From the IMG/VR virus record IMGVR_UViG_3300040751_002893, positions 1-64,000 of that record: 64,000 nucleotides of DNA; one strand, 5' to 3'. The notes beneath the pieces are model-generated. The model made no database searches. It saw nothing but the letters and a program-made list of their open reading frames with translations, and was not told where the DNA came from. Made by a program: the position numbers and the translations under genes. Positions within the stretch are counted from its first letter, which is position 1. Each line of letters opens with the position of its first letter. Source of the stretch: a virus. This document shows positions 1 to 64,000 of the stretch, one piece after another.

Positions 1-1
1 A

Positions 2-3000
2 TTTTTCCAATACAATATCACTTGATGGATTGGAAGAGCCATTGGTGTCTGTTTCCACTATAACATTTGTTGCTCCTACATCAATATCTAATATTGTACC
101 GTCACTAACAGAACTGGCTTCTTTTATTTCAAACCCTAAAGACCCTAACCGCTCAGGTATTAAAGTTTCTACGACAGCATTCAAAATACCAGACTCTCCA
201 ATACCAAACACATTTCCGCTTGGATGGTTAGATACACCAATCAATGTTTGATAGTTTGTTGTCTCAGGAAGAATATCTCCAATAGCATCAGGTAAGAAGT
301 CATGTGTCTCACTATTCTTACGGAAGAACAGGTTGTTCTCTTTCTTACCACCAGCAACACTCACTATTTCGTAATTTTCCGTGAAATTTCCGTGGTTAAC
401 ACTTGAGGTAGTGGTTTGTATATTGGCGATGTTCATAGCACGTTTTGTGCGGCCATCTCTGTAAAGTCTGGCTGATTTTTTAGCAGCATCAGGGTAGCTT
501 CCAGTGTTTGGATGTCCAAAGATTCCTGTTAGACCATATTGAGGGTCTGTCAGGCCAAGAGCGCCATCAGAGTCTCCACCAGATTCAACAACAAGGAATC
601 TCCATGCTTCTGGTCTTGTGTAGAGGTTGTGAATGTTATTTGGAGGCGCTGTAGCTGCTTCCTCATCGTAAAGTGAAGTATCGTATCTATTCAAATCAAC
701 ATGTCTTGCTTGGTGGCCACCTACCCACTGTTGTGTAAAAGGACCTTGCAATGGGATATCATTTGAGAAGTCTGTTATATCTGTATGTAGGTTTGTTACG
801 ACAGCATCAGATTTATAGCCAGAGGATATTCTAGCGTTATAACCGGTTGTAATGGAGCCAGAATAGATCTCAAACGGAAGCTTAAATGCACCCTTTACAG
901 AATATTCATATGAATTCGTATCATCGATAGGAGTAAATGTTCCGCCCGGTGAACCTTCCGAATGTTTACCAACGTTAACGATAGTGTTGAACTTTTTCTT
1001 TTGGTTTGGTTTCTCAATATCATCACACTCAACAGGCAATTCAATACCTTGGCCTTCACCGGCTCCAACGAGAAGAACGTTGACAGGGAAACCTTCGCTT
1101 GATAATGCAGAGTGTCTTTGTGTTGTTGACCAAACATAGTCTCTATCTTTCTGTAGTGTTGAGTTAATACCCGGATGGAATGTTTGAGATATTACAGAGT
1201 TCATTTGTATTGTCTCAGAGAAACGACGGACACCGTATGTTGACGTTGTATATAAGCCGCTACTACCCGATACCGTTGTGCCCTCAGCATTGTTTCTATT
1301 ACCAATAACTTGTCTTATAGTCTCGCGCTCAGGGATATCGGTTCTCTCAGCACGTTCTCTTTGCCACAAACAGTTATCATTGTCTCCAGCACCAGCCTCA
1401 ATGGGAGCATGTCCAAACTCCCAACGGTATTTTGACTGACCGATACCAACTGCACGACCTTCTGTCGCTGTATGAGTTGTGATCAACGGGAACTTGTTTT
1501 GATATTTGTTTCTCTCAAACAGATGAGATTCGACAACATCGGAGATACCTTTTGAGAAGCGAACGCTCATTGGGAACATCTGAGATACCATATAGGATAC
1601 CGAAGAGTCAATCCATTTGAAGTATTCTGTAAATCTATCGAAGTCGGGGTCTTGCTCAACATCTTCGAAGAACATACGGCGAACGTGATTGAGTTTTTTG
1701 TATTCAAGGCGATATCGTTCAACAGCCTCACCCATAAGGTTTGACATTTCTTGTGCAGTTGAGAGTGTTCTCATCATCTCCTCAGAAATGGTTTGATACT
1801 TGCTCTTTTCAAGAGCGTAGAAATTATCACTTACATCTTCGTCTTCGATGAAGTATTCTTCTTGTTCTCCTTTGATAGTCACGCCATCAGCGCTATAACC
1901 AATCTCAGGAAGTTCTTTCTTTGATGAATATACGATTTCATTCGCAGCGATAGTTGTAGAAGCAGGGAAACCAAAGCCTTTTGCTCTGTGTTCACGTCTC
2001 ACAATATTGTCTATCCAACCATATCGTGTATCAGTTGAACCGCTTGATGCGTCAACAGCTATAAACTCACCAGAACCATCAGATGTTGACACCAATTCAA
2101 AGTCCCAATCTGCTGCTAATAATTCATAAGTTGGTATTTCGTAACCTTCCAAGTCTTTTGAGAACATTGTGGAAGGACGTGCTGTTCGCTTATTACCTTT
2201 GCTTGATACGTCTCTGTTGTGAAGTTTGACTTCATCATTACCAACATAGTCATACCATAGATTGAAACGACCTGCTTTGATATCTGTTTGTTCTAGAACA
2301 CTTCCTGTAAAGTTTGTTCTGTGTGAACCAACATAGAAGCGCTTTGCACTTGACAGATAAGCAGAGCCAGTTTCATAGTTTAGGCTTTGAGTCAAGAAGA
2401 ATTCATTTTTGACTGTATCAAAAGCATGGTTCACGCCGTAGAACTCAAGCACATAGTCTCGGTTTGACGAGGTTACAACATTACCAGCGATAGGATAGTC
2501 TTCTGGCTTTACTCTTACCGAGATATTCCAAGGTTCGTTTGAGTAAATTTCCTTATATACCGGACTCTCAAGTGTAATATTACCATCGTAATCTTTAAGC
2601 AAAAACTTTCCACTTGATGATTCAAGCTCATCTCTTACCAAATAGACTTGGAAGTTAGCAGTATCGTCACCATCGATTACTGTTTCCAAAGGATCTCCGT
2701 CGTTCAAAGTACCGATAATAAAACTTGACGAAACTTGAGAAGCACTTACGGTTGCAGGTCCTGTCGAACCAGACTGAAGTGTAAAGGTTGCTGTTGCGCC
2801 ATCTGCTCCAGTATAAGTTGTGTTCCCAAAATTTGCTGAGAATATATCGTTGAGGGCAGCGGTCAATTCATTTCTTATTGTGGTGTCACTCTTGGCATCT
2901 CCGAAAGGATTGACTGAAGTGAAGAATTGTAACCTATCATTTTGCTGGGCTGAGCCATAAGAATATAATTCAGGATAAGTACCGGCACTAGAACTTAAGT

Positions 3001-5974
3001 TTAACCCAGAGCCAGGAAAAACACTGCTTACCAAATCTCCAGAAGATGGAGAGCCAAAATAGTCATCATATCCAACTTTATACCATGCTAATATGTTACT
3101 GGGGTTAACTGAGGTCGGATTTACCCATTGGTTGTTTTTTGATGTATATTTTCCATTATCAGCCAAAAGTGAACCAGATCTAATTACAACATCTCCAATA
3201 GCTGACTGGTCATCAACGATGAGTCTAAACTCTTCAAAGTCATTTGTGAACCCGGTTCCTGCGGGAAAGGCCTCAGTTGAAAACAAGGTATTGTTTTTAT
3301 GAAGAGTGGCTTGATATCCTCCACCCGATGGGTCAGAGAAATCAAAATGAAATGATAAATGGTTCCATTCATCAGTATTACTAACAGCACTTGAGAAAGT
3401 TACATTGTCCGCCACACTACCGGTAACAATGGTAATTCTGATATCTCCGGAGCCAATGTGAGGAAGTACAGAAAGTCTTACCGTGCCACCAGAGTCTAAG
3501 AAAAATAATTGTTCAAGCGAAGATACTGTATCATTGGAATCTAGATAATACCAAAAAGAAAGAGAAAAATAATCATACCCTGCATTACTAACCTCTAAGC
3601 CTGTAAGCCCTGTACCTGTTCTAAAGCGACGATCTCCAGAGCCAGTGACTTTGAGGTTTAAACCATAAGAACCTGTATAAATAATATGGTCTATTGTTGA
3701 TGGATCTGTTGCTAAAGCCTGATTCGGATCAGCAGAAACAATAAGCGCTGTATCTGAGCCTGCTGTTAGCTCCAATATCGCTTGGTGTTCTAAACTAGAA
3801 CTTGTAACCATATCAAATGATATAGAGGCATATTGTGGAGTCTCAATTGTTGCAGATGAACCCCAAGTATAATCAGAAGCATCAGGTGCTGCAGTGTGCA
3901 TACCAAACACAGAGGCGCTTAGGAATGGTGTATCGAAGTGACCTTCATCGAAAAAACCAAGTTTCTTTGGTGCAATAATCGACACTTCACTTGACATAGC
4001 ATTATATTGCTCAAGTTTTTCATCTCCGGAGCCTGAAGTGTAGGTCAACGTGTGATTAACAGAGCTTGTTTGGAAGATAGAGCCGCCGAGATTCTCTTTC
4101 TTATTGAAATCAACATACTTCTTATTGAGGCTTGTATGTTTGAAAGCATCTGAGAAGTAGTGAGTTCCCTCATCTGTATATACATTTAGTTTGACCAGTT
4201 CATCATCGATACCAAAGCAACGAAGCATATTACGAATAGCACCCTCTGTTCCTTTATGTTTGTAGATATCTTCAAGGTTGTTGTAGATATTTGTATAGAT
4301 TTGGTTCTTGATATCAGTTACTTTCTTCTCAAATTGAACTTGATTGAGGTCTCGGTCACCAAAGGCTTCCAAAACGTCGGAGTCAGCAAAAAGGTTTGCT
4401 ACGATAAGACCTTTGTCTTCAAGCAAACGATCAGCGAATGGTAAGGGCTTGTAACTTGATTCGGGATATACTTTGTTCTTGAGATGAGGTAACGCTCCAA
4501 TTTGAACGTGAAGTGTGTCGAAGTAGCTTGCAATGATTTGATACAGCTTTTTTGTTGCGAAGTCATTTGCTTCATCTTCGTCTCTAATCCATTGTGGAAC
4601 CTTGTTGTATAGCAGAGCAGGGTTCTCAAGGTCATGAGCGCTACCAGAAGCCATGAGTTCTTCTTTGAGAGATACAACGTCAGCATGTGAGCTATAGATG
4701 ATTGGATCTTTAGGTTCAGATGTCAACAAACCAGACTCAACAAAAGCAGAGTCAGTTGAACGAGCACCAGAAGTATATCCAGTCCATGAGCCATTTACGA
4801 GGCGACCTGAATAGTCTAGTACGGTAGAGTCTATAGAAGTATTGCCAACAACGCCTTCGTTGAACTTATAATATACACCGAGATATACGTTTGCGTCATC
4901 TGTGTTTGTTCCACCGCCAACATGACGATACCAGTTGTTATAAATTTGTTTTGAGGTTCTTCGGGTCTTCCAATAACGGAAATCATCAATGCTTGCACTT
5001 AGCTTACCAGCGTATTGAACAGCGGATGAACCAGATGGTGAAGTTTGAAGAGCACCGATATAACCATTGATAAGACCGCCAATCTCGTTGATACCTGTTG
5101 AACCAAGAGATTTGCTCTCGTTAAGTTCTCCGTCAACATATAAACGGCCTGTGATAGTTGAAGAAGCAGAAACAAAGCTTAGAGCATAGTGGTGCCAATC
5201 AGATAATGATGAGGTTGTGACAGTAGCTGTTCCGATGGACTGTTCATAAAAACCATCAGTTCCAGATTGTAATGTCACGATGAAAGTGTCTTCGCCGTTT
5301 GCTGTACCAGATAGAGCAAGTGTAAAGCGGCCATAGTCAGATGAAGATGACGCTTCGCCATTCCAAAGGTCAAGTATAACTTCTTTCTCGGTCTTTGCAA
5401 GATCAAACGCGTCTTTCTTGAGCCAGAACTCTGTTGTGATACCTTGAGCCAAGTCCATCTTAAGGCTTGATACTCTGTTCTTTTCTTCATCATACACGAC
5501 AGACTTATCAAACCATTTTCTCAATTCAGAGTTTGTGTTCTCATCAGGAACGTGAATACCACCTCTCATAAAGATGTATTCATTACTATCAGACAAACCA
5601 TAACCATCAGCTTCAGACTGTTGAGTTCCCCATCCACCGTGTGATAGGTTGATGTAGCCGTTTGTCTTTGGGTATCGGTTATCTAAAATATACTTGTCAA
5701 GATAAGACGATGAGAGTTCGAATTGAAGCTTCTCATTCTCAGAGCCATCATATGGATACTCGTTATGAATCCTTTCAATGGCGTTCTTATAATATTCTTC
5801 GGCTGAACCAAACTTTGCAAAGTTGGATGCTGATGCGAAGTCAATGAACGGTTGGAACGTTTCATTTCGCTGTGTTGTTGAGAGAACGAAGTCTTTTGAC
5901 TCTACATCTGCACTTCCACTAGAAGCATTCTCAACTGTCTTTGTCTTGTTGTTAAATAAACTTTTAATACTCAT
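2..5974 (-). CDS. Very large virion structural (tail/baseplate-associated) protein with LamG/ConA-like domains; partial, runs off left edge
   Basis: ATG at 5974 (MSIKSLFNNK...) overlaps the stop of the upstream gene. Frame is open where checked near position 1, so it is absent from the ORF track for lack of a stop. Contains LamG-like WHHYALSF...GRLYVDGEL and IDDFRYW. Confidence 0.75.
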   Translation of the reverse strand, partial: MSIKSLFNNKTKTVENASSGSADVESKDFVLSTTQRNETFQPFIDFASASNFAKFGSAEEYYKNAIERIHNEYPYDGSENEKLQFELSSSYLDKYILDNRYPKTNGYINLSHGGWGTQQSEADGYGLSDSNEYIFMRGGIHVPDENTNSELRKWFDKSVVYDEEKNRVSSLKMDLAQGITTEFWLKKDAFDLAKTEKEVILDLWNGEASSSSDYGRFTLALSGTANGEDTFIVTLQSGTDGFYEQSIGTATVTTSSLSDWHHYALSFVSASSTITGRLYVDGELNESKSLGSTGINEIGGLINGYIGALQTSPSGSSAVQYAGKLSASIDDFRYWKTRRTSKQIYNNWYRHVGGGTNTDDANVYLGVYYKFNEGVVGNTSIDSTVLDYSGRLVNGSWTGYTSGARSTDSAFVESGLLTSEPKDPIIYSSHADVVSLKEELMASGSAHDLENPALLYNKVPQWIRDEDEANDFATKKLYQIIASYFDTLHVQIGALPHLKNKVYPESSYKPLPFADRLLEDKGLIVANLFADSDVLEAFGDRDLNQVQFEKKVTDIKNQIYTNIYNNLEDIYKHKGTEGAIRNMLRCFGIDDELVKLNVYTDEGTHYFSDAFKHTSLNKKYVDFNKKENLGGSIFQTSSVNHTLTYTSGSGDEKLEQYNAMSSEVSIIAPKKLGFFDEGHFDTPFLSASVFGMHTAAPDASDYTWGSSATIETPQYASISFDMVTSSSLEHQAILELTAGSDTALIVSADPNQALATDPSTIDHIIYTGSYGLNLKVTGSGDRRFRTGTGLTGLEVSNAGYDYFSLSFWYYLDSNDTVSSLEQLFFLDSGGTVRLSVLPHIGSGDIRITIVTGSVADNVTFSSAVSNTDEWNHLSFHFDFSDPSGGGYQATLHKNNTLFSTEAFPAGTGFTNDFEEFRLIVDDQSAIGDVVIRSGSLLADNGKYTSKNNQWVNPTSVNPSNILAWYKVGYDDYFGSPSSGDLVSSVFPGSGLNLSSSAGTYPELYSYGSAQQNDRLQFFTSVNPFGDAKSDTTIRNELTAALNDIFSANFGNTTYTGADGATATFTLQSGSTGPATVSASQVSSSFIIGTLNDGDPLETVIDGDDTANFQVYLVRDELESSSGKFLLKDYDGNITLESPVYKEIYSNEPWNISVRVKPEDYPIAGNVVTSSNRDYVLEFYGVNHAFDTVKNEFFLTQSLNYETGSAYLSSAKRFYVGSHRTNFTGSVLEQTDIKAGRFNLWYDYVGNDEVKLHNRDVSSKGNKRTARPSTMFSKDLEGYEIPTYELLAADWDFELVSTSDGSGEFIAVDASSGSTDTRYGWIDNIVRREHRAKGFGFPASTTIAANEIVYSSKKELPEIGYSADGVTIKGEQEEYFIEDEDVSDNFYALEKSKYQTISEEMMRTLSTAQEMSNLMGEAVERYRLEYKKLNHVRRMFFEDVEQDPDFDRFTEYFKWIDSSVSYMVSQMFPMSVRFSKGISDVVESHLFERNKYQNKFPLITTHTATEGRAVGIGQSKYRWEFGHAPIEAGAGDNDNCLWQRERAERTDIPERETIRQVIGNRNNAEGTTVSGSSGLYTTSTYGVRRFSETIQMNSVISQTFHPGINSTLQKDRDYVWSTTQRHSALSSEGFPVNVLLVGAGEGQGIELPVECDDIEKPNQKKKFNTIVNVGKHSEGSPGGTFTPIDDTNSYEYSVKGAFKLPFEIYSGSITTGYNARISSGYKSDAVVTNLHTDITDFSNDIPLQGPFTQQWVGGHQARHVDLNRYDTSLYDEEAATAPPNNIHNLYTRPEAWRFLVVESGGDSDGALGLTDPQYGLTGIFGHPNTGSYPDAAKKSARLYRDGRTKRAMNIANIQTTTSSVNHGNFTENYEIVSVAGGKKENNLFFRKNSETHDFLPDAIGDILPETTNYQTLIGVSNHPSGNVFGIGESGILNAVVETLIPERLGSLGFEIKEASSVSDGTILDIDVGATNVIVETDTNGSSNPSSDIVLEK

Positions 5975-7457
5975 CTTGTTCTACTCTGATTTTAAATGTA
6001 TAAGGCTGTTCTCTGTATGACGATAGTGAGTCTTCGTAGAAAGACAACTTCAACTCGTAAGTATATCCAGCCTCTAATAAGTCCATATCTAAATCAAAGT
6101 AGTTTCCATCAGAGTCATATGAAAGCATGGTCTCAGCAGTTGAGCCAGTTCCGTATGGTATCACTATCTTCTTATCTTGTGCTCTCGTTATTTGATACGA
6201 TGCACTTTCTATCAATGTGTTCTCCGGTGTTGACTTAGCAACAGTATAAATGTTCGGAGACCAATTCTTTTCTCTCACATAAAGTTGGAAACGCTCGGTT
6301 TGACCTCTTGTGTATTTTGGCTTGAGGTTCTTGACGTTCACAACATACTTGGTGTTTGGATTATAGTTTGAGAAGCTATGGTCATTAGGAACGATAACCG
6401 AACCTGTATGGAGTTCACTTCCAGACATTGTCCAAACATCAACAAGGTATGGATAGGTTGTATCAACAGCACCGCCTGTTACAGAAAAGGTTGCCTTGTA
6501 AACACCAATGTCTTCTCGTGATGCAGAAAGAAAATTTACCGCATTGTTGGAACTATCACGAAAATAAAGCGCGTCACCTTCAGGGGCAGACCCAGAAGAC
6601 TTGTAAAGGTTTAGAACGGGTCTAGCAGCAGAACTTCCAGCAATATCGCGAAGTTTTCCCCTAATGTAGTTATACATATAAAGTGTGTTTAGGTTCTCAG
6701 CAGCAGGAGCAAGAGAAGAACTGAAATAGAAATTACCACGGTTGTCTCGTCTTGTTGAGTCCCAACGTGCTTCCAATACAGGTCTATCGAAGAAATGTTC
6801 GGAAGAACGAGCAAAGAACTTCTTTGTATAATATGATATCTCAGCACCAGAAGGGTTTGCTGATGAGGATGCTTCATATGAAGATGAAAGTTTGATACCA
6901 AAACCATGGTTTTCTTTTGTAGTATCCAGCCATTCTTCTACAAGACTTGTAACGTTGACATCAACATCTTCGTCGCCTTTGTCAAATGAAGCAAGAAAAA
7001 ACGGAGAAGCATGATAGTCTCCACCTTGCTCATCCCATGCAGCACCAGAAGATGCATTGACCCAGTTTGAACCAATACCTCCATATGTCTCATCAGAATA
7101 GTTCTCCATATCAAGACCATTTCCTTCTTCCCAAGACGCAGATACAGCGAGAATCTCAAGGTCGTAGTTCTTTGGGAGAGTCCACGGATGACGAGCGTTG
7201 AACATCTTGAGGTGATATGTTACACCTGTGCTTGGAATAACTCCGTTGTCAATATCTGTTTGGATATCATCAACTGGAAACTTGATCAAGATGCGAGCGA
7301 GTTCTGTCGAAGTTGAACTTTCCTGTGCATAGATTGAGAACACTTCAAGGATATCTGCTTGGCCCATATTAGAGCCTGTGCCTCTAACTGTGAGGTTTTC
7401 TTGAAATGCATTTGTTATTGTATTGTCCGCTTCTGCGAAATATCTTTTAATTGCCAT
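5964..7457 (-). CDS. Virion structural protein, DNRLRE/beta-sandwich-like domain
   Basis: 497 aa ORF with ADNTI...RILIKF...WEEGNG...W...GGD...NHGFGIK...PVLE pattern typical of DNRLRE-type phage proteins; in baseplate cluster. Confidence 0.6.
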   Translation of the reverse strand: MAIKRYFAEADNTITNAFQENLTVRGTGSNMGQADILEVFSIYAQESSTSTELARILIKFPVDDIQTDIDNGVIPSTGVTYHLKMFNARHPWTLPKNYDLEILAVSASWEEGNGLDMENYSDETYGGIGSNWVNASSGAAWDEQGGDYHASPFFLASFDKGDEDVDVNVTSLVEEWLDTTKENHGFGIKLSSSYEASSSANPSGAEISYYTKKFFARSSEHFFDRPVLEARWDSTRRDNRGNFYFSSSLAPAAENLNTLYMYNYIRGKLRDIAGSSAARPVLNLYKSSGSAPEGDALYFRDSSNNAVNFLSASREDIGVYKATFSVTGGAVDTTYPYLVDVWTMSGSELHTGSVIVPNDHSFSNYNPNTKYVVNVKNLKPKYTRGQTERFQLYVREKNWSPNIYTVAKSTPENTLIESASYQITRAQDKKIVIPYGTGSTAETMLSYDSDGNYFDLDMDLLEAGYTYELKLSFYEDSLSSYREQPYTFKIRVEQDEY

Positions 7458-9256
7458 TACTTTGCTATCCCTTTGATGTCTTCGTCTGGAAATCTAAGTT
7501 CCAAGATTGTATTGTCTGGTGTATGAAAGAACGTGCCGTCTTTGGAAAGAACCTTGTCCATATCTAAGTTAACGCTTGAATATGCGCCACCTGTTTTGTT
7601 ATATACCTTCACCTTGCGCACGTCAACAACACCGTCTACTCTGTTTAGAATCTCATACACTCTTGTCACGTAAAGCGGTTCTCCAATATACATCTTATCG
7701 CTATATAAGCTTTTGACCTCACTAATACACTGTCTAAGAACTGCGTCTTGTGAGAAACGCTTATCAACCATTACGGTGAACTCAATGCGAAAGTTAACTA
7801 TCTTAGGATCATATATCTCAATCTGATCGTTCATCGCTTTGTATTGGTTGAGCCAGTTTTTGATATTGTTCTTGGTTGTTGAATTGGTCATCTCCAAAAT
7901 GCCGTTATTATTTTGAGAAATTACATAAAGTGACAACTTTCTGTTTGTCGATGAAGGGTCATTGATGATATTAGCTCTTGAAACTGCACCATATTGAGGA
8001 GGCATATTGTATACCAGTGACTCGTAGTCTTGTTTTGTGACCGCTCTATTCTGTGTAGCGTAATGAGACTTTGCTCTCTGTTTAAGTTCTTCGGTTGAGA
8101 TATCGACATTGATTGAGGTTATTGGGTCATCATTGTTAACCTCCAACGAACTCTCAACAAATAGTCTTTGTGAGTTTGTGAGAACTGTGATATCATCAAA
8201 TATAAACGTCTTTGTACCAACGTTTGAGATACTGTTAGCTGCTACGTTCGTGCTCTGTGGAGAGTTTGAGCGATATACAATTGACAACTGAGTGTTTGAT
8301 GGTGCTATACCGAGCTTATTGGTCGACAAAAGCTTTGTAGGATCGAAAGATTTGGAACTAACATAATCTTTGCCTTGCATTTTGAGAGCTACTCTAGACG
8401 GATCTGTGATACCACCATCGTCTTCGTCCTCAGAACCAAAACCAAATTGAAGATATGTCCCAGTATCATCTTGTTCAACAGTGAACCTTCTTGTGGTTGC
8501 AAATGGCTTGAGAATAGAGCGAACGCCATCGGTGGCTGCATTTTGATTTGTGGTCTCAACGAATACCACTTCTTGAGAAAGGTTATCAACTTCATAATAT
8601 CGGTTGCCTTCGGTGTCATACACAGAAATGATTTGAGATATATTTGATGCCCCAACACGAACTTTTTTGAAGCGCTCAAAAGCAGAATTCAGAAGGTCAA
8701 CAGTTGCAATATTCAATACACCAGATTGAACTTGACCGAAGTTACGAACAGCAAAATAAGTTGTTGCTCCAGTTGAAGAGTCGAATCTAGCTGCTACGAT
8801 ATCCGATGATGCATCCGCAAAGTCCACATCTTCTGAGAGTATGAAGTTACCTCCGTCTGATGTTGAGAACGAAGTCCCTGCTTTCAATATTGGAAGATAA
8901 GTTTGATCAGGTGCTGTGCCGTCGGTATTAGCGGGGCACAAAATGAATAGAGAAACAGTTCCAAATGATGATGGGGTTCCTGCAAACTTGTATCCCAATG
9001 CTCTCGCATGCTTTCTGATATTATCAAATTCAAGCGAAGTATCTAGGAAGCTTTCATTTACATGATAGTCCAGATAATATGATAAAATGTCACCTGTATA
9101 TGCTACGGTGTCTAATACAAGAGATCCAAAAGAAGCCGCTGAGAAGTCTCTGTATCCATCCGGATAGTATCTCTTTGCGTATTCAACCAAGTCTTGTTTG
9201 ATGCTCTCAAAGTCTCTGCTTGTGTATTTAACTGCTATGTTCTTATTTTTTGGCAT
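7457..9256 (-). CDS. Baseplate wedge subunit, T4 gp6-like
   Basis: YTSRDFESIKQDL...DF...G..LD..AY.GD.LSYYLD...NE.FL and QNRAVTKQDY motifs; start taken at MPKNKN. Confidence 0.9.
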   Translation of the reverse strand: MPKNKNIAVKYTSRDFESIKQDLVEYAKRYYPDGYRDFSAASFGSLVLDTVAYTGDILSYYLDYHVNESFLDTSLEFDNIRKHARALGYKFAGTPSSFGTVSLFILCPANTDGTAPDQTYLPILKAGTSFSTSDGGNFILSEDVDFADASSDIVAARFDSSTGATTYFAVRNFGQVQSGVLNIATVDLLNSAFERFKKVRVGASNISQIISVYDTEGNRYYEVDNLSQEVVFVETTNQNAATDGVRSILKPFATTRRFTVEQDDTGTYLQFGFGSEDEDDGGITDPSRVALKMQGKDYVSSKSFDPTKLLSTNKLGIAPSNTQLSIVYRSNSPQSTNVAANSISNVGTKTFIFDDITVLTNSQRLFVESSLEVNNDDPITSINVDISTEELKQRAKSHYATQNRAVTKQDYESLVYNMPPQYGAVSRANIINDPSSTNRKLSLYVISQNNNGILEMTNSTTKNNIKNWLNQYKAMNDQIEIYDPKIVNFRIEFTVMVDKRFSQDAVLRQCISEVKSLYSDKMYIGEPLYVTRVYEILNRVDGVVDVRKVKVYNKTGGAYSSVNLDMDKVLSKDGTFFHTPDNTILELRFPDEDIKGIAK

Positions 9257-9298
9257 GCACAACCCTCTTAACTACAATAAGTAGTTTTGCTTGTTATT

Positions 9299-9721
9299 TT
9301 AAAGTGAGTTGTTATTAACTTCACTGACTGTCAAGTTAAATACTGTTGAGGTGCCTGAGTTATCAACTGAATAGCGGATCTTAACATTCAACATATTATC
9401 AAATTGAGAGCCACCGATCTCCAACTCTTGTATTGTTATATAAGGCACATATGTGCGAACTTGAGACAAGATGTTCTCGCGGAGAGGAGGAAGGTTACCA
9501 AACCCTCTATCGATTGTTGTCTCGTTCTCAAAAAGATAGTTTCTCATTCCAACACCAAAATTTGGAAACATAATTCGTTCTCCGGGTGATGTCAAGAGAA
9601 CCATTTTAAGATTTTGATCTACAACCTTTGTTAGATCTGTAAGAGCGAGTTCTGAGTATGCTCCTGTCTCTTCATTAATCTGCAATGGAAATTGCGGTGC
9701 TAGTCTTGTTGGTATAGCCAT
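9299..9721 (-). CDS. Baseplate wedge subunit, gp25/GPW-like
   Basis: QNLKMVLLTSPGERIMFPNFGVG..YLFE signature; adjacent to gp6-like gene. Confidence 0.9.
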   Translation of the reverse strand: MAIPTRLAPQFPLQINEETGAYSELALTDLTKVVDQNLKMVLLTSPGERIMFPNFGVGMRNYLFENETTIDRGFGNLPPLRENILSQVRTYVPYITIQELEIGGSQFDNMLNVKIRYSVDNSGTSTVFNLTVSEVNNNSL

Positions 9722-9722
9722 C

Positions 9723-12700
9723 TTAAAATCCTCCTGTCTTAAATAACTTGCCGAAATTATTTTGACACTCATTCCCATCTTTACCAAATGGCGAGTCTCT
9801 TCTTATACGTCTTTGAATGTCCCACGAAAATTCCCCTACGTTTACGAATTTAAGTTTATCAAGGATACTTCTTTGAGCTAGCTGAACAAGATCTAAATTA
9901 TCGTCTTCTTCATTAGGTGGGTCTCGGTCATTGTTCTTATAGTAGGAAACGAATAGCTTGCGAGCCTCTTTCTTAGAATCATTGAAGATTTTGCCTAAGT
10001 TGCTTAGTGATATTGGATTATTCTCATCTCCGGGATCTCGCTCAGTCTCATCTCCGAGAGATGTTAGGAAGTTTATATATGAGTATATCATATATATCGA
10101 TGGTACTTTCTTGATTTGAAGGACATTATCAAACAGATGCTTGAAGTTTGTGGTCTCAACCAGTTTGTCGATGTAGCACTTGAGGTCTTGATCCAAATTA
10201 GCATCAGAGTCCAACAATTCTTGCATTTTTGCATCTATAATATCTTGTTCGAAAGAGGCTATAGGGAAGGAGTACTTGGATGCTTGGAGTGTTTTTTGCC
10301 CCGAATCTGTTTGAAATACCGCAGGGTTTTGAACAAAACTACGTTGACTGCGAGGGTACTCATCTATGGACAAGTTAAGTTCGGTTCCTTGTGGTGGGAT
10401 GTAACAGAGACGAACGCCATATTTGATACCAATAGAACCCTCATATTCCTCACCGTTTTCACTTAGAACAGCGTCTCCGAAGAAGTCGGATACATTACTA
10501 TCCGGAGTGAAGACAAAGCGGTTTTGGCTCAAAAAGTTCTTGAATTCGGCAATACTTTGAATGCCTGAGATGGGACTTAGAAGCTGTGGTCTTGTGTTCT
10601 CTTTTGGTTGAGATACAATATATTTCTCTAGATAGAAGCCACCTCGCTCTTTGATCTCTTCGAACCTTTCATCGGAGATCGTTGTTCCATTGAGGGCATG
10701 AACCATATCGGCTCTTGCACAGTCAACAATATCACCATATGGGAAATTACCAACACCGCCTCCAATAGGCACCTCATTGTCATATACACCGGCTTCTATC
10801 TGCTTTCCGAGAAGTATATGAGACCCTCCAATAAAGAATTTGGTAATGTCGTAGATATATGGTCTCGGCTCAAGCTCTTCATTGAACTTCTTTGTATAGA
10901 GAGCTAATTCTTCTTTGACAATGTATTTGAGAAGTTTTTTCATTTCACTGACAACAGAATCTAGGGTATATACCTTTGAAGCAAGACGTGCTGCTTCAAG
11001 GCTTATAAGTTCTGGAATGAATGTTACGCTCTCAAAAAATGATAACAAATCAAAACCCTCGCCTTTACCTGATAATATGGCGCATCCTTGTTTTACAACA
11101 TCAAGCATTTCATCAACTTCTTGATTATATAATTCAAATTGCTCTTGAGACAATGTAGATATCAAGTGATTTATAAATGGCTCAAGTTTATGAGTTTTCA
11201 TTTTAAAGAGATCACTGCTGCTAATCGCTACGTAATTCTCTTGGGCTGTGTTGCATATTCGAAGTATACTGTCTATCTCTTCGTTTGTTTCCATTGCACC
11301 ATCTGCAACTCTACGCTGAACAATTTGAACGACTTGCTCCAAGAATAGAAGAGCATACGTATAACCTTCGTATGTTGATGCGAATATCGCTGTCTCGTTG
11401 AGGAGAGCTTTGTATATTTTCTCTGAAATATATTCTAACATTGTATTATCAAAGTTCTTATCCATATGAAGGTATATGTTTGAGAATATCGGGAAAGAGC
11501 GAATCAAGAAGTCACTGAGATGGACTCTGGTCGTTGCTCTCACAATACCTTCTAAGGTTGCTAATGTATCTGAATTTGCTATTTTATCAAACGGCAATTC
11601 TGTTGTACACTCTGGGGCATACGGCAATAACTCATGGTTTTGAATCTTCTGCTTGTTCTTATTGATATCTTGAATCAAAGTATCAAGCATTAAGAAATTT
11701 GAGTTCTTAGGATCGCAACCGGTTGGGTTCGGCATTATAATCTGTGAAAATTGAAGCCAACCTTTGTGCTCTGCTTCTGCAATGTAGATTTGAGGCTTGA
11801 GATATGTACCACCATATTTCGCTGGGTCTAAGAAATGAACTCGTGGATTGTTTGTCTTCGATCTTCCGAGAACTTTATCTTCTTCCGTGAAAAAGTCTTC
11901 ATATGGTTCTTCGCCATTTGGCCCAACATATACAAGGTCTGAGTCTTCAAGTATAGGAGTGTCCCCATTACCATATAGAAAACCTTCTGATATTTGTCCT
12001 TCTCGTCTCTTCGTAAATGTCTTTGGAAGCTTATCGTATACATCGGCGTTCATACCTTCAAATATCTTAGCGCTATCAAAGTTAATGAGACCATAATTAT
12101 CCCAGATTGCCTGCAACATTTTATCAAGCGTTTCTGCTGCAAATGGGTTTGTGAATGATACCGCACCTTGATCTGGTTGATATTCTTCTTGCACCTCTAA
12201 CATGTTGTCTGTTAAAATGGTAATGTTGTTTTCTGGATCTGTAAATTCTATCTTACCATCCGGATCAAATGTATCATTGATGATAAGTTTACTAGTGAAG
12301 TTTTGGATATACTCTTTCTCATTTGTATAGTGAATAGTGTAGTCTTTACCGACTTGATAATCGGAAGGTAATTTATCAATATATTCTTTTAGTTGAATAC
12401 CAACTGTCTCTGGTAACTCCATATTTGCGCCACCAAAGAAGAAACTGAGAACGGGATTGTTTTTAATTGCTACATGGTAGTTGATGGTGTTGTTTTTGTT
12501 GTTACTCAATATCACACTCAAAACACCGGGTGTATTGCCTCCAATACCAAAAAAAGAACTGAAGAAATTGGCTTCAATGGTGTCATCAATAAATGCTCTC
12601 TCAAGTCTCTTGAAGATACCGGTTATAGCATTTGAAATAGTTGTCTGTTGATTCTGCGGTAAGTCTGAAAAACTTGGCACCACATTACCACAATTAGGAT

Positions 12701-15700
12701 CAAAAGCATTGTCTATAGCATCTTGTAATAATCCTTCAGGTCCATTTAACAACAAATTAGCAGCATCAGATAAATCTCTTTTTGCCTTTTCATCTTGCTT
12801 ATTAACAAACTCTCGTCCCAAAGCAGGATCAGAGAAAGCGGCTTGACGCTCTTGGTCCCACAAGTCTTTTTCTTCTTTTGTTAAACAAATACTTGTCTCA
12901 ACTGGGAAATCTTCTAATGGGGTCGATGCCTTATCTTGGAGAGCAGCACGTTGAGCGGGTGTTAAGAAATTACCCATGGTTTGGAAGTATTGAGCAACAG
13001 AATTTGGATCTCCGAATACATCTGCGAACTGTGGGAGAACATTTGATACCAATGTTGATATATTCGCCAAAAAACCACTTGTCGGCTCTCCAATCATGGC
13101 CAACTCAATCTCTCTTTTGGTTGCTGCGATAGATAATACACGCGCCAGGTCTTGATATGCATCATTTCCACGACCTGCGGCTCCTCCTGATGAGAGTATT
13201 TGCTCATTAAGTTTATTTCGTTGGTCGTTTGTTTTAGGGTCTGGGCATAATGTATCTCTAAGGAAGCCTTCCCAGCCGCCGCCATCTATTAGGTTCCCCA
13301 CTAGGTTACCGGCAAGTTTACAATAGTCAGCATTTAGTAGTTGAGTCGTCTTCATCATGAGAGCAATAATAACACGAGAAAAAACCTCCCTAAGAGATAC
13401 ATAGAATGCATCTGTCAACTGTTCAACCCAATTGAAACTTGTTGGTGTTTCTTGGACTTTTGGCAAAGAGACTCTTGTTTTCTCTCCGCCGCATGGGTCA
13501 AATGTTAGCGTAGATAAGAAAGACTCAATGGGTGGATACACAAGAGGGTCTGATGGACACTTGAAACGAGATACAAGTTTACCTAAGAGGTCTGCACCCG
13601 GTATGTTCTCAATGGCTCGTTGAAGTTCACCGATAGATGCTGATTTCATTATTTCATCGATATAAGCTTGAATTAACGCTTGTTGAACATTACCAAGAGC
13701 CTTGCCGAGAGTTCCTTGTTGAATCTTGTCGCTTGGAGTTGTTGCGACTATTGCAGTTCTTTCTTTTTGTTTATCAATGACTTCTTGCTGTTCTTCCTCT
13801 GAGAGGTTTGTAAAGTTATAATAATCTTGGATATCCTCAACTGTGGTATCTGCTTCGTGCTTCTTTTTTTGTAATATCTCTAGTTCTGCTTGTAATACTT
13901 CAATTTCATTTTTAAGATCATCACTCAATATTCTTTCTGTTACTTGCTTTAAGTTTGTTTGAACTACAATTAAACTTTTACCTTGCTCTGTTAGTTTGGG
14001 CGCAAGGTTTTCTCTTATGTTTGTTCTAAGAATAGAAATGTCTCTGTCTGCTTGCTCAACTAGTGCTGGAGTTGCTCCATCTTCTGGTGCTGTTGTCCAA
14101 TCATATGAAGAACGAAACTGTTCAAGCTCTTGTATTTTCAACTCTTCACGTTCTATTAGAGAGTTAATAAACTCAATATTGTTTTCTATCTGCTTTATCT
14201 CATCTTGTAATGCCTTGCTTTGCTGATTAAGACTACTCAAGTAGGTCTCGTAATAATTAACATCGTTTAGAACATCTATCTTGCGGTTTATTTCGTCTAT
14301 TTGTGTCTGTATGGAAGCAGATTGCTCTTCAGCATTTCTTTTGTTTTTGTCGTTTTTGCTTTTATCTTTCTTTTCATTGATGTTTTTTACTGTCTGTCTA
14401 TCAACAGCTTTCCCCAGAGAGCCGCCTTGCCACCCTGGGTCCCATGGAAAAGGTATATCCTTAAACTGTTTCTCAACTTCTTTTCGTATCTTTGCTTGTT
14501 TATTTGCTGGAAGTGTTTGCATGATGATTTCCAATGCTTCTTCTCCAACAGATGAGATAATCTGCTTTATCAAGGCATAATAAACTTCATCTAGTGTTAG
14601 AAAAGCAGAGATACATTTCAATACTGCCGATAAGTTTCCTTTAAAATCACAAGGGTTGAGAGCCTTTACAAAATCTCCTGCTGCCTTGCCTGCATTATCC
14701 CCTATCTCTTGTGGAGTTGGAAACTCTATTTTCTTGGAGCCTGTAACTAGTTGACCCGCAGCATTCCAACCTTGCTTTATTTTTTTGCCGACTTGTTCAA
14801 GCTGTTCAGTTCTCTCCTTCCATGCAAGTTTAAGTCCATCAAGTTGCCTTAATGAATCTGGAGAGCCTGAGAAGAAATCTTGTATCTCGGCATTTTGAGC
14901 TAACATTTCCTCTTTGGTCTTACATTTGTTTTGATTGAACTTATATTGAATAGAATTGAACAAGTCCATTGTCTCATCAAGAATGAAGTCTGATAAGTCA
15001 TTCAGATTAAGTTTGATGCAACTATCATCTTCTAAATTACCTGAACTTCCGTAATTAACTGCTAGTTGAGGATATGTATTCTCTATAATGAAGTCAAGCC
15101 ATGGAGGGGTCTTGTTGTTTTGAAGTACTCTAGAAATATTGTTGATATTCGAAAAATAACCAAGCATTGTCTGGTCTTTCTTTGTCTTCTCAATGAATGA
15201 ATTGAGACCTTTCTTACACTCAATATAAGGGCAATTCTTCTTTCTAGCTCTCACATTCTTGATAGTAAATGGATTACTTTCATCTGACTTATCAAAGGAT
15301 ACTTCAACTTCGTATGCAATATTTCGTGACTTAGTGCCCAAGTCTAGAAAGCCTCTGAGGTCAAAACCGTTCTTATTCAATAGAGAGTCAAGTCTGTCAA
15401 CAAATTTCTTTATCCTCTCTTCTGGATAGAACCTTATGTAGAAAGGGTTTCCAGTCTCTTCAAAATACAATGAGCCATTTTCTTCTCTATAGAAATAAGA
15501 CTGAAATGTTTTGAATGAATTCATAGCTGATTTAAAGAGACCAATAGCTCTCATAAACTCTGGTGGTTTAATAACAATCTGTTCTGTAGACGTATCCAGA
15601 GAACCAAGATCTGGAGCGTCTGGTACAGCATCAAAACGATATGCCGGTATTCCAATAAGAACCACAAGCATTTTTTGGCTTGTAATAAATGTATAGTCTT

Positions 15701-16283
15701 GAACCCTCGCTACGAGTTCCAAAGCGTTTCCATTCTTGATCTCAGGTATTGCATTAAAAATTAGAGGATCAATAGATATGGTTTCAAATCTTTCTGGGAC
15801 AGGCTCTTCTGTTATCTGATCTTCTCTGATGACATATTGTTCATAATCCAGACCAAATATAGCCTTACAAGTCTCGCCTTCATTTTGAGGCGGAGATGCG
15901 CACACTATTTCATCGGTCTCAAGTTTATTATAGAAACGCAACATCTTTCGAATGCCCGGCCTTATATATGTCTTCAACAGGGTATTGAGGTTATATGGAG
16001 ACTCCATAATATTCGTAAATATTCTGCTACGAGGATCTCTTGGACTAAAGTCTTGGCCATCATGATATATGTCTCCGAAGAGGTTTATTGATACTCTAAC
16101 TTGGTATTCACACTTCTTCTCGTTGAGATAAGGTTCATCCGTTAGAGTCCAATCTGGTTCAATATAATTTTCATTTGGTATGCACGTAGGACATATCTTG
16201 TCCTCTGCTTCTTCTTCTAGAACCTCTTCTGGTTCTTTATAACATACTTCTTCTTGTAGATTTTTAAATTTTGATTCTGCCAT
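9723..16283 (-). CDS. Very large (~2190 aa) probable structural protein with central coiled coil
   Basis: Uninterrupted ORF between baseplate genes; heptad-rich segment around aa 650-840; no recognisable catalytic motif. Confidence 0.6.
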   Translation of the reverse strand: MAESKFKNLQEEVCYKEPEEVLEEEAEDKICPTCIPNENYIEPDWTLTDEPYLNEKKCEYQVRVSINLFGDIYHDGQDFSPRDPRSRIFTNIMESPYNLNTLLKTYIRPGIRKMLRFYNKLETDEIVCASPPQNEGETCKAIFGLDYEQYVIREDQITEEPVPERFETISIDPLIFNAIPEIKNGNALELVARVQDYTFITSQKMLVVLIGIPAYRFDAVPDAPDLGSLDTSTEQIVIKPPEFMRAIGLFKSAMNSFKTFQSYFYREENGSLYFEETGNPFYIRFYPEERIKKFVDRLDSLLNKNGFDLRGFLDLGTKSRNIAYEVEVSFDKSDESNPFTIKNVRARKKNCPYIECKKGLNSFIEKTKKDQTMLGYFSNINNISRVLQNNKTPPWLDFIIENTYPQLAVNYGSSGNLEDDSCIKLNLNDLSDFILDETMDLFNSIQYKFNQNKCKTKEEMLAQNAEIQDFFSGSPDSLRQLDGLKLAWKERTEQLEQVGKKIKQGWNAAGQLVTGSKKIEFPTPQEIGDNAGKAAGDFVKALNPCDFKGNLSAVLKCISAFLTLDEVYYALIKQIISSVGEEALEIIMQTLPANKQAKIRKEVEKQFKDIPFPWDPGWQGGSLGKAVDRQTVKNINEKKDKSKNDKNKRNAEEQSASIQTQIDEINRKIDVLNDVNYYETYLSSLNQQSKALQDEIKQIENNIEFINSLIEREELKIQELEQFRSSYDWTTAPEDGATPALVEQADRDISILRTNIRENLAPKLTEQGKSLIVVQTNLKQVTERILSDDLKNEIEVLQAELEILQKKKHEADTTVEDIQDYYNFTNLSEEEQQEVIDKQKERTAIVATTPSDKIQQGTLGKALGNVQQALIQAYIDEIMKSASIGELQRAIENIPGADLLGKLVSRFKCPSDPLVYPPIESFLSTLTFDPCGGEKTRVSLPKVQETPTSFNWVEQLTDAFYVSLREVFSRVIIALMMKTTQLLNADYCKLAGNLVGNLIDGGGWEGFLRDTLCPDPKTNDQRNKLNEQILSSGGAAGRGNDAYQDLARVLSIAATKREIELAMIGEPTSGFLANISTLVSNVLPQFADVFGDPNSVAQYFQTMGNFLTPAQRAALQDKASTPLEDFPVETSICLTKEEKDLWDQERQAAFSDPALGREFVNKQDEKAKRDLSDAANLLLNGPEGLLQDAIDNAFDPNCGNVVPSFSDLPQNQQTTISNAITGIFKRLERAFIDDTIEANFFSSFFGIGGNTPGVLSVILSNNKNNTINYHVAIKNNPVLSFFFGGANMELPETVGIQLKEYIDKLPSDYQVGKDYTIHYTNEKEYIQNFTSKLIINDTFDPDGKIEFTDPENNITILTDNMLEVQEEYQPDQGAVSFTNPFAAETLDKMLQAIWDNYGLINFDSAKIFEGMNADVYDKLPKTFTKRREGQISEGFLYGNGDTPILEDSDLVYVGPNGEEPYEDFFTEEDKVLGRSKTNNPRVHFLDPAKYGGTYLKPQIYIAEAEHKGWLQFSQIIMPNPTGCDPKNSNFLMLDTLIQDINKNKQKIQNHELLPYAPECTTELPFDKIANSDTLATLEGIVRATTRVHLSDFLIRSFPIFSNIYLHMDKNFDNTMLEYISEKIYKALLNETAIFASTYEGYTYALLFLEQVVQIVQRRVADGAMETNEEIDSILRICNTAQENYVAISSSDLFKMKTHKLEPFINHLISTLSQEQFELYNQEVDEMLDVVKQGCAILSGKGEGFDLLSFFESVTFIPELISLEAARLASKVYTLDSVVSEMKKLLKYIVKEELALYTKKFNEELEPRPYIYDITKFFIGGSHILLGKQIEAGVYDNEVPIGGGVGNFPYGDIVDCARADMVHALNGTTISDERFEEIKERGGFYLEKYIVSQPKENTRPQLLSPISGIQSIAEFKNFLSQNRFVFTPDSNVSDFFGDAVLSENGEEYEGSIGIKYGVRLCYIPPQGTELNLSIDEYPRSQRSFVQNPAVFQTDSGQKTLQASKYSFPIASFEQDIIDAKMQELLDSDANLDQDLKCYIDKLVETTNFKHLFDNVLQIKKVPSIYMIYSYINFLTSLGDETERDPGDENNPISLSNLGKIFNDSKKEARKLFVSYYKNNDRDPPNEEDDNLDLVQLAQRSILDKLKFVNVGEFSWDIQRRIRRDSPFGKDGNECQNNFGKLFKTGGF

Positions 16284-16290
16284 TGTTATC

Positions 16291-17217
16291 TCACGTTGTA
16301 TATACCGAGTCACTTAGAATATGCTCGCTACCAGGTATTAAGTCTGAATCTAAGTAATTGATTGTTTGTATTATTGAATTGAGAGACAATCCAAGAGCCT
16401 CAGATAAATTCGTTATACTATCTTGAGTAAACTTAGAAAAAGGTGGTGAACCTGCTGTTATTATTGCTAAAGCGCCGTTTATAATTGTTAGCTGAGTATT
16501 GATATCAACCAACTGTTTATAAACTTTTCTATTAACTTCTTGTTGCCCTTTAAGATATTCAATAAGCCTATTACCTAAAACCATAGGATGGAGTTCTTGG
16601 TTTCCAACCTGCAGTTCAATAACTTGGCCTTCAAGTCTTTCGCCTAAACAGTTTGTTTCTCCAACACCTCTCTCAAAACCTTCGAAGTTTCCACGACCAC
16701 AATAGATTCTAACCTTCTCTCGGCCAATTAGTCTCACATGGTCTGCTTTTGCTGCAACTGCTGACTTATTAATAGACACTGGCCCGCCAGATGGTTTGAG
16801 GCCAAAATACATATCAATATCTTCAGCTTTTTGAGTTATATAAACTCTTGCTGCGTCTGAATGGAACATTGGGTCAACGTATTCTATGCCGGCTAATGGT
16901 TCTTTATTTTTTTTTCTATTATTTGCCATAGTGAGTTGACCACGACCAGCGACCAAGTCAATCATACCACATTCAACTGAACCTGCTCCTCCGTGGCCGC
17001 TTGCCCAAGAAGAGTTTCTATCTCTACCAAATACCAAAAACGCATTATGATTACCGGAACGAATTTTTTCACAAGGAGCTTTATTAAATCCCGGAATCTT
17101 CTCGTCTGAGTTTGAGCAGAAAAATCTTCCAACACCTTTTTCCAATTCTTCTTCTGTGAACTGGTTCATGGCGTTTTCTCTATTTATTGTTTTATTTAAG
17201 TATTCTTTTGTTGGCAT
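16291..17217 (-). CDS. Probable baseplate hub/spike-related protein
   Basis: 308 aa ORF; IDLVAGR, DAARVYITQK, KADHVRLIGRE beta-rich motifs; position in baseplate module. Confidence 0.45.
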   Translation of the reverse strand: MPTKEYLNKTINRENAMNQFTEEELEKGVGRFFCSNSDEKIPGFNKAPCEKIRSGNHNAFLVFGRDRNSSWASGHGGAGSVECGMIDLVAGRGQLTMANNRKKNKEPLAGIEYVDPMFHSDAARVYITQKAEDIDMYFGLKPSGGPVSINKSAVAAKADHVRLIGREKVRIYCGRGNFEGFERGVGETNCLGERLEGQVIELQVGNQELHPMVLGNRLIEYLKGQQEVNRKVYKQLVDINTQLTIINGALAIITAGSPPFSKFTQDSITNLSEALGLSLNSIIQTINYLDSDLIPGSEHILSDSVYTT

Positions 17218-17220
17218 ATA

Positions 17221-18456
17221 TTATCCCCATATCTCGTTTATCTTTATCCACTGAATGTGCCATGCTTCTTCAGTTCCTTTTCCATCACGGAGTGTCTCAG
17301 GGCTTTCAAAACCAAAACGAGGAGCGTTTTCAAGCATCCATTGATATGTTTCAGATTCAAATCCTTTTTTACCATCATGAACAGTGTTAAAGTCAAATGC
17401 AAGACCCCATCCGTGATTTGAAGTACCAGGCTTTGCTGCTTCTGTTCTTTTCTTACTTGCTGCTTCTGGATCTGATATAGACTCCGCTTCTTTCAGTTTT
17501 TTATTTTTCATCTCTATTTGTCTATTGAAAGTTCTGTATGAATCGGTTAGCTGGAGTTTTTTATTAAACCTTTGCTCAAAAGCTTGGGCAAGTCTGTCAA
17601 AATCATTTATAACATCTCTCAAAAGCAAAGCAGGGTATCCTGTTGTCGATGAGGATTGCATCACTAATTCTTGAGGCAATAAACCATTGCTTAATTTTTT
17701 ACCTTTGTAAGTCCCCACAGAACCTTTATACACTTTCTTTATAGGGTAATGTGTCTTGCCGTCTGATGTTTTATATGTGCCTATGTTCTCTTCAGTAGAC
17801 TCCTTGACGTATTTGGCTTGCTCTGCTCTCAAGTTCTTCAGAACACCGGAAGAAGTTTCTGTTGTTGGTTCATACGGCTTATAGTCACCTCGCTTAAATG
17901 CTATTTGGGCAGAAGACGGCTTTTTTGTCGTTGCTGTTTTAGCATCTAAAGTGGACCCAACATATAAACACTCATAGTTAATTCCATGTCTAGCTGAGAG
18001 ACTACGAACACTTCTAGGTCTATAAGTGAGACCTCTAAGTCTACCAGATGATTGCGGACCATCTCTAAAGAAACATTCAACAACTCTTGCATCATTGATA
18101 TTAACATCTGTTTCTGCATCAGTAGCGTCTATCTTTGGAGTATTGATATCCGGATATGCAATTGGATGTAGACTTAAAAGTCTTTTTCTTGTCTCAACAT
18201 CTTCAAAGTCACAAGGCTCTGGAATGATGAGGTCGTATATATCAAGAGGTCTAACCCTAACTGCTCGTTGGCCATCAAAGATGATTGGTTTGCCGATATC
18301 TTCCGGTAAAATAACAGCTTCAAAGACTGTCTTGCCTGCGAGACTATTAAAGAAAGTCTGTGCTACTGCTTTAAGATTCATTTCCTTTTGCATAGCATAA
18401 TAAGACTTTGGGTCTGATAGGGCATTAAACAACGCCGTAAATAAACCGGTGGCCAT
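17221..18456 (-). CDS. Virion-associated peptidoglycan peptidase (M15 / D-Ala-D-Ala carboxypeptidase domain at C-terminus)
   Basis: SYRT...Q, AAKPGTSNHGWGLAFD and EAWH motifs of peptidase M15B. Confidence 0.85.
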   Translation of the reverse strand: MATGLFTALFNALSDPKSYYAMQKEMNLKAVAQTFFNSLAGKTVFEAVILPEDIGKPIIFDGQRAVRVRPLDIYDLIIPEPCDFEDVETRKRLLSLHPIAYPDINTPKIDATDAETDVNINDARVVECFFRDGPQSSGRLRGLTYRPRSVRSLSARHGINYECLYVGSTLDAKTATTKKPSSAQIAFKRGDYKPYEPTTETSSGVLKNLRAEQAKYVKESTEENIGTYKTSDGKTHYPIKKVYKGSVGTYKGKKLSNGLLPQELVMQSSSTTGYPALLLRDVINDFDRLAQAFEQRFNKKLQLTDSYRTFNRQIEMKNKKLKEAESISDPEAASKKRTEAAKPGTSNHGWGLAFDFNTVHDGKKGFESETYQWMLENAPRFGFESPETLRDGKGTEEAWHIQWIKINEIWG

Positions 18457-18743
18457 TAGTCGTCCTCTTTTTTGATCATTGAATAAATATCTTCCATATC
18501 GTTCTCCGTAAGTCCATCAGACTTTTCGTTCTTCGACATGAGAGTTGCTATTTTAACTATTTGTTCGTTTGATCTTTGAAGTGTCTCAACATATTTTGCT
18601 AACGTCATACCGATTTGCTGGTGACGTGCTTCATCTTTTGCAACAAATTTGATAGCATCGTCAAGGAGTTCGCGTGTAATCTTGCGGTCTTCTCGGATGT
18701 TATCAAGTGCTTCTTTTAGGTGATCATCTACTTTTTTACTCAT
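18456..18743 (-). CDS. Hypothetical coiled-coil protein
   Basis: ORF coupled to downstream gene; CTATTTA motif just upstream. Confidence 0.6.
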   Translation of the reverse strand: MSKKVDDHLKEALDNIREDRKITRELLDDAIKFVAKDEARHQQIGMTLAKYVETLQRSNEQIVKIATLMSKNEKSDGLTENDMEDIYSMIKKEDD

Positions 18744-18760
18744 ATAATAAATAGCCTCAA

Positions 18761-19447
18761 TCAAATATTTACGTTATCCCAGTCTGTTTTGAATAGGTGA
18801 TATTTTTTTCTAAACTTATTCAATTGCGTTACAATTTGCTTTGTATTCATACCGGTTATCTCTCGGAGGTATAAGTAAATTGCTTTCTTATTGAATATCT
18901 CAATCTCTTCAACAGAATTAAGGAGGATACGGATAGCTTCATAAACCTTACGTTCATTCTCGTTCATATCGTTGGTTCCCCAACCATCCATCTCAAGTTC
19001 TAGGTGTTCCCAGAATTCTCTCTTTTCTCGTTCTTGTTCGTGTGTATCGTAATAAACTATTTGTTCAAATGTCAATTCTTTAAGCGCGTCATCATAATCA
19101 ACTTCACGCTTTGCTCGTTTTGCTCTCTGTTTTACCTTGTGGATAAACCAGTTCTTGGTAATCACACTAAAATAGGAAAAAGCCTTAGATTTCTTAGAAA
19201 CATCGTATTTTCCTAGTATAGTGGTAAGCCATATCTTACAATCTTCTCTCAACTCATCAATGTTTGGGAGAGTTGTGAATTTATATGTGAATACAATCTT
19301 ATCAACCATTTCACTGAAAGCTGGTTGGATAAGTTCTACATATAATTTGGTTTTTTCTCTACGACAGTTCGAAGCAGCGTATTTAAGAATCGCGTCTTCG
19401 TGAACCTGCGTAAAATACATTCTCTTGTTGGATTTGCGTCTGGGCAT
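18761..19447 (-). CDS. Phage sigma-factor-like protein (gp55-like late sigma candidate)
   Basis: YFT..HEDAI..Y, KY..SK.SKAFSYFSVITKN region-2-like motif; C-terminal HTH-like LYLREITG...KQI. Confidence 0.6.
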   Translation of the reverse strand: MPRRKSNKRMYFTQVHEDAILKYAASNCRREKTKLYVELIQPAFSEMVDKIVFTYKFTTLPNIDELREDCKIWLTTILGKYDVSKKSKAFSYFSVITKNWFIHKVKQRAKRAKREVDYDDALKELTFEQIVYYDTHEQEREKREFWEHLELEMDGWGTNDMNENERKVYEAIRILLNSVEEIEIFNKKAIYLYLREITGMNTKQIVTQLNKFRKKYHLFKTDWDNVNI

Positions 19448-19778
19448 TAAGTTCTTCCTCTTGTTCTTCAGGTGCATCTTCTTCCACGGACTCAAACTCT
19501 TCTAGAAAGAATTCTTTATCTTCGAAATCTTCTAGAAGAGCCGATATAGATCTTGTGTGATCTAAAAGGTGTTGTAATGTTTCATCCCCATAAAACATTT
19601 CCATTTGATAGACGGACTTAAGATGCTGCTGATAATTAGCAATTATATCGGAAACGTCCCCGATATTCTGATAAATGAATGTCAGACGCTGTGTTAGGCT
19701 TCGTAAATACCAAAACATGACACCATTGAAGATCAATGATCCCACTAAAACTGTTATTAATATTACGAAACTACTCAT
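19383..19778 (-). CDS. Membrane-anchored hypothetical protein
   Basis: N-terminal hydrophobic helix; YQMEMFYGDETL motif. Confidence 0.6.
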   Translation of the reverse strand: MSSFVILITVLVGSLIFNGVMFWYLRSLTQRLTFIYQNIGDVSDIIANYQQHLKSVYQMEMFYGDETLQHLLDHTRSISALLEDFEDKEFFLEEFESVEEDAPEEQEEELNAQTQIQQENVFYAGSRRRDS

Positions 19779-20025
19779 TGTATTCAACTCTCACTTTTTT
19801 TTCTTCTTGTAAAATTCTCTTGTTTTCTTCGATATATTCTTTAACAAGAGAACCGGTTTTTTTCTCACCTTGTTCTTGCTTTCTCACAATGTTGGTGAGT
19901 TGAGGTATGCGGGTCAAAACTCCTTCATTATCACAAACTTTACAGTCTGTAAGGCGTTCCGTCATACCGTGCCTTACCTCTATCTCACTTTCACATTCCG
20001 AGCATTTATAGCAGTATTTAGGCAC
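19771..20025 (-). CDS. FmdB-family zinc-ribbon protein
   Basis: MPKYCYKCSEC...CKVC pattern. Confidence 0.8.
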   Translation of the reverse strand: MPKYCYKCSECESEIEVRHGMTERLTDCKVCDNEGVLTRIPQLTNIVRKQEQGEKKTGSLVKEYIEENKRILQEEKKVRVEYNE

Positions 20026-20237
20026 TATAATGGCCCATCAATTTCTGTTATAACTTTTGACTTTTGCTCTGGTGCTTTTACGGTTGGTGGGTTTACCACA
20101 ACCAATTCCCCTGCATCATCAATTTGAACATTGAAGTTTTTGAGAACAGGTACAATATCTGTTTGCTCCATAAGAGACTTTTGTAGTGCCATCATGATTG
20201 CTCCGACAGCTTGGTTTGATAATTTATGATCTTTCAT
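20025..20237 (-). CDS. Hypothetical protein
   Basis: GGAG RBS and sigma70 promoter directly upstream. Confidence 0.7.
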   Translation of the reverse strand: MKDHKLSNQAVGAIMMALQKSLMEQTDIVPVLKNFNVQIDDAGELVVVNPPTVKAPEQKSKVITEIDGPL

Positions 20238-20259
20238 TATTGCTCCATATTTTAATATT

Positions 20260-20288
20260 AGTATAACACGTTATCGGTTGCTTGTCAA
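20260..20288 (-). promoter_or_regulatory. sigma70-type promoter
   Basis: TTGACA-17bp-TATACT with extended -10 TG. Confidence 0.75.
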
Positions 20289-21110
20289 GTTTTTTTTAAA
20301 ACATTTTTCCAAACCTTCTTCAATGGTTACCTTTGGTTCCCATCCTAACTTCCGAAGTTCCGATATATCAGCCAATGTATCCTTGACATCTCCTAATCTT
20401 TCGGGTGCATGGTTCCAAATAACGTCATAGTTTTGATCAATAAAGTGCTTTATATGATTAAGTGATACCGAAGTACCCGAACCAACGTTAAACCCTTTTC
20501 CGTTAAAATTTTCTTCATAATTCATACAAAATATATTAGCCGAGACGATATCGTCAACATGGACAAGGTCTCTTGTTTGTTCTCCGTCTCCATCAATGCG
20601 AAGGGATTTTCCTTGCCTAATCATTTCCATCCAAGCGCAAATAGCTGTTGAATAAGAACCACCATATTCTTGATCTTCTGAATAGGCATTGTAATATCGG
20701 AGACATACTGTATCAAGACCATAGAGTTCTGAATATAAACGACATTCCATTTCGTTCATTAACTTATGGAGACCATATGGTGATTTGGGGACTCCATCTC
20801 CGTTACCATGAACTGCTGAAGATGAAGAGAATATCACTCGCTTAACTCCATGGTCTTTCGCCCACTCTAAAAGAACAGATGTTACAAGGACATTTTGTTT
20901 CATTGTGTACGCTGGCTTCTCAACTGAATAACCAACACGAGGACAAGCAGCAAGATGAAACACATAATCAAATGATTCATCTGGTAGACAATGGAGAATA
21001 TCCTCTCCGTCTTTGAGGTCGATACCATGGACGTTATGATTTTGTTTTTTAAGTTCGGAGAATACGTGACTTCCGATGTAACCTTTGTGGCCTGTTACTA
21101 ATATTTTCAT
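20271..21110 (-). CDS. NAD-dependent epimerase/dehydratase (extended SDR)
   Basis: ILVTGHKGYIGS, SSSAV, YGLHK, GDGEQTRDLVHVDD. Confidence 0.92.
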   Translation of the reverse strand: MKILVTGHKGYIGSHVFSELKKQNHNVHGIDLKDGEDILHCLPDESFDYVFHLAACPRVGYSVEKPAYTMKQNVLVTSVLLEWAKDHGVKRVIFSSSSAVHGNGDGVPKSPYGLHKLMNEMECRLYSELYGLDTVCLRYYNAYSEDQEYGGSYSTAICAWMEMIRQGKSLRIDGDGEQTRDLVHVDDIVSANIFCMNYEENFNGKGFNVGSGTSVSLNHIKHFIDQNYDVIWNHAPERLGDVKDTLADISELRKLGWEPKVTIEEGLEKCFKKNLTSNR

Positions 21111-21493
21111 TTTATTTTCTCCATAAACTTCATTGTATCTTTCCAATTTTCAAATCGATATCCTTTATCATCTATATAAATTAAAGCATGAGGTTTCCCC
21201 CAAGATACTTCTTTAATAAATTTATCAATCTTGTTTTCTTTTAACCATTCCCATATAAGCTGCTTTCCACTCTTTTCTTTTACCAAAGGACGTTCTGGGT
21301 GGCATTTGCAACTATAGATGACTATTTCATATCCCATGCCATAAAGAGTTTTTATAGATTCTATAGAATCAGAAATTGCTTCTCCATAAATGGTACCATC
21401 ATGATAGCCTAAGAAATGATTGTGAATTACTCCATCAAAATCTATAGCTATGGTTTTTTGTTCTGCTTTCGTGAATCGATTTACATACTTCAT
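21107..21493 (-). CDS. HAD-superfamily phosphatase
   Basis: IAIDFDGVIH...KP...YIDDK. Confidence 0.85.
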   Translation of the reverse strand: MKYVNRFTKAEQKTIAIDFDGVIHNHFLGYHDGTIYGEAISDSIESIKTLYGMGYEIVIYSCKCHPERPLVKEKSGKQLIWEWLKENKIDKFIKEVSWGKPHALIYIDDKGYRFENWKDTMKFMEKIK

Positions 21494-21494
21494 A

Positions 21495-22208
21495 CTAACT
21501 GCTTCTATCTTTAATAGCAGATACTCTATTATTTGCTGCTGTTATACCGATATTGTAATTAATATTTGTTCTTTTTAGAAACTGAACTTCAATACTAAAG
21601 GCTTCTTCTAATTGTTTTGATATTTTTTTATACTCCGAAGATGCTTCCATTATGACTTTTCTAGTCTCATATCTATCCAAAAGCATTTTTTTGTGCATAT
21701 CGATAACACAAGAGATACTGTTGGCATTAACAGATCCACCCATTGTTGTATTTAGATTATATTTTTTTGCCACAGTCAATGCTTTTTCTACTTGTTCCAT
21801 AACAATATCTGAGTCTACCATACTTTTTGGTAAGCCCATTGATAATGCTAAATCTGTTCTTCCAACAACAATGCCATTTATATGTTTATGATTTTCTTTT
21901 AAAATATCTTCAACATTATTAACAGCAGTTATTGTTTCGATATTTATATTTCGCTCATGGATGAAATCAGCCCATGGGTCAGTAGCCGTTATAAATTTTT
22001 TTGCTGCGAATTCGCTCTCTATCATGGGGGCTACAATGCACTTAGCGCCATAATTAATAGATCTTTCTATATCAGACTTTGCTTCGCAACCTCCAATTTT
22101 AAAGGCTAGGTTTATATTTTTTGATTTTGACAAAGATGATAAGATTTGAACTTCAAAGTCTCTAAGGCCTTCATCTTCATATGACCCTTTTAAAAATAAT
22201 ATACTCAT
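21495..22208 (-). CDS. HpcH/HpaI aldolase / citrate lyase family protein
   Basis: KIGGCEA, IVAPMIES, INIETITA, IVVGRTDL motifs. Confidence 0.8.
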   Translation of the reverse strand: MSILFLKGSYEDEGLRDFEVQILSSLSKSKNINLAFKIGGCEAKSDIERSINYGAKCIVAPMIESEFAAKKFITATDPWADFIHERNINIETITAVNNVEDILKENHKHINGIVVGRTDLALSMGLPKSMVDSDIVMEQVEKALTVAKKYNLNTTMGGSVNANSISCVIDMHKKMLLDRYETRKVIMEASSEYKKISKQLEEAFSIEVQFLKRTNINYNIGITAANNRVSAIKDRSS

Positions 22209-22930
22209 TCAATATTCTCCATTTTATTTTTTAAAAATTCTAGTTGCCACTTATCATCGACTTCCATACAAGTTTTCTGAATATATGGATATATATTATT
22301 CCCTAACCACTTATATGGTAATTTTCCTGTATTAGAAAAAATGTTTTTTCTTCTAGTTAGCCAGAATGATCCGTTAAAGAAATATATATCTCCGGCACTT
22401 TTTTTATCGTTTATCAGGTTATTGTTTTTATTTGCTATGATTTGCTTCTCTTCTAAAAAAGTTTCTATTTTATTATCTACTATCTTCATAGCTCTGAATG
22501 GGTTGAACATGTTAAATTTGGAAACACTTTCTACACTATCATACTGTGGGTTGTTTTGCAGAATATCTATACTTTTTTCTATATCATCAGCCGACATACC
22601 ACAAGAATTTCCTAATAAAATTAAAACATAGTCTACCTCTCTATTCAAAGATTCTTCTATAGCTTTTATTCCGTGTTTCATAGTCTCTTTGTGTGAAGAA
22701 TTATCTTCACAAAGAAAAGCAGGTCTATCAATAATTTGTACTTTATCTGGGAAGTCATATTTTTTTATAAATTGACAGTCTGTACTTATAAACACTTTTT
22801 CTACTGAGTTTGTTTTTAAACATTCCAAAATATTATGGTAAAACAATGGATATCCATCGACTTCAGTTATATTTTTATTTGGAACAGACTTGCTTCCTGC
22901 TCTTGCTGTTTGTAGCGCTACTATCTTCAT
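22205..22930 (-). CDS. Acylneuraminate/CMP-sugar cytidylyltransferase
   Basis: ARAGSKSVPNKN, FISTD, DRPAFL, NGSFW, EVDD motifs. Confidence 0.88.
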   Translation of the reverse strand: MKIVALQTARAGSKSVPNKNITEVDGYPLFYHNILECLKTNSVEKVFISTDCQFIKKYDFPDKVQIIDRPAFLCEDNSSHKETMKHGIKAIEESLNREVDYVLILLGNSCGMSADDIEKSIDILQNNPQYDSVESVSKFNMFNPFRAMKIVDNKIETFLEEKQIIANKNNNLINDKKSAGDIYFFNGSFWLTRRKNIFSNTGKLPYKWLGNNIYPYIQKTCMEVDDKWQLEFLKNKMENIE

Positions 22931-23592
22931 AAATCTAAAGACTCCTTTATGAAGTTGTCACATGTTATTTTTCTTTCTTTATAAATTTTTCGAAAAAAAA
23001 TGATTTGTTTATCAATGTCATGATTTTGCACCCTAGAAAACAATTCTCTTACTTGTTTTTCTGATATGCTACTGATTCCGTATTCATTCATATAACCCCC
23101 TTTAAAGAAGGTTATCCCACTTATATGTACTTGTTCAGGATTATATTCTAGACAATCTAGAATAGCAGTAAAACCAGTGTTCGGAATAGTATTTCTGCAT
23201 TCTTTCACATAATTCGTATACTTATGTGGATCCACAACAGAATAGTCTAAGCGATTTCTATTTAGTTCTTCAAAAGTCTTTATATTAGCCAACCAAGATG
23301 GTTTGATTCCTGGAGGGGAAATTCTTAGATGTTTGATTTCTTTTTTAATCCAAAAATCGATTTTTCTATGGTTTGTATTTGTTGAAGGATCTACAGCCAC
23401 AGTCGCATGCACAATATCTGTTTTTTCTCCAACAATATGCGGAATTTTTTCAACCAAGTCAATGCTTGAGTTTACTCTAATAATTGTGTCGAATTCATCA
23501 ATCTTGTCAGCAATTGGGTTTTGTTTTAAATAGGAAGCAGGTCCAATAATAATGATTTTTTTGTTTTCTATGAAATCTTTAAATATCTTCAT
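22927..23592 (-). CDS. GT29-like (sialyltransferase-like) glycosyltransferase
   Basis: IIIIGPASYL...IDEFDTIIRVN (L-motif-like), PNTGF (S-motif-like), ISGITFF, HDIDKQ (VS-like). Confidence 0.65.
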   Translation of the reverse strand: MKIFKDFIENKKIIIIGPASYLKQNPIADKIDEFDTIIRVNSSIDLVEKIPHIVGEKTDIVHATVAVDPSTNTNHRKIDFWIKKEIKHLRISPPGIKPSWLANIKTFEELNRNRLDYSVVDPHKYTNYVKECRNTIPNTGFTAILDCLEYNPEQVHISGITFFKGGYMNEYGISSISEKQVRELFSRVQNHDIDKQIIFFRKIYKERKITCDNFIKESLDL

Positions 23593-24169
23593 TTTTAAAA
23601 ACTCCCATAATACTCATGTTTTCTAGAAAAAACATCTCTTCTATAGACCAATTTGTGAATTTTTGCACAACATTTCTCAAAGTATAGGGGCTAAACCAGC
23701 AATTATGATCCGGATGTACAATTTCATGAAATTGTTTTGAATTCAAGTACTTAAAATGGTTCGAATAACACAAATAAGCATCCGGTACCGTTATTATTAC
23801 TTTTTTACATTTCACGCGTGATAAGTTGCTCAAAAACAGACCTATGTTATCAACATGTTCTAGGACTTCCGGTATTAACATAATATCAAATTGTTTATCA
23901 GCAATTTGATTTAAATCATCGTATAATTCTTTATGATTTAGAAGCTTGGACATTTCTTCAAAATTATCTGAGTTGGTATCCAGACCGACTAACTCACTGC
24001 ATACTTTGTCTAGATTCATATGAAGGTTTCTAGAATAATTTGTCACGGGCCAATCCATGCACCCAACATGTAGAACGCTTTTATCTTTACACATTTCAGG
24101 CAAAACAAAGATTCGATGATTTGAAATAAATTTATAATTTACTTCTGTTATTTGATGGTAGAAGCTCAT
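23579..24169 (-). CDS. Class I SAM-dependent methyltransferase-like protein
   Basis: VLHVGC, GLD, FDI...EVLEHV, ITVP. Confidence 0.75.
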   Translation of the reverse strand: MSFYHQITEVNYKFISNHRIFVLPEMCKDKSVLHVGCMDWPVTNYSRNLHMNLDKVCSELVGLDTNSDNFEEMSKLLNHKELYDDLNQIADKQFDIMLIPEVLEHVDNIGLFLSNLSRVKCKKVIITVPDAYLCYSNHFKYLNSKQFHEIVHPDHNCWFSPYTLRNVVQKFTNWSIEEMFFLENMSIMGVFKNEDI

Positions 24170-25239
24170 TGTTCTTTTCCTTTTATTAAGTTATAATATT
24201 TTAAGCAAACTTTTTCTGTTGAAAAGAAATCTTCCCAATCTTTTCTACTATTTTTACCCTCAACATGTTTTATCGATTCTTCTAGAAGAGTTGTTGTGAT
24301 ATCAAAATTACTTAGGACTTTTCCTCCGCCTAGTGAACCAAAAACGCCCGGCACTCCACCGCAAGGTGTCGAAATCCACGGTAAACCTGCGGACATAGCT
24401 TCTATTAAAACCAAAGGCAAACCCTCTGATAATGAGGGCATAAAATAAACATCAGAAATCAACAACAATTTATTGATTACGCCTTTGTTATTTGTTCCCT
24501 TTATTAACTTTATATTTTTTTGTAAATTATTTTTTTTAATATAATTGTTGCACTCTATAAGATGCGATTTTTCTTCTGCGTTCTCGCAAGATCCTAGTAA
24601 TACTAACGTATAATCTTTTTTTAATTGTGACTGTGCATATGCTTTTATAAGAGCAATTTGGTTTTTTCTAGGATGCCAACGGCCATGATTAAAAATGATT
24701 TTATTGTTTATTCCAATTAATTGTTTAGAGATTTTGTCTTCGATCTCTCCATTTTTAACATCCCAACTGAAATTGGGAATGTGGGTATACTTAATACCAT
24801 TTTCGTTCAAAAACTTATTAACAGGAGCATCTAGGCAGAAAGAAACAACATGTGTGAAGTTTTTTATTTTTTCAACTCTAGATTTCAAATCTGCTATCCT
24901 GCCTTCATGAACCCATCTATAAACATTCTCATCTAGGTTTAAAATCAAAATAGAATTGTTTATTTGTTTTAAATCTATGGTGCTCAATGGGGAGGAAAAA
25001 AGATCAGCAAAAACAAACACAGCATCATAGTGTTTTTCAGATATAATATTTGTTTTTGTAAAATCCATTCTTTGTATTTCGTTGATAACATACCCAAGAT
25101 CTCCTCGTGAGGAATCAGGTGATGTTAAAATCTCGATCTCATGACCTTGATCTCGAAACCACTCAGCAATACCTTTGCATAACATTTGAGTTCCGCCAAT
25201 CGATGGATAATAAAAATCAGAAACAAAGCCTAATTTCAT
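24166..25239 (-). CDS. Glycosyltransferase family 4
   Basis: YYPSIGG, GR..PRKN, PSLSEGLPLVLIEAM. Confidence 0.9.
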   Translation of the reverse strand: MKLGFVSDFYYPSIGGTQMLCKGIAEWFRDQGHEIEILTSPDSSRGDLGYVINEIQRMDFTKTNIISEKHYDAVFVFADLFSSPLSTIDLKQINNSILILNLDENVYRWVHEGRIADLKSRVEKIKNFTHVVSFCLDAPVNKFLNENGIKYTHIPNFSWDVKNGEIEDKISKQLIGINNKIIFNHGRWHPRKNQIALIKAYAQSQLKKDYTLVLLGSCENAEEKSHLIECNNYIKKNNLQKNIKLIKGTNNKGVINKLLLISDVYFMPSLSEGLPLVLIEAMSAGLPWISTPCGGVPGVFGSLGGGKVLSNFDITTTLLEESIKHVEGKNSRKDWEDFFSTEKVCLKYYNLIKGKEQ

Positions 25240-26462
25240 AGCATTGCCTCCAAATCGATAAGTTGTTCAACAGGGTCCGCTTCAATGACTTTATCACAAA
25301 ACAGTTTATGAAGTTTTTCATCAGAGAACTTATCATTAACCAAAGTCTTAAGTTCTTCGGCTCGTTCTTTCATTTTATCATAGCTTTTATATGCTTTTCG
25401 CAATGCCATTTTGTAAGAGCCTTGGTCGGCATATGCCCACATTGAATCTTTTTCCAATACACCGTTCCATACAGCATATTGTTGAATTGGCTGGAGACTA
25501 TAGTCGACACTGTTGAAGTAATCTTTACCATTATGATGTAGAAAGTCAAGTTGACCAGACCAACCAATTGTTGTAATTGGAAGTCCTTCGCGAGCAGCTT
25601 CAAATAATGGCAGACCGAAACCTTCACCATGAGCAATGTTAATCATACCTTTAATCTTATCATTATTATAGAGGCCAGTCATTTGACCAGATGTAAGGTC
25701 TCCATGCAACAAGTACACAGAACACTTTCTATCTTTGTATTCTCCGAGCATTTGCTTCATTCGCTTTTGAAGATGCTCCCAATCCATAACAGAGTTGGAT
25801 GCAATATTGGTCTTGATAACAAGTCCAACCTCTTGATCGATAAACTCTTCAACAAACCACTTCAACATATTATCGAAGTTCTTGCGAGGAGAGATTTGAG
25901 ATACAGCAAGGAAGTTGAAATCATGCTTAAGTTCCAAGCCTTTGATCTCTTCAGGTTCGTGACGCTCTGTATTTTCCCATACAACATCAACAGGAACATT
26001 AATTTTATAAGGAACTTTCTCTCCAGTCTGTTGATTGATTGCTTCCGCTACTGTATCGACAAGCGATGTCTTTGCATGGTTAGAAACAACCAATACTTTA
26101 TCCATTTCATTACACTTTGGTAACCACTGAGGAGAACACTTGTGCGTCTCAATACCAGCAGTATAACCAATGTTGATTGGAGCAATCTTTTGGAATTCAT
26201 TTGGAATTGTTATTTGTAAAGACATGTCAACTTGAAGTTGCTTTCGTTGAATAAGAACTTGAGTTAATGTGATTCTCTCATCCATCCATGTTCTAAACTC
26301 CGACTGTTCCCATACCCAGCCGGTCTTTCCCCAAGCAATGGGGAGAATATAAATATCAAACTCATCTTCTTGAGATTTCAATGCTCTCAAAGCAAAGCGA
26401 GCCTGTTCGCCATATCCTGATTGTGAAAGGACAGGGCCTCTTACTAAAATTTTCTTTTTCAT
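25236..26462 (-). CDS. Glycosyltransferase family 4-like
   Basis: SGYGEQAR, PRKNF, HGEGFGLPLFEA. Confidence 0.9.
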   Translation of the reverse strand: MKKKILVRGPVLSQSGYGEQARFALRALKSQEDEFDIYILPIAWGKTGWVWEQSEFRTWMDERITLTQVLIQRKQLQVDMSLQITIPNEFQKIAPINIGYTAGIETHKCSPQWLPKCNEMDKVLVVSNHAKTSLVDTVAEAINQQTGEKVPYKINVPVDVVWENTERHEPEEIKGLELKHDFNFLAVSQISPRKNFDNMLKWFVEEFIDQEVGLVIKTNIASNSVMDWEHLQKRMKQMLGEYKDRKCSVYLLHGDLTSGQMTGLYNNDKIKGMINIAHGEGFGLPLFEAAREGLPITTIGWSGQLDFLHHNGKDYFNSVDYSLQPIQQYAVWNGVLEKDSMWAYADQGSYKMALRKAYKSYDKMKERAEELKTLVNDKFSDEKLHKLFCDKVIEADPVEQLIDLEAML

Positions 26463-27727
26463 TACGCTACCTCCACAAATCGAACGCCATTGTAATTCTT
26501 TCTATTTTCCCATGAGCCTTCTTCTTCATGAATCTTATCCATAAAGTCAACCCACGTATTATTGAAAGTTTCGAAGTTATAATTCGTTTCAACATGCTTG
26601 CGGCCAGCCATACCCATCTTACGTCTTTCAACGGCTCCCATGTCGTAAATCTTCGACAATGCGGAAAGAAAATGGTCTTTGTTGAGACGGTCTTCGTAAA
26701 TATAAGGAACATCTTGGGACCCGATGATAGACTTTGAGGAGGGGAGGAGGGGGACTCCAAACATTTCTGCTCCGGAGATAACCTGTTCTTGTAGACCGCC
26801 CGTCATGTTAACAATAATTGGGGTTCCGCAAGAGAGGGATTCAAGTGTTGCAAGACCAAAGCCTTCAGCATCTGAAATATTAATAGTACAGTCAGCCATG
26901 TTATACATAGCAGCTAAATGTTCCGGGGGGAGCTTCTTGGTTGAAAGGAGTACTTGTCTATCATCAAGTCCCAGATGTTCGATAATGTGTGTGAGATCTT
27001 GACCGTGAGGGTCTTTGGGGTCTGTGTGCATAAGGAGTTGTGCTTTGTCGTGGAGTCCACGTTTATCAAGCCACTCTTTAAACCAGAATATCAAAGTACC
27101 AGATTGCTTTCTTCGGGCGTTTCTATTATTCCAGAAGAAAATAACCTTGTCTCGGTCAGACTCAGGTAAACTGTCTTTTCGTATATTCTCAATCTGTTCT
27201 GGAGTGTAAGGCTTGAACACCTTCTCATTGACAGCATGAGGAATATATTTTCGTCTTACTTCAGGTGCTGCTTGTCTTACAATATCATCTGTTAGTTTTG
27301 AGATAGTTGCAACAGCATCGTTAGAAATATAGAATTTTCGGTTGAACATTGGCACAGGATAGTTATCCCATACATGATAATAAACCATAGGCATGAGAGG
27401 GCGAATCTCATTTTCAATTTGCCATAACCAACCCCAGAAACGTGGATCAGTCATAAACCAGAGAATATCTGGTCTTTCGGTTCGGATAACGGAACGAATC
27501 ATTTCTTGTGTTCCATATCCATCGACAGGAATAATTTTCCAGTCTTCTCCATAAGGTTCAACTTTCTTAGGAGAATAGTCGTTGTGTTTGATTGCGCCTC
27601 CTAGGGAGACGATAGAATAGCGACCGGTGTTGAGAAGAGCTTCGCACATATATTTTGTTTGAGTCCCAACACCGGACGGGGACAGGGGATGGTCCGATAG
27701 TGTTAATACTTTAATTTTCTTTGTCAA
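26462..27727 (-). CDS. Glycosyltransferase family 4-like
   Basis: SGVG, NRNARRK, AEGFGLATLESLSCGTPII; TTG start with GAGG RBS. Confidence 0.9.
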   Translation of the reverse strand: MTKKIKVLTLSDHPLSPSGVGTQTKYMCEALLNTGRYSIVSLGGAIKHNDYSPKKVEPYGEDWKIIPVDGYGTQEMIRSVIRTERPDILWFMTDPRFWGWLWQIENEIRPLMPMVYYHVWDNYPVPMFNRKFYISNDAVATISKLTDDIVRQAAPEVRRKYIPHAVNEKVFKPYTPEQIENIRKDSLPESDRDKVIFFWNNRNARRKQSGTLIFWFKEWLDKRGLHDKAQLLMHTDPKDPHGQDLTHIIEHLGLDDRQVLLSTKKLPPEHLAAMYNMADCTINISDAEGFGLATLESLSCGTPIIVNMTGGLQEQVISGAEMFGVPLLPSSKSIIGSQDVPYIYEDRLNKDHFLSALSKIYDMGAVERRKMGMAGRKHVETNYNFETFNNTWVDFMDKIHEEEGSWENRKNYNGVRFVEVA

Positions 27728-27755
27728 GGTATACCTCTTTGTATGTTATATTATT

Positions 27756-27784
27756 AGTATAACATGTCTATCGGATGTTGTCAA
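27756..27784 (-). promoter_or_regulatory. sigma70-type promoter of glycosylation operon
   Basis: TTGACA-17bp-TATACT with extended -10. Confidence 0.75.
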
Positions 27785-27813
27785 GAAAAAAGTTAAACTT
27801 TTTTTATTTTTTT

Positions 27814-29337
27814 TTATTGTTGCTCGTACCAGTTGATTGAAACAGCGCCATCGATTTGTGAATTCGAAGTCTTGATGGCTATCAATAAATGATCACCAGG
27901 CCCGAAAGCAAAATTGTAGTCCAAAAGACTTTCTGATCTTCCAGACGCAGATCCGATAACCAACTCATAAAAAGGTAAACCAGATGTGGTTATGGTCTGT
28001 GTACCTGGGTTTAGTTCGGCATAAGATACAATACTATTGTTTTCGTCGATATATTCAAAGTTAACATCCCCAGATACTTCTGCATTTAAGAAAAAACCTA
28101 TTGTTAGAGTCTTATTATTAACCTCATTTGAACCAGCGATTTTGAGTGGGTCAAATTCTCCGAAACAAGATTCTCCATTAAAAACTCTATTCGCTTTCAT
28201 CATAACAAATGGCTTATAAACTTGACTGGTATTTACATTTGTAAAGTTACGTGAATAAGCAAATTTAGGATCAAGTTTGTAAAGATCTCCTTCGACATAA
28301 GCAGCCATTGAAGCAGTTCTAAGCTCAACAGAAGTTGTGCCTCCAATATTAGCAGAGGTTGCAAGTACATTGATGTTTGGGTTTTTAAGAACGGGTGTTG
28401 TTCTTGCATTAGCATTTTTAATCTCGTGGAATTGTTGAGGGCCTCCGGTTTCCGGATTCTCTATATAAAACTTAGCATTACCAAACCCAAGATATTGAAA
28501 ACCAATTTGAAACACATTTCCCATTTGTGGTTCAAATACCATTCTGCTTGGACCATTGCCATCAAGCGTATCAATATTGAAAGAGCCTGAAGGGATGAAA
28601 GTGTTGGTTTGTGCTTCACCGGCTTTTGTTTGAGAGAATGTCCCAACTATGCTATTTCCGGTAGCAGTGTATATGCCATCCATTAAACCAGATCTTGCAG
28701 AGATAAAATAAACAGAATCTCCGATAGCATCGGCCAGCCAACCACCATTCCCAACATTAGAATAATCATATAAAGAAAGTTGATAAGCGGTTTGAGAAGG
28801 GTCACTGGCACCGGTTACAGGTACGCTGATAGCACTGCTGTCTAGTGTAACTAAAACATCGCCTGTTCCTGCACCTGTTGTTATTGTAAGTTTTCGAATC
28901 TCTCTTTGACCATCTTCTGAATGAAGGATTCCAAAATTATTTCCAAAGTATCCAATGAAATATCCACACTCTGATGAACCAAGTCCAATAAACTGTGCGT
29001 TTCCTGCCGATGGTGTATCAAATAAAGCAGTCGCCCTCATCATAGAGCCTTGTCCCGGCTTATATTTAAGTCCTCGTCTCAGTTGGACGACAGCAGAACC
29101 AGAAGGATCAGTTCCAGAATCAAGAACAGCCATACCATCAGATACTGTTAAAGTTCCACCAGCGAATTGTCTATCAGAGAAAATTTGATTGTTGACGTTA
29201 AACACGAAGTCACCTTGAGCGACAGGTGTTAACTTTGCTGTTAGAATCTCACCAAATGTGCTTAATGGAGAGTCAATCGCAACACTCGTTGATCCATCCG
29301 CATTTGTTTTTTTCTTGCTTAAATCTGTAAAACCCAT
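27814..29337 (-). CDS. Probable virion structural protein (beta-rich)
   Basis: G/S/T-rich; LKYKPGQG, FQYLGFG motifs; start MGFTDL coupled to upstream gene. Confidence 0.55.
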   Translation of the reverse strand: MGFTDLSKKKTNADGSTSVAIDSPLSTFGEILTAKLTPVAQGDFVFNVNNQIFSDRQFAGGTLTVSDGMAVLDSGTDPSGSAVVQLRRGLKYKPGQGSMMRATALFDTPSAGNAQFIGLGSSECGYFIGYFGNNFGILHSEDGQREIRKLTITTGAGTGDVLVTLDSSAISVPVTGASDPSQTAYQLSLYDYSNVGNGGWLADAIGDSVYFISARSGLMDGIYTATGNSIVGTFSQTKAGEAQTNTFIPSGSFNIDTLDGNGPSRMVFEPQMGNVFQIGFQYLGFGNAKFYIENPETGGPQQFHEIKNANARTTPVLKNPNINVLATSANIGGTTSVELRTASMAAYVEGDLYKLDPKFAYSRNFTNVNTSQVYKPFVMMKANRVFNGESCFGEFDPLKIAGSNEVNNKTLTIGFFLNAEVSGDVNFEYIDENNSIVSYAELNPGTQTITTSGLPFYELVIGSASGRSESLLDYNFAFGPGDHLLIAIKTSNSQIDGAVSINWYEQQ

Positions 29338-29750
29338 TATCCTACTCCTGCTGAACCAGACCAATTGTTTGGTAAGTGTGATGCTGCAATTCCTGTTAGT
29401 CCGGCAATAACAGAGGCAGAACATTCAAATGTAGTCGAATCACTCAATAAATAAACCTTTGTAACTTTGAATTCTGCTTCAAAGCTTTCGCTATTATTGA
29501 GTATGCCATAGTTGTTGTTTTCAGCACCGTTGATACCATTAACAGAGAACCCAAAACGCAATGGAACATTTGGCTCTGAGCTTGGTAATGTATTTGTTAT
29601 AACAACAAAGCGAGACACTGAATCAAATGAAATCTCTAAAGGATCTGAACCTGTAACAGGCACATTTAGAGACGCTGTAAGAAAAGGTCTTGCGGATGTC
29701 TGAAATGATGGGACATGACCGAGACCATATGTATATTGAAAAGAAGACAC
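29337..29750 (-). CDS. Small probable structural protein
   Basis: GTG start; GLGHVPSFQTSARPF motif. Confidence 0.55.
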   Translation of the reverse strand: MSSFQYTYGLGHVPSFQTSARPFLTASLNVPVTGSDPLEISFDSVSRFVVITNTLPSSEPNVPLRFGFSVNGINGAENNNYGILNNSESFEAEFKVTKVYLLSDSTTFECSASVIAGLTGIAASHLPNNWSGSAGVG

Positions 29751-29790
29751 AAAAAAACCCTCGTAACTACTATTAAATAGAAACGAGGGT
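29751..29790 (-). terminator. Probable intrinsic terminator whose loop carries a CTATTTA late-promoter-like motif
   Basis: ACCCTCGT...ACGAGGGT stem followed by T run on minus strand. Confidence 0.5.
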
Positions 29791-29796
29791 GTTATT

Positions 29797-30555
29797 TTAC
29801 TTACAATGTTCTGTTTTATAGAACTCACATCCTTGACATGATCTTCGGTCTTTAACGTGATTCTGTTTTGATATATGTATGAGAGCCGTTGTTAGTAACT
29901 TTGTTGCGTTCTCAACCTTACGAGGGCCAGATGTGACACGAAAGATCTCAACGTTGTCTTTCTTGGCTGTTCTCTTCAAGAGAGCAAAATGAGTCTCAAC
30001 CAATTTAGGATCAATATCATATTTTTGACACCAGAATTTTTTATACAGAGTCAACTGATATGTGATATATTTATCAGATCGCTTTTTGGCATCCCAACCC
30101 CAAGAACATGTCTTCCAATCAATGATGTGAAATTTTCCATCAGATGTGCGAATTACAAGGTCAATAAAGCCTTTGAAGTTGTAACCAGTGTCACTATCCT
30201 TTACTTCTTCGTAAAGCTGTTCTTCAACGGAAAATACCTCATATTCACCGAAAATTTTAGTAAGTTGAGGCATGATCTGAGGAGATATAAGTTTTGCTTG
30301 CTCTCGCATCTCTGTGATCAACTTATCTTCTTCCATTCCGATAGCTTCAAGTTCTTTCTCAAACGAAAGGTTAAAGAAATCTTCGGGATCTTCAACCTTA
30401 TCATAAACGAGATTCTCACATAAAAAGTGAAGCGCTCTTCCGAACGCTGTGAATTGATTGCCTACAAATTTCTTTACACGGTCTTGGTAGGAAAGCTTTC
30501 GCTTGTATGGACATTCAGCCCACGTTTTAAGTTCAGAATAAGATATATGTTTCAT
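29797..30555 (-). CDS. PD-(D/E)XK (Cas4/RecB-like) exonuclease
   Basis: SYS...CP, FGRALH, GFIDL, IIDWKT, QL.LY, C-terminal CxxC...C. Confidence 0.88.
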   Translation of the reverse strand: MKHISYSELKTWAECPYKRKLSYQDRVKKFVGNQFTAFGRALHFLCENLVYDKVEDPEDFFNLSFEKELEAIGMEEDKLITEMREQAKLISPQIMPQLTKIFGEYEVFSVEEQLYEEVKDSDTGYNFKGFIDLVIRTSDGKFHIIDWKTCSWGWDAKKRSDKYITYQLTLYKKFWCQKYDIDPKLVETHFALLKRTAKKDNVEIFRVTSGPRKVENATKLLTTALIHISKQNHVKDRRSCQGCEFYKTEHCK

Positions 30556-31238
30556 TGGTCCTCCATTTTGTGTAATGATTTTATCTTTGTAAAAAGAGCA
30601 GGGCACATTTGCGCTAACTCTTTTTTATTATCCATGCAATATTCTTCAAATCCACGAGCAAAATATTCTCGCATTGAAGTTGCTGCATAGGGCGATGGGA
30701 ATAGTCCTCCAACAAAATGCCACATCGCATCATAAGTTACGTCTTGATAAAGATAGTCGTCTATCTTCTGGACAAACTCGGTTTTAAATTGTAATTCTTG
30801 TGGCGGTTCATAGTCATGATTCTTAAGATCTTGGAACAAACGCTTTCTTTTTCCTAAGAACTCTCTCTGTATTGCTCCATCATCATAAATGTGATGGCCA
30901 TAGAGTTCTTCAACAGAATGAGCAATCTCGTGAATGATATCGTCTATCATATCTTTATCATCATCTTGTTCATTTGTCAAGTAAATTGCACCATCTTGAT
31001 AGATAGCGTTTGCATCTCGTTCTTCAAGGTGCTTAAACTTACCAACATAAATCATATCAACACCACGAAGCAAAGTATATGGAACTCTCATCTTAATATA
31101 TTTAAGTATAAAGTTCATATCAATATGCTCGGGCAATTGGTCTTTGATAAAAATTTCTATGTTGTGCAAGCTGTAGGTATCCTTCATTCGTTTAGATTTA
31201 TTCATTGATTCATTTAACCACTTCATTGTGTTCTCCAT
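30552..31238 (-). CDS. HEXXH zinc metallopeptidase-like protein
   Basis: IIHEIAH and YAATSMREYFA. Confidence 0.7.
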   Translation of the reverse strand: MENTMKWLNESMNKSKRMKDTYSLHNIEIFIKDQLPEHIDMNFILKYIKMRVPYTLLRGVDMIYVGKFKHLEERDANAIYQDGAIYLTNEQDDDKDMIDDIIHEIAHSVEELYGHHIYDDGAIQREFLGKRKRLFQDLKNHDYEPPQELQFKTEFVQKIDDYLYQDVTYDAMWHFVGGLFPSPYAATSMREYFARGFEEYCMDNKKELAQMCPALFTKIKSLHKMEDQ

Positions 31239-31247
31239 TATATTATT

Positions 31248-31276
31248 ATAATAACATAGTAAGATAAAGTTGTCAA
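31248..31276 (-). promoter_or_regulatory. sigma70-type promoter
   Basis: TTGACA-17bp-TATTAT. Confidence 0.65.
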
Positions 31277-31295
31277 GAAAAAAGATATAAATAGT

Positions 31296-32615
31296 TTACA
31301 GAACTTTGGATGCCAGTGTTGCGATCTTAGATCTTTCACCTTTTCTGAAAGTGATGTGTCCAGCCAAGTCAGCATGCTTGAATTTCTCAATAGCATAAGT
31401 CAAGCCATTTGAGGTTTCGTTGGTATAGATGTTATCTATCTGCTCAATATCTCCGGTCAAGATAATCTTTGTGTTCTCACCAACACGAGTAATAATTGTC
31501 TTGACCTCATGGGCTGTAAGGTTCTGGGCTTCATCAATAATGATAAAAGCGTTTGAAATTGAGCGACCACGAATATATGTGATTGCCTCAACTTCGATTT
31601 GACCTTTCTCAAAATAAGACTTGATTTGATTCTTGTTTCCGAGAATGAACTCAAGGTTGTCATGAATAGGCATCAACCATGGAAGCATTTTCTCTTCCAT
31701 TGTTCCAGGAAGGAAACCGATATCTTTACCCATAGGTTGGACAGGGCGAGACACAACAATCTTCTTGTATTTTCTCTCGCCAAACCCAAGAGTTTGTTCA
31801 AGTCCAGCAGCAATAGCCATAAGAGTTTTACCAGAACCTGCACGTCCAATAAGAGATACTAGAGGTATGTCATCGTCAAATAGTAAATCATAGGCAAATG
31901 TCTGTTCTTTATTGCGAGGAGAGACTCCCCAAGACTTAGAGTAGTCTTTGACGTTGATTCGCTTCAAAGGCGTTTTATGGTCGGAGAATCTGCAAATAGC
32001 GGACTTTTTTGGGTTGCTTGATGAGATAAGAAGAAGGAACTGATTTGGATATAGCTTTTCTTTTGTCATTGTCTCATCAAGAAACTTTTCTTCGCCACAA
32101 TAAAACTGCTCAATAAACTCATCGTCAACAAGTATCTCGGCAAAACCTTCGTATACCTTGTCTTTGTCTTCGATAACAGAGTTGGTTTCATAGTCTTCTG
32201 ATATAAGACCGAGAGAGTCTGCAATAACTCGCATATTGATATCACGAGAAACAACGATAACTTTACGCTTTTCATTGTCAAGAGACTCTTGAACAGCAAC
32301 GGATAAGATTTGATGATCTGGGACATTGAAGTCAAGGTCTTTTGGGAGAGCAGTTGATGCTTTTGCAACTCTCAATATTCCAAGACCTTTTCCAATGCGG
32401 AGGCCCTTTGATAGAGACCCTTTCATTCGAAGGCCATCAAGGTGCTTAATGATAAGGCGAGCATTGAAACCAACAGAGTCTTGTCGCTTCTTGTGCTTAT
32501 CAACCTCTTCCAATACTTTGATTGGAATAACAATATCGTTATTCTTGAAACGATACAATGCGTTTGCATCGCTTAGAAAGACGCTTGTGTCAATAACATA
32601 TGTTTTTTTTGCCAT
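31296..32615 (-). CDS. phoH: PIN-domain PhoH-like ATPase (PhoH2 type)
   Basis: N-terminal YVIDTSV PIN domain; GRAGSGKT, GFLPG, YIRGRS, IIDEAQN, GDIEQID. Confidence 0.93.
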   Translation of the reverse strand: MAKKTYVIDTSVFLSDANALYRFKNNDIVIPIKVLEEVDKHKKRQDSVGFNARLIIKHLDGLRMKGSLSKGLRIGKGLGILRVAKASTALPKDLDFNVPDHQILSVAVQESLDNEKRKVIVVSRDINMRVIADSLGLISEDYETNSVIEDKDKVYEGFAEILVDDEFIEQFYCGEEKFLDETMTKEKLYPNQFLLLISSSNPKKSAICRFSDHKTPLKRINVKDYSKSWGVSPRNKEQTFAYDLLFDDDIPLVSLIGRAGSGKTLMAIAAGLEQTLGFGERKYKKIVVSRPVQPMGKDIGFLPGTMEEKMLPWLMPIHDNLEFILGNKNQIKSYFEKGQIEVEAITYIRGRSISNAFIIIDEAQNLTAHEVKTIITRVGENTKIILTGDIEQIDNIYTNETSNGLTYAIEKFKHADLAGHITFRKGERSKIATLASKVL

Positions 32616-35462
32616 TTATTTTCCTTTGTTTAGCATCTCACGAATGAGAGGTTTGAGTTTGGTTGCAATTTGTTCTTCAAATTTTCTGTTATATCTTACA
32701 TAACCTTTTTTCTTTTTTGGTTCTTCATTGATGTATTCTTTTATACTCTTCAGTGTTTCATTATTTAGATAATCTATAATTTTATTATACCTTCTAAGTT
32801 TATTTCCGAGATATGATGCTATTATTTTTTTTGAACCTTTATAATCTTTATATTCACTGAGATTTCCTAAAAACTGTTCGAAGTTTTTCATGCTATGAAT
32901 ATCGAAAGGGTCTTCTGCGTCTTTTATATCTTTTGCTCCCTCTATATTCTCAAGTGCCTTATTATTTTCTTCTGCAGTGGCTGTTTTTTGTTTTTGATTG
33001 ACCATTTTTAAAGCAGCTAAATCGGCTACAAAAGGCATACCATCATTTGGCAAAGGTCCACGGCCTGGCCGTATACGGCCTATATTTTTATAATGTTTTC
33101 TAGTTGCTTCTTGGATCTGTTGAAAAAATCTTTCTTTTGCTTCTTCCAAATATTCTCCATCTATTAATTTGTATTCTTCTCTAGAAAGATATCTAGTATC
33201 CTCTGGATAAGGTGGGTATTCTTCACCATCTTCTTGGTCATCAAATGTTTCATAACCTTTTTCTCCGAAATTATCTGTCGAAATATTCAGAAGATGTGGG
33301 AGAACGCCTGGTTTTTTAAGGATTGCAATAATTTGTTCTTGATTATCAGAAAATTGTCTTTTGATAACATCTTGTATATTGTCCGGAATAACAACAGCCT
33401 CATTTAGTTTTACAATCTTTTTTTCTTCCAAAGCAATCAACAATTGTATATATAGCTTCATTTCTTCAGATGTCATTTTTGCTTTTTGTTGAAGGTCGTC
33501 TAGATCATATTTTTCAACAAGGTCCGTAGCAGCTTCTTTTTCTTCAGGTTCAAGCTCTTCCTGTTTTTCAATATTGCTTTGAATATCTCTTTTGTTTTTG
33601 CCTTTTGATATCAAAACACCTAAGAAAGACAAAACTTTATCTTTTAAAATATCCGCATATGACTTTTCTTTCTCTACTTGAGGTTGAGGTTCACCTTGAG
33701 CAGCGCGTTCATTTGGTTGAACAACGACATCATCAAATTTTGACTTAACATCAAATATGCTTTGTATTTGTCCAGAGAATTCTTTGAGAGCTTTGATAGC
33801 ATTTGATGCCGTGCTTCTTCCGCCTTGCCCTTGAGATAGTTCCAATACATCACGAAGAACAGACTTAACATCTTTTATTGCTGCTCCATATTGTTCCGAA
33901 TACTTCTTCATATCTTGAGAGGTTTTCTTTCCGAATGGGTTAACGCTTGGGAAGAAATGAGAAATGCTCATCAATGCATTATAAGCATCTCCGACATTTT
34001 TTTCCATATCAAAAGCTTCTTTTTCTTCGGAACCTGCTGCTATAATATTTGATAGAGCACGAGAGGCATCGTTATATCCTTTCTCAATAGCATCCCACTT
34101 CTTTTCAATCTCGGAAGTGTCTTTTGCTTCTTGAACAAGATTCAACTTTGATATATCTTGAACAAGGTCTCGGATGTTCTCTTGTAGTTGAGCCAACATT
34201 TCCATGAACTTCTTCTTGAGAGAAGAACCAATGACCTTGCCTTTGTCGCTTGCTTCATCAAATCTTTGCAATACCTCTTTTGACCTTTTGGCAAGCTTTA
34301 TAAATGACTTGAGGTCAACTTGGATATTTCTCAATGCATTTGGGCTTTGTTGTTGTTCTTGAACTTGTTCCCCTTCTTCTGGTTTAGGTTGAGGTCTTCT
34401 TTGGGCGGCTTTTTCAAGTTCTTCTTTCTCTGTTATTTTAACCAATTGGTCTAATACATTTCTAACCAACTTCCCTTGGTCTCTAAGCAAAGCCTTTTCA
34501 TAGAACTCTTCAATGAATTCTTCAGAAACTCTAATCAGGTCTTGGAGGGCTTCGGGGTCAACGTCAAACTTTTCGGGGTCTTCATTCTCCCCTGCTTCAT
34601 CAGGTGTTGTTTCTTGGTCACCTGATAGTTCTTTAGCGGTTTCGGGTTCCGGAGTTGTTTCCGTAGGAGTCTGTGTTGGCTCTTCCTTTGCTTCGGGTTC
34701 TGTTTGAGGTTGGGGGGCTTCTAAGTCTAAAGCGTGTCTTATTATTTTTAACGCAGCTAATTTTTTATTTACATCATTAACGATACCAACTAGTACCTGT
34801 TTTGTTTTATCATCAAGTGCGCCAATCGATTGCTTCAAAAGAACATCTTGTTCTTGAGGAACCAAATTTACAAAACCTTGTGTTAGTGTAGTGAAAGTAT
34901 CTTCATTAACATTTTTCGGAAGGTTTTTGTTCAACTCAACGGTGAAAAGATAAAGTGCTTGTTTTTCTCTTCCGTCGAACGTTTTCATTTCATCTTTATA
35001 GGCGTTAACAAATTGTGTATACTCTTTATCATCTTGGGAGTCTTGGTCTAGTTGCCCTTCATTGTCTTCTGGATCTGTATCTGATATTTTTTTCATAGTA
35101 TTATCGACTTTTTTTTCTAGTTCTTCACCTTGTGCTTTAGTCTCAGGGCTTTGTTGCGCTAAAAGTGCTTTTATATATCCATCAACAATCTGTTTGTACA
35201 TTTCTTGTTGCCGTTCCGGAAGTTGATCCAAACTACTATAAAACTTTTTTTGTTCATTGTATTTTTTTAAAAATTTCTCAGGACCATTTTTTAGGTCACG
35301 CTCTACACCCATAAGAGCGGATGCCAAAGTTGGTTTTCCAGCAGCTTCTGTTATTTCTTCAACAATAAGATTTGCAATCACACTATTCGGTATTGTTCTA
35401 TCTTCCATAAGCTTTTTGATAAGCGGGTGCTTTGATGTTTTTAATGCAAGTTTCTTGTTCAT
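32616..35462 (-). CDS. Large acidic/helical protein, probable head-internal protein
   Basis: 948 aa; repeated xxE sites (ITE, VNE, VQE, LNE, INE) and C-terminal LKPLIREML. Confidence 0.55.
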   Translation of the reverse strand: MNKKLALKTSKHPLIKKLMEDRTIPNSVIANLIVEEITEAAGKPTLASALMGVERDLKNGPEKFLKKYNEQKKFYSSLDQLPERQQEMYKQIVDGYIKALLAQQSPETKAQGEELEKKVDNTMKKISDTDPEDNEGQLDQDSQDDKEYTQFVNAYKDEMKTFDGREKQALYLFTVELNKNLPKNVNEDTFTTLTQGFVNLVPQEQDVLLKQSIGALDDKTKQVLVGIVNDVNKKLAALKIIRHALDLEAPQPQTEPEAKEEPTQTPTETTPEPETAKELSGDQETTPDEAGENEDPEKFDVDPEALQDLIRVSEEFIEEFYEKALLRDQGKLVRNVLDQLVKITEKEELEKAAQRRPQPKPEEGEQVQEQQQSPNALRNIQVDLKSFIKLAKRSKEVLQRFDEASDKGKVIGSSLKKKFMEMLAQLQENIRDLVQDISKLNLVQEAKDTSEIEKKWDAIEKGYNDASRALSNIIAAGSEEKEAFDMEKNVGDAYNALMSISHFFPSVNPFGKKTSQDMKKYSEQYGAAIKDVKSVLRDVLELSQGQGGRSTASNAIKALKEFSGQIQSIFDVKSKFDDVVVQPNERAAQGEPQPQVEKEKSYADILKDKVLSFLGVLISKGKNKRDIQSNIEKQEELEPEEKEAATDLVEKYDLDDLQQKAKMTSEEMKLYIQLLIALEEKKIVKLNEAVVIPDNIQDVIKRQFSDNQEQIIAILKKPGVLPHLLNISTDNFGEKGYETFDDQEDGEEYPPYPEDTRYLSREEYKLIDGEYLEEAKERFFQQIQEATRKHYKNIGRIRPGRGPLPNDGMPFVADLAALKMVNQKQKTATAEENNKALENIEGAKDIKDAEDPFDIHSMKNFEQFLGNLSEYKDYKGSKKIIASYLGNKLRRYNKIIDYLNNETLKSIKEYINEEPKKKKGYVRYNRKFEEQIATKLKPLIREMLNKGK

Positions 35463-35641
35463 TATTTATTTCCCCTCACGGTAGCAATATATTGATTTAT
35501 AATTGCTTGCTCTTCAGCAGAAAGTTTTTTCAATATATTGACGACTTCAGGCTCAAGTGTCTTTGAAGACATCTCTTCTTCATTCATTCTATCAACTTCT
35601 TCTTTGATAATCTCTTTTATACGTGCTTCAGTGAGTTTCAT
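35462..35641 (-). CDS. 59-aa protein with MKLTEARIKEIIKEEV leader (below ORF-track cutoff)
   Basis: Read by hand: GGAG RBS, ATG 35641, TAA overlapping next ATG (TAATG). Confidence 0.75.
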   Translation of the reverse strand: MKLTEARIKEIIKEEVDRMNEEEMSSKTLEPEVVNILKKLSAEEQAIINQYIATVRGNK

Positions 35642-35676
35642 TTATTGTCTCCAAACTTTTATATCATAAATAGCAA

Positions 35677-35701
35677 AATAGGTGGCTTTTTGCCACCTAT
35701 T
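35677..35701 (-). terminator. Intrinsic terminator-like hairpin
   Basis: AATAGGTGGC-5nt-GCCACCTATT perfect 10-bp stem, short T tail on minus strand. Confidence 0.6.
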
Positions 35702-35707
35702 GATTTA

Positions 35708-35968
35708 TCAATTCCAAGTTTCATTATCAGATGGTGGAGTTAACCCCATCATATTATCAAGCAAACCTCTCAGTTCAGGACTTTGAGACAAGAACCATCC
35801 GGTTGTTGCCATTATTGAAAGTTCTTTCATTGTGAACCCTCGCTTCCCTGCTTCTTCGCAAACATCCATTATCTGTTGCATAACTTCAGCCATCTTACCG
35901 GTGGGGTCTTGCTTGATCTTAGCTATGATCATATCTGTTACTTCTTTATCGAAAATACTATCTTTCAT
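35708..35968 (-). CDS. Hypothetical protein
   Basis: AGGAG RBS; in operon. Confidence 0.6.
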   Translation of the reverse strand: MKDSIFDKEVTDMIIAKIKQDPTGKMAEVMQQIMDVCEEAGKRGFTMKELSIMATTGWFLSQSPELRGLLDNMMGLTPPSDNETWN

Positions 35969-35976
35969 TATTGCTC

Positions 35977-36450
35977 CTATATAAAATCTTTCCACTCATG
36001 TGGTATTTCTTTGTCTCGTAACAAAACATGAATGCTCCATTTTGGAATGGTTGGTTTTCTTATCAACGGCATTCTTGCTTCATTTGGTGTCTTGTTTCCT
36101 TTCCTTGTGTTGCAACCTTTGCAGCATGCAACAATGTTTTCCCAAGACTTATCTCCACCACGAGACTTTGGTATTATGTGATCCATTGTTAGGTCATTAT
36201 ATTGAAATTTGTTTCCGCAATATTGACAGATATATTGGTCTCGCCATATAACATTTTTTCTGTTGCATGAATAACTTGTGAAGTCTTTTCGAATGTAGTC
36301 TCTCAAAACAATCACAGCAGGGAAGAAGTCATCGGAATATTTCAAGACCACGTTTGCCCTTCCTGTATAACACATGTTGAATCCTTTGAACCCATCGACA
36401 ATATCAATAGGTTTCCAAGCAGCGTCAAGTTTGAGAGTATAGCGTTCCAC
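35977..36450 (-). CDS. HNH endonuclease (McrA-like)
   Basis: RDQYICQYCG, TMDHIIPKSRGG, WENIVACCKGCN.RKG. Confidence 0.92.
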   Translation of the reverse strand: MERYTLKLDAAWKPIDIVDGFKGFNMCYTGRANVVLKYSDDFFPAVIVLRDYIRKDFTSYSCNRKNVIWRDQYICQYCGNKFQYNDLTMDHIIPKSRGGDKSWENIVACCKGCNTRKGNKTPNEARMPLIRKPTIPKWSIHVLLRDKEIPHEWKDFI

Positions 36451-36458
36451 ATAAATAC

Positions 36459-36788
36459 TTAGTTTTTAGTTAACAGTTTTACCGCAGTTGAATCAAGAGG
36501 AAGTTTCTCTGATACTACATCTGCTAGTGAGAAGCTATCAACAAAAGCTTTTAGTTCTCCAAATGCTCTTTTATAGTCCGGCTCCATTATGATCTCGGTC
36601 TTACCTTGATGTCCGTGAATTGCTCTCACTTCACCAATGTTATCATATACTGTAACACTCGGATGCTCAGAAAGCCATGTAACACAAACCTTTCCATTAT
36701 CAAAAATGAAACCTTGTGCCACACGGCCTGTTCCGGATATTCCAGATTCGTCTTCTGTTCTGTTTAAATAAAATATTTTCACAACCAC
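36459..36788 (-). CDS. Conserved phage hypothetical protein
   Basis: RTEDESGISGTGRVAQG..FDNGKV...W motif seen in phage proteins. Confidence 0.65.
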   Translation of the reverse strand: MVVKIFYLNRTEDESGISGTGRVAQGFIFDNGKVCVTWLSEHPSVTVYDNIGEVRAIHGHQGKTEIIMEPDYKRAFGELKAFVDSFSLADVVSEKLPLDSTAVKLLTKN

Positions 36789-37156
36789 ATTTCCTCACTT
36801 GATTCTTCATCATCTTCTTCTGCTGGTTCTGTTGATATATCTTCTTGAGATATTTCGTCCATCATAGCAGATAGATGCTTGACATACCTAAATAGTGTGA
36901 CAAGTGTATCGAAGAAACCTCGCTCTGCCAATGCCTTAACTTTGAGAGTCTTATTTTCTATTCTTATCTCGGCGACATCTTCAATGATATCAGGGCCAAC
37001 ATATATGACATCGCCATCCATAGAACAATAATAGTGGTTCTTAACCAAGTAATCATAGAGCCCTTGAAATATAGTTTTTTCATTATAGTTTTCAACGAAA
37101 CTTAAGTCAAAACCATTTTTTACTGCTCTCCTGATTATGTCTTTTAAATCTCTCAT
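36779..37156 (-). CDS. Hypothetical protein
   Basis: Overlapping start/stop coupling with neighbours. Confidence 0.6.
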   Translation of the reverse strand: MRDLKDIIRRAVKNGFDLSFVENYNEKTIFQGLYDYLVKNHYYCSMDGDVIYVGPDIIEDVAEIRIENKTLKVKALAERGFFDTLVTLFRYVKHLSAMMDEISQEDISTEPAEEDDEESSEEMWL

Positions 37157-37950
37157 AATTCACCAAGTTTTGGTATCAAAAGCTGTTCTAATATCTCTTT
37201 GGTATGTTGAGTCCCGTCAACCCAGAAAGAGCATTCTGGCTGTAATGCATCGAATATTTCCTTATCGTTTCCGTTATCTCCGCACCTATCTCCGAGGAAC
37301 CATATCTTGGAATCTGGGAAATGTTTGAGAGCATATGTTTTATCCCAACCTGTGGGGTAAATATCAAACGATGTTTCACCGCCGAGTTTAATGGTAACAT
37401 CAATTCTTGCATTTTGAAATTCTTCTTTTACTTGTTCTAAAAGTGTTCTTCGAAATGAAGAGACACCAAATGACTTATCAAACTCATGAAATCTTTCACG
37501 GTCATGAGACGTTGCATTTCTACCAATAGGGCACCAATTTATCATTGAGCCACGGTAAGAAATAAAATGGCCGGTCAGTGGTATATCATAGTGAGATACA
37601 ATATGATCTTGATAGTTGATAAGTTTTTTAAAGATTGTTCTGAGATCGTGTTCTCCAATCTCTTGTTTCATATCTTTCTTATGTATTAATTTATGTTCTT
37701 TTTCCCTATAAAGGGGGGGAGCATAATGCATAGTTCCATTGCACGGGAGGAGGTGTAGGCTTTGTTTAATTTCATCTTTTGTTGTCAGGAACCCACATTG
37801 CTGCATGATATATTCGTAATCACTACCGCTCACGATGCCAATCTCTGCATATCTGCAAAGCTTGGAAAGCGTGTTTACAAGACCGTAATCTAAATGTTCT
37901 CTTGGAGGAGTTAGTGTTCCGTCCATATCAAATAAAACTATTTTACGCAT
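37153..37950 (-). CDS. Eukaryote-type phosphomannomutase (HAD-IIB, PMM family)
   Basis: LFDMDGTLT, VSGSD, R.SMINWCPIGR, GGETSFDIYPTGWDKTY.L, GD...GND.EI. Confidence 0.88.
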   Translation of the reverse strand: MRKIVLFDMDGTLTPPREHLDYGLVNTLSKLCRYAEIGIVSGSDYEYIMQQCGFLTTKDEIKQSLHLLPCNGTMHYAPPLYREKEHKLIHKKDMKQEIGEHDLRTIFKKLINYQDHIVSHYDIPLTGHFISYRGSMINWCPIGRNATSHDRERFHEFDKSFGVSSFRRTLLEQVKEEFQNARIDVTIKLGGETSFDIYPTGWDKTYALKHFPDSKIWFLGDRCGDNGNDKEIFDALQPECSFWVDGTQHTKEILEQLLIPKLGEL

Positions 37951-37983
37951 TATGCTCCCTTGGGTTTGTTGTTGTGTATATAT

Positions 37984-38012
37984 AATATAACATACCCACG
38001 AGCATATGTCAA
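37984..38012 (-). promoter_or_regulatory. sigma70-type promoter
   Basis: TTGACA-17bp-TATATT. Confidence 0.65.
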
Positions 38013-38030
38013 GAAAAAAATATTATTTTT

Positions 38031-38612
38031 TTAGCTTGATGTTAAAACAATCTTACAAATGTGCTCTACACGCTCTATATGCTCAAAAGCATCCCATGGG
38101 TTTTTTGCAATTGCAGTTACGCCATGACACTCTTGACCTACAATATCGTATGCAATCTTTCCATCTTTTCCTAAAAACTTCTGATAGGTTTGGTCTGCAA
38201 GTTCCTGAGATATTGCTTCAAGTCTCGGAACATTTGGTCCTGTTCTGGTGTAACGAAATACCTCTGGGAAGTCTTTAACAATATCATTAAGTTGCCATCC
38301 TTTATACATAGCAGCAACACAATACGTGGGATGTAGATGAAGAACGGATGTAGTGCTGTTGGTATCCTTTAGTAGGTTCCAATGCATCCATAGTTCTCCG
38401 GATGGTCGGAGAGAGGGATTGAAGTGAAGTTCATCATCTTTGATTTTTATTTTCACAACACTCTCTGGGTGAATGATGGTCTTCCTAACACCGGAAGGGG
38501 TGATATAGAGATATGGTCTGTTTCTCATACGAACAGAGCAATTCCCATCACGGGTTGTTATCCAGCCTCTTTTATAGGCTTCTCTCATTACATCACCAAT
38601 AGCAGTTAGCAT
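38031..38612 (-). CDS. Class II aldolase/adducin family protein
   Basis: DGNCS.R, ITPSG, PSGELWMH, HLHP, HGV metal-binding motifs. Confidence 0.88.
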   Translation of the reverse strand: MLTAIGDVMREAYKRGWITTRDGNCSVRMRNRPYLYITPSGVRKTIIHPESVVKIKIKDDELHFNPSLRPSGELWMHWNLLKDTNSTTSVLHLHPTYCVAAMYKGWQLNDIVKDFPEVFRYTRTGPNVPRLEAISQELADQTYQKFLGKDGKIAYDIVGQECHGVTAIAKNPWDAFEHIERVEHICKIVLTSS

Positions 38613-38875
38613 TTTTTTATCTCCACGATTAAATTTGTGTCTCCCTTAATGACACGATGGTAAGTATAGCTTGGAATAAAATATATCTTTCCTTCAACCA
38701 TGATTTCAGGCAGCTTATTATCAAGTTGTAATTCCCAGCCTTTACCGGAAACTACTTTGACATAACGGTCTTCTCTATCCATATGCCAAATGAGTTCATC
38801 GGAGACAACGTCTCTTTTGAACTCTCGCAAAAAAATTTTTTTTCCTATTTGTTTCTCAGTAAAAGGGAAGTCCAC
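38606..38875 (-). CDS. Small cupin-like phage protein
   Basis: ELIWHMDREDR...W.LQLDN..P...IP...YHRVIKG. Confidence 0.65.
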   Translation of the reverse strand: MDFPFTEKQIGKKIFLREFKRDVVSDELIWHMDREDRYVKVVSGKGWELQLDNKLPEIMVEGKIYFIPSYTYHRVIKGDTNLIVEIKKC

Positions 38876-40230
38876 TACCAGAACCTTCCGGGAACATTTG
38901 TCCCGAAATCTTTGTGTGCTCTACAAGCCCAGTAACCAGCCTTTGTTCTATCTTTCTTGTCTTTACAGTTGTGACGAGAAGCAAATGATTTACGAGCCTC
39001 AGCATTGTTCCAGTTGCCTTTGAGACCACCTTTTGAGTCTCCATAGGAAATCTTTTTGATTTTACCAGTTTTAGGATTGCGAACATAAACTTTATATTTC
39101 TTTCCTCCGCCTGTGTTCTTAGTGGGTTTTCCAATTGGAGGGTCTTTCTTCTTTTTCTTTTTGCGTTTCTTTTCATCAATCAATTCATCTTCTTCTTGTT
39201 CCATAATCATTGGAAAGTCAAGAGGAACCATTTGTTCTCCAAACATCCCAAACTCTCCGAGATCAGATTCAATAATTTCTTTTTCTTCTTCGGAGTGAAG
39301 CTTGTATTTACCTTCTCGGAACAGTTGTCTAACTTCCCTAAAAACACCGAAGAATTCGGAACTTCCCGGTCTAAAAACGTTTCTCTCAACTCCAACCCCA
39401 TGTCGTAGGTGATATTGAAGAGACTTGGAAATATTTTTGTTTTCTTCCAAATTTGCTTTGTCAAGTTTTGAGTAATATTCGGGATCTTCAACCAAGTGAT
39501 CAAGAGTAATCTCTTGAGCGATCAACTCTTCTTGAGCATGTTCCATTTCTTCTTCAACACCCATATCAAACTGTTGTTGAATTTGTTCTGCGGATACTCC
39601 ATGTTCTTCTGCGATTGCTTGAATCATCTCTTCAACAGAAACTTGTCCATACTTTGATGACTCGCCACCTGGAATAAACTCTTCATCCAGAGATTCGTTT
39701 TTCTTTGACTTATTACCCCAGTTTGCTGCACCTACTTTGCGACACTTACTAAGAGCACCAGAAGCATATGCTGATGGCCATACTTTGTATCGTCTTTTAA
39801 CTTTGTAATAACACTTATCTTTCTTGCCACTCGTCTTCTTGGCTTTCTTTTTGTGTGCTCTACGCTTTCCTTTCTTCTCATCAAGAACATTTTGGAGTTC
39901 TTCTAAAATGATTGTTCTGATTTCTTCTGTTGTTAATTCCATTGATTCGTTCCTCTTTTTCTTTGATCCTTTTTTACCCCATGATTTACCACGACCACGC
40001 TCTTTACAGGCACCAGGGGTTGGTCGACATGCAGGATACTTTTTACGCTTCTCACCTTCAGAGCGTCCACAGGATTTGTAACCACCTTTTCCATCTGGAG
40101 CATTACAGTCAACCCATCCACCTTTTTTCCCTTTGGCTCCTTTGCGTTTAAACCAATCACGGAGAGAAGACTCTTTGGAAGATTCAGTACCAGCTTTTTT
40201 ACGTTTTTTCTTTTCATCAAGTTCAGACAT
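38875..40230 (-). CDS. Multi-module basic/acidic protein, probable processed head-internal polyprotein
   Basis: Cys-containing basic modules (WVDC...CGR...YPACRP; WPSAYASG; ARKSFASRHNC...YWAC), an EMEH...DHL.EDP.YY.KL module, separated by LDE/LEE/IDE sites. Confidence 0.65.
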   Translation of the reverse strand: MSELDEKKKRKKAGTESSKESSLRDWFKRKGAKGKKGGWVDCNAPDGKGGYKSCGRSEGEKRKKYPACRPTPGACKERGRGKSWGKKGSKKKRNESMELTTEEIRTIILEELQNVLDEKKGKRRAHKKKAKKTSGKKDKCYYKVKRRYKVWPSAYASGALSKCRKVGAANWGNKSKKNESLDEEFIPGGESSKYGQVSVEEMIQAIAEEHGVSAEQIQQQFDMGVEEEMEHAQEELIAQEITLDHLVEDPEYYSKLDKANLEENKNISKSLQYHLRHGVGVERNVFRPGSSEFFGVFREVRQLFREGKYKLHSEEEKEIIESDLGEFGMFGEQMVPLDFPMIMEQEEDELIDEKKRKKKKKKDPPIGKPTKNTGGGKKYKVYVRNPKTGKIKKISYGDSKGGLKGNWNNAEARKSFASRHNCKDKKDRTKAGYWACRAHKDFGTNVPGRFW

Positions 40231-40246
40231 TTCAAAATACCTCAAC

Positions 40247-40624
40247 TTAATTAGTGTCTTCTGAGACTTCGTAGTTACATTCTTTGGGATCTATTTGGAA
40301 TCTTTCAATTTCCTCTTTTAGCTGCCTCTCTGTAATACCCAAGACACCAGATGCATCTTTTGGGGTTCTTGTTGCTGAGAGAGCAAACTTAACAACAGCT
40401 TCTCTCACAATGAATTTTATTGACCTGATAATTGGAAATCCATATAACTTATGATTTACATGAGAAGCTGCAAGTTCTAATTTAAGAGCTATGATCTCTT
40501 CTAGTGTTAGAGAATTCAAGATTGTCTCAAAATTAGAATTAATCTTTTTTTCATAATTCAGTTTTTTTCTGATAGAGTAATTTTCAAACTTACCTTTATA
40601 TTCTCTTAGTTTCTTTTTCCACAT
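40247..40624 (-). CDS. Protein with C-terminal Fis-type HTH
   Basis: REAVVKFALSATRTPKDASGVLGITERQL resembles Fis/HTH_8 (AL......AA..LGI...L). Confidence 0.55.
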   Translation of the reverse strand: MWKKKLREYKGKFENYSIRKKLNYEKKINSNFETILNSLTLEEIIALKLELAASHVNHKLYGFPIIRSIKFIVREAVVKFALSATRTPKDASGVLGITERQLKEEIERFQIDPKECNYEVSEDTN

Positions 40625-40705
40625 ATTATTATCTTATATATAATATATTAATAATATAAATATTAATCTTATAATAATAGTATATAAAAAAGTTATAAAT
40701 AATAT

Positions 40706-40734
40706 TTGACAATAAGAGTAATATATGTTATAAT
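40706..40734 (+). promoter_or_regulatory. Perfect sigma70 consensus promoter on the gene-free strand
   Basis: TTGACA-17bp-TATAAT in AT-rich gap, pointing into 3' end of 40751..41599. Confidence 0.6.
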
Positions 40735-40750
40735 ATATATGTTGTTGTTT

Positions 40751-41599
40751 TTATGCTTCAGGAGATTCTGGTTCATCTACAGTATTCTGAAGTTCAGATT
40801 CGAATTTATCGAAGTAAAGTTTTGTATTTGTCAGGAGGTAATCAATGAAAACTTCTTTATCCTTAAGGTTAGCTAGCATATCGAAAGCATCCAAGATATA
40901 TTGGGAGATCTTTCTAAATGTAGTGTATGCCATGTTCCTACCGGTTTCATCCATACCTTCAAGTCCAGCACCGAAGTCTGATTTTTCATCTGGTTCTTCG
41001 TCTGGTTCAACGTTTAGTTTCTTTTCATCATCAGATTTATCTTGTGGATCTTCATCTGCATCTACAATATCAATTTCTGCTTCTTCAAGTGCTTCAAGTT
41101 CAGCATCCAAGTCACCTTGGGCTTCTGTTTCTTCAAAATCAACTTCTGCTTCATCTGCTACTTCTTCTTCACCTTCAAGGTTAGTAGGCTCAGAGAGTAA
41201 TGTACCACCAGAACCATACTTAGCATTGTTCATAGAAGGCTTAACAGAGTCTTCCATTGCTTTCAAAATGTGGGCACGAAATGAATCTCTTTGGGCTTTA
41301 TCAGTTGTAAGGCGTTTGTAGTCAGTACGAAGAGTGGGAATAGCTTTCTTAAGAACATCTTCAAGTGTATTGATAGCAGTAGATCGATGAGGATGAACAT
41401 CAGAGATATCACCTTCTCTAAGAAGAGAACGAATAATCTTACGAAGTTCATATTCTTTTTGTTCTTGTTCTCGGATAACTTTAGATATCTTCTTTCGGAT
41501 ATATTCTCGTAATACTTTTTCTTCTTCGTTCATTTCTTCTTCCTTTGCTAAATCTAAGAATTCTTGGAGACTGTTGATCTCAACAATATTATCTTCCAC
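40751..41599 (-). CDS. Acidic hypothetical, probable head-associated protein
   Basis: LREYIRKKI / LRKIIRSLLRE helices and acidic linker. Confidence 0.6.
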   Translation of the reverse strand: MEDNIVEINSLQEFLDLAKEEEMNEEEKVLREYIRKKISKVIREQEQKEYELRKIIRSLLREGDISDVHPHRSTAINTLEDVLKKAIPTLRTDYKRLTTDKAQRDSFRAHILKAMEDSVKPSMNNAKYGSGGTLLSEPTNLEGEEEVADEAEVDFEETEAQGDLDAELEALEEAEIDIVDADEDPQDKSDDEKKLNVEPDEEPDEKSDFGAGLEGMDETGRNMAYTTFRKISQYILDAFDMLANLKDKEVFIDYLLTNTKLYFDKFESELQNTVDEPESPEA

Positions 41600-41601
41600 G
41601 T

Positions 41602-42420
41602 TTACTTCCTTTTCAATTCAGAAAGAATGAGTTTGCGAATAACACCACGAAGTTTTGATTCGGTCATGCCTTCTTTTTTTGCTTTTTTACCTTTACGCAA
41701 AGCAGCAAAGTCTTTCGCATCAGGCTTACCAGTATGTGGCTCTTCAACATCTAAAGGATGTTCTTTTGCCTCTTTGACATCATCACATTTACAAGGAGCA
41801 CTCTCACACTTTGGGCACTCTTCGCCTTCGTTAAGCTCTTCCTCATACATATCTTTTTTGCTTCCACAAGAAGCCTCATTCAATTGGCTAAGATCCATCT
41901 TGAATCCAAACTTATGAGAAACGTTTTCCATAAGTTCATTGTTTTTCCATTTTTTAGTAGACATAGTTTTAATTCTCCATTCGTTATAAATAGTAGGTTT
42001 TGACTCTTTTAAGCCATCTTCCCAATCACGAAAACACATATTTCCTTTTAGATACGCTTCTTTCTCTGATTGTCTTAGATCTTTATTTTTTTGAGCATAT
42101 CCTTCACCATGATACCCACTATCATTTAGCATACCGTTTTCGTTTTGCGTATGATGCACCAACTCATGAGCAAGTGAACGGAGAATATCTTTTGTGTGAC
42201 GGTTATCTGTATAGATTGTAACAGCCATTCCTTGTGGGTCATAATATGCTGTCTTACCAAGAGGCTTCGAAGCATTCTCTCCATCTGAGACCAAATGCAA
42301 AGTTGGAGGTCTCTTGAAACCAAAACGCTCTTGAGCAAATCCACCAAGGTCATGGAAGAGTTCTTCTGTTTGAGACAAGTCCATACCGCATTTATTTTTA
42401 ATTTTAAAAAAGTTTTTCAT
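41602..42420 (-). CDS. HEXXH metallopeptidase-like protein
   Basis: DILRSLAHELVHHTQ...EKEAY. Confidence 0.7.
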   Translation of the reverse strand: MKNFFKIKNKCGMDLSQTEELFHDLGGFAQERFGFKRPPTLHLVSDGENASKPLGKTAYYDPQGMAVTIYTDNRHTKDILRSLAHELVHHTQNENGMLNDSGYHGEGYAQKNKDLRQSEKEAYLKGNMCFRDWEDGLKESKPTIYNEWRIKTMSTKKWKNNELMENVSHKFGFKMDLSQLNEASCGSKKDMYEEELNEGEECPKCESAPCKCDDVKEAKEHPLDVEEPHTGKPDAKDFAALRKGKKAKKEGMTESKLRGVIRKLILSELKRK

Positions 42421-42423
42421 ATC

Positions 42424-42681
42424 TTAAATAGTTCCTTTAGTTAGAAGGTGTAATGAAAGCTCCCTTGTTCTTGAAGAACCAAAAGGTAAAACCTCAGCTA
42501 CCCATACAGATCTTTCGTTATATAAATTTTTTTTTATTTTGATATCGATGACCGCACCATAGTGCAAAACAGATGAGTAACCTAAATTTTCAATATAGTC
42601 CCATTCATTCCATTGAACGATATCGCCAACTTGAAATTCATCTTTATAACACTCCATAAATGGCTTGTCACTCGTCTTCAT
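42424..42681 (-). CDS. Small KOW/SH3-like hypothetical protein
   Basis: FQVGDIVQW...GAVIDI. Confidence 0.5.
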   Translation of the reverse strand: MKTSDKPFMECYKDEFQVGDIVQWNEWDYIENLGYSSVLHYGAVIDIKIKKNLYNERSVWVAEVLPFGSSRTRELSLHLLTKGTI

Positions 42682-43009
42682 TTCTTACAGTCTTTTTGCA
42701 TTCATCGTTATACCAAATGTGTTCAACACAATTTCCATCCGGATCAAATGTATATACACCAATGGTTCCATCTCGGTGTTCTACCCTCTCTCCAACTTGG
42801 GGTAAATCTTCCTTATTATCCACAAGAATTCCGATATGAGCATAGGGGTAACGATGTTTGCTTATGAGAGCTACCGTTGAGTTGTTGAAACGCATTCTAC
42901 GATAAAAACTATCGGAAAATTCACAAATTGCATCAAGCTTTTCTTCATACCAAGCTTGTGCTGCGTCTAAATCATCTACTAATAATGCTACGTGGTCAAT
43001 TGTTTTCAT
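42668..43009 (-). CDS. VOC/glyoxalase family protein
   Basis: IDHVALLVDDL..A..WY; HIGI; Y..DPDGN.VE. Confidence 0.88.
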   Translation of the reverse strand: MKTIDHVALLVDDLDAAQAWYEEKLDAICEFSDSFYRRMRFNNSTVALISKHRYPYAHIGILVDNKEDLPQVGERVEHRDGTIGVYTFDPDGNCVEHIWYNDECKKTVRNEDE

Positions 43010-43036
43010 AGAACTATCCTAGTCCTGCCAATCAGG

Positions 43037-43447
43037 TCAGGTCTCCATTAAATAAGCGTCTTCGTCATCGATTTCATATGCTTCTTCACCGTTCATAACC
43101 ATCATTGGTTCAGCATCCGGCAACATGCTTTGGATTTCTTCTTCAGAGTCTTCTGAATCTTCACAATCGTCTGGATCTTCCATGTCAAGGCCCATTTCAT
43201 ACTCAAGATAATGCTTTACCTTTCCGAGATACTCAGAAGCAATTGTGATCTTACTTTGAACCCACGCTTCAAGCTGTGTTTCGTCTTCTAGGGCATCATG
43301 AAGCATCATAGCATACTTAGCCATCTTATAAAGTTGAGATTTGGCCATTCCACCTTCTTCATCGACATGATCCATATGCTTTTTATCATCAAGCATCATC
43401 ATTTCTTCATTTATTATTTGTTTAAGTTTATTTTCGTTTAATTTCAT
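43037..43447 (-). CDS. Probable head-internal protein
   Basis: MKLNENKLKQIINEE leader; EGGMAKSQL...LEAWVQSKIT.A..YL motif. Confidence 0.7.
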   Translation of the reverse strand: MKLNENKLKQIINEEMMMLDDKKHMDHVDEEGGMAKSQLYKMAKYAMMLHDALEDETQLEAWVQSKITIASEYLGKVKHYLEYEMGLDMEDPDDCEDSEDSEEEIQSMLPDAEPMMVMNGEEAYEIDDEDAYLMET

Positions 43448-43582
43448 CAATCATTCCTATTATGGTCATGAGAGCCAAGAAACAAAGGAATAACAAGGTT
43501 GCAATCATAAGTTCAGGGCCAATAAGCACGAATAATACCAAAAATATCATCAATGCTATAGATAAATAGATAAAAGAGTACA

Positions 43583-43897
43583 TTAGTTAAACCCCATATC
43601 TATAATTTCTTCTTTTGGAATAAGAAATACGTTGCCACTATTGAAATTGTATGGAGAATATACATAATATTGCCCTTTTTCTGTCTGTTGCCATGGAAGT
43701 AGATACATTTCTGCTCTTGGATGCAGCAATTCGAACTTTTTATTCATAAAAGACCAATAATATGTCTCTTTTTTACCCTTCAAACGCACAGGTTGCAATA
43801 AATTACCATTTTTTGACTTCAAGAAAGCCTGCATCTTAAGGGCTAATTGCTCTGCATCGGGGTCCAAAGGACGCTCAAAATCATCAAAATTCATCAT
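43583..43897 (-). CDS. Hypothetical protein
   Basis: ORF coupled to upstream gene. Confidence 0.6.
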   Translation of the reverse strand: MMNFDDFERPLDPDAEQLALKMQAFLKSKNGNLLQPVRLKGKKETYYWSFMNKKFELLHPRAEMYLLPWQQTEKGQYYVYSPYNFNSGNVFLIPKEEIIDMGFN

Positions 43898-44931
43898 TTT
43901 TTCCTTATTTTTAGTGTTTTTTTGGGCTCTTTTCCTTCTCCAATTGCTCCAAAACCGGGAGGAGCGGACTTAGAACGGGTCATTTTTGGTCTTTTATGAC
44001 CTTTTCCACCGCCAAAATGCTTATTTTTGCCCAATCCAATGAGTTTTTTCTTCATATTACTGTGTTTTTTCTTCATTTTTAGCTGATAAACCTCAGTTTC
44101 AGCCAGTATTTCGTCTTGAACACTCAATTCATCGTATGCTTTACGTAGATTTGTGGTAGATTTGGCTAGTTTTCCTTCAATTTCATCCAATGTAAGCCAC
44201 TTATAGTCAATATTTTCGACGTGATCTTGCAAATCAAGCCTAACATGGGGTGAAATATCGTCAATTCTGCTCAAAAACATGTGAATTTTGTGTGTGAGAC
44301 CCTTATGATTGAAGTCATATACCATAAATTCCTTCAAAAAAGGCACCATTATGCCTGTTTCTTCGAAAACTTCACGTTCTGTACCGTCATCTAGGCCCTG
44401 TTGACCCCTTGCAATCTCTATATTCTTGAGATGACCACCTGGTAAGTCCCATAAATGACCTTCATCTGACCTCTGGAGTATCAAAATACGCCCAGATTTA
44501 TCATATATCACTGCTTTTCCGACTGTTTCACTGTCTTTGTAGTCGTCTAGAGGTTGAATTATCTCATATTTGGCTTCCAAAGCATCAAAATGTTCCTCAA
44601 TTGAGTCATCATAATGCTTTTCAACGCCTAAATTGTGTAAAATATCGACTTTTTTACCTCCAGCAGTGAAAATAACCCTGTCTGGCCAGAAATATTCCTT
44701 CAATCCGAGCTTTTCAAGGTGTTTTTCAACCGTTTGATCAGGAAAATACTGCTCATAGTCCTCTGTTCTTGCTGTGACGATGTAGATATCGTCTCCATTC
44801 TTGATATGTTTCTTAATTTTTTTGATAATCTTGTCATTATACGACTGAAACACAGGAACAGGCTTCTCTTGTATGTAGGTCATGAAGCCCATTGCAATAG
44901 TATTATCAAAATCAAAGCTAATTTTTTTCAT
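43894..44931 (-). CDS. HAD + Nudix hydrolase fusion
   Basis: ISFDFDNTI...IVTAR...HYDD, then WDLPGGH...REVFEETG. Confidence 0.8.
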   Translation of the reverse strand: MKKISFDFDNTIAMGFMTYIQEKPVPVFQSYNDKIIKKIKKHIKNGDDIYIVTARTEDYEQYFPDQTVEKHLEKLGLKEYFWPDRVIFTAGGKKVDILHNLGVEKHYDDSIEEHFDALEAKYEIIQPLDDYKDSETVGKAVIYDKSGRILILQRSDEGHLWDLPGGHLKNIEIARGQQGLDDGTEREVFEETGIMVPFLKEFMVYDFNHKGLTHKIHMFLSRIDDISPHVRLDLQDHVENIDYKWLTLDEIEGKLAKSTTNLRKAYDELSVQDEILAETEVYQLKMKKKHSNMKKKLIGLGKNKHFGGGKGHKRPKMTRSKSAPPGFGAIGEGKEPKKTLKIRKK

Positions 44932-44938
44932 TTTTTAC

Positions 44939-44967
44939 TTGACATCCTTTAGTTTATATGTTATATT
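44939..44967 (+). promoter_or_regulatory. sigma70-type promoter on gene-free strand, facing the promoter at 45012-45040
   Basis: TTGACA-17bp-TATATT with extended -10. Confidence 0.5.
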
Positions 44968-45011
44968 ATATATATGAGTTATATTATATAGTTTTTTTGT
45001 TGTGTATTAGT

Positions 45012-45040
45012 AATATAACATGTTTTAGGGGGTTTGTCAA
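45012..45040 (-). promoter_or_regulatory. sigma70-type promoter
   Basis: TTGACA-17bp-TATATT. Confidence 0.65.
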
Positions 45041-45052
45041 TGTTTTTTTCGT

Positions 45053-46150
45053 TTATTTTCGGAACATTCCGAGGTCTACTATTACTATATCACCAGTTTG
45101 AGGGCGAATCATGACATTTTTGTCATGCATATCATATGCACCAAGACCAGTAATGTCTTTTAGGTCACTTATTGCCTTTTTGATGCTTTCTATTTCTTTG
45201 AAAACTTTCCATTGCTCTTCAAACTCTGGTCCTTTATCTTCCCAGCCACTCCATCTGTCACCAGAGCCATCCTTAAGTCCAACTGGGGAGTTTTTTCTAA
45301 ACCACTCTATCCAATATGCAATTATATTCTCATGATATTGTGCAAAAAGCATTTTATTTTCATGTTGAAACAAAGCGTCTAACTGTTCGATGATAAAGGT
45401 TAGCATCCATGGAGCACTTTGAAACATTTCTTTAGTTTTACCTGTTCTCCAGTTATTTATGTATGTTAATGCTGTATCAGATAATGGAAGGATGTTTAAA
45501 AGCTGCAATGCTTTTTCGCTATATTCTTTATTGGAGACATATGAATCTAAATAAGTGAAAAATTTCTTCATAGGAGTCATTAAAAAGTCTAATTCTGGCC
45601 TCATATAGTTGTAAAACTGCTGTATAATAGAGTCTTGTGACTCTTTATCTTTAAACATCATATAGTATCTGTTTTCACGACTCCTGAAAGTTGAATCATA
45701 ATCCGCAGCAACCTCTTTTTCATCCTCGGATGGTCTTAGTGCTGTGTTTAGACCGCCAAAAAGCATACTAATCATTTCATGTTGTAGTCCTTGCTCTACG
45801 CCTAGAATTTCCATTATGATTAATGTAATATCTGGGTGTGAATTTTCATCTATATAATAAACTTCAGGAAAATGTTTTTTGATATTTGGAGATTTACTTC
45901 TGGCATCGTTAACTATTCTATAGTTTTCTGCCTCTCTTTGAGTATTGTAATCAGAAGAATCTAAAATCTTAATAGCAACAGGGCCGTATTCGTCAGATAT
46001 ACCCTCTACTACTAAGCCATAACGCCCCTCTCCTAATTTTTTTCCGATGTCAATATTATATTTCGATGACAATATAGGAGATGCTTGCTGTTCTTTTGTG
46101 CTTTGTTGAGATACTGACTCTGATAGTAGTTTTTTAATCTTTATTTTCAT
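45053..46150 (-). CDS. Atypical Ser/Thr protein kinase-like protein
   Basis: LGEGRYG.V, VAIKI, RE, IIME, DMHDKNVM, VDLG. Confidence 0.75.
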   Translation of the reverse strand: MKIKIKKLLSESVSQQSTKEQQASPILSSKYNIDIGKKLGEGRYGLVVEGISDEYGPVAIKILDSSDYNTQREAENYRIVNDARSKSPNIKKHFPEVYYIDENSHPDITLIIMEILGVEQGLQHEMISMLFGGLNTALRPSEDEKEVAADYDSTFRSRENRYYMMFKDKESQDSIIQQFYNYMRPELDFLMTPMKKFFTYLDSYVSNKEYSEKALQLLNILPLSDTALTYINNWRTGKTKEMFQSAPWMLTFIIEQLDALFQHENKMLFAQYHENIIAYWIEWFRKNSPVGLKDGSGDRWSGWEDKGPEFEEQWKVFKEIESIKKAISDLKDITGLGAYDMHDKNVMIRPQTGDIVIVDLGMFRK

Positions 46151-46154
46151 TTAT

Positions 46155-46574
46155 TTATCCTTTTTGTTGATCTTGACTGCGAAAATATGGACTTGGTTTG
46201 AAGTTTTGAAGTCCTTGGCGTGTATATCTTATACGAACATAGCGTTTATGTCCTTCAGGAGAGCGTTCATGAGGTATTTGACCGCTTCCTGCACCCATCA
46301 TAGCACCAGAAGTTGAATATAATTCATCAATTTTTTTGGAATGCTCTGTATCTTTGCACATTTCTTCTGCTTCTTTCTTTGATAGACCTTCTGGTCGCTC
46401 ATCTGCTGGCTTATCCATCATAGCACACATGTATTTTCTTTGCTTTTCGCTGGAAACTTCTTCCAGATCTTCTCTAGGAGCACCAGCAACTGCACCAGCA
46501 CCCATAGCAGACATTTCATCTAACTTTTTTTTCTTTATAATTCTTATTTTCACTTTAATTTTACCCCAGACCAC
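46155..46574 (-). CDS. Probable head-internal protein
   Basis: LDE/LEE/IDE sites; SEKQRKYMCA motif; start uncertain. Confidence 0.55.
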   Translation of the reverse strand: MVWGKIKVKIRIIKKKKLDEMSAMGAGAVAGAPREDLEEVSSEKQRKYMCAMMDKPADERPEGLSKKEAEEMCKDTEHSKKIDELYSTSGAMMGAGSGQIPHERSPEGHKRYVRIRYTRQGLQNFKPSPYFRSQDQQKG

Positions 46575-47119
46575 AGTCTAAAACTGACTTGCTCAAAAGA
46601 AGTGTTGAAAATTCTGTATGGTATCTCCCATTTCAGAGGCATTTCTTCTTTTGGTTTATGAAACCCACCTTCAAATACTGTTATCTCTTGCTGTTTTATC
46701 CAATTTATCACTTTTTTGTTGGATATTTCGGCCGATGTTATGACTTGACCGTTCTTACCATAGAGAGTTTGAGACACCAATCCCTCTTCTTCGTTCAAGT
46801 GGAGAACAGTTCTTACATAATAATGGTTATTCTTGACAGAACACATCAACGGATCGTCATTGTAGTCACAATTATCTTTCTTATATTTGATTGTGTCTTT
46901 GTTGTATACCAATGCATTACCAGAATCACCAATCATTTCCCAACCATATTGAGATTTGACTTTAGCAAATTTAACATGACGGGAAACATTGGCGAAAGGA
47001 AGCTCAGAGGAGGTCGAATTAACAACTCTTGTACCATTAGAGTATGTTTCTAAAGGAGATACATAAACGATGACCTCTTGAGCTATAACAAGGGAGAATA
47101 ATGAAAGTAGTAGTAACAT
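46550..47119 (-). CDS. Signal-peptide-bearing hypothetical protein
   Basis: Hydrophobic N-terminus MLLLLSLFSLVIA. Confidence 0.6.
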   Translation of the reverse strand: MLLLLSLFSLVIAQEVIVYVSPLETYSNGTRVVNSTSSELPFANVSRHVKFAKVKSQYGWEMIGDSGNALVYNKDTIKYKKDNCDYNDDPLMCSVKNNHYYVRTVLHLNEEEGLVSQTLYGKNGQVITSAEISNKKVINWIKQQEITVFEGGFHKPKEEMPLKWEIPYRIFNTSFEQVSFRLWSGVKLK

Positions 47120-47126
47120 GCAATAA

Positions 47127-48059
47127 CTAGTAATAATATGCTATTTCAACCAATGACTCTTCGGGAGGAACAGTTAAAAAATAAACTCTGTTTTCTTGGA
47201 CATTATATTCCCAATCTGGCCACAAAACTCCATCAACAAACACTGTAATGCTTGCTTGAACAGTTGGAGTCATGCTGAGATCATACCATTCAGCCAATTG
47301 AAGTTGATTTGAAGCATCAGCAACACCCTGAGACCAGTCTTCCGAGCATATATCGATTATCTGTCCTGCATATAGGTTTGTCAAATCCATATATCTATTA
47401 CCAACATTATGACTGTAAGTGTTGCAAAGACTATCATCGATTGCAACATTAACAATAGAAGAGATGTATACATGTTCTCGGTAAGAGTCAAGCCATAATG
47501 AGAACATATTTAACATTGGAAACATTGTGTTTGACTGTTCTTCTTCATCGGACACAAATACAATCAACAAAGAGGCATCATCTCTCATCCAATTCTGCGA
47601 GTCTGGATTATCAACGATATAATTATATACACTTTCGAAACCTTTCTCTTGGCTGCCTATAACATTATCTGAGAACATAACAAGAGCATCCATTGTTGTA
47701 TCACCCGGTAACAAGGGGAATGAAGTTAAGATTTGACTATGAAATGGACTCATCGATATTATCATAAGCCTCCAACTTACATTAGGTAGATTGTTCATCA
47801 TATCATCGATACCAATTAAGACCTTATCGTAGTCATCTTGCATTGACCCTGAGCCGTCAATAACCCATATAATGTCAACACCATTTGATAGTTTTGGTTG
47901 AGAAAATGAATCGACCCATATTGGCTCTGCCTCCCCAGAGTCAACCTCCCCCGGAATATAGTTGTCTTGAATATAAACGTATTCGATTTGAGTATCCGCT
48001 TTCTCGTAAGTCAAGAAATGATCGGATAGACACCCCCATAGATATAATAATAACCACAT
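47127..48059 (-). CDS. VWA-domain putative lipoprotein
   Basis: WGC lipobox-like N-terminus; VDIIWVIDGSGSM (MIDAS DxSxS), IVFVSDEEEQS. Confidence 0.75.
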   Translation of the reverse strand: MWLLLYLWGCLSDHFLTYEKADTQIEYVYIQDNYIPGEVDSGEAEPIWVDSFSQPKLSNGVDIIWVIDGSGSMQDDYDKVLIGIDDMMNNLPNVSWRLMIISMSPFHSQILTSFPLLPGDTTMDALVMFSDNVIGSQEKGFESVYNYIVDNPDSQNWMRDDASLLIVFVSDEEEQSNTMFPMLNMFSLWLDSYREHVYISSIVNVAIDDSLCNTYSHNVGNRYMDLTNLYAGQIIDICSEDWSQGVADASNQLQLAEWYDLSMTPTVQASITVFVDGVLWPDWEYNVQENRVYFLTVPPEESLVEIAYYY

Positions 48060-48137
48060 AACATAAAACCCTCCTATAGTAACTAGGAAGGCATTTATCT
48101 AAGCGGAGCATCGCGCCCTAAATTTTTCTACTTTTAT

Positions 48138-48635
48138 CTAGTAATTAATTAAAAAATTAAAAAATCTTTCAAATTGTTCTTCAGTGCCGTATGTTAATAG
48201 AAATTTTTCCAAAGTCATCTCAGGTAAGACTTCACCACCAGCCCAAAATTCTAAAGGCTTTGAATTTGCTTTTTTTCTAATCCATGGGGAATATTTTGTG
48301 CAAGACATCCACATCTCAATTAAACCATCGACTTGTTGCGGTTTTATAGCAGACCAGTCAGGGGCTTCTATCGTCATTAAATAAGCATTTGATACTTTAA
48401 TCCAGCCATCAGGTGTCCAATCTAAACCTACACTTTCTAAATAATCCCCATGCGTATATGCAACATTTATTCTTTTTTGGTATTCGGTCGCAAATGATTC
48501 TAAATCTATAAAGTTTCCTTCCAGATCTATAAAGCCGAGAGAGTGAACAGCGCAAGAATCTCTATCAACTTCTTTAAGGGCTTTGCGAAGTTCTTCTTTT
48601 ATGATTTGTTTTATTTGTTTGTTCGTTAATTTCAT
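48138..48635 (-). CDS. Protein with MKLTNKQIKQIIKEEL leader
   Basis: Shared N-terminal motif. Confidence 0.75.
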   Translation of the reverse strand: MKLTNKQIKQIIKEELRKALKEVDRDSCAVHSLGFIDLEGNFIDLESFATEYQKRINVAYTHGDYLESVGLDWTPDGWIKVSNAYLMTIEAPDWSAIKPQQVDGLIEMWMSCTKYSPWIRKKANSKPLEFWAGGEVLPEMTLEKFLLTYGTEEQFERFFNFLINY

Positions 48636-48657
48636 GGTATTTAATTTTTATTAATTT

Positions 48658-49029
48658 TTAAAAAGGAGGTTCTTCGTCGATCTCTTTTTGGTCATATCCT
48701 TGGTATTCAAACTTAATATCTTCGGCTATATTTATCAACCGCTCCAATCCGGACATTCCACGAGACTCTTGGTATTCATATATAGCATCCGCCAACATGT
48801 CAACAAGTTGTTTTCTATGTGAGTCTTTGTGGTCTCCGAGGATTGACCTTTCATTATGTAATATAATAGCATTTTTTTTCATGGTGCTCATTATGGTTTG
48901 ATAATTTGCAGTCATTGCAGCAGACAAGATATCATCAATAAAATCAAGCATAGGGTTACGAACTTCGTTAAGGACTTTGCGAAGTTCTTCGTTGATAATT
49001 TGTCTTAGTAAATTTTTGCTTATATTCAT
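48658..49029 (-). CDS. Protein with MNISKNLLRQIINEEL leader
   Basis: Shared N-terminal motif. Confidence 0.75.
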   Translation of the reverse strand: MNISKNLLRQIINEELRKVLNEVRNPMLDFIDDILSAAMTANYQTIMSTMKKNAIILHNERSILGDHKDSHRKQLVDMLADAIYEYQESRGMSGLERLINIAEDIKFEYQGYDQKEIDEEPPF

Positions 49030-49364
49030 CGATATCTCTTCCAAGAAAACGCTTTGCGACGCACGGGGTATGTTGGGTCCTGATCGTTGGCGTAAGCCTC
49101 TTTTTCAAACGGAATATTGCGATATGCGCCATGAAATGACCTGAACTTCCATAGGCCAACAAGCCAATACCAGACATACAGTAAATAAAACCCAATCAAC
49201 AATAATTCGCGTTGCTGATGAAGGTGGATTATCTCATGTGTTTTTGTGCGCTGATCCAATTCGCCTTTGCAAATGATAAACGGATAGAGCGTTATCGCCC
49301 ATATGTTTATAAACAGCGAAAGCGCTTGGGGTATGCGGCTATTTTCTATAATATAAAACTTCAT
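49026..49364 (-). CDS. Small HEXXH membrane-associated protein
   Basis: AITLYPFI...HEIIHLHQQ...Y..IPFEKEAY. Confidence 0.7.
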   Translation of the reverse strand: MKFYIIENSRIPQALSLFINIWAITLYPFIICKGELDQRTKTHEIIHLHQQRELLLIGFYLLYVWYWLVGLWKFRSFHGAYRNIPFEKEAYANDQDPTYPVRRKAFSWKRYR

Positions 49365-49778
49365 TTATTCTAAAGCTTTGCCGCTTTTAATGTTCGCAAT
49401 GTATTCTTCTGTTTTTTCTATAGCATCTTGTATTTGCTTGTCATACATCAAACCTCTTTCTGAGTCTGGCATGTCTTCTTTTTGTTTACGAAGCTGTTGT
49501 AGGGTTTTTTCTGCATCTGCAAGATTCATTTTTCCTTTCTGTGAAGCTTCAGGGCGACCTGGGCTCATTCGTTCATCAGGAGGAAGCATGCCTCTACTTT
49601 TAAACTCATCTTCAATATCGCGCAACGTTCCAAATGATCTTGGGTCATCATCATAAGCATAGATATCATGTTGCTGCTTAAGTTCATCATCAGATAAGCC
49701 TTTAAGATTCATTTCTTTTAGAACAACTTGAAGCTCTTCCTTGATAAGTTGCTTAAGTGTTTGGTTTGTTAATTTCAT
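49365..49778 (-). CDS. Protein with MKLTNQTLKQLIKEEL leader
   Basis: Shared N-terminal motif; AGGAG RBS. Confidence 0.75.
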   Translation of the reverse strand: MKLTNQTLKQLIKEELQVVLKEMNLKGLSDDELKQQHDIYAYDDDPRSFGTLRDIEDEFKSRGMLPPDERMSPGRPEASQKGKMNLADAEKTLQQLRKQKEDMPDSERGLMYDKQIQDAIEKTEEYIANIKSGKALE

Positions 49779-50019
49779 TTGTATATCTCCTTGAAACTCG
49801 GAAATTTTTTCCCGATTTTTTTTTACACCTTAATTAGTCCTCCACTACATAAAGAGCCCACCCCCTTAAAAACCCAAATCTGGAAATTTTCTGTGTGTGG
49901 CGCGGGTGTATCTGGCCGCCGGCCGAAAAGCTAGGTTCTAAGCCACTTATTTCAAATCGGTATGCTCTAGGGGCAGGAGGAGGGGGACCCCCCCCTGCGC
50001 GAAAACGCGCTTTGAACCT

Positions 50020-50541
50020 TTATTTTTTTCGGCGGCCAAAAAGCGTTCTGTCTTTGGGTGCGATGAAAACGTCGTTACAAGCTACGTTATCGTGGTTGCG
50101 GTATTGCACTTCACCGAAGAGCGCGCGATAGTGACGTAGATAGTGCTCATTCACCTTGACCGAATAGGTAGACACCCACTGCCAGTTCCTAGTAGCGTAG
50201 GACTTGAATAGGCCACGAAGAGCCATGCGGAGGTCATGGCGGATACGAGAAAACTTGTCACCCGCTGCGGCCATGGTCTCCTTACGGGGCACGTAGGTAG
50301 GGTCGACGAGGAGAATGGAGGTCATAAGCCGACTTTCGATGGTCTCCCAATACTCGTCACAGGCAGCGTAGACGGTATCTAGGTCGGACTGTGCGTAGAC
50401 TTTGTGCCTCAAACCTACATTTTGCCACACTTGATATGCGGTCATCTTGTGGAGGTTGCCGCTGTGCGCTGATACTGTGTGCGTGTGCTTGATGTATTGA
50501 ACGGACTTGAGAGGGATAAAGAGAGGATTGATTGTTTTCAT
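50020..50541 (-). CDS. Hypothetical early-region protein
   Basis: 173 aa ORF, higher GC than neighbours. Confidence 0.55.
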   Translation of the reverse strand: MKTINPLFIPLKSVQYIKHTHTVSAHSGNLHKMTAYQVWQNVGLRHKVYAQSDLDTVYAACDEYWETIESRLMTSILLVDPTYVPRKETMAAAGDKFSRIRHDLRMALRGLFKSYATRNWQWVSTYSVKVNEHYLRHYRALFGEVQYRNHDNVACNDVFIAPKDRTLFGRRKK

Positions 50542-50594
50542 AGGTAGATCCTAGGTTATGGAGTAAGTAAGTGAAAAGGTAGGTTGGAAGCGGC

Positions 50595-50963
50595 TTATTG
50601 ATCGAGATCGAAACCATCTTCCATGAGGTCAGCAAGAACATCTTCTGGGCAATCTTCAAAAAGCTCCTTTGTACTTGCCTTTTTGCTCTTGCGCTTTTTA
50701 GACTTAGAAGCTGGTTTATCGTAGGTTCCATCATCAATCTGGCGCATAGCGATTTCCATATTGAGTTCTTCGATACCCTCAGCAAGGTCGTTGTATCGCT
50801 GGTTGCTCGCATTGATACGTTCTACCTGTGTTTTCGAAAGACCGTTAAAGTCAGCGATCGTCCAGTCAGTGCGCATACGACGCGCATTGAACGGATCATT
50901 GTCATGAGGACAAACTTTGTCCAGTTGGAGGTGGCAAGAACAAGAAAAGTAACGAATAGACAT
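50595..50963 (-). CDS. Hypothetical protein with N-terminal CxC...CxH (SWIM-like) motif
   Basis: SCSCHLQLDKVCPH; AGGAG RBS. Confidence 0.6.
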   Translation of the reverse strand: MSIRYFSCSCHLQLDKVCPHDNDPFNARRMRTDWTIADFNGLSKTQVERINASNQRYNDLAEGIEELNMEIAMRQIDDGTYDKPASKSKKRKSKKASTKELFEDCPEDVLADLMEDGFDLDQ

Positions 50964-51047
50964 ATTGTCTCCTATAGTGAATGTTACAGTATATAAACAG
51001 AAAAAAAGTGAAAAAAGGACAGGTTTTTGGTGAGAGTCTCGGACAGT

Positions 51048-51461
51048 TTATGACCGCACATTTTTTGGTCTCTCCATCTCAAAAGTCAGTTTGTCCATAA
51101 CTGAAACAAGGTGGATTTGAGCGGTTGCAAGGTTCGCACAAGGGATACGAACCCATTGGGTTTTGTCGACGTCTACATCGATTTCCCAACCTTCGATAAT
51201 GTAGTTACAACCTGTGTCTTTGATACGACCCCATACACGAGTGTGCTTTGAAGCACCGTTAGAGCGCATTGTGTTCACCCAAACGCTGTGAGAAGGGCCA
51301 AAGCCGCGTGATTTGGTGATAGATGGGGTTGTAAGTGCGTTATTGGACATAGTGTCTCCTGTGTTGTTAGAAAGTGAGTTAGAAAGTGTATTTTGAGCCA
51401 TGTGGCCTCCAGTGTTGTTAGAGAGGTGGTTATTGAAAAGTACGAAGTGATCAAGTCTCAT
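51048..51461 (-). CDS. Hypothetical protein with three in-frame RBS+ATG starts
   Basis: ATGs at 51461, 51401, 51350, each preceded by GGAG. Confidence 0.6.
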   Translation of the reverse strand: MRLDHFVLFNNHLSNNTGGHMAQNTLSNSLSNNTGDTMSNNALTTPSITKSRGFGPSHSVWVNTMRSNGASKHTRVWGRIKDTGCNYIIEGWEIDVDVDKTQWVRIPCANLATAQIHLVSVMDKLTFEMERPKNVRS

Positions 51462-51672
51462 GTGATCTCCTGAAAAGGTAGGTTAAAGGTGGGTTTATTC
51501 AAAAAGAGAAAGGAAATAGAAGAGGCCGATTGAGCCGATAAAAGCAAGGAAAAAAGAAGTGATAGCAATAAGCATTTTTTGTCTCCGGGTTGTTTTGATT
51601 ATACTATAATATAACATGGTGAAAAGGGTCAAGTCAAGGTCTCGGACAGTTTGTGACCGGACAGTTTGTGTC

Positions 51673-51873
51673 CTACCATACGAGCCAGTCATATTGGCGA
51701 ACAAGCTCTTCAGTTTGGCACTGATCCAAATCATAGGATAAAACTACGTTTTCAAGGGATTGAGCGAACTCTGGTTCTGCGCTTTCTTCAAGCTCGGAAA
51801 CCAAGGTTTCAAGTGCTTTTTCGATGAGATCCCACTCTTCGGTGGTGAAATAGTTGTTTATGTTCTGAAGCAT
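51673..51873 (-). CDS. Small acidic hypothetical protein
   Basis: GAGG RBS; promoter with TTGACA at 51951-51956. Confidence 0.55.
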   Translation of the reverse strand: MLQNINNYFTTEEWDLIEKALETLVSELEESAEPEFAQSLENVVLSYDLDQCQTEELVRQYDWLVW

Positions 51874-52013
51874 AAATCCTCTGGGAAAGAAAAAAAAATT
51901 TTGAGTGTCGAACCATCCGACATCTATAATATGACCTGTTGGGAGGCTTTTGTCAATATGGGCGGACAACTTTTGACCGGACACTTTTTGTCCGGGCTCC
52001 GGAGCCTTTAATT

Positions 52014-52145
52014 TGAGTTATGAAAAGTTTTTTTGGCACGCTTTTTGCAATAGAATCATTTTGAGTTATGACAAATAAAATTGGCACGGATCTTGCAAGG
52101 GATATATTTTGAGTTATGAAAAGTTTTTTTGGCACACTTCTTGCA
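52014..52145 (+). promoter_or_regulatory. Tandem array of three 48-bp units, each TGAGTTATG-N11-sigma54 (-24/-12) site
   Basis: TGGCACG-CTTT-TTGCA (52034), TGGCACG-GATC-TTGCA (52082), TGGCACA-CTTC-TTGCA (52130). Confidence 0.85.
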
Positions 52146-52156
52146 AGGCCGATTTT

Positions 52157-52175
52157 GAGAATGAGAATCAATATC
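52157..52175. promoter_or_regulatory. Fur-box-like sequence
   Basis: GAGAATGAGAATCAATATC, 16/19 match to GATAATGATAATCATTATC. Confidence 0.55.
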
Positions 52176-52262
52176 AATAGGATCTCCGGACAAAAAATGA
52201 CCGCAAGGAGTTTTATCTCCCTACGGGAGCGACCTTTATTCAAGGCGCACGCAAGGCCGTTT

Positions 52263-52640
52263 TTAGAGCATGCGACGCATGGTCATTTCGACACTCTCAA
52301 AGCCTTTGAGCTTGAATGTGGTGTAGGTTGGATCATGCTGGATGATGGTGTAACCATCTTGATCTGTGAAGATTGCAAAGTCATCCTCCGCGCTCAAGTG
52401 TGCCTCATTCTGTGCTACCTGTTGCTCACGTGTGAGGTTATTGTATTCCATACACAAGGCCATGAGCCGCTGGTGCTGGAAGTCGCTCACTGGGAGAGCC
52501 ATATACACCTTTACGAAGTGCGCATTGGAGATAATGTTCTTATGGCCAATGAGAGAAGAGTCGAGAGTATAGAGAAAATCAGTAGTTGGGAGAGTAGAGT
52601 ATTTCATAGTAGTCTCGTTGTTAGTGTTAGATGTAGTCAT
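52263..52640 (-). CDS. Hypothetical protein
   Basis: Start corrected to MTTSNT (alternative MKYSTL); ORF-track extension overlaps another gene. Confidence 0.55.
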   Translation of the reverse strand: MTTSNTNNETTMKYSTLPTTDFLYTLDSSLIGHKNIISNAHFVKVYMALPVSDFQHQRLMALCMEYNNLTREQQVAQNEAHLSAEDDFAIFTDQDGYTIIQHDPTYTTFKLKGFESVEMTMRRML

Positions 52641-52710
52641 GTGTATATCCTGTGGAGGGGTGTAGGGTAGGGGGGTAGTAGTGTAGTATGTAGGGTGGTA
52701 GGCTAGTGGG

Positions 52711-53136
52711 CTACTTGTCGCTGGGGTGATCCATACGACCTGTGCTTGCATAGCCCCAGTTGTATCCGGTGTTTCCATCCGGTGCATAGCCATGCTCTCG
52801 GATACGCTTGTTGTCGGTGATCTCAATGCTTCGCACAATGAGGTTCCCATAGGGATCTTTTGCATAGCCTGTATTGAACTGCGCCATGAGCATGTTGAAC
52901 TGGGCTGGGGTAAGCTCAATCTCTACGGAGGAAGCGTTCTTAAGGCAGATGGTGAGTGTGAGGTCACTCTTCTGAGAACGCATTACATTGATGTTGTACT
53001 CCATGAGTACGGTATCGACTTGCTCTTGGGTGAGGCCATAAGTCTCTTGGACTTCTTCGATAGCGTTGGTTGCAAAGTCACCTCGGTTGATGAGCTTGGT
53101 GAGGAGGTTGAGAGAGTTAAAAATGATTGTGGACAT
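52711..53136 (-). CDS. Hypothetical protein
   Basis: GGAG RBS before MSTIIF; boxed promoter at 53253-53280. Confidence 0.65.
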   Translation of the reverse strand: MSTIIFNSLNLLTKLINRGDFATNAIEEVQETYGLTQEQVDTVLMEYNINVMRSQKSDLTLTICLKNASSVEIELTPAQFNMLMAQFNTGYAKDPYGNLIVRSIEITDNKRIREHGYAPDGNTGYNWGYASTGRMDHPSDK

Positions 53137-53282
53137 AGTGTCTCCGAATAAAGGTTTTAGGGGGTTTGGACTTCGGAATGATTCAGCAGTCTTGAAACTC
53201 ATTATCTCATTCGTTTTCGTCATATATATAATATAAGCTGTTTTGTTGGTCTTGTCAAATGTGGTGGACAGTTTTTGTCCTA

Positions 53283-53594
53283 CTAGTGTTCTAAGGGGAA
53301 TCTGTGGAGGTTTTGATACATGGTTCGGATCTCTCGTATCTGAGCTTTGTCAAGGCCATAGTAGTAAGCCTGAGTCAAGAGAGAACCATAGAAAGTATCG
53401 TCACCATAGTGAAGATCTTCTACAATGTTGTCAAAAGCTTCGATTGTAGCAGTCTCATAGAGGTCTTGCATACACTCCTTGTTGAAACAGTGCATACAAA
53501 CTACCTTATCGTCATTGTTTCGGAAGTGTCCAATGTCATCCTCCGGAATGAAGGTAGAGCAATCTGAGCAGTGAATGAAAATATTGTGAGCCAT
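53283..53594 (-). CDS. Zinc-finger-like hypothetical protein
   Basis: CSDC...CMHC; GGAGG RBS; boxed promoter upstream. Confidence 0.65.
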   Translation of the reverse strand: MAHNIFIHCSDCSTFIPEDDIGHFRNNDDKVVCMHCFNKECMQDLYETATIEAFDNIVEDLHYGDDTFYGSLLTQAYYYGLDKAQIREIRTMYQNLHRFPLEH

Positions 53595-53734
53595 GAGGCC
53601 TCCAAAAGAATGTTGTTGTCGGTCGTTGCCGATACTTATAGCTTATAGCATTGGAACGATTTTGTCAAATGTGGTGGTCAAAATATGTCCGGTCTGGCTC
53701 TGAGCGTAGCTCAAACGGAGGTTGGGGTCGGATT

Positions 53735-54096
53735 TGAGTTATGTATATTTTTTTTGGCACACTTCTTGCAAACACGAAAAAAGTCTTGACACGTTTTTAT
53801 CTCGCTCTGGGAGCAACCTAAACTCACGCTATCTGTATGGCCGTTTTTGGAGCTTTGAAAAGTCTTGACGCAAAGCTCATTTGAGTTATGGTAAGAAGTT
53901 TTGGCACACCTTTTGCAAGGGATCAAAATGAGAATGAGAATCAAAATCAAAAAGGATTGGGCGCATACGCAAAAAAGCTCTTAAAAAGAGCTTGGAAAAA
54001 ATAGGCGATAATCGGAAAGTTTACGGAGTAAAAGGCGTTTTACATGTGGGAGCACTAGTTAGGTATAGGTGCGTGTGTTTTGGCATGGTTCTTGCT
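53735..54096 (+). promoter_or_regulatory. Second non-coding block with three sigma54 sites and a Fur-like box
   Basis: TGGCACA-CTTC-TTGCA (53755) and TGGCACA-CCTT-TTGCA (53902), both 20 bp after the start of TGAGTTATG; TGGCATG-GTTC-TTGCT (54081); GAGAATGAGAATCAAAATC (53930-53948). Confidence 0.8.
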
Positions 54097-54197
54097 CTGA
54101 TACGTCCACATATAAGGCACATTTTCAATACATCCATAACGCACATCCAACAAACATTTTCATAAAGTTTATTTCCTCCACCTTCTAGCCCATTCGT

Positions 54198-54422
54198 TTA
54201 CTTGCGTTTGGGCTTTTTTGCACATAGCTTTCCACACGCTCTAGCGGGCTTGGGATTGGCTAGCTGACTATGCACAAGCTGACGTTCTCTCATATCCATG
54301 AGGACACCAACAAGCTCAAGAGCTTCCAATAGCGTCATATCGCCTACGGCTTTATCAAGTCCGTTATCAATGATTGTGAGGGTTCTATCTATCAATGTGT
54401 CTAGTGTGTTCTGTGTATTCAT
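54198..54422 (-). CDS. Hypothetical protein
   Basis: AAGGA RBS. Confidence 0.55.
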   Translation of the reverse strand: MNTQNTLDTLIDRTLTIIDNGLDKAVGDMTLLEALELVGVLMDMRERQLVHSQLANPKPARACGKLCAKKPKRK

Positions 54423-54445
54423 AGGAAGTTCCTTGGTTTTCGGTT

Positions 54446-54475
54446 GGGGGTAGGGTAGTAGGGTAGTAGGTTAGG
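54446..54475 (+). repeat. G-rich intercistronic repeat, copy 1
   Basis: GGGGGTAGGGTAGTAGGGTAGTAGGTTAGG, identical to 57884-57913. Confidence 0.8.
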
Positions 54476-54485
54476 GGATAGGATA

Positions 54486-54674
54486 CTAGCATGTGAAGTC
54501 AATCAGTTCCATGTCAAGATCAAACTCGTTCTGATAGTGATCGAACATATCTTGGTCTATTACTTCGTAACACTCATCTTCCTTGTTATGGATAAAGAAA
54601 GCAACGTAGTTGTAAGATACAGTGTCAAAGTAAAGAGCAGCGTTCTTATAAAAAGAGAAAGTTTTATTTTTCAT
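54486..54674 (-). CDS. Small acidic hypothetical protein
   Basis: GGAG RBS. Confidence 0.6.
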   Translation of the reverse strand: MKNKTFSFYKNAALYFDTVSYNYVAFFIHNKEDECYEVIDQDMFDHYQNEFDLDMELIDFTC

Positions 54675-54761
54675 GTGTTCTCCGATTGTTCAGTTTGATG
54701 GTGAGATATGAGAAGGTGATAGATACGGTTAGTTGTATGAGGGTTAGCGTCAATAGAGGGT

Positions 54762-55049
54762 TCATTTCAGCACCTGCTTGCAGATTAGAGGGATAGCGTA
54801 TTCTTCATACGCATGTAGCATTTCTTGGAGGTTGCGATACGCTTGTCTCTTGCGTTGGATCTCTACAAGATCATTCACATAAGAACCATCGGGATTCTTT
54901 TGGTCTTGTAGCTCGTCAATCTCAATGTATAGGCAGTTCAAGTCTTTGTATAACTTTGAGAGGGTAGCTACTTCTGCGAAGTATTCGTATCGGGTGTCCA
55001 TAGTTCCGTTTCGGTATGCTTGTAGTGCAAGGTCAAGATAGTTTGTCAT
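54762..55049 (-). CDS. Hypothetical protein
   Basis: GGAG RBS; boxed promoter at 55100-55127. Confidence 0.65.
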   Translation of the reverse strand: MTNYLDLALQAYRNGTMDTRYEYFAEVATLSKLYKDLNCLYIEIDELQDQKNPDGSYVNDLVEIQRKRQAYRNLQEMLHAYEEYAIPLICKQVLK

Positions 55050-55128
55050 GTTGTCTCCAGTTGTTCGGTACATCTATAATATAATCGGTTCTCAGCTATT
55101 GTCAAGTGTGGTGGACAAAATGTGTCCG

Positions 55129-55509
55129 TTAGTCCAGTTCCAGTTCGCATTGGTCATTGAGTTCATCACGTACAGTCTCGTAACACTCATGGATGACTTC
55201 CCATCCTTGGACATAAACCCACATGTTGCAGACAGCCTCTGGAGAGGATAGGTCTGTGTGGACTTCTCCGAAGTTGTGTTGCTCATACTCTTGAACGTCA
55301 CCGATCATATCGAAAGCAGAATCGCCCATCCATTGCTTAGCTTGGTAGTGACCAATGATGTAATAGTCTCGGTTAAAGATTTGGTCATGCAAGTCTGAAA
55401 CATAAGCGTCTCGGAAGTCTTGGTTGTCCATGTATTCTGCGATCTCACGAAGTCGGTCAAGGCAAAAGTCTTTGATTTCTTTTTGGTTTTGTTGGTAAGT
55501 GAATGACAT
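55129..55509 (-). CDS. Acidic Ocr-like (DNA-mimic / antirestriction) candidate
   Basis: DLHDQIFNRDYYIIG.YQAKQW...EYE..NFGEV.TDLS.PE; D/E-rich; own boxed promoter. Confidence 0.5.
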   Translation of the reverse strand: MSFTYQQNQKEIKDFCLDRLREIAEYMDNQDFRDAYVSDLHDQIFNRDYYIIGHYQAKQWMGDSAFDMIGDVQEYEQHNFGEVHTDLSSPEAVCNMWVYVQGWEVIHECYETVRDELNDQCELELD

Positions 55510-55584
55510 ATTGTCTCCGTTGGTTGGGTTATATTAGTAATGTATCTGATTGGGGTGGAAAAGTCAAGGACAGAAAATGTCCGT

Positions 55585-55746
55585 TTACACTGGTGTGGCT
55601 CTGAAGTCTTTTGCATTGCGTGGTGCTTTCTTGCGTGCCTTGCTGATAGCATCCTGTTTGGATGTGGCTTGCACTCGGATGAATCCGTACTGCGCTCCAA
55701 AGTTTGCGCCTGTTGTATTGTATGTGTAGTCTACGAAATAAGTCAT
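55585..55746 (-). CDS. Small hypothetical protein
   Basis: GGAG RBS; V.A.SK.DAI.KAR motif. Confidence 0.55.
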   Translation of the reverse strand: MTYFVDYTYNTTGANFGAQYGFIRVQATSKQDAISKARKKAPRNAKDFRATPV

Positions 55747-55760
55747 GTTGTTCTCCGTTG

Positions 55761-56012
55761 TTAGCATGAATATGGTTGGTTGTTGTCTTGTTGTTTTCGT
55801 GGTGTGCAGTGACCGTTCTCTATAAGAGCGTCTGCTGTTCTATGGAACCATCCTTGTAGCTGATAGGCCATCCCAGTGTCGATAAGCACTTGCCAAGCTT
55901 GGATGTATTGCTCTTGGCTCTCGGCTTGATAGACACCCTCAGCGATCATGATTGCATCAAAGGTGGGCATTTCTTCTTCAAAGGGTAGTTCAAGTTGTAT
56001 CATTTTAGACAT
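55761..56012 (-). CDS. Conserved small phage protein
   Basis: AWQ.LIDTG.AYQLQGWF.RTA..LIE.G.C motif. Confidence 0.7.
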   Translation of the reverse strand: MSKMIQLELPFEEEMPTFDAIMIAEGVYQAESQEQYIQAWQVLIDTGMAYQLQGWFHRTADALIENGHCTPRKQQDNNQPYSC

Positions 56013-56033
56013 ATTGTCTCCGTTGTTTGGGTT

Positions 56034-56204
56034 CTAGTTATTTGGTTTGAGTTGTACCATATCGGCTTTAACAAAAGGTTTCCATCTGGTCGAATAACCT
56101 GCTACATTTGCTGTTCTTTTAGAACGTTTGTACCATCTGACACCTTCAAAATAGAAGTATGATCGTACTGGGATTTGACTGAATGAAATATGTTTGTTGG
56201 TCAT
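56034..56204 (-). CDS. 56-aa basic protein (below ORF cutoff)
   Basis: Read by hand: MTNKHISFSQIPV...; GGAG RBS and boxed promoter. Confidence 0.6.
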   Translation of the reverse strand: MTNKHISFSQIPVRSYFYFEGVRWYKRSKRTANVAGYSTRWKPFVKADMVQLKPNN

Positions 56205-56257
56205 AGTGACTCCGTTGGTTGGTGATGTTTATAATGTATCTCGTTTGGTTGGAAAAG

Positions 56258-56464
56258 TCAAGGACACTTTTTGTCCTTTTCTATAAAGTCCACAAGGTCA
56301 ACGTCAACCTTGACAATGCGTGAACCTGTTTCGCAGTTAGGGAAATGCACAGTCAGTTCTGTGCTAGGGTAAAGCCACCCTGTGGATCTATAGTCCGTAA
56401 CTACGCCTATTCCAAAGAACTTGTGCTGTTTTGTTTTTTTACGCTTTACTAGTTTACCAATCAT
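56258..56464 (-). CDS. Small SH3/KOW-like protein (MIGKLV...)
   Basis: GGAG RBS, boxed promoter. Confidence 0.6.
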   Translation of the reverse strand: MIGKLVKRKKTKQHKFFGIGVVTDYRSTGWLYPSTELTVHFPNCETGSRIVKVDVDLVDFIEKDKKCP

Positions 56465-56516
56465 TTTAACTCCGTTGTTGGTTGGTGATGTTTATAATGT
56501 ATCTCGTTTGGTTGGT

Positions 56517-56672
56517 TTAGTCAAGGACATTTTTTGACCGTTTGTCTATTTTCCCTCTGCAAGCCATCTTGTTGGCCTGTTTTTTCTTGTCTCCATGAGA
56601 TCCTGAGCCTGAGCCTTGACGTTTGATATGCTCAAGATGTGTGAGATTGCGAGGTTGTAACTTCTTTTTCAT
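56517..56672 (-). CDS. 51-aa basic peptide
   Basis: Read by hand: MKKKLQPRN...GSGSHGDKKKQANKMACRGK. Confidence 0.5.
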   Translation of the reverse strand: MKKKLQPRNLTHLEHIKRQGSGSGSHGDKKKQANKMACRGKIDKRSKNVLD

Positions 56673-56680
56673 GGTTCTTC

Positions 56681-56860
56681 CTAGTTTAAGTCGGTTGGAT
56701 CAAAACAAGCTTTGATAAGCTCCATGAGAGCCTGTTCTGCTATCTCTCGGAGTTGTGGTGGGGTTCCATCTATATTCAAGGCTTGCAAAGCAAGATTGAT
56801 GGATACAAAGGTTTCGTGGTCTTTTCCATCAAAGATGGAGGATAAAGGCATTTTGTTCAT
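56681..56860 (-). CDS. 59-aa hypothetical protein
   Basis: Read by hand; AGGAG RBS. Confidence 0.55.
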   Translation of the reverse strand: MNKMPLSSIFDGKDHETFVSINLALQALNIDGTPPQLREIAEQALMELIKACFDPTDLN

Positions 56861-56869
56861 GGTTGTCTC

Positions 56870-57127
56870 CTATTGAAGAGGTTCTATTGTGTTGCTTATG
56901 TCGTTTAGGGTGTCGATAGACAAACCAGTAACGAATTCATATTCAGTACAGGTTCGGTAGCCACCCATACCGTTTGGGGTTTGTCTTGTGGTATGGGAAA
57001 GATAGACTACTGGCTTGCCATTTACGAGGATTAGATCGCCTTTCGTAAGGCTTTCAGCCCACATGTTCTTACCATGGTTTGGATAGTGTTTGTGGAAGTT
57101 CTTTGCGAAGTTAAGCATGGTTCTCAT
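56870..57127 (-). CDS. Hypothetical protein
   Basis: GGAG RBS, boxed promoter 57158-57207. Confidence 0.65.
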   Translation of the reverse strand: MRTMLNFAKNFHKHYPNHGKNMWAESLTKGDLILVNGKPVVYLSHTTRQTPNGMGGYRTCTEYEFVTGLSIDTLNDISNTIEPLQ

Positions 57128-57251
57128 TTTGTCTCCGTTTCAGTTGGTGATGTTAGTAATGTAACCCATTGAGAAAAAAAGTCAAATCGGGAGGACAGAA
57201 TATGTCCGGCAAGGGTTCGTTCCCTTTAGGGAACGGATTGAGGAACTGGTT

Positions 57252-57287
57252 TGAGTTACGTAAACTTTTTTTGGCATAGATATTGCA
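57252..57287 (+). promoter_or_regulatory. Single TGAGTTACG-N11-sigma54 site module
   Basis: TGGCATA-GATA-TTGCA at 57272-57287. Confidence 0.7.
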
Positions 57288-57329
57288 AGGGGTGTCTCTA
57301 CTCTGAAACTGCCCCTCGCGCTATCTCAT

Positions 57330-57578
57330 TCACCGTTTGACTTTGATATGGTAGCTTGAACCTCGTTTATTGACATAGAGTGTCTCAATACCGTCCACAT
57401 GCTCGTCACGTGCGATCGCATCAAGTAGGTGTTGCACGTCAAACTGTGTAACAGTTTCCTCGCTTATGACGTTCGCTACGAAGTCATGAAGATCTCCATC
57501 CCAATCACCCCAAAGGTTCTCTATGAAGTCAAGAGCCTCTTTCACTGCCTTGATGGTGACTGTTGTTTTATCCTTCAT
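57330..57578 (-). CDS. Hypothetical protein
   Basis: GGAGG RBS before MKDKTT. Confidence 0.6.
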   Translation of the reverse strand: MKDKTTVTIKAVKEALDFIENLWGDWDGDLHDFVANVISEETVTQFDVQHLLDAIARDEHVDGIETLYVNKRGSSYHIKVKR

Positions 57579-57698
57579 TTTTGCCTCCGTAGTGAAAGGT
57601 GTCGTACTTGGTTGTGCGCTTGATCTCCTTTGGAGACAGGACACGCACTTGTGTTCCCTTACGTGTGGTGATAATCACCTTGTCCATTGTGTATTTAC

Positions 57699-57869
57699 TC
57701 ATGTATCCTCCTGTGGTTGTGTGAGTTGTGTGTAGTAGAAGCGCAGACTGCTCTCGCTTATGTGAGCAAAGCAATCGGGAGCGTCAATGTATCTGAGTGT
57801 GTAGAATCCATCTTTGACCGCAGTGCATACGCATATGCCGCTCTCGCTCTTCCATAGTGTGCCGACCAT
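57699..57869 (-). CDS. Small beta-barrel-like protein (MVGTLWK...)
   Basis: Read by hand; AGGAG RBS. Confidence 0.55.
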   Translation of the reverse strand: MVGTLWKSESGICVCTAVKDGFYTLRYIDAPDCFAHISESSLRFYYTQLTQPQEDT

Positions 57870-57883
57870 AGTTTCTCCTTGGT

Positions 57884-57913
57884 GGGGGTAGGGTAGTAGG
57901 GTAGTAGGTTAGG
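57884..57913 (+). repeat. G-rich intercistronic repeat, copy 2
   Basis: Identical 30-mer to 54446-54475. Confidence 0.8.
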
Positions 57914-58073
57914 CTATCTTGGTCATGGATCTCTCTACGAAGAAATCACGAAGTGTCACATGACCTAGACTGGGTGTTGTAAACACATAGTACAACGCCC
58001 CACCTGTTGTATAGTATTTGTCTTTGAGAATGTATATCTTGCCTTTTCGACATTTCCATAGTGTACCAATCAT
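57909..58073 (-). CDS. Small beta-barrel-like protein (MIGTLWK...)
   Basis: Read by hand; ATGA coupling to upstream ORF. Confidence 0.55.
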   Translation of the reverse strand: MIGTLWKCRKGKIYILKDKYYTTGGALYYVFTTPSLGHVTLRDFFVERSMTKIA

Positions 58074-58252
58074 TCTTCTTCCGTTGGTGTTAAGGGTTCA
58101 AAGTATCTATCCAGTTCTCGTAGTCCTTTGACTACCCATGTGTCTCCGTTTGTTATACAAACCATGGTGAAGTAGGGTATGTGTGCATAGTCTATGCTTA
58201 TGCAAGCGTATATGTGCTTACTGTGTCTTGATCTATACAACATCCCTATCAT
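58070..58252 (-). CDS. Small beta-barrel-like protein (MIGMLYR...)
   Basis: ORF track; follows VWA gene. Confidence 0.55.
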   Translation of the reverse strand: MIGMLYRSRHSKHIYACISIDYAHIPYFTMVCITNGDTWVVKGLRELDRYFEPLTPTEEE

Positions 58253-58260
58253 GTTATCAC

Positions 58261-59499
58261 CTAGTCTATCGCTATGACACGTTCATTAGTTGTGAAGTAA
58301 GGGTTCTCCTTGCCTCGTTGGTCAGTCATCCACATGCGTTGGCACTTGCTGGCTATCGGCTTTGGAGCCTCCATATCTGTGAGGATGATGTGACCATCGA
58401 AACCGTTCTCATTGACGTATCGTGTCGGAGCGTCAAAGCATGTGCCGCCACACTTGACACGTTCCCATGTCTTGCGTTCACCTTTCTTCCAAGTGTAGAC
58501 AAGACTCTCGTCCACTTCAGTATCAAAAGGCACAACGGTAAACTCTGCAAGGCTTGATAGGCTATTGAGTTCTGCGAAGAATGAGGCAAGCATTTCATCC
58601 GATACAGAACCAGACTGGTCAATGCTGATAGCAATCTTGGCTTGACGTGTAACCTTGCGACCGGCATGAATGTATGGAAACCTACGGTTAAGTCTACGAA
58701 CAGTCGAACGCTTATTGCTACGCTGTGAAGTCTTGATGAAGTATCTCAGAACCTTGCGCCAGTCAATCTTGGGAGTGATAGCATCCATGATCTGCTTACG
58801 AACGTCTGCCGATACAGATCCCCAGCCTTGACCGCTTGAAGCATCCTTGGCGGCTTTCTCCATAGCATCTTTCAAACGCTCTTTGGCCATAGCCTTTGTC
58901 TCTTCGTCAACGTCACCCCAACCGCTATGGTCGTCAAGAACGTGGTCACCAAGAGAAGAGCCTTGGCCTTGGCCTTGTGATGGATCGCCTTGGCCTTGAC
59001 CGCCTTGACCGTCACCTTGGCCTTGACCATCGTCTTTCTTGAACTGCTCATCTTCTTCAATAATCTTAAGATAAGCCTCAGCAGATAAACCGACAGGATA
59101 GTCTGCGAAAGGTGTATCGGCTTTGCCGGGTATACAGCCACCATCGGGCAACATGTCAGCAATATGACTGTTGATTGCAAGGTCTGTCGCAACGTTCCAC
59201 TTCATAGACATACCCTCAGCCGGAAGTCGTGTGGTGACATGCTCAAAGATGATGTGGTAAAACTCGTGCATTAGAACACCAAGCTTTTGCTTGTCTGTAA
59301 GGCTAGCCATGAACTCTGGATTGTAAAGCATCTCAAACTGTGCTGACTGTGGATTGATACGGACACCAGCAGTTGGAATGTGCTTGGATGGTGCTTTGTG
59401 AATACGTCTTGAAAGACTTGCGAAGAACGGTTCTTGTTGTAGCAAACGGAAAGTGTGCATGTTCAAGTCAAACTTTTCTGTTGTTTCGTTATCACTCAT
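58261..59499 (-). CDS. HEXXH metallopeptidase-like + VWA domain protein (DUF2201-type), MoxR partner
   Basis: HEFYH, WNVATDLAIN, Gly/Gln linker, IDQSGS MIDAS, GGT.F, ILTD. Confidence 0.88.
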   Translation of the reverse strand: MSDNETTEKFDLNMHTFRLLQQEPFFASLSRRIHKAPSKHIPTAGVRINPQSAQFEMLYNPEFMASLTDKQKLGVLMHEFYHIIFEHVTTRLPAEGMSMKWNVATDLAINSHIADMLPDGGCIPGKADTPFADYPVGLSAEAYLKIIEEDEQFKKDDGQGQGDGQGGQGQGDPSQGQGQGSSLGDHVLDDHSGWGDVDEETKAMAKERLKDAMEKAAKDASSGQGWGSVSADVRKQIMDAITPKIDWRKVLRYFIKTSQRSNKRSTVRRLNRRFPYIHAGRKVTRQAKIAISIDQSGSVSDEMLASFFAELNSLSSLAEFTVVPFDTEVDESLVYTWKKGERKTWERVKCGGTCFDAPTRYVNENGFDGHIILTDMEAPKPIASKCQRMWMTDQRGKENPYFTTNERVIAID

Positions 59500-59755
59500 T
59501 GGAATCTCCTTGTTGGGGTGATATAGATAACTTATCCGATTGGGATGGTTTTGTCAAACGTGGTGGACAAAAACTGTCCGGTAGTTTAGAAAGCTCTATT
59601 CTGTCTAGGTTGGTGTGCGCTTCCTCTATCTTTTGAGCTAGGGATTTGACTTCCAAAGGCTCCGACAGTTCTTCAAGCTCTGGTGGAAACTCAATCTTTT
59701 GTCTTTGTATTGCGTAATACGTTATATTGCTGTATTGTAGCTTTGGTCTACTCAT
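59492..59755 (-). CDS. Hypothetical protein; 3' part overlaps a boxed promoter
   Basis: GGAGG RBS. Confidence 0.45.
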   Translation of the reverse strand: MSRPKLQYSNITYYAIQRQKIEFPPELEELSEPLEVKSLAQKIEEAHTNLDRIELSKLPDSFCPPRLTKPSQSDKLSISPQQGDSNE

Positions 59756-59957
59756 TGGTTCCTCCTGTCTTGAAACCCATAGGTGCTTTCTTCTTGGGCT
59801 TTTCTGCCTTGGGAAGTGCTTGTGGTGGCATAGCCATACCCATAAGGGCTTGCAAGGGTATTCCCATAGAGTTGCCTTGTGGTTGCATAGCCATGATTAG
59901 CTTGGATAATAGCTCGTCTGATATGTTCAGTGTAATATTAATCTCGTTATTGCTCAT
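59748..59957 (-). CDS. Hypothetical protein
   Basis: AGGAG RBS; C-terminal PMGF. Confidence 0.55.
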   Translation of the reverse strand: MSNNEINITLNISDELLSKLIMAMQPQGNSMGIPLQALMGMAMPPQALPKAEKPKKKAPMGFKTGGTNE

Positions 59958-60288
59958 TGGTTTCTCCTGCATTGTCTACAATGCTTTTAAGTAGTTGTTG
60001 CTTGTGGGTTGGTAGTAAGGACTTTTGGTGGTTTAGGGTTTCCACGTCGGGCATTAGGAACAAAGACCAGTCTTTGAGAGTCTTGGATAGTTGCCTTGCC
60101 TGTTTCAATGTGATGTTGTGTCTGATGGAATAGCCTGTGGACATGTGTGATAATGTCCATGACTTTTCATCCTCTTTACGATGGACATAGAAAGGGAAGT
60201 CATTTCCGTAGGAACCATCACAATATGTCCAAACTGGATGATTATCTTCAAATGTTCGTATCTTGAATGTACCTTTGCGTATTCTCAT
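59947..60288 (-). CDS. Hypothetical protein
   Basis: GGAG RBS; W.LSH..TG motif. Confidence 0.6.
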   Translation of the reverse strand: MRIRKGTFKIRTFEDNHPVWTYCDGSYGNDFPFYVHRKEDEKSWTLSHMSTGYSIRHNITLKQARQLSKTLKDWSLFLMPDVETLNHQKSLLPTHKQQLLKSIVDNAGETNEQ

Positions 60289-60362
60289 AGGTGTCTCCAT
60301 AGAAAGGGATTATAGTCTCCTTGTTTCAAGGCACAAGGAGCCAAAGCCAGCGAGGTGAAATG

Positions 60363-61424
60363 TTAGTTACCAGCGTTTAGGATACCGACAACATAGTCTT
60401 GGATGGAAGTGCCGTCTACTTCAATCGCCCAAAGTTTAGCGATATTGTAGGTTGATTCGTCAGTTTGAGCCATGGACTGCCACAGAACCATGACGATCTC
60501 TGATGGAAGTTGCAAGAAATATTTTGCAAGGTTATCAAGACGAGTGTCTGATAGACGTTCTGCAAAGATGTTCTTTGCTTTCATCTTTTCGACCATAGCA
60601 TTGTGGTCATTGATCTTCCAACCTTTGATCTTGTCGAACTTACCATCATCTAGAAGATCTTCGATAGTGACTTGACGATCGTACTTGTCAAGGAAGTCTT
60701 TGAAAGCTACTGCACCCTCAAAGCCGATGAAAGAGCAAGCGATATGGTAGGTTACAGATGAACCCTCAATCTCGTTACCCATTCCAGACAAAGTCTGAGA
60801 CAATCGTTCCCAAGAACGTCTTGATGGGTAAACCTTGTTAGGCTCGTAGTCATCATTGTGTTCAAGATGGTTGTGGTTCTGATTGATGAAGTCCCAGATC
60901 TCTTGTGCTACGTTACCCTTAGCCCAATCAAGCCAATCTTCTACCGTAGGTTCTACGTCAAAGACGGTATAGCGATCAAGCTCTGCTGGATCCATCTCAC
61001 CTACTTGGTATTGAGAACCATGCTCTCCACCGTTTACACAAGCAAAGATAAGGGTTTCGGGATGCAGACTGCGACCGGCAATCTTGCGGCTATCACAAAG
61101 CTCAAAGATACCTTGGCGGACTTCAAGCGTAGCTCGGTCTACTTCGTCAAGGAAGAGGACGACAGGAGTATCACAAGCAGTCTTGAACCACTTTGGTGGA
61201 CACCACTCAGTTACATCATTGTCTGATTGCTTTGGCAAGCCAAGCAAGTCACCCTCAGTCATTTGGCTAGCACGTCTTTCGACAACAGGCAAACCGAGTT
61301 CTTTGGCTTTTTGGTATACGATGGTAGATTTACCGATACCATGCCGACCACGAACGAGGACAGGAAACTTTGCGTTAAGGATAGGGTTGATTACGTTAGA
61401 GAATGTTTTGAAGTCAATAGCCAT
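60363..61424 (-). CDS. MoxR/AAA_5-type AAA+ ATPase
   Basis: GRHGIGKS Walker A, LFLDEVDRA Walker B, MDPAELDR, PSRRSW. Confidence 0.92.
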   Translation of the reverse strand: MAIDFKTFSNVINPILNAKFPVLVRGRHGIGKSTIVYQKAKELGLPVVERRASQMTEGDLLGLPKQSDNDVTEWCPPKWFKTACDTPVVLFLDEVDRATLEVRQGIFELCDSRKIAGRSLHPETLIFACVNGGEHGSQYQVGEMDPAELDRYTVFDVEPTVEDWLDWAKGNVAQEIWDFINQNHNHLEHNDDYEPNKVYPSRRSWERLSQTLSGMGNEIEGSSVTYHIACSFIGFEGAVAFKDFLDKYDRQVTIEDLLDDGKFDKIKGWKINDHNAMVEKMKAKNIFAERLSDTRLDNLAKYFLQLPSEIVMVLWQSMAQTDESTYNIAKLWAIEVDGTSIQDYVVGILNAGN

Positions 61425-61475
61425 GGGAGGCCTCCGTTTGTTTTGTTGTTAGTTCTTCGTTATGAAGATGTTTAT

Positions 61476-61519
61476 ATTATAACTAGGTTAGGGTTTGTTG
61501 TCAAGGACATTTTTTGTCC
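61476..61519 (-). promoter_or_regulatory. Consensus sigma70 promoter with abutting palindromic box
   Basis: GGACAAAAAATGTCC|TTGACA-17bp-TATAAT. Confidence 0.9.
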
Positions 61520-61601
61520 GAAGTTTATTTTTTTTCTTGTTGGTGGGTTCTCGTTTACATTTTTGTCTCCGTCAGTTGCTGATGTTTATAATGTATCCTG
61601 T

Positions 61602-61751
61602 TCACTTCGATTCGTCAAGGACATTTTTTGTCCGCTCATCTTTTTTTCTTTTGGGCTGGCTATAGGTTGCCCACTGATCAAGCAGAAATGCAGTCATAAG
61701 GACTATCCCTGTGTTTATAAGGAACATGTAAAAAGCATTGTGATGAATCAT
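61602..61751 (-). CDS. 49-aa membrane peptide
   Basis: Read by hand: MIHHNAFYMFLINTGIVLMTAFLL...; own boxed promoter and GGAG RBS. Confidence 0.55.
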   Translation of the reverse strand: MIHHNAFYMFLINTGIVLMTAFLLDQWATYSQPKRKKDERTKNVLDESK

Positions 61752-61822
61752 GTTGTTCTCCGTTGTTGATGTTTATAATCTATCCGATTGAGTTCAAAAA
61801 GTCAAGGACATTTTTTGTCCGT

Positions 61823-62077
61823 TTATCCAATATGGTACTTGCGTAGTATTGGGAGGTCGTTTTCTTCTATCTCTTGTGCATAATATAACCGAAAACCACG
61901 ATGGGTATATGGCGATATGTACACTCTGAGATCTTCGTCATAAGCAAGATCTTCTTGTCCAGACCATGCTTTTAGCACTTCATGTTCATTTGATGTGTCT
62001 TTCATGTAGATAATAGCTTTATCCCAATACTCATGATCTCCGTCATAGATCGTTATGGTTAGTAAATGATATTTCAT
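61823..62077 (-). CDS. Hypothetical protein
   Basis: GGAGG RBS; boxed promoter at 62103-62146. Confidence 0.65.
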   Translation of the reverse strand: MKYHLLTITIYDGDHEYWDKAIIYMKDTSNEHEVLKAWSGQEDLAYDEDLRVYISPYTHRGFRLYYAQEIEENDLPILRKYHIG

Positions 62078-62302
62078 GTTTCCTCCGTTGTTGGATATTA
62101 GTAATGTATTGTGTTTTATCTCAATTGTCAAGGACATTTTTTGTCCACATTCTATCAAACTCTTTCTTAGTGAATATGAGATAGCGATCTTGTACTTTCA
62201 CATGAACAAAATACTCATGTACAAGATGCTCTACAAGCTTGACTATGATACAAGATACGTTTGGGTTATCTTGTCTTGTGTATATTTCTCCGACTTCCAT
62301 GT

Positions 62303-62491
62303 CTATTCCTCCTTATTTACTTTTTGTAGCATACCCCTAGGGAACGTGAATATGCGATTGTCTTGGAAGATGTGTATGTCATACACACCCTCACGCCTTT
62401 CACACACAACCACGCCTATTATGTTCTCCAACCCATACATGTGTATAAGGTCGCCCACCAGTAGGGTACCAGTACGCATGTTTATTTCCAT
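62303..62491 (-). CDS. Small KOW-like protein
   Basis: LLVGDLI...GVVV. Confidence 0.5.
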   Translation of the reverse strand: MEINMRTGTLLVGDLIHMYGLENIIGVVVCERREGVYDIHIFQDNRIFTFPRGMLQKVNKEE

Positions 62492-63408
62492 GCGTTAATG
62501 TGGACTACAAGGTTTGCAGGTCGCCAATCGGACTTCATACCGTTTTGTAATTGCTCATAGGTTCTCTTCTTGACAAGAGTTCCAAAGGATTCTTTGTAGG
62601 AAGTAATCCACTCTTGGGGTAGGGGAGTAGGGGAGTTGGTGATTACAGACACCAATGAACAAGCTGGTGCACCATTCCAAAAGGAATGTATTCTACCGTT
62701 CTCTCCGACAGTGTTAAACTTCGCATGAAGATTATCAAGTCGTCTTGTCTCTCCATCTACCAACACACAAACTTCTATCGGAGAATGAGCGTCATTATGG
62801 TTCTTGCTCATACCAGAGAATACATTTACAGTATTCCAGTTTATCTTGGTGATGATACCAGTGCTTTTTACTGTTTCTCTATTGTTCCAGCTACCCTTTT
62901 CATAAGTGACTTGAACACAAGCACCAACAGATAGACCACCATCCAGTACAAGGTCTTTGTAGGCCGCGTGTCGCCAGTTCTCATTGGCTTTGTAACAGTC
63001 TTTGAGAAACTGTTCCATGGTCGGACAAGTGCGTCTTGTATGGTCTTTGCCACCACAAAAGCCACATGTTCTATTGACTGCCTTGCGTTTGACTTTGTGT
63101 TCAAAGTTGAATCCACGTTCTTTCTGAACCTTGTATGCTTTGCGACAGTTACGGAACCATGCCGCAAGAGCATTGTTGGCTACATCATCAATAAGAGGAT
63201 CAAAAGCCGCAGTGTGCCATGTAGCATAGTTGTAGCCACGTCTGATAAGATTACCATCTTTGTCTTTGGGAATCTCCAGTCTTGATAAGAAGTTCTCCCA
63301 ATCACCTTTGACGTGTGGGCATTGGTATTGGTTGTGTCCTGTTTCTCGGCAATAGCCACATGTTGCTTTACTTCTGTTTGATGTGTTCTTATTTTCATGA
63401 ATATTCAT
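62482..63408 (-). CDS. Protein with two CCHC zinc knuckles
   Basis: CGYCRETGHNQYQC and CGFCGGKDHTRRTC; GGAG RBS; boxed promoter 63457-63500. Confidence 0.75.
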   Translation of the reverse strand: MNIHENKNTSNRSKATCGYCRETGHNQYQCPHVKGDWENFLSRLEIPKDKDGNLIRRGYNYATWHTAAFDPLIDDVANNALAAWFRNCRKAYKVQKERGFNFEHKVKRKAVNRTCGFCGGKDHTRRTCPTMEQFLKDCYKANENWRHAAYKDLVLDGGLSVGACVQVTYEKGSWNNRETVKSTGIITKINWNTVNVFSGMSKNHNDAHSPIEVCVLVDGETRRLDNLHAKFNTVGENGRIHSFWNGAPACSLVSVITNSPTPLPQEWITSYKESFGTLVKKRTYEQLQNGMKSDWRPANLVVHINAWK

Positions 63409-63501
63409 GTTGTCTCCAATGAAATGTTGTTGATTGTTCGTTGTGAACATATTATTAACTTATTGTGTTTGGTTGAAAAAGTCAAGGACAGAAAATGTCC
63501 T

Positions 63502-63801
63502 TTATGGTTTAAGTGTGTGTTCAGACATGTCTATCTCCATTTCTATGCTCCAAAGAAGTTCTTGGCATTTGTCGAACATAGTTTCCAGTTCTTTTATTTT
63601 GAGCGTGTGTTCTGGGTTGTAGAGGGTTTCAAGGTTCTTTTCTGCCCATGTTAAATCCTCATCATTTTGATCAAAAACACCTAAGAGAAGCTCCAAGCTC
63701 TCAGAGCAAGCCACTTGCAAAGCACCTTTTCGTGTCATGTGGATACTGACTGCTTCTCTACCATCCCATGGTCTTGTTATTGTAACTTCGTATACGTTCA
63801 T
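63502..63801 (-). CDS. Hypothetical protein
   Basis: GAGG RBS before MNVYEV. Confidence 0.6.
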   Translation of the reverse strand: MNVYEVTITRPWDGREAVSIHMTRKGALQVACSESLELLLGVFDQNDEDLTWAEKNLETLYNPEHTLKIKELETMFDKCQELLWSIEMEIDMSEHTLKP

Positions 63802-64000
63802 TGTTTCACCTCTTTGAGTTCTGTTGGGTTGTAATGATGTGTTTTGCCTGTTTTCAAGTTTGTTCCAGTGATATACACTCCATGTGTATACCCTGTTATC
63901 ACCACTAAATCTCCAAGCTGTGATGGAAAATGACTTGCTATTGCAACCACTTCGCATAGTGTTCCTATCTTCATACTCTTTCCTCTCCAGTGAGTTGTTT

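Follow-up and report, generated by a model that had tools for sequence, protein, structure and literature searches.

The genome analysed here, from a marine phage that is abundant and uncultured, carries single and stacked units that combine a conserved upstream box with a near-perfect sigma-54 (RpoN) -24/-12 site and face against the neighbouring genes. Tentatively, at a little less than even confidence, we read them as activator-dependent, repressor-gated sigma-54 promoters that would drive antisense RNA into the 3′ end of the adjoining early cassette. The window, that is, the whole 64,000-nucleotide stretch under analysis, comprises positions 1–64,000 of record IMGVR_UViG_3300040751_002893 (89,683 bp in total).

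An exact scan for TGGCAYR-N4-TTGCW, compared with 100 shuffles, recovered all seven + strand sites that a first-pass annotation had listed in the window, where 0.07 were expected and no shuffle contained more than one. The exact 48-bp period of the tandem at 52034, 52082 and 52130 was confirmed, as was the TGAGTTAYG box at a 20-bp offset upstream of six of the seven sites (0.28 expected). The strand bias described for the window extends to the full record, in which three further + sites (70842, 70931 and 71015) bring the count to 10 forward and 0 reverse. All boxed sites are near-perfect fits to the sigma-54 consensus: the six in the window have zero or one mismatch to the 11-base core TGGCAC-N5-TTGCA and keep its -24 GG/-12 GC spacing. 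The site at 54081 is probably a chance match outside the system, given its missing box, its two core mismatches and its lack of conservation in the closest relative, and the robust window set is therefore six sites (Table 1). Core matches with up to two mismatches occur in the window at chance level (15 against 14.4 expected).

Table 1. Features of the sigma-54 arrays and their surroundings (window coordinates unless marked as record)
Feature	Position	Strand	Details
Sigma-70-type early promoter, TTGACA-17-CATATT	51928..51997	-	divergent from array A
Array A, three box + sigma-54 units	52014..52145	+	sites 52034-52049, 52082-52097, 52130-52145; 48-bp period
Fur-type box GAGAATGAGAATCAATATC	52157..52175	+	starts 11 bp past last array A site, at about the predicted +1
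Intrinsic terminator of gene 52263-52640	52201..52226	-	10-pair stem, then TCATTTTTTG
Early gene, 125 aa, no family	52263..52640	-	array A aims at its 3′ end
Unit B1	53735..53770	+	box 53735, site 53755-53770
Unit B2	53882..53917	+	box 53882, site 53902-53917
Second Fur-type box GAGAATGAGAATCAAAATC	53930..53948	+	12 bp past site B2; 4 mismatches to 19-mer consensus
Terminator AAGCTCTTTTTAAGAGCTT, then TTTTGCG	53975..53993	-	terminates the - strand
Seventh site	54081..54096	+	without box; 2 core mismatches; not kept in 141-kb relative
Unit C, single	57252..57287	+	box core is a perfect palindrome, TTACGTAA
Conserved stem-loop	57285..57319		5′ arm GCAAGGGG takes in -12 element; 19-nt loop; CCCCTYGC
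Early gene, 104 aa, no family	57330..57644	-	unit C aims at its 3′ end
Array D, three sigma-54 units	record 70822-71094	+	A+T-rich, repeat-rich block, conserved across family

As a sequence motif, the composite unit is a trait of a phage family represented in 14 studies of estuary and ocean metagenomes. At least 118 contigs of marine metagenomes contain its strict form (AGTTAYGTAAA-N7-TGGCAY-N5-TTGCA), against 0 of 185,579 prokaryote genomes, which marks the box as phage-specific; the prokaryote genomes searched included no relative of the phage, and no close cultured relative was found. The -24/-12 spacing, whose loss in relatives had been named beforehand as evidence against a sigma-54 reading, is kept at 53 unique sites in 16 records, with TTGGCA and TTGCA near-invariant and the spacer loose, and an alignment of array D from nine contigs has the same pattern of fixed core and free spacer. 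Genomes carry 9–12 sites at four or more array positions, in stacks of up to five units, and the spacings within arrays group at 47–52, 56–59, 66–71 and 82–89 bp.

Sites run opposite to genes in 10 of 10 cases in this record, in 12 of 13 in a 141-kb relative and in 62 of 80 metagenome contigs (same strand in 2; the other 16 are short and ambiguous). The first-pass annotation had seen no credible + gene downstream of the sites, every real gene being on -, and had held that translated + genes there would make the sites ordinary promoters. The absence of a credible + gene is borne out: the long ORFs of the record are on the - strand, substitutions against the 141-kb relative concentrate in third codon positions when seven regions downstream of arrays are read in the - frame, and the five larger + ORFs compared with Pfam had no match, one of them (62076-62498) overlapping small - genes that bear the usual early promoters. 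For the gene at 57330-57644, the comparison gave 9, 5 and 25 substitutions at codon positions 1, 2 and 3.

Newly recognised here are palindromic operators at the predicted start sites of many units. With the start placed 19 bp downstream of the centre of the 17-nt motif, the sigma-54 rule given in PMC4591121, the predicted start of each array A unit lies some 2 nt ahead of the next unit's box. In many units a palindrome (Fur-type, TAACAAATTTGTTA or GGACA-N5-TGTCC) begins 8–13 bp past the site. Fur-type clusters number 63 in 604 kb, 22 of them within the 26-bp interval from 5 to 30 bp past the last site of an array, and the 120 bp upstream of sites hold only three Fur-type hits. TAACAAATTTGTTA lies at +8 to +13 behind 22 unique sites and GGACA palindromes at +11 behind some others. 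No operator of any scored type accompanies 121 of the 227 unique sites, a point against the promoter reading. We assume here a 19-mer Fur consensus and a 7-1-7 reading of the Fur box. Judged by sequence, a Fur box would then lie over the start at both loci with Fur-like 19-mers in the 89.7-kb record, each 11–12 bp past a sigma-54 site, and in 19 of the 109 unique arrays of the family, where a Fur-type 15-mer lies 5–30 bp past the last site (offset 10–12 in 11 of them). GAGAATGAGAATCAATATC in the window, with three mismatches to the 19-mer, and TGAGAATGATTATCATTATCA in relatives resemble Fur-repressed promoters in fitting the consensus and covering the predicted start; unlike those, the promoter here is of sigma-54 type and phage-borne. 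Many family copies read TGAGAAT-N-ATTCTCA, a symmetric variant. Its reader could be another Fur-family protein or a phage protein.

The surroundings of the arrays bear on where a + transcript would go. The terminator at 52201-52226 folds well as - strand RNA (z = -2.33) and poorly as + strand RNA (z = -0.23), two G-U pairs on - turning into C-A mismatches on +. Because the terminator past array A is present on the - strand only, a + RNA would continue into the gene at 52263-52640. In the relative, the 3′ end of this gene's homologue likewise adjoins a sigma-54 array that has Fur-type palindromes. On the other side of array A in the window, the early promoter carries two palindromes of the GGACA-N5-TG(T/A)CC type. 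Also in favour of the promoter reading, arrays A and C stay linked to their right-hand gene, the one they would fire into, in the two phages compared, and their left neighbours differ. At unit C, a block of homology with the 141-kb relative starts and extends into the gene at 57330-57644. Across 18 sequences of the overlapping stem-loop, 91% of cells are paired and both sides have changed in 3 of 8 pairs (5 cells); shuffles matched the cell count in 0 of 500 cases and the pair count in 11 of 500.

In the mechanism that we favour, host sigma-54 RNA polymerase would read the units as -24/-12 promoters which, alone or stacked two to five deep, lie at the 3′ boundary of early cassettes and would fire backwards. 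The holoenzyme would rest on them as a closed complex, and initiation would depend on an activator ATPase, supplied by the host as an enhancer-binding protein or by the phage as some other factor. Proteins bound to the conserved box near -39 (core TTAYGTAA) and to the palindrome that covers the predicted start, which in arrays A and B is of Fur type, would gate the promoter further. Transcription on + would pass the gene-strand terminator and enter the next early gene from its 3′ end, and the resulting untranslated antisense RNA and convergent transcription may damp or close the adjacent early cassette in a certain host state, such as low iron. Among the three roles offered at first pass (titration of host sigma-54, roadblocks, antisense RNA under a host signal), the last is favoured over the other two by the constant orientation across the family, the fixed upstream box and the start-point operators, which a decoy would not need; often capped by an operator, the backward-facing sites look more like switchable antisense promoters than passive decoys. 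A more elaborate version, which we regard as rather doubtful, would make the units two-key reverse switches, which fire once a host activator is on and the repressor, Fur when iron is low or another palindrome-binding protein, has come off the start. The phage would thereby read the nutrient state of its host and silence single early cassettes by convergent transcription, its stacks also soaking up host sigma-54 during genome multiplication.

As to the protein partners, the Sigma54_activat profile gave nothing above cut-off either in this record, which is 49% complete, or in the 78% complete relative, the best score in these two incomplete records being 15.1 bits on a MoxR-like ATPase, and neither contained a sigma-54 gene. 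No classical upstream activator site was recognised near the units; the -39 box and palindromes further upstream are present. Enhancer-binding proteins do not usually bind at -39. These points weigh against the promoter reading, as does crowding: were every unit of a 48-bp tandem occupied, neighbouring promoters would get in each other's way. In a single RNA run, available as contigs without strand or ends, coding and non-coding parts are covered alike.

Several other explanations were weighed. Stacks of inactive closed complexes at the 3′ edge of a cassette might instead act as boundary insulators, blocking read-through that would occlude the next early sigma-70 promoter, with no need for the sites themselves to be transcribed from. 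In every case the arrays are placed after a gene end or terminator and ahead of the following early promoter; they move together with the cassette that they close and have a shortest spacing that, by our own estimate, is about the minimum for side-by-side holoenzymes; moreover, arrays C and D have no good gene-strand terminator ahead of them. Nevertheless, arrays A and B already stand behind good terminators, such a block requires neither a fixed orientation nor a start-point operator, and a test in E. coli spoke against roadblocks formed by bound holoenzyme, since down-regulation affected 3 of 85 genes, which is within chance according to PMC4591121. We consider this explanation unlikely. Still less probable is a sponge, in which the replicating genome would titrate scarce host holoenzyme and shut down sigma-54-dependent host responses. 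At usual cellular sigma-54 abundance, the sites of the replicating pool would far outnumber the sigma-54 molecules per cell, with 9–12 sites per genome, and all boxed sites are almost perfect consensus; the closed complex, as described in PMC4591121, forms without an activator. In a pure decoy, however, only number and affinity would matter, and here orientation, box, operators and linkage to one neighbouring gene are all conserved, none of which titration predicts, nor is clustering in a few linkers an obvious design for it. These features make a pure decoy less likely; titration as a side effect is compatible with them.

It is also improbable, in our view, that the units serve a reader other than sigma-54 (a phage DNA-binding protein or a phage-modified polymerase), their likeness to the consensus being partial mimicry or coincidence, or that they are homology patches for cassette shuffling. 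The absence of the strict composite motif from the prokaryote genomes searched would suit a phage-specific reader, yet what is conserved coincides with the information profile of sigma-54: GG and GC keep their exact spacing and the spacer is free. For homology patches speak a 48-bp copy-number variant and inter-array joints in metagenome contigs (52012 to 52061, 52050 to 53883, 52164 to 53967 and 53870 to 52128), as well as a cassette order that differs between this phage and the 141-kb relative, as with the PeSL elements described in PMC4122927. Recombination, however, needs similarity rather than this specific consensus, and shuffling is explained equally well as a by-product of repeated regulatory DNA. 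Most unlikely of all is a replication origin primed or opened by RNA from gene-less tandem promoters, as T7 and T4 origins are transcription-primed. Array D would fit best, since besides its composition and conservation it lacks a + gene and combines its sigma-54 units with + strand promoters of sigma-70 type, one of which is a perfect TTGACA-17-TATAAT. But array positions number four or more per genome, no initiator gene was recognised beside the arrays, and no clear skew switch was found at them, the skew change spanning a 12-kb island and lying at third codon positions.

Sigma-54 transcription has hardly been studied in phages; in this marine family it would belong to the early programme as a conserved element present in several copies. 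If the units are real promoters, they would tie phage early control to host signalling through activator ATPases and, probably, to iron through the Fur-type boxes, with consequences for our view of how infection at sea responds to nutrient limitation. Since the elements are short and portable, promoter, roadblock and sponge could be separated by simple reporters, with no need for the host.

The view that no phage arrays of this kind had been described agrees with our literature searches, which found none beyond a single promoter: the sigma-54-like P015 of Pseudomonas phage YuA, verified with a promoter trap and with cap-selected long reads (PMC10914365, after Ceyssens et al. 2008), which is a precedent for the favoured reading. 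According to that account, YuA is a virulent phage that uses host sigma-54 besides sigma-70, as the present family would, with one mapped sigma-54-like promoter, in contrast to the 9–12 units per genome, set against the genes, of the present family. The intergenic and intragenic antisense sigma-54 sites of E. coli, as presented in PMC4591121, share the consensus, the spacing, the orientation away from the nearest gene and an expected poised closed complex, and antisense-oriented sites are bound there; ours differ in being phage-borne, stacked up to five deep and joined to a phage-specific box near -39, in many cases also to an operator at +1. In the PeSL cassettes of T4-type phages, small early genes are likewise split by a stem-loop and a near-consensus sigma-70 promoter, with the linkers marking where sequence has been inserted, deleted or reordered (PMC4122927), much as the terminators at 52201-52226 and 53975-53993, the sigma-70 promoters, the linker joints and the reordered cassettes do here. 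PeSLs as described in that source have no sigma-54 element, whereas in the present family a backward sigma-54 array lies between the stem-loop and the early promoter.

Genes of the record (89,683 bp, G+C 38.8%, estimated completeness 49%) lie on the - strand almost throughout. The window contains the seven TGGCAYR-N4-TTGCW sites claimed by the first-pass annotation, on the + strand only (expected 0.07), with the first three spaced 48 bp apart as described and TGAGTTAYG placed exactly 20 bp upstream of six of the seven (0.28 expected). Together with three further + sites outside the window (70842, 70931 and 71015), this gives a record total of 10 forward and 0 reverse. The six boxed sites of that set stand, and the seventh, at 54081, is treated here as probably a chance match: it has no box, differs from the 11-base core at two positions, with matches that loose numbering 15 in the window versus about 14 by chance, and is not kept in the nearest relative although the surrounding sequence is conserved there. 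Under this match, 3' of gene 54198-54422, lies a 12-codon ORF (MKMFVGCALWMY; window 54125-54163, - strand) with a strong GGAGG site ahead; judged by reading, it is kept as a 12-codon ORF (MKVLFCGVLWMY) in a related 141-kb viral contig (the 141-kb relative).

Box and site form a unit, AGTTAYGTAAA-N7-TGGCAY-N5-TTGCA, and the units are grouped into arrays A to D, each of which, read along the gene strand, comes after a gene end and ahead of the next early promoter (see table). Within the terminator that follows gene X, the gene targeted by array A, the - strand RNA has a fold z of -2.33 and a U run at its end; the + strand RNA of the same segment shows no fold advantage over shuffles (z = -0.23) and lacks the terminator. 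The terminator thus acts on the - strand only, so that a + transcript would continue into gene X. The -12 element of unit C makes up the 5' arm of a stem-loop that is conserved: over 18 sequences, 91% of cells are paired and both sides have changed in three of eight pairs.

Features of the sigma-54 arrays and their surroundings (window coordinates unless marked as record)
Feature	Position	Strand	Context
Gene X	52263-52640	-	First element in array A order along the gene strand
Intrinsic terminator	52201-52226	-	Follows gene X at array A
Fur-type box	52157-52175		Between terminator and units of array A
Array A, three sigma-54 units	52014-52145	+	Oriented back toward gene X
Two GGACA-type palindromes, then sigma-70 promoter of next gene			After array A along the gene strand
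Array B units	53735-53770 and 53882-53917	+	Array A grammar repeated
Second Fur-type box	53930-53948		Array B
Terminator	53975-53993	-	Array B
Unit C	57252-57287	+	43 bp from stop codon of gene 57330-57644
Array D	record 70822-71030		Outside window; three units interleaved with sigma-70-type + strand promoters
Perfect TTGACA-17-TATAAT	record 71065-71093	+	Sigma-70-type promoter of array D
GGACA-N5-TGTCC palindromes	51968-51997, 55568-55582, 57192-57206, 61505-61520, others		Beside early sigma-70 promoters
C-rich leaders	52641-52710, 54423-54485; record about 71555-71635	gene strand	

One indication that these are promoters comes from what lies over their predicted starts. In E. coli, the distance from the centre of the 17-nt sigma-54 motif to the transcription start downstream is 19 bp (PMC4591121); by this rule the predicted start falls 10 nt past the end of the 16-nt site, and in many units a palindromic operator begins at that point or a few bases from it. 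Fur-type 15-mers, which resemble the operator of the iron regulator Fur (at most two mismatches to TGATAAT-N-ATTATCA or TGAGAAT-N-ATTCTCA), were found 5-30 bp after the last site in 19 of 109 unique arrays, at an offset of 10-12 in 11 of these. Throughout the 604 kb scanned there were 63 Fur-type clusters, 22 of them within that 26-bp post-site window, and the 120 bp upstream of sites held only three hits; the record itself has only two Fur-like 19-mers, one following a site by 11 bp and the other by 12 bp. Behind 22 unique sites there is another palindrome, TAACAAATTTGTTA, at +8 to +13; some relatives have GGACA-N5-TGTCC at +11 behind a few further sites; and in the 48-bp arrays the palindromic box core TTAYGTAA of each following unit begins about 6 nt past the start predicted for the unit before it. 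A start-point operator is a need of a regulated promoter and not of a passive binding site.

Palindromes also accompany sigma-70 promoters of the region. GGACA-N5-TGTCC adjoins the -35 hexamer of many early ones, and TAACAAATTTG(T/C)TA occurs at record 70868-70881 and 71075-71088 (1527-1540 and 1734-1747 of the matching stretch L008), at the predicted start of unit D1 and in the spacer of the perfect + strand sigma-70 promoter, respectively, and so looks like a candidate operator common to both promoter types. Among shorter motifs, TGTAAA-N6-TTGGCA may resemble a TyrR box, the TGTCC repeats PilR sites and GTTACA an OmpR site.

The arrangement is conserved across the phage family. The stricter composite pattern was present in five other viral contigs and the looser one in 22 stretches, and the strict form with the extended box matched at least 118 metagenome contigs, some of them TARA scaffolds, with no match in 185,579 prokaryote species at one genome each. 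Single matches lacking the stricter sigma-54 pattern (L029, L031, L033, L035 and L039) were left out of the counts, and that in L032, inside a baseplate-like gene, was treated as chance. A comparison of 53 unique sites taken from 16 records shows hardly any change in AGTTATGTAAA, TTGGCA and TTGCA, with a variable spacer and variable flanks, a footprint that recurs in array D aligned from nine contigs. Sites in the 141-kb relative (78% complete; colinear with the record at 70-88% identity) run against its genes in 12 cases and with them in one. Among the 80 metagenome contigs, out of the at least 118, that were analysed for orientation and spacing (L043-L122), ORFs lie mostly opposite the sites in 62 and on the same strand in two, and 16 short contigs are ambiguous; because these contigs are related, the counts measure conservation and not independent events. 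Their arrays have one, two, three, four or five sites in 43, 21, 35, 4 and 1 cases, with within-array spacings clustered at 47-52, 56-59, 66-71 and 82-89 bp. These classes are about 10 bp apart, mostly near half-integer helical turns, and may reflect a few ancestral array types. For both A and C, the stretch homologous to the relative starts at the sigma-54 unit and spans the right-hand gene, the left-hand neighbours being unrelated; in both phages gene X keeps a sigma-54 array and Fur-type palindromes at its 3' end while its neighbours differ. The arrays remain linked to the gene toward which they face.

Downstream of the arrays there is, as had been proposed, no credible + strand gene. Compared with the relative, all seven regions show an excess of substitutions at third codon positions of the - frame (22, 24 and 41 at positions 1, 2 and 3 in the first region tested; 9, 5, 25 and 7, 7, 29 in other examples), and a Pfam search with the larger + ORFs gave no match; together these results rule out + strand protein-coding genes after the arrays. 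The + ORF 62076-62498 overlaps small - genes bearing the usual early promoters. A 14-codon mini-ORF starting at the box ATG of the 48-bp units was rejected, since several units have ACG there and other arrays do not keep to multiples of three. Discrete small RNAs from arrays A and B were likewise rejected: the downstream + RNAs have no terminator and fold no better than shuffles, and the + strand hairpins that do fold there are those of the - strand terminators. No Rfam family or tRNA was found in the window. All four sequencing runs compared consist of contigs; one RNA run, X20, covers 23 of the 30 bins without distinction between coding and non-coding parts, from contigs without strand or ends and with possible DNA carry-over.

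We tentatively favour, somewhat short of an even call, regulated sigma-54 promoters that would fire antisense into the neighbouring early cassette. Bound sigma-54 complexes might instead act as roadblocks at cassette boundaries, which the boundary position and tight packing of the arrays fit; this is unlikely, as it leaves orientation and operators unexplained, and E. coli genes containing bound sigma-54 sites are not lowered in expression (3 of 85 down-regulated; PMC4591121). That the sites titrate host sigma-54 agrees with their near-perfect predicted affinity and their copy number, but explains none of the positional constraints, and we consider it quite improbable. Less probably than the favoured reading, a protein other than sigma-54 would read the composite unit, although the conservation profile is that of sigma-54.

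Neither the record nor the 141-kb relative, both incomplete, yielded a phage-encoded sigma-54 or a recognisable enhancer-binding protein. The phage carries genes for a DnaE-type polymerase, GroEL, ClpP, UvdE, a PIN-PhoH protein and a MoxR-VWA pair; no psbA or sigma-70-family gene was found in it, and for ten small flanking genes searches of Pfam and PHROG gave nothing above the cut-off. On the - strand, window 1-5960 is a single open frame of at least 1986 codons that runs past the contig end; gene 9723-16313, which comes next, encodes 2196 aa. No nucleotide match to the record was found in the phage collection, and its protein matches there were only distant (structural protein, DnaE), with no close cultured relative; no relatives were found in prokaryote genomes, and in the Atlas, GroEL and UvdE fall nearest to clusters of mostly viral membership. 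The host may be proteobacterial, which would fit the consensus sigma-70 promoters, GGAG ribosome sites and Fur-type boxes.

The early-gene island (window about 50000-62000) has a composition of its own, with G+C of 43-45% versus about 37% elsewhere in the record, positive + strand GC skew, third-position G+C of 0.48 versus 0.33 and coding-strand skew of -0.25 versus -0.05; the island of the 141-kb relative is alike. A replication origin at the arrays was discarded, the GC skew having no switch there, and the 50-62 kb skew anomaly is a codon-usage feature. Antisense (+) RNA of the island would be G-rich and C-poor, which might be relevant to Rho. Directly upstream of some start codons, the gene strand carries C-rich, G-poor leaders with CCCTAC-type repeats, which look like putative Rho-loading or translation-enhancer sequences.

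Metagenomes of estuary and seawater frequently contain the phage (14 studies). Seawater contigs include a variant minus one 48-bp unit (window 52012-52061) and joints between arrays (52050-52164 with 53870-53967) in which the intervening cassettes are lost or reordered. Such copy-number variants and joints in natural populations indicate that the linkers double as recombination patches, as PeSL cassettes do in T4-type phages (PMC4122927); we take this recombination as a consequence of repeated regulatory DNA, not its purpose.

As the first-pass annotation had supposed of such arrays, our literature search found no account combining antisense stacks of consensus sigma-54 sites, a phage-specific box in each unit, start-point operators and family-wide conservation. 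Sigma-54 promoters themselves are textbook knowledge, and use of a sigma-54-like promoter is known from one phage, YuA (PMC10914365). What would appear to be new is the conjunction: stacks opposed to the genes, the box joined to the unit, and Fur-type or other putative operators at the start, conserved together in an abundant marine phage family.
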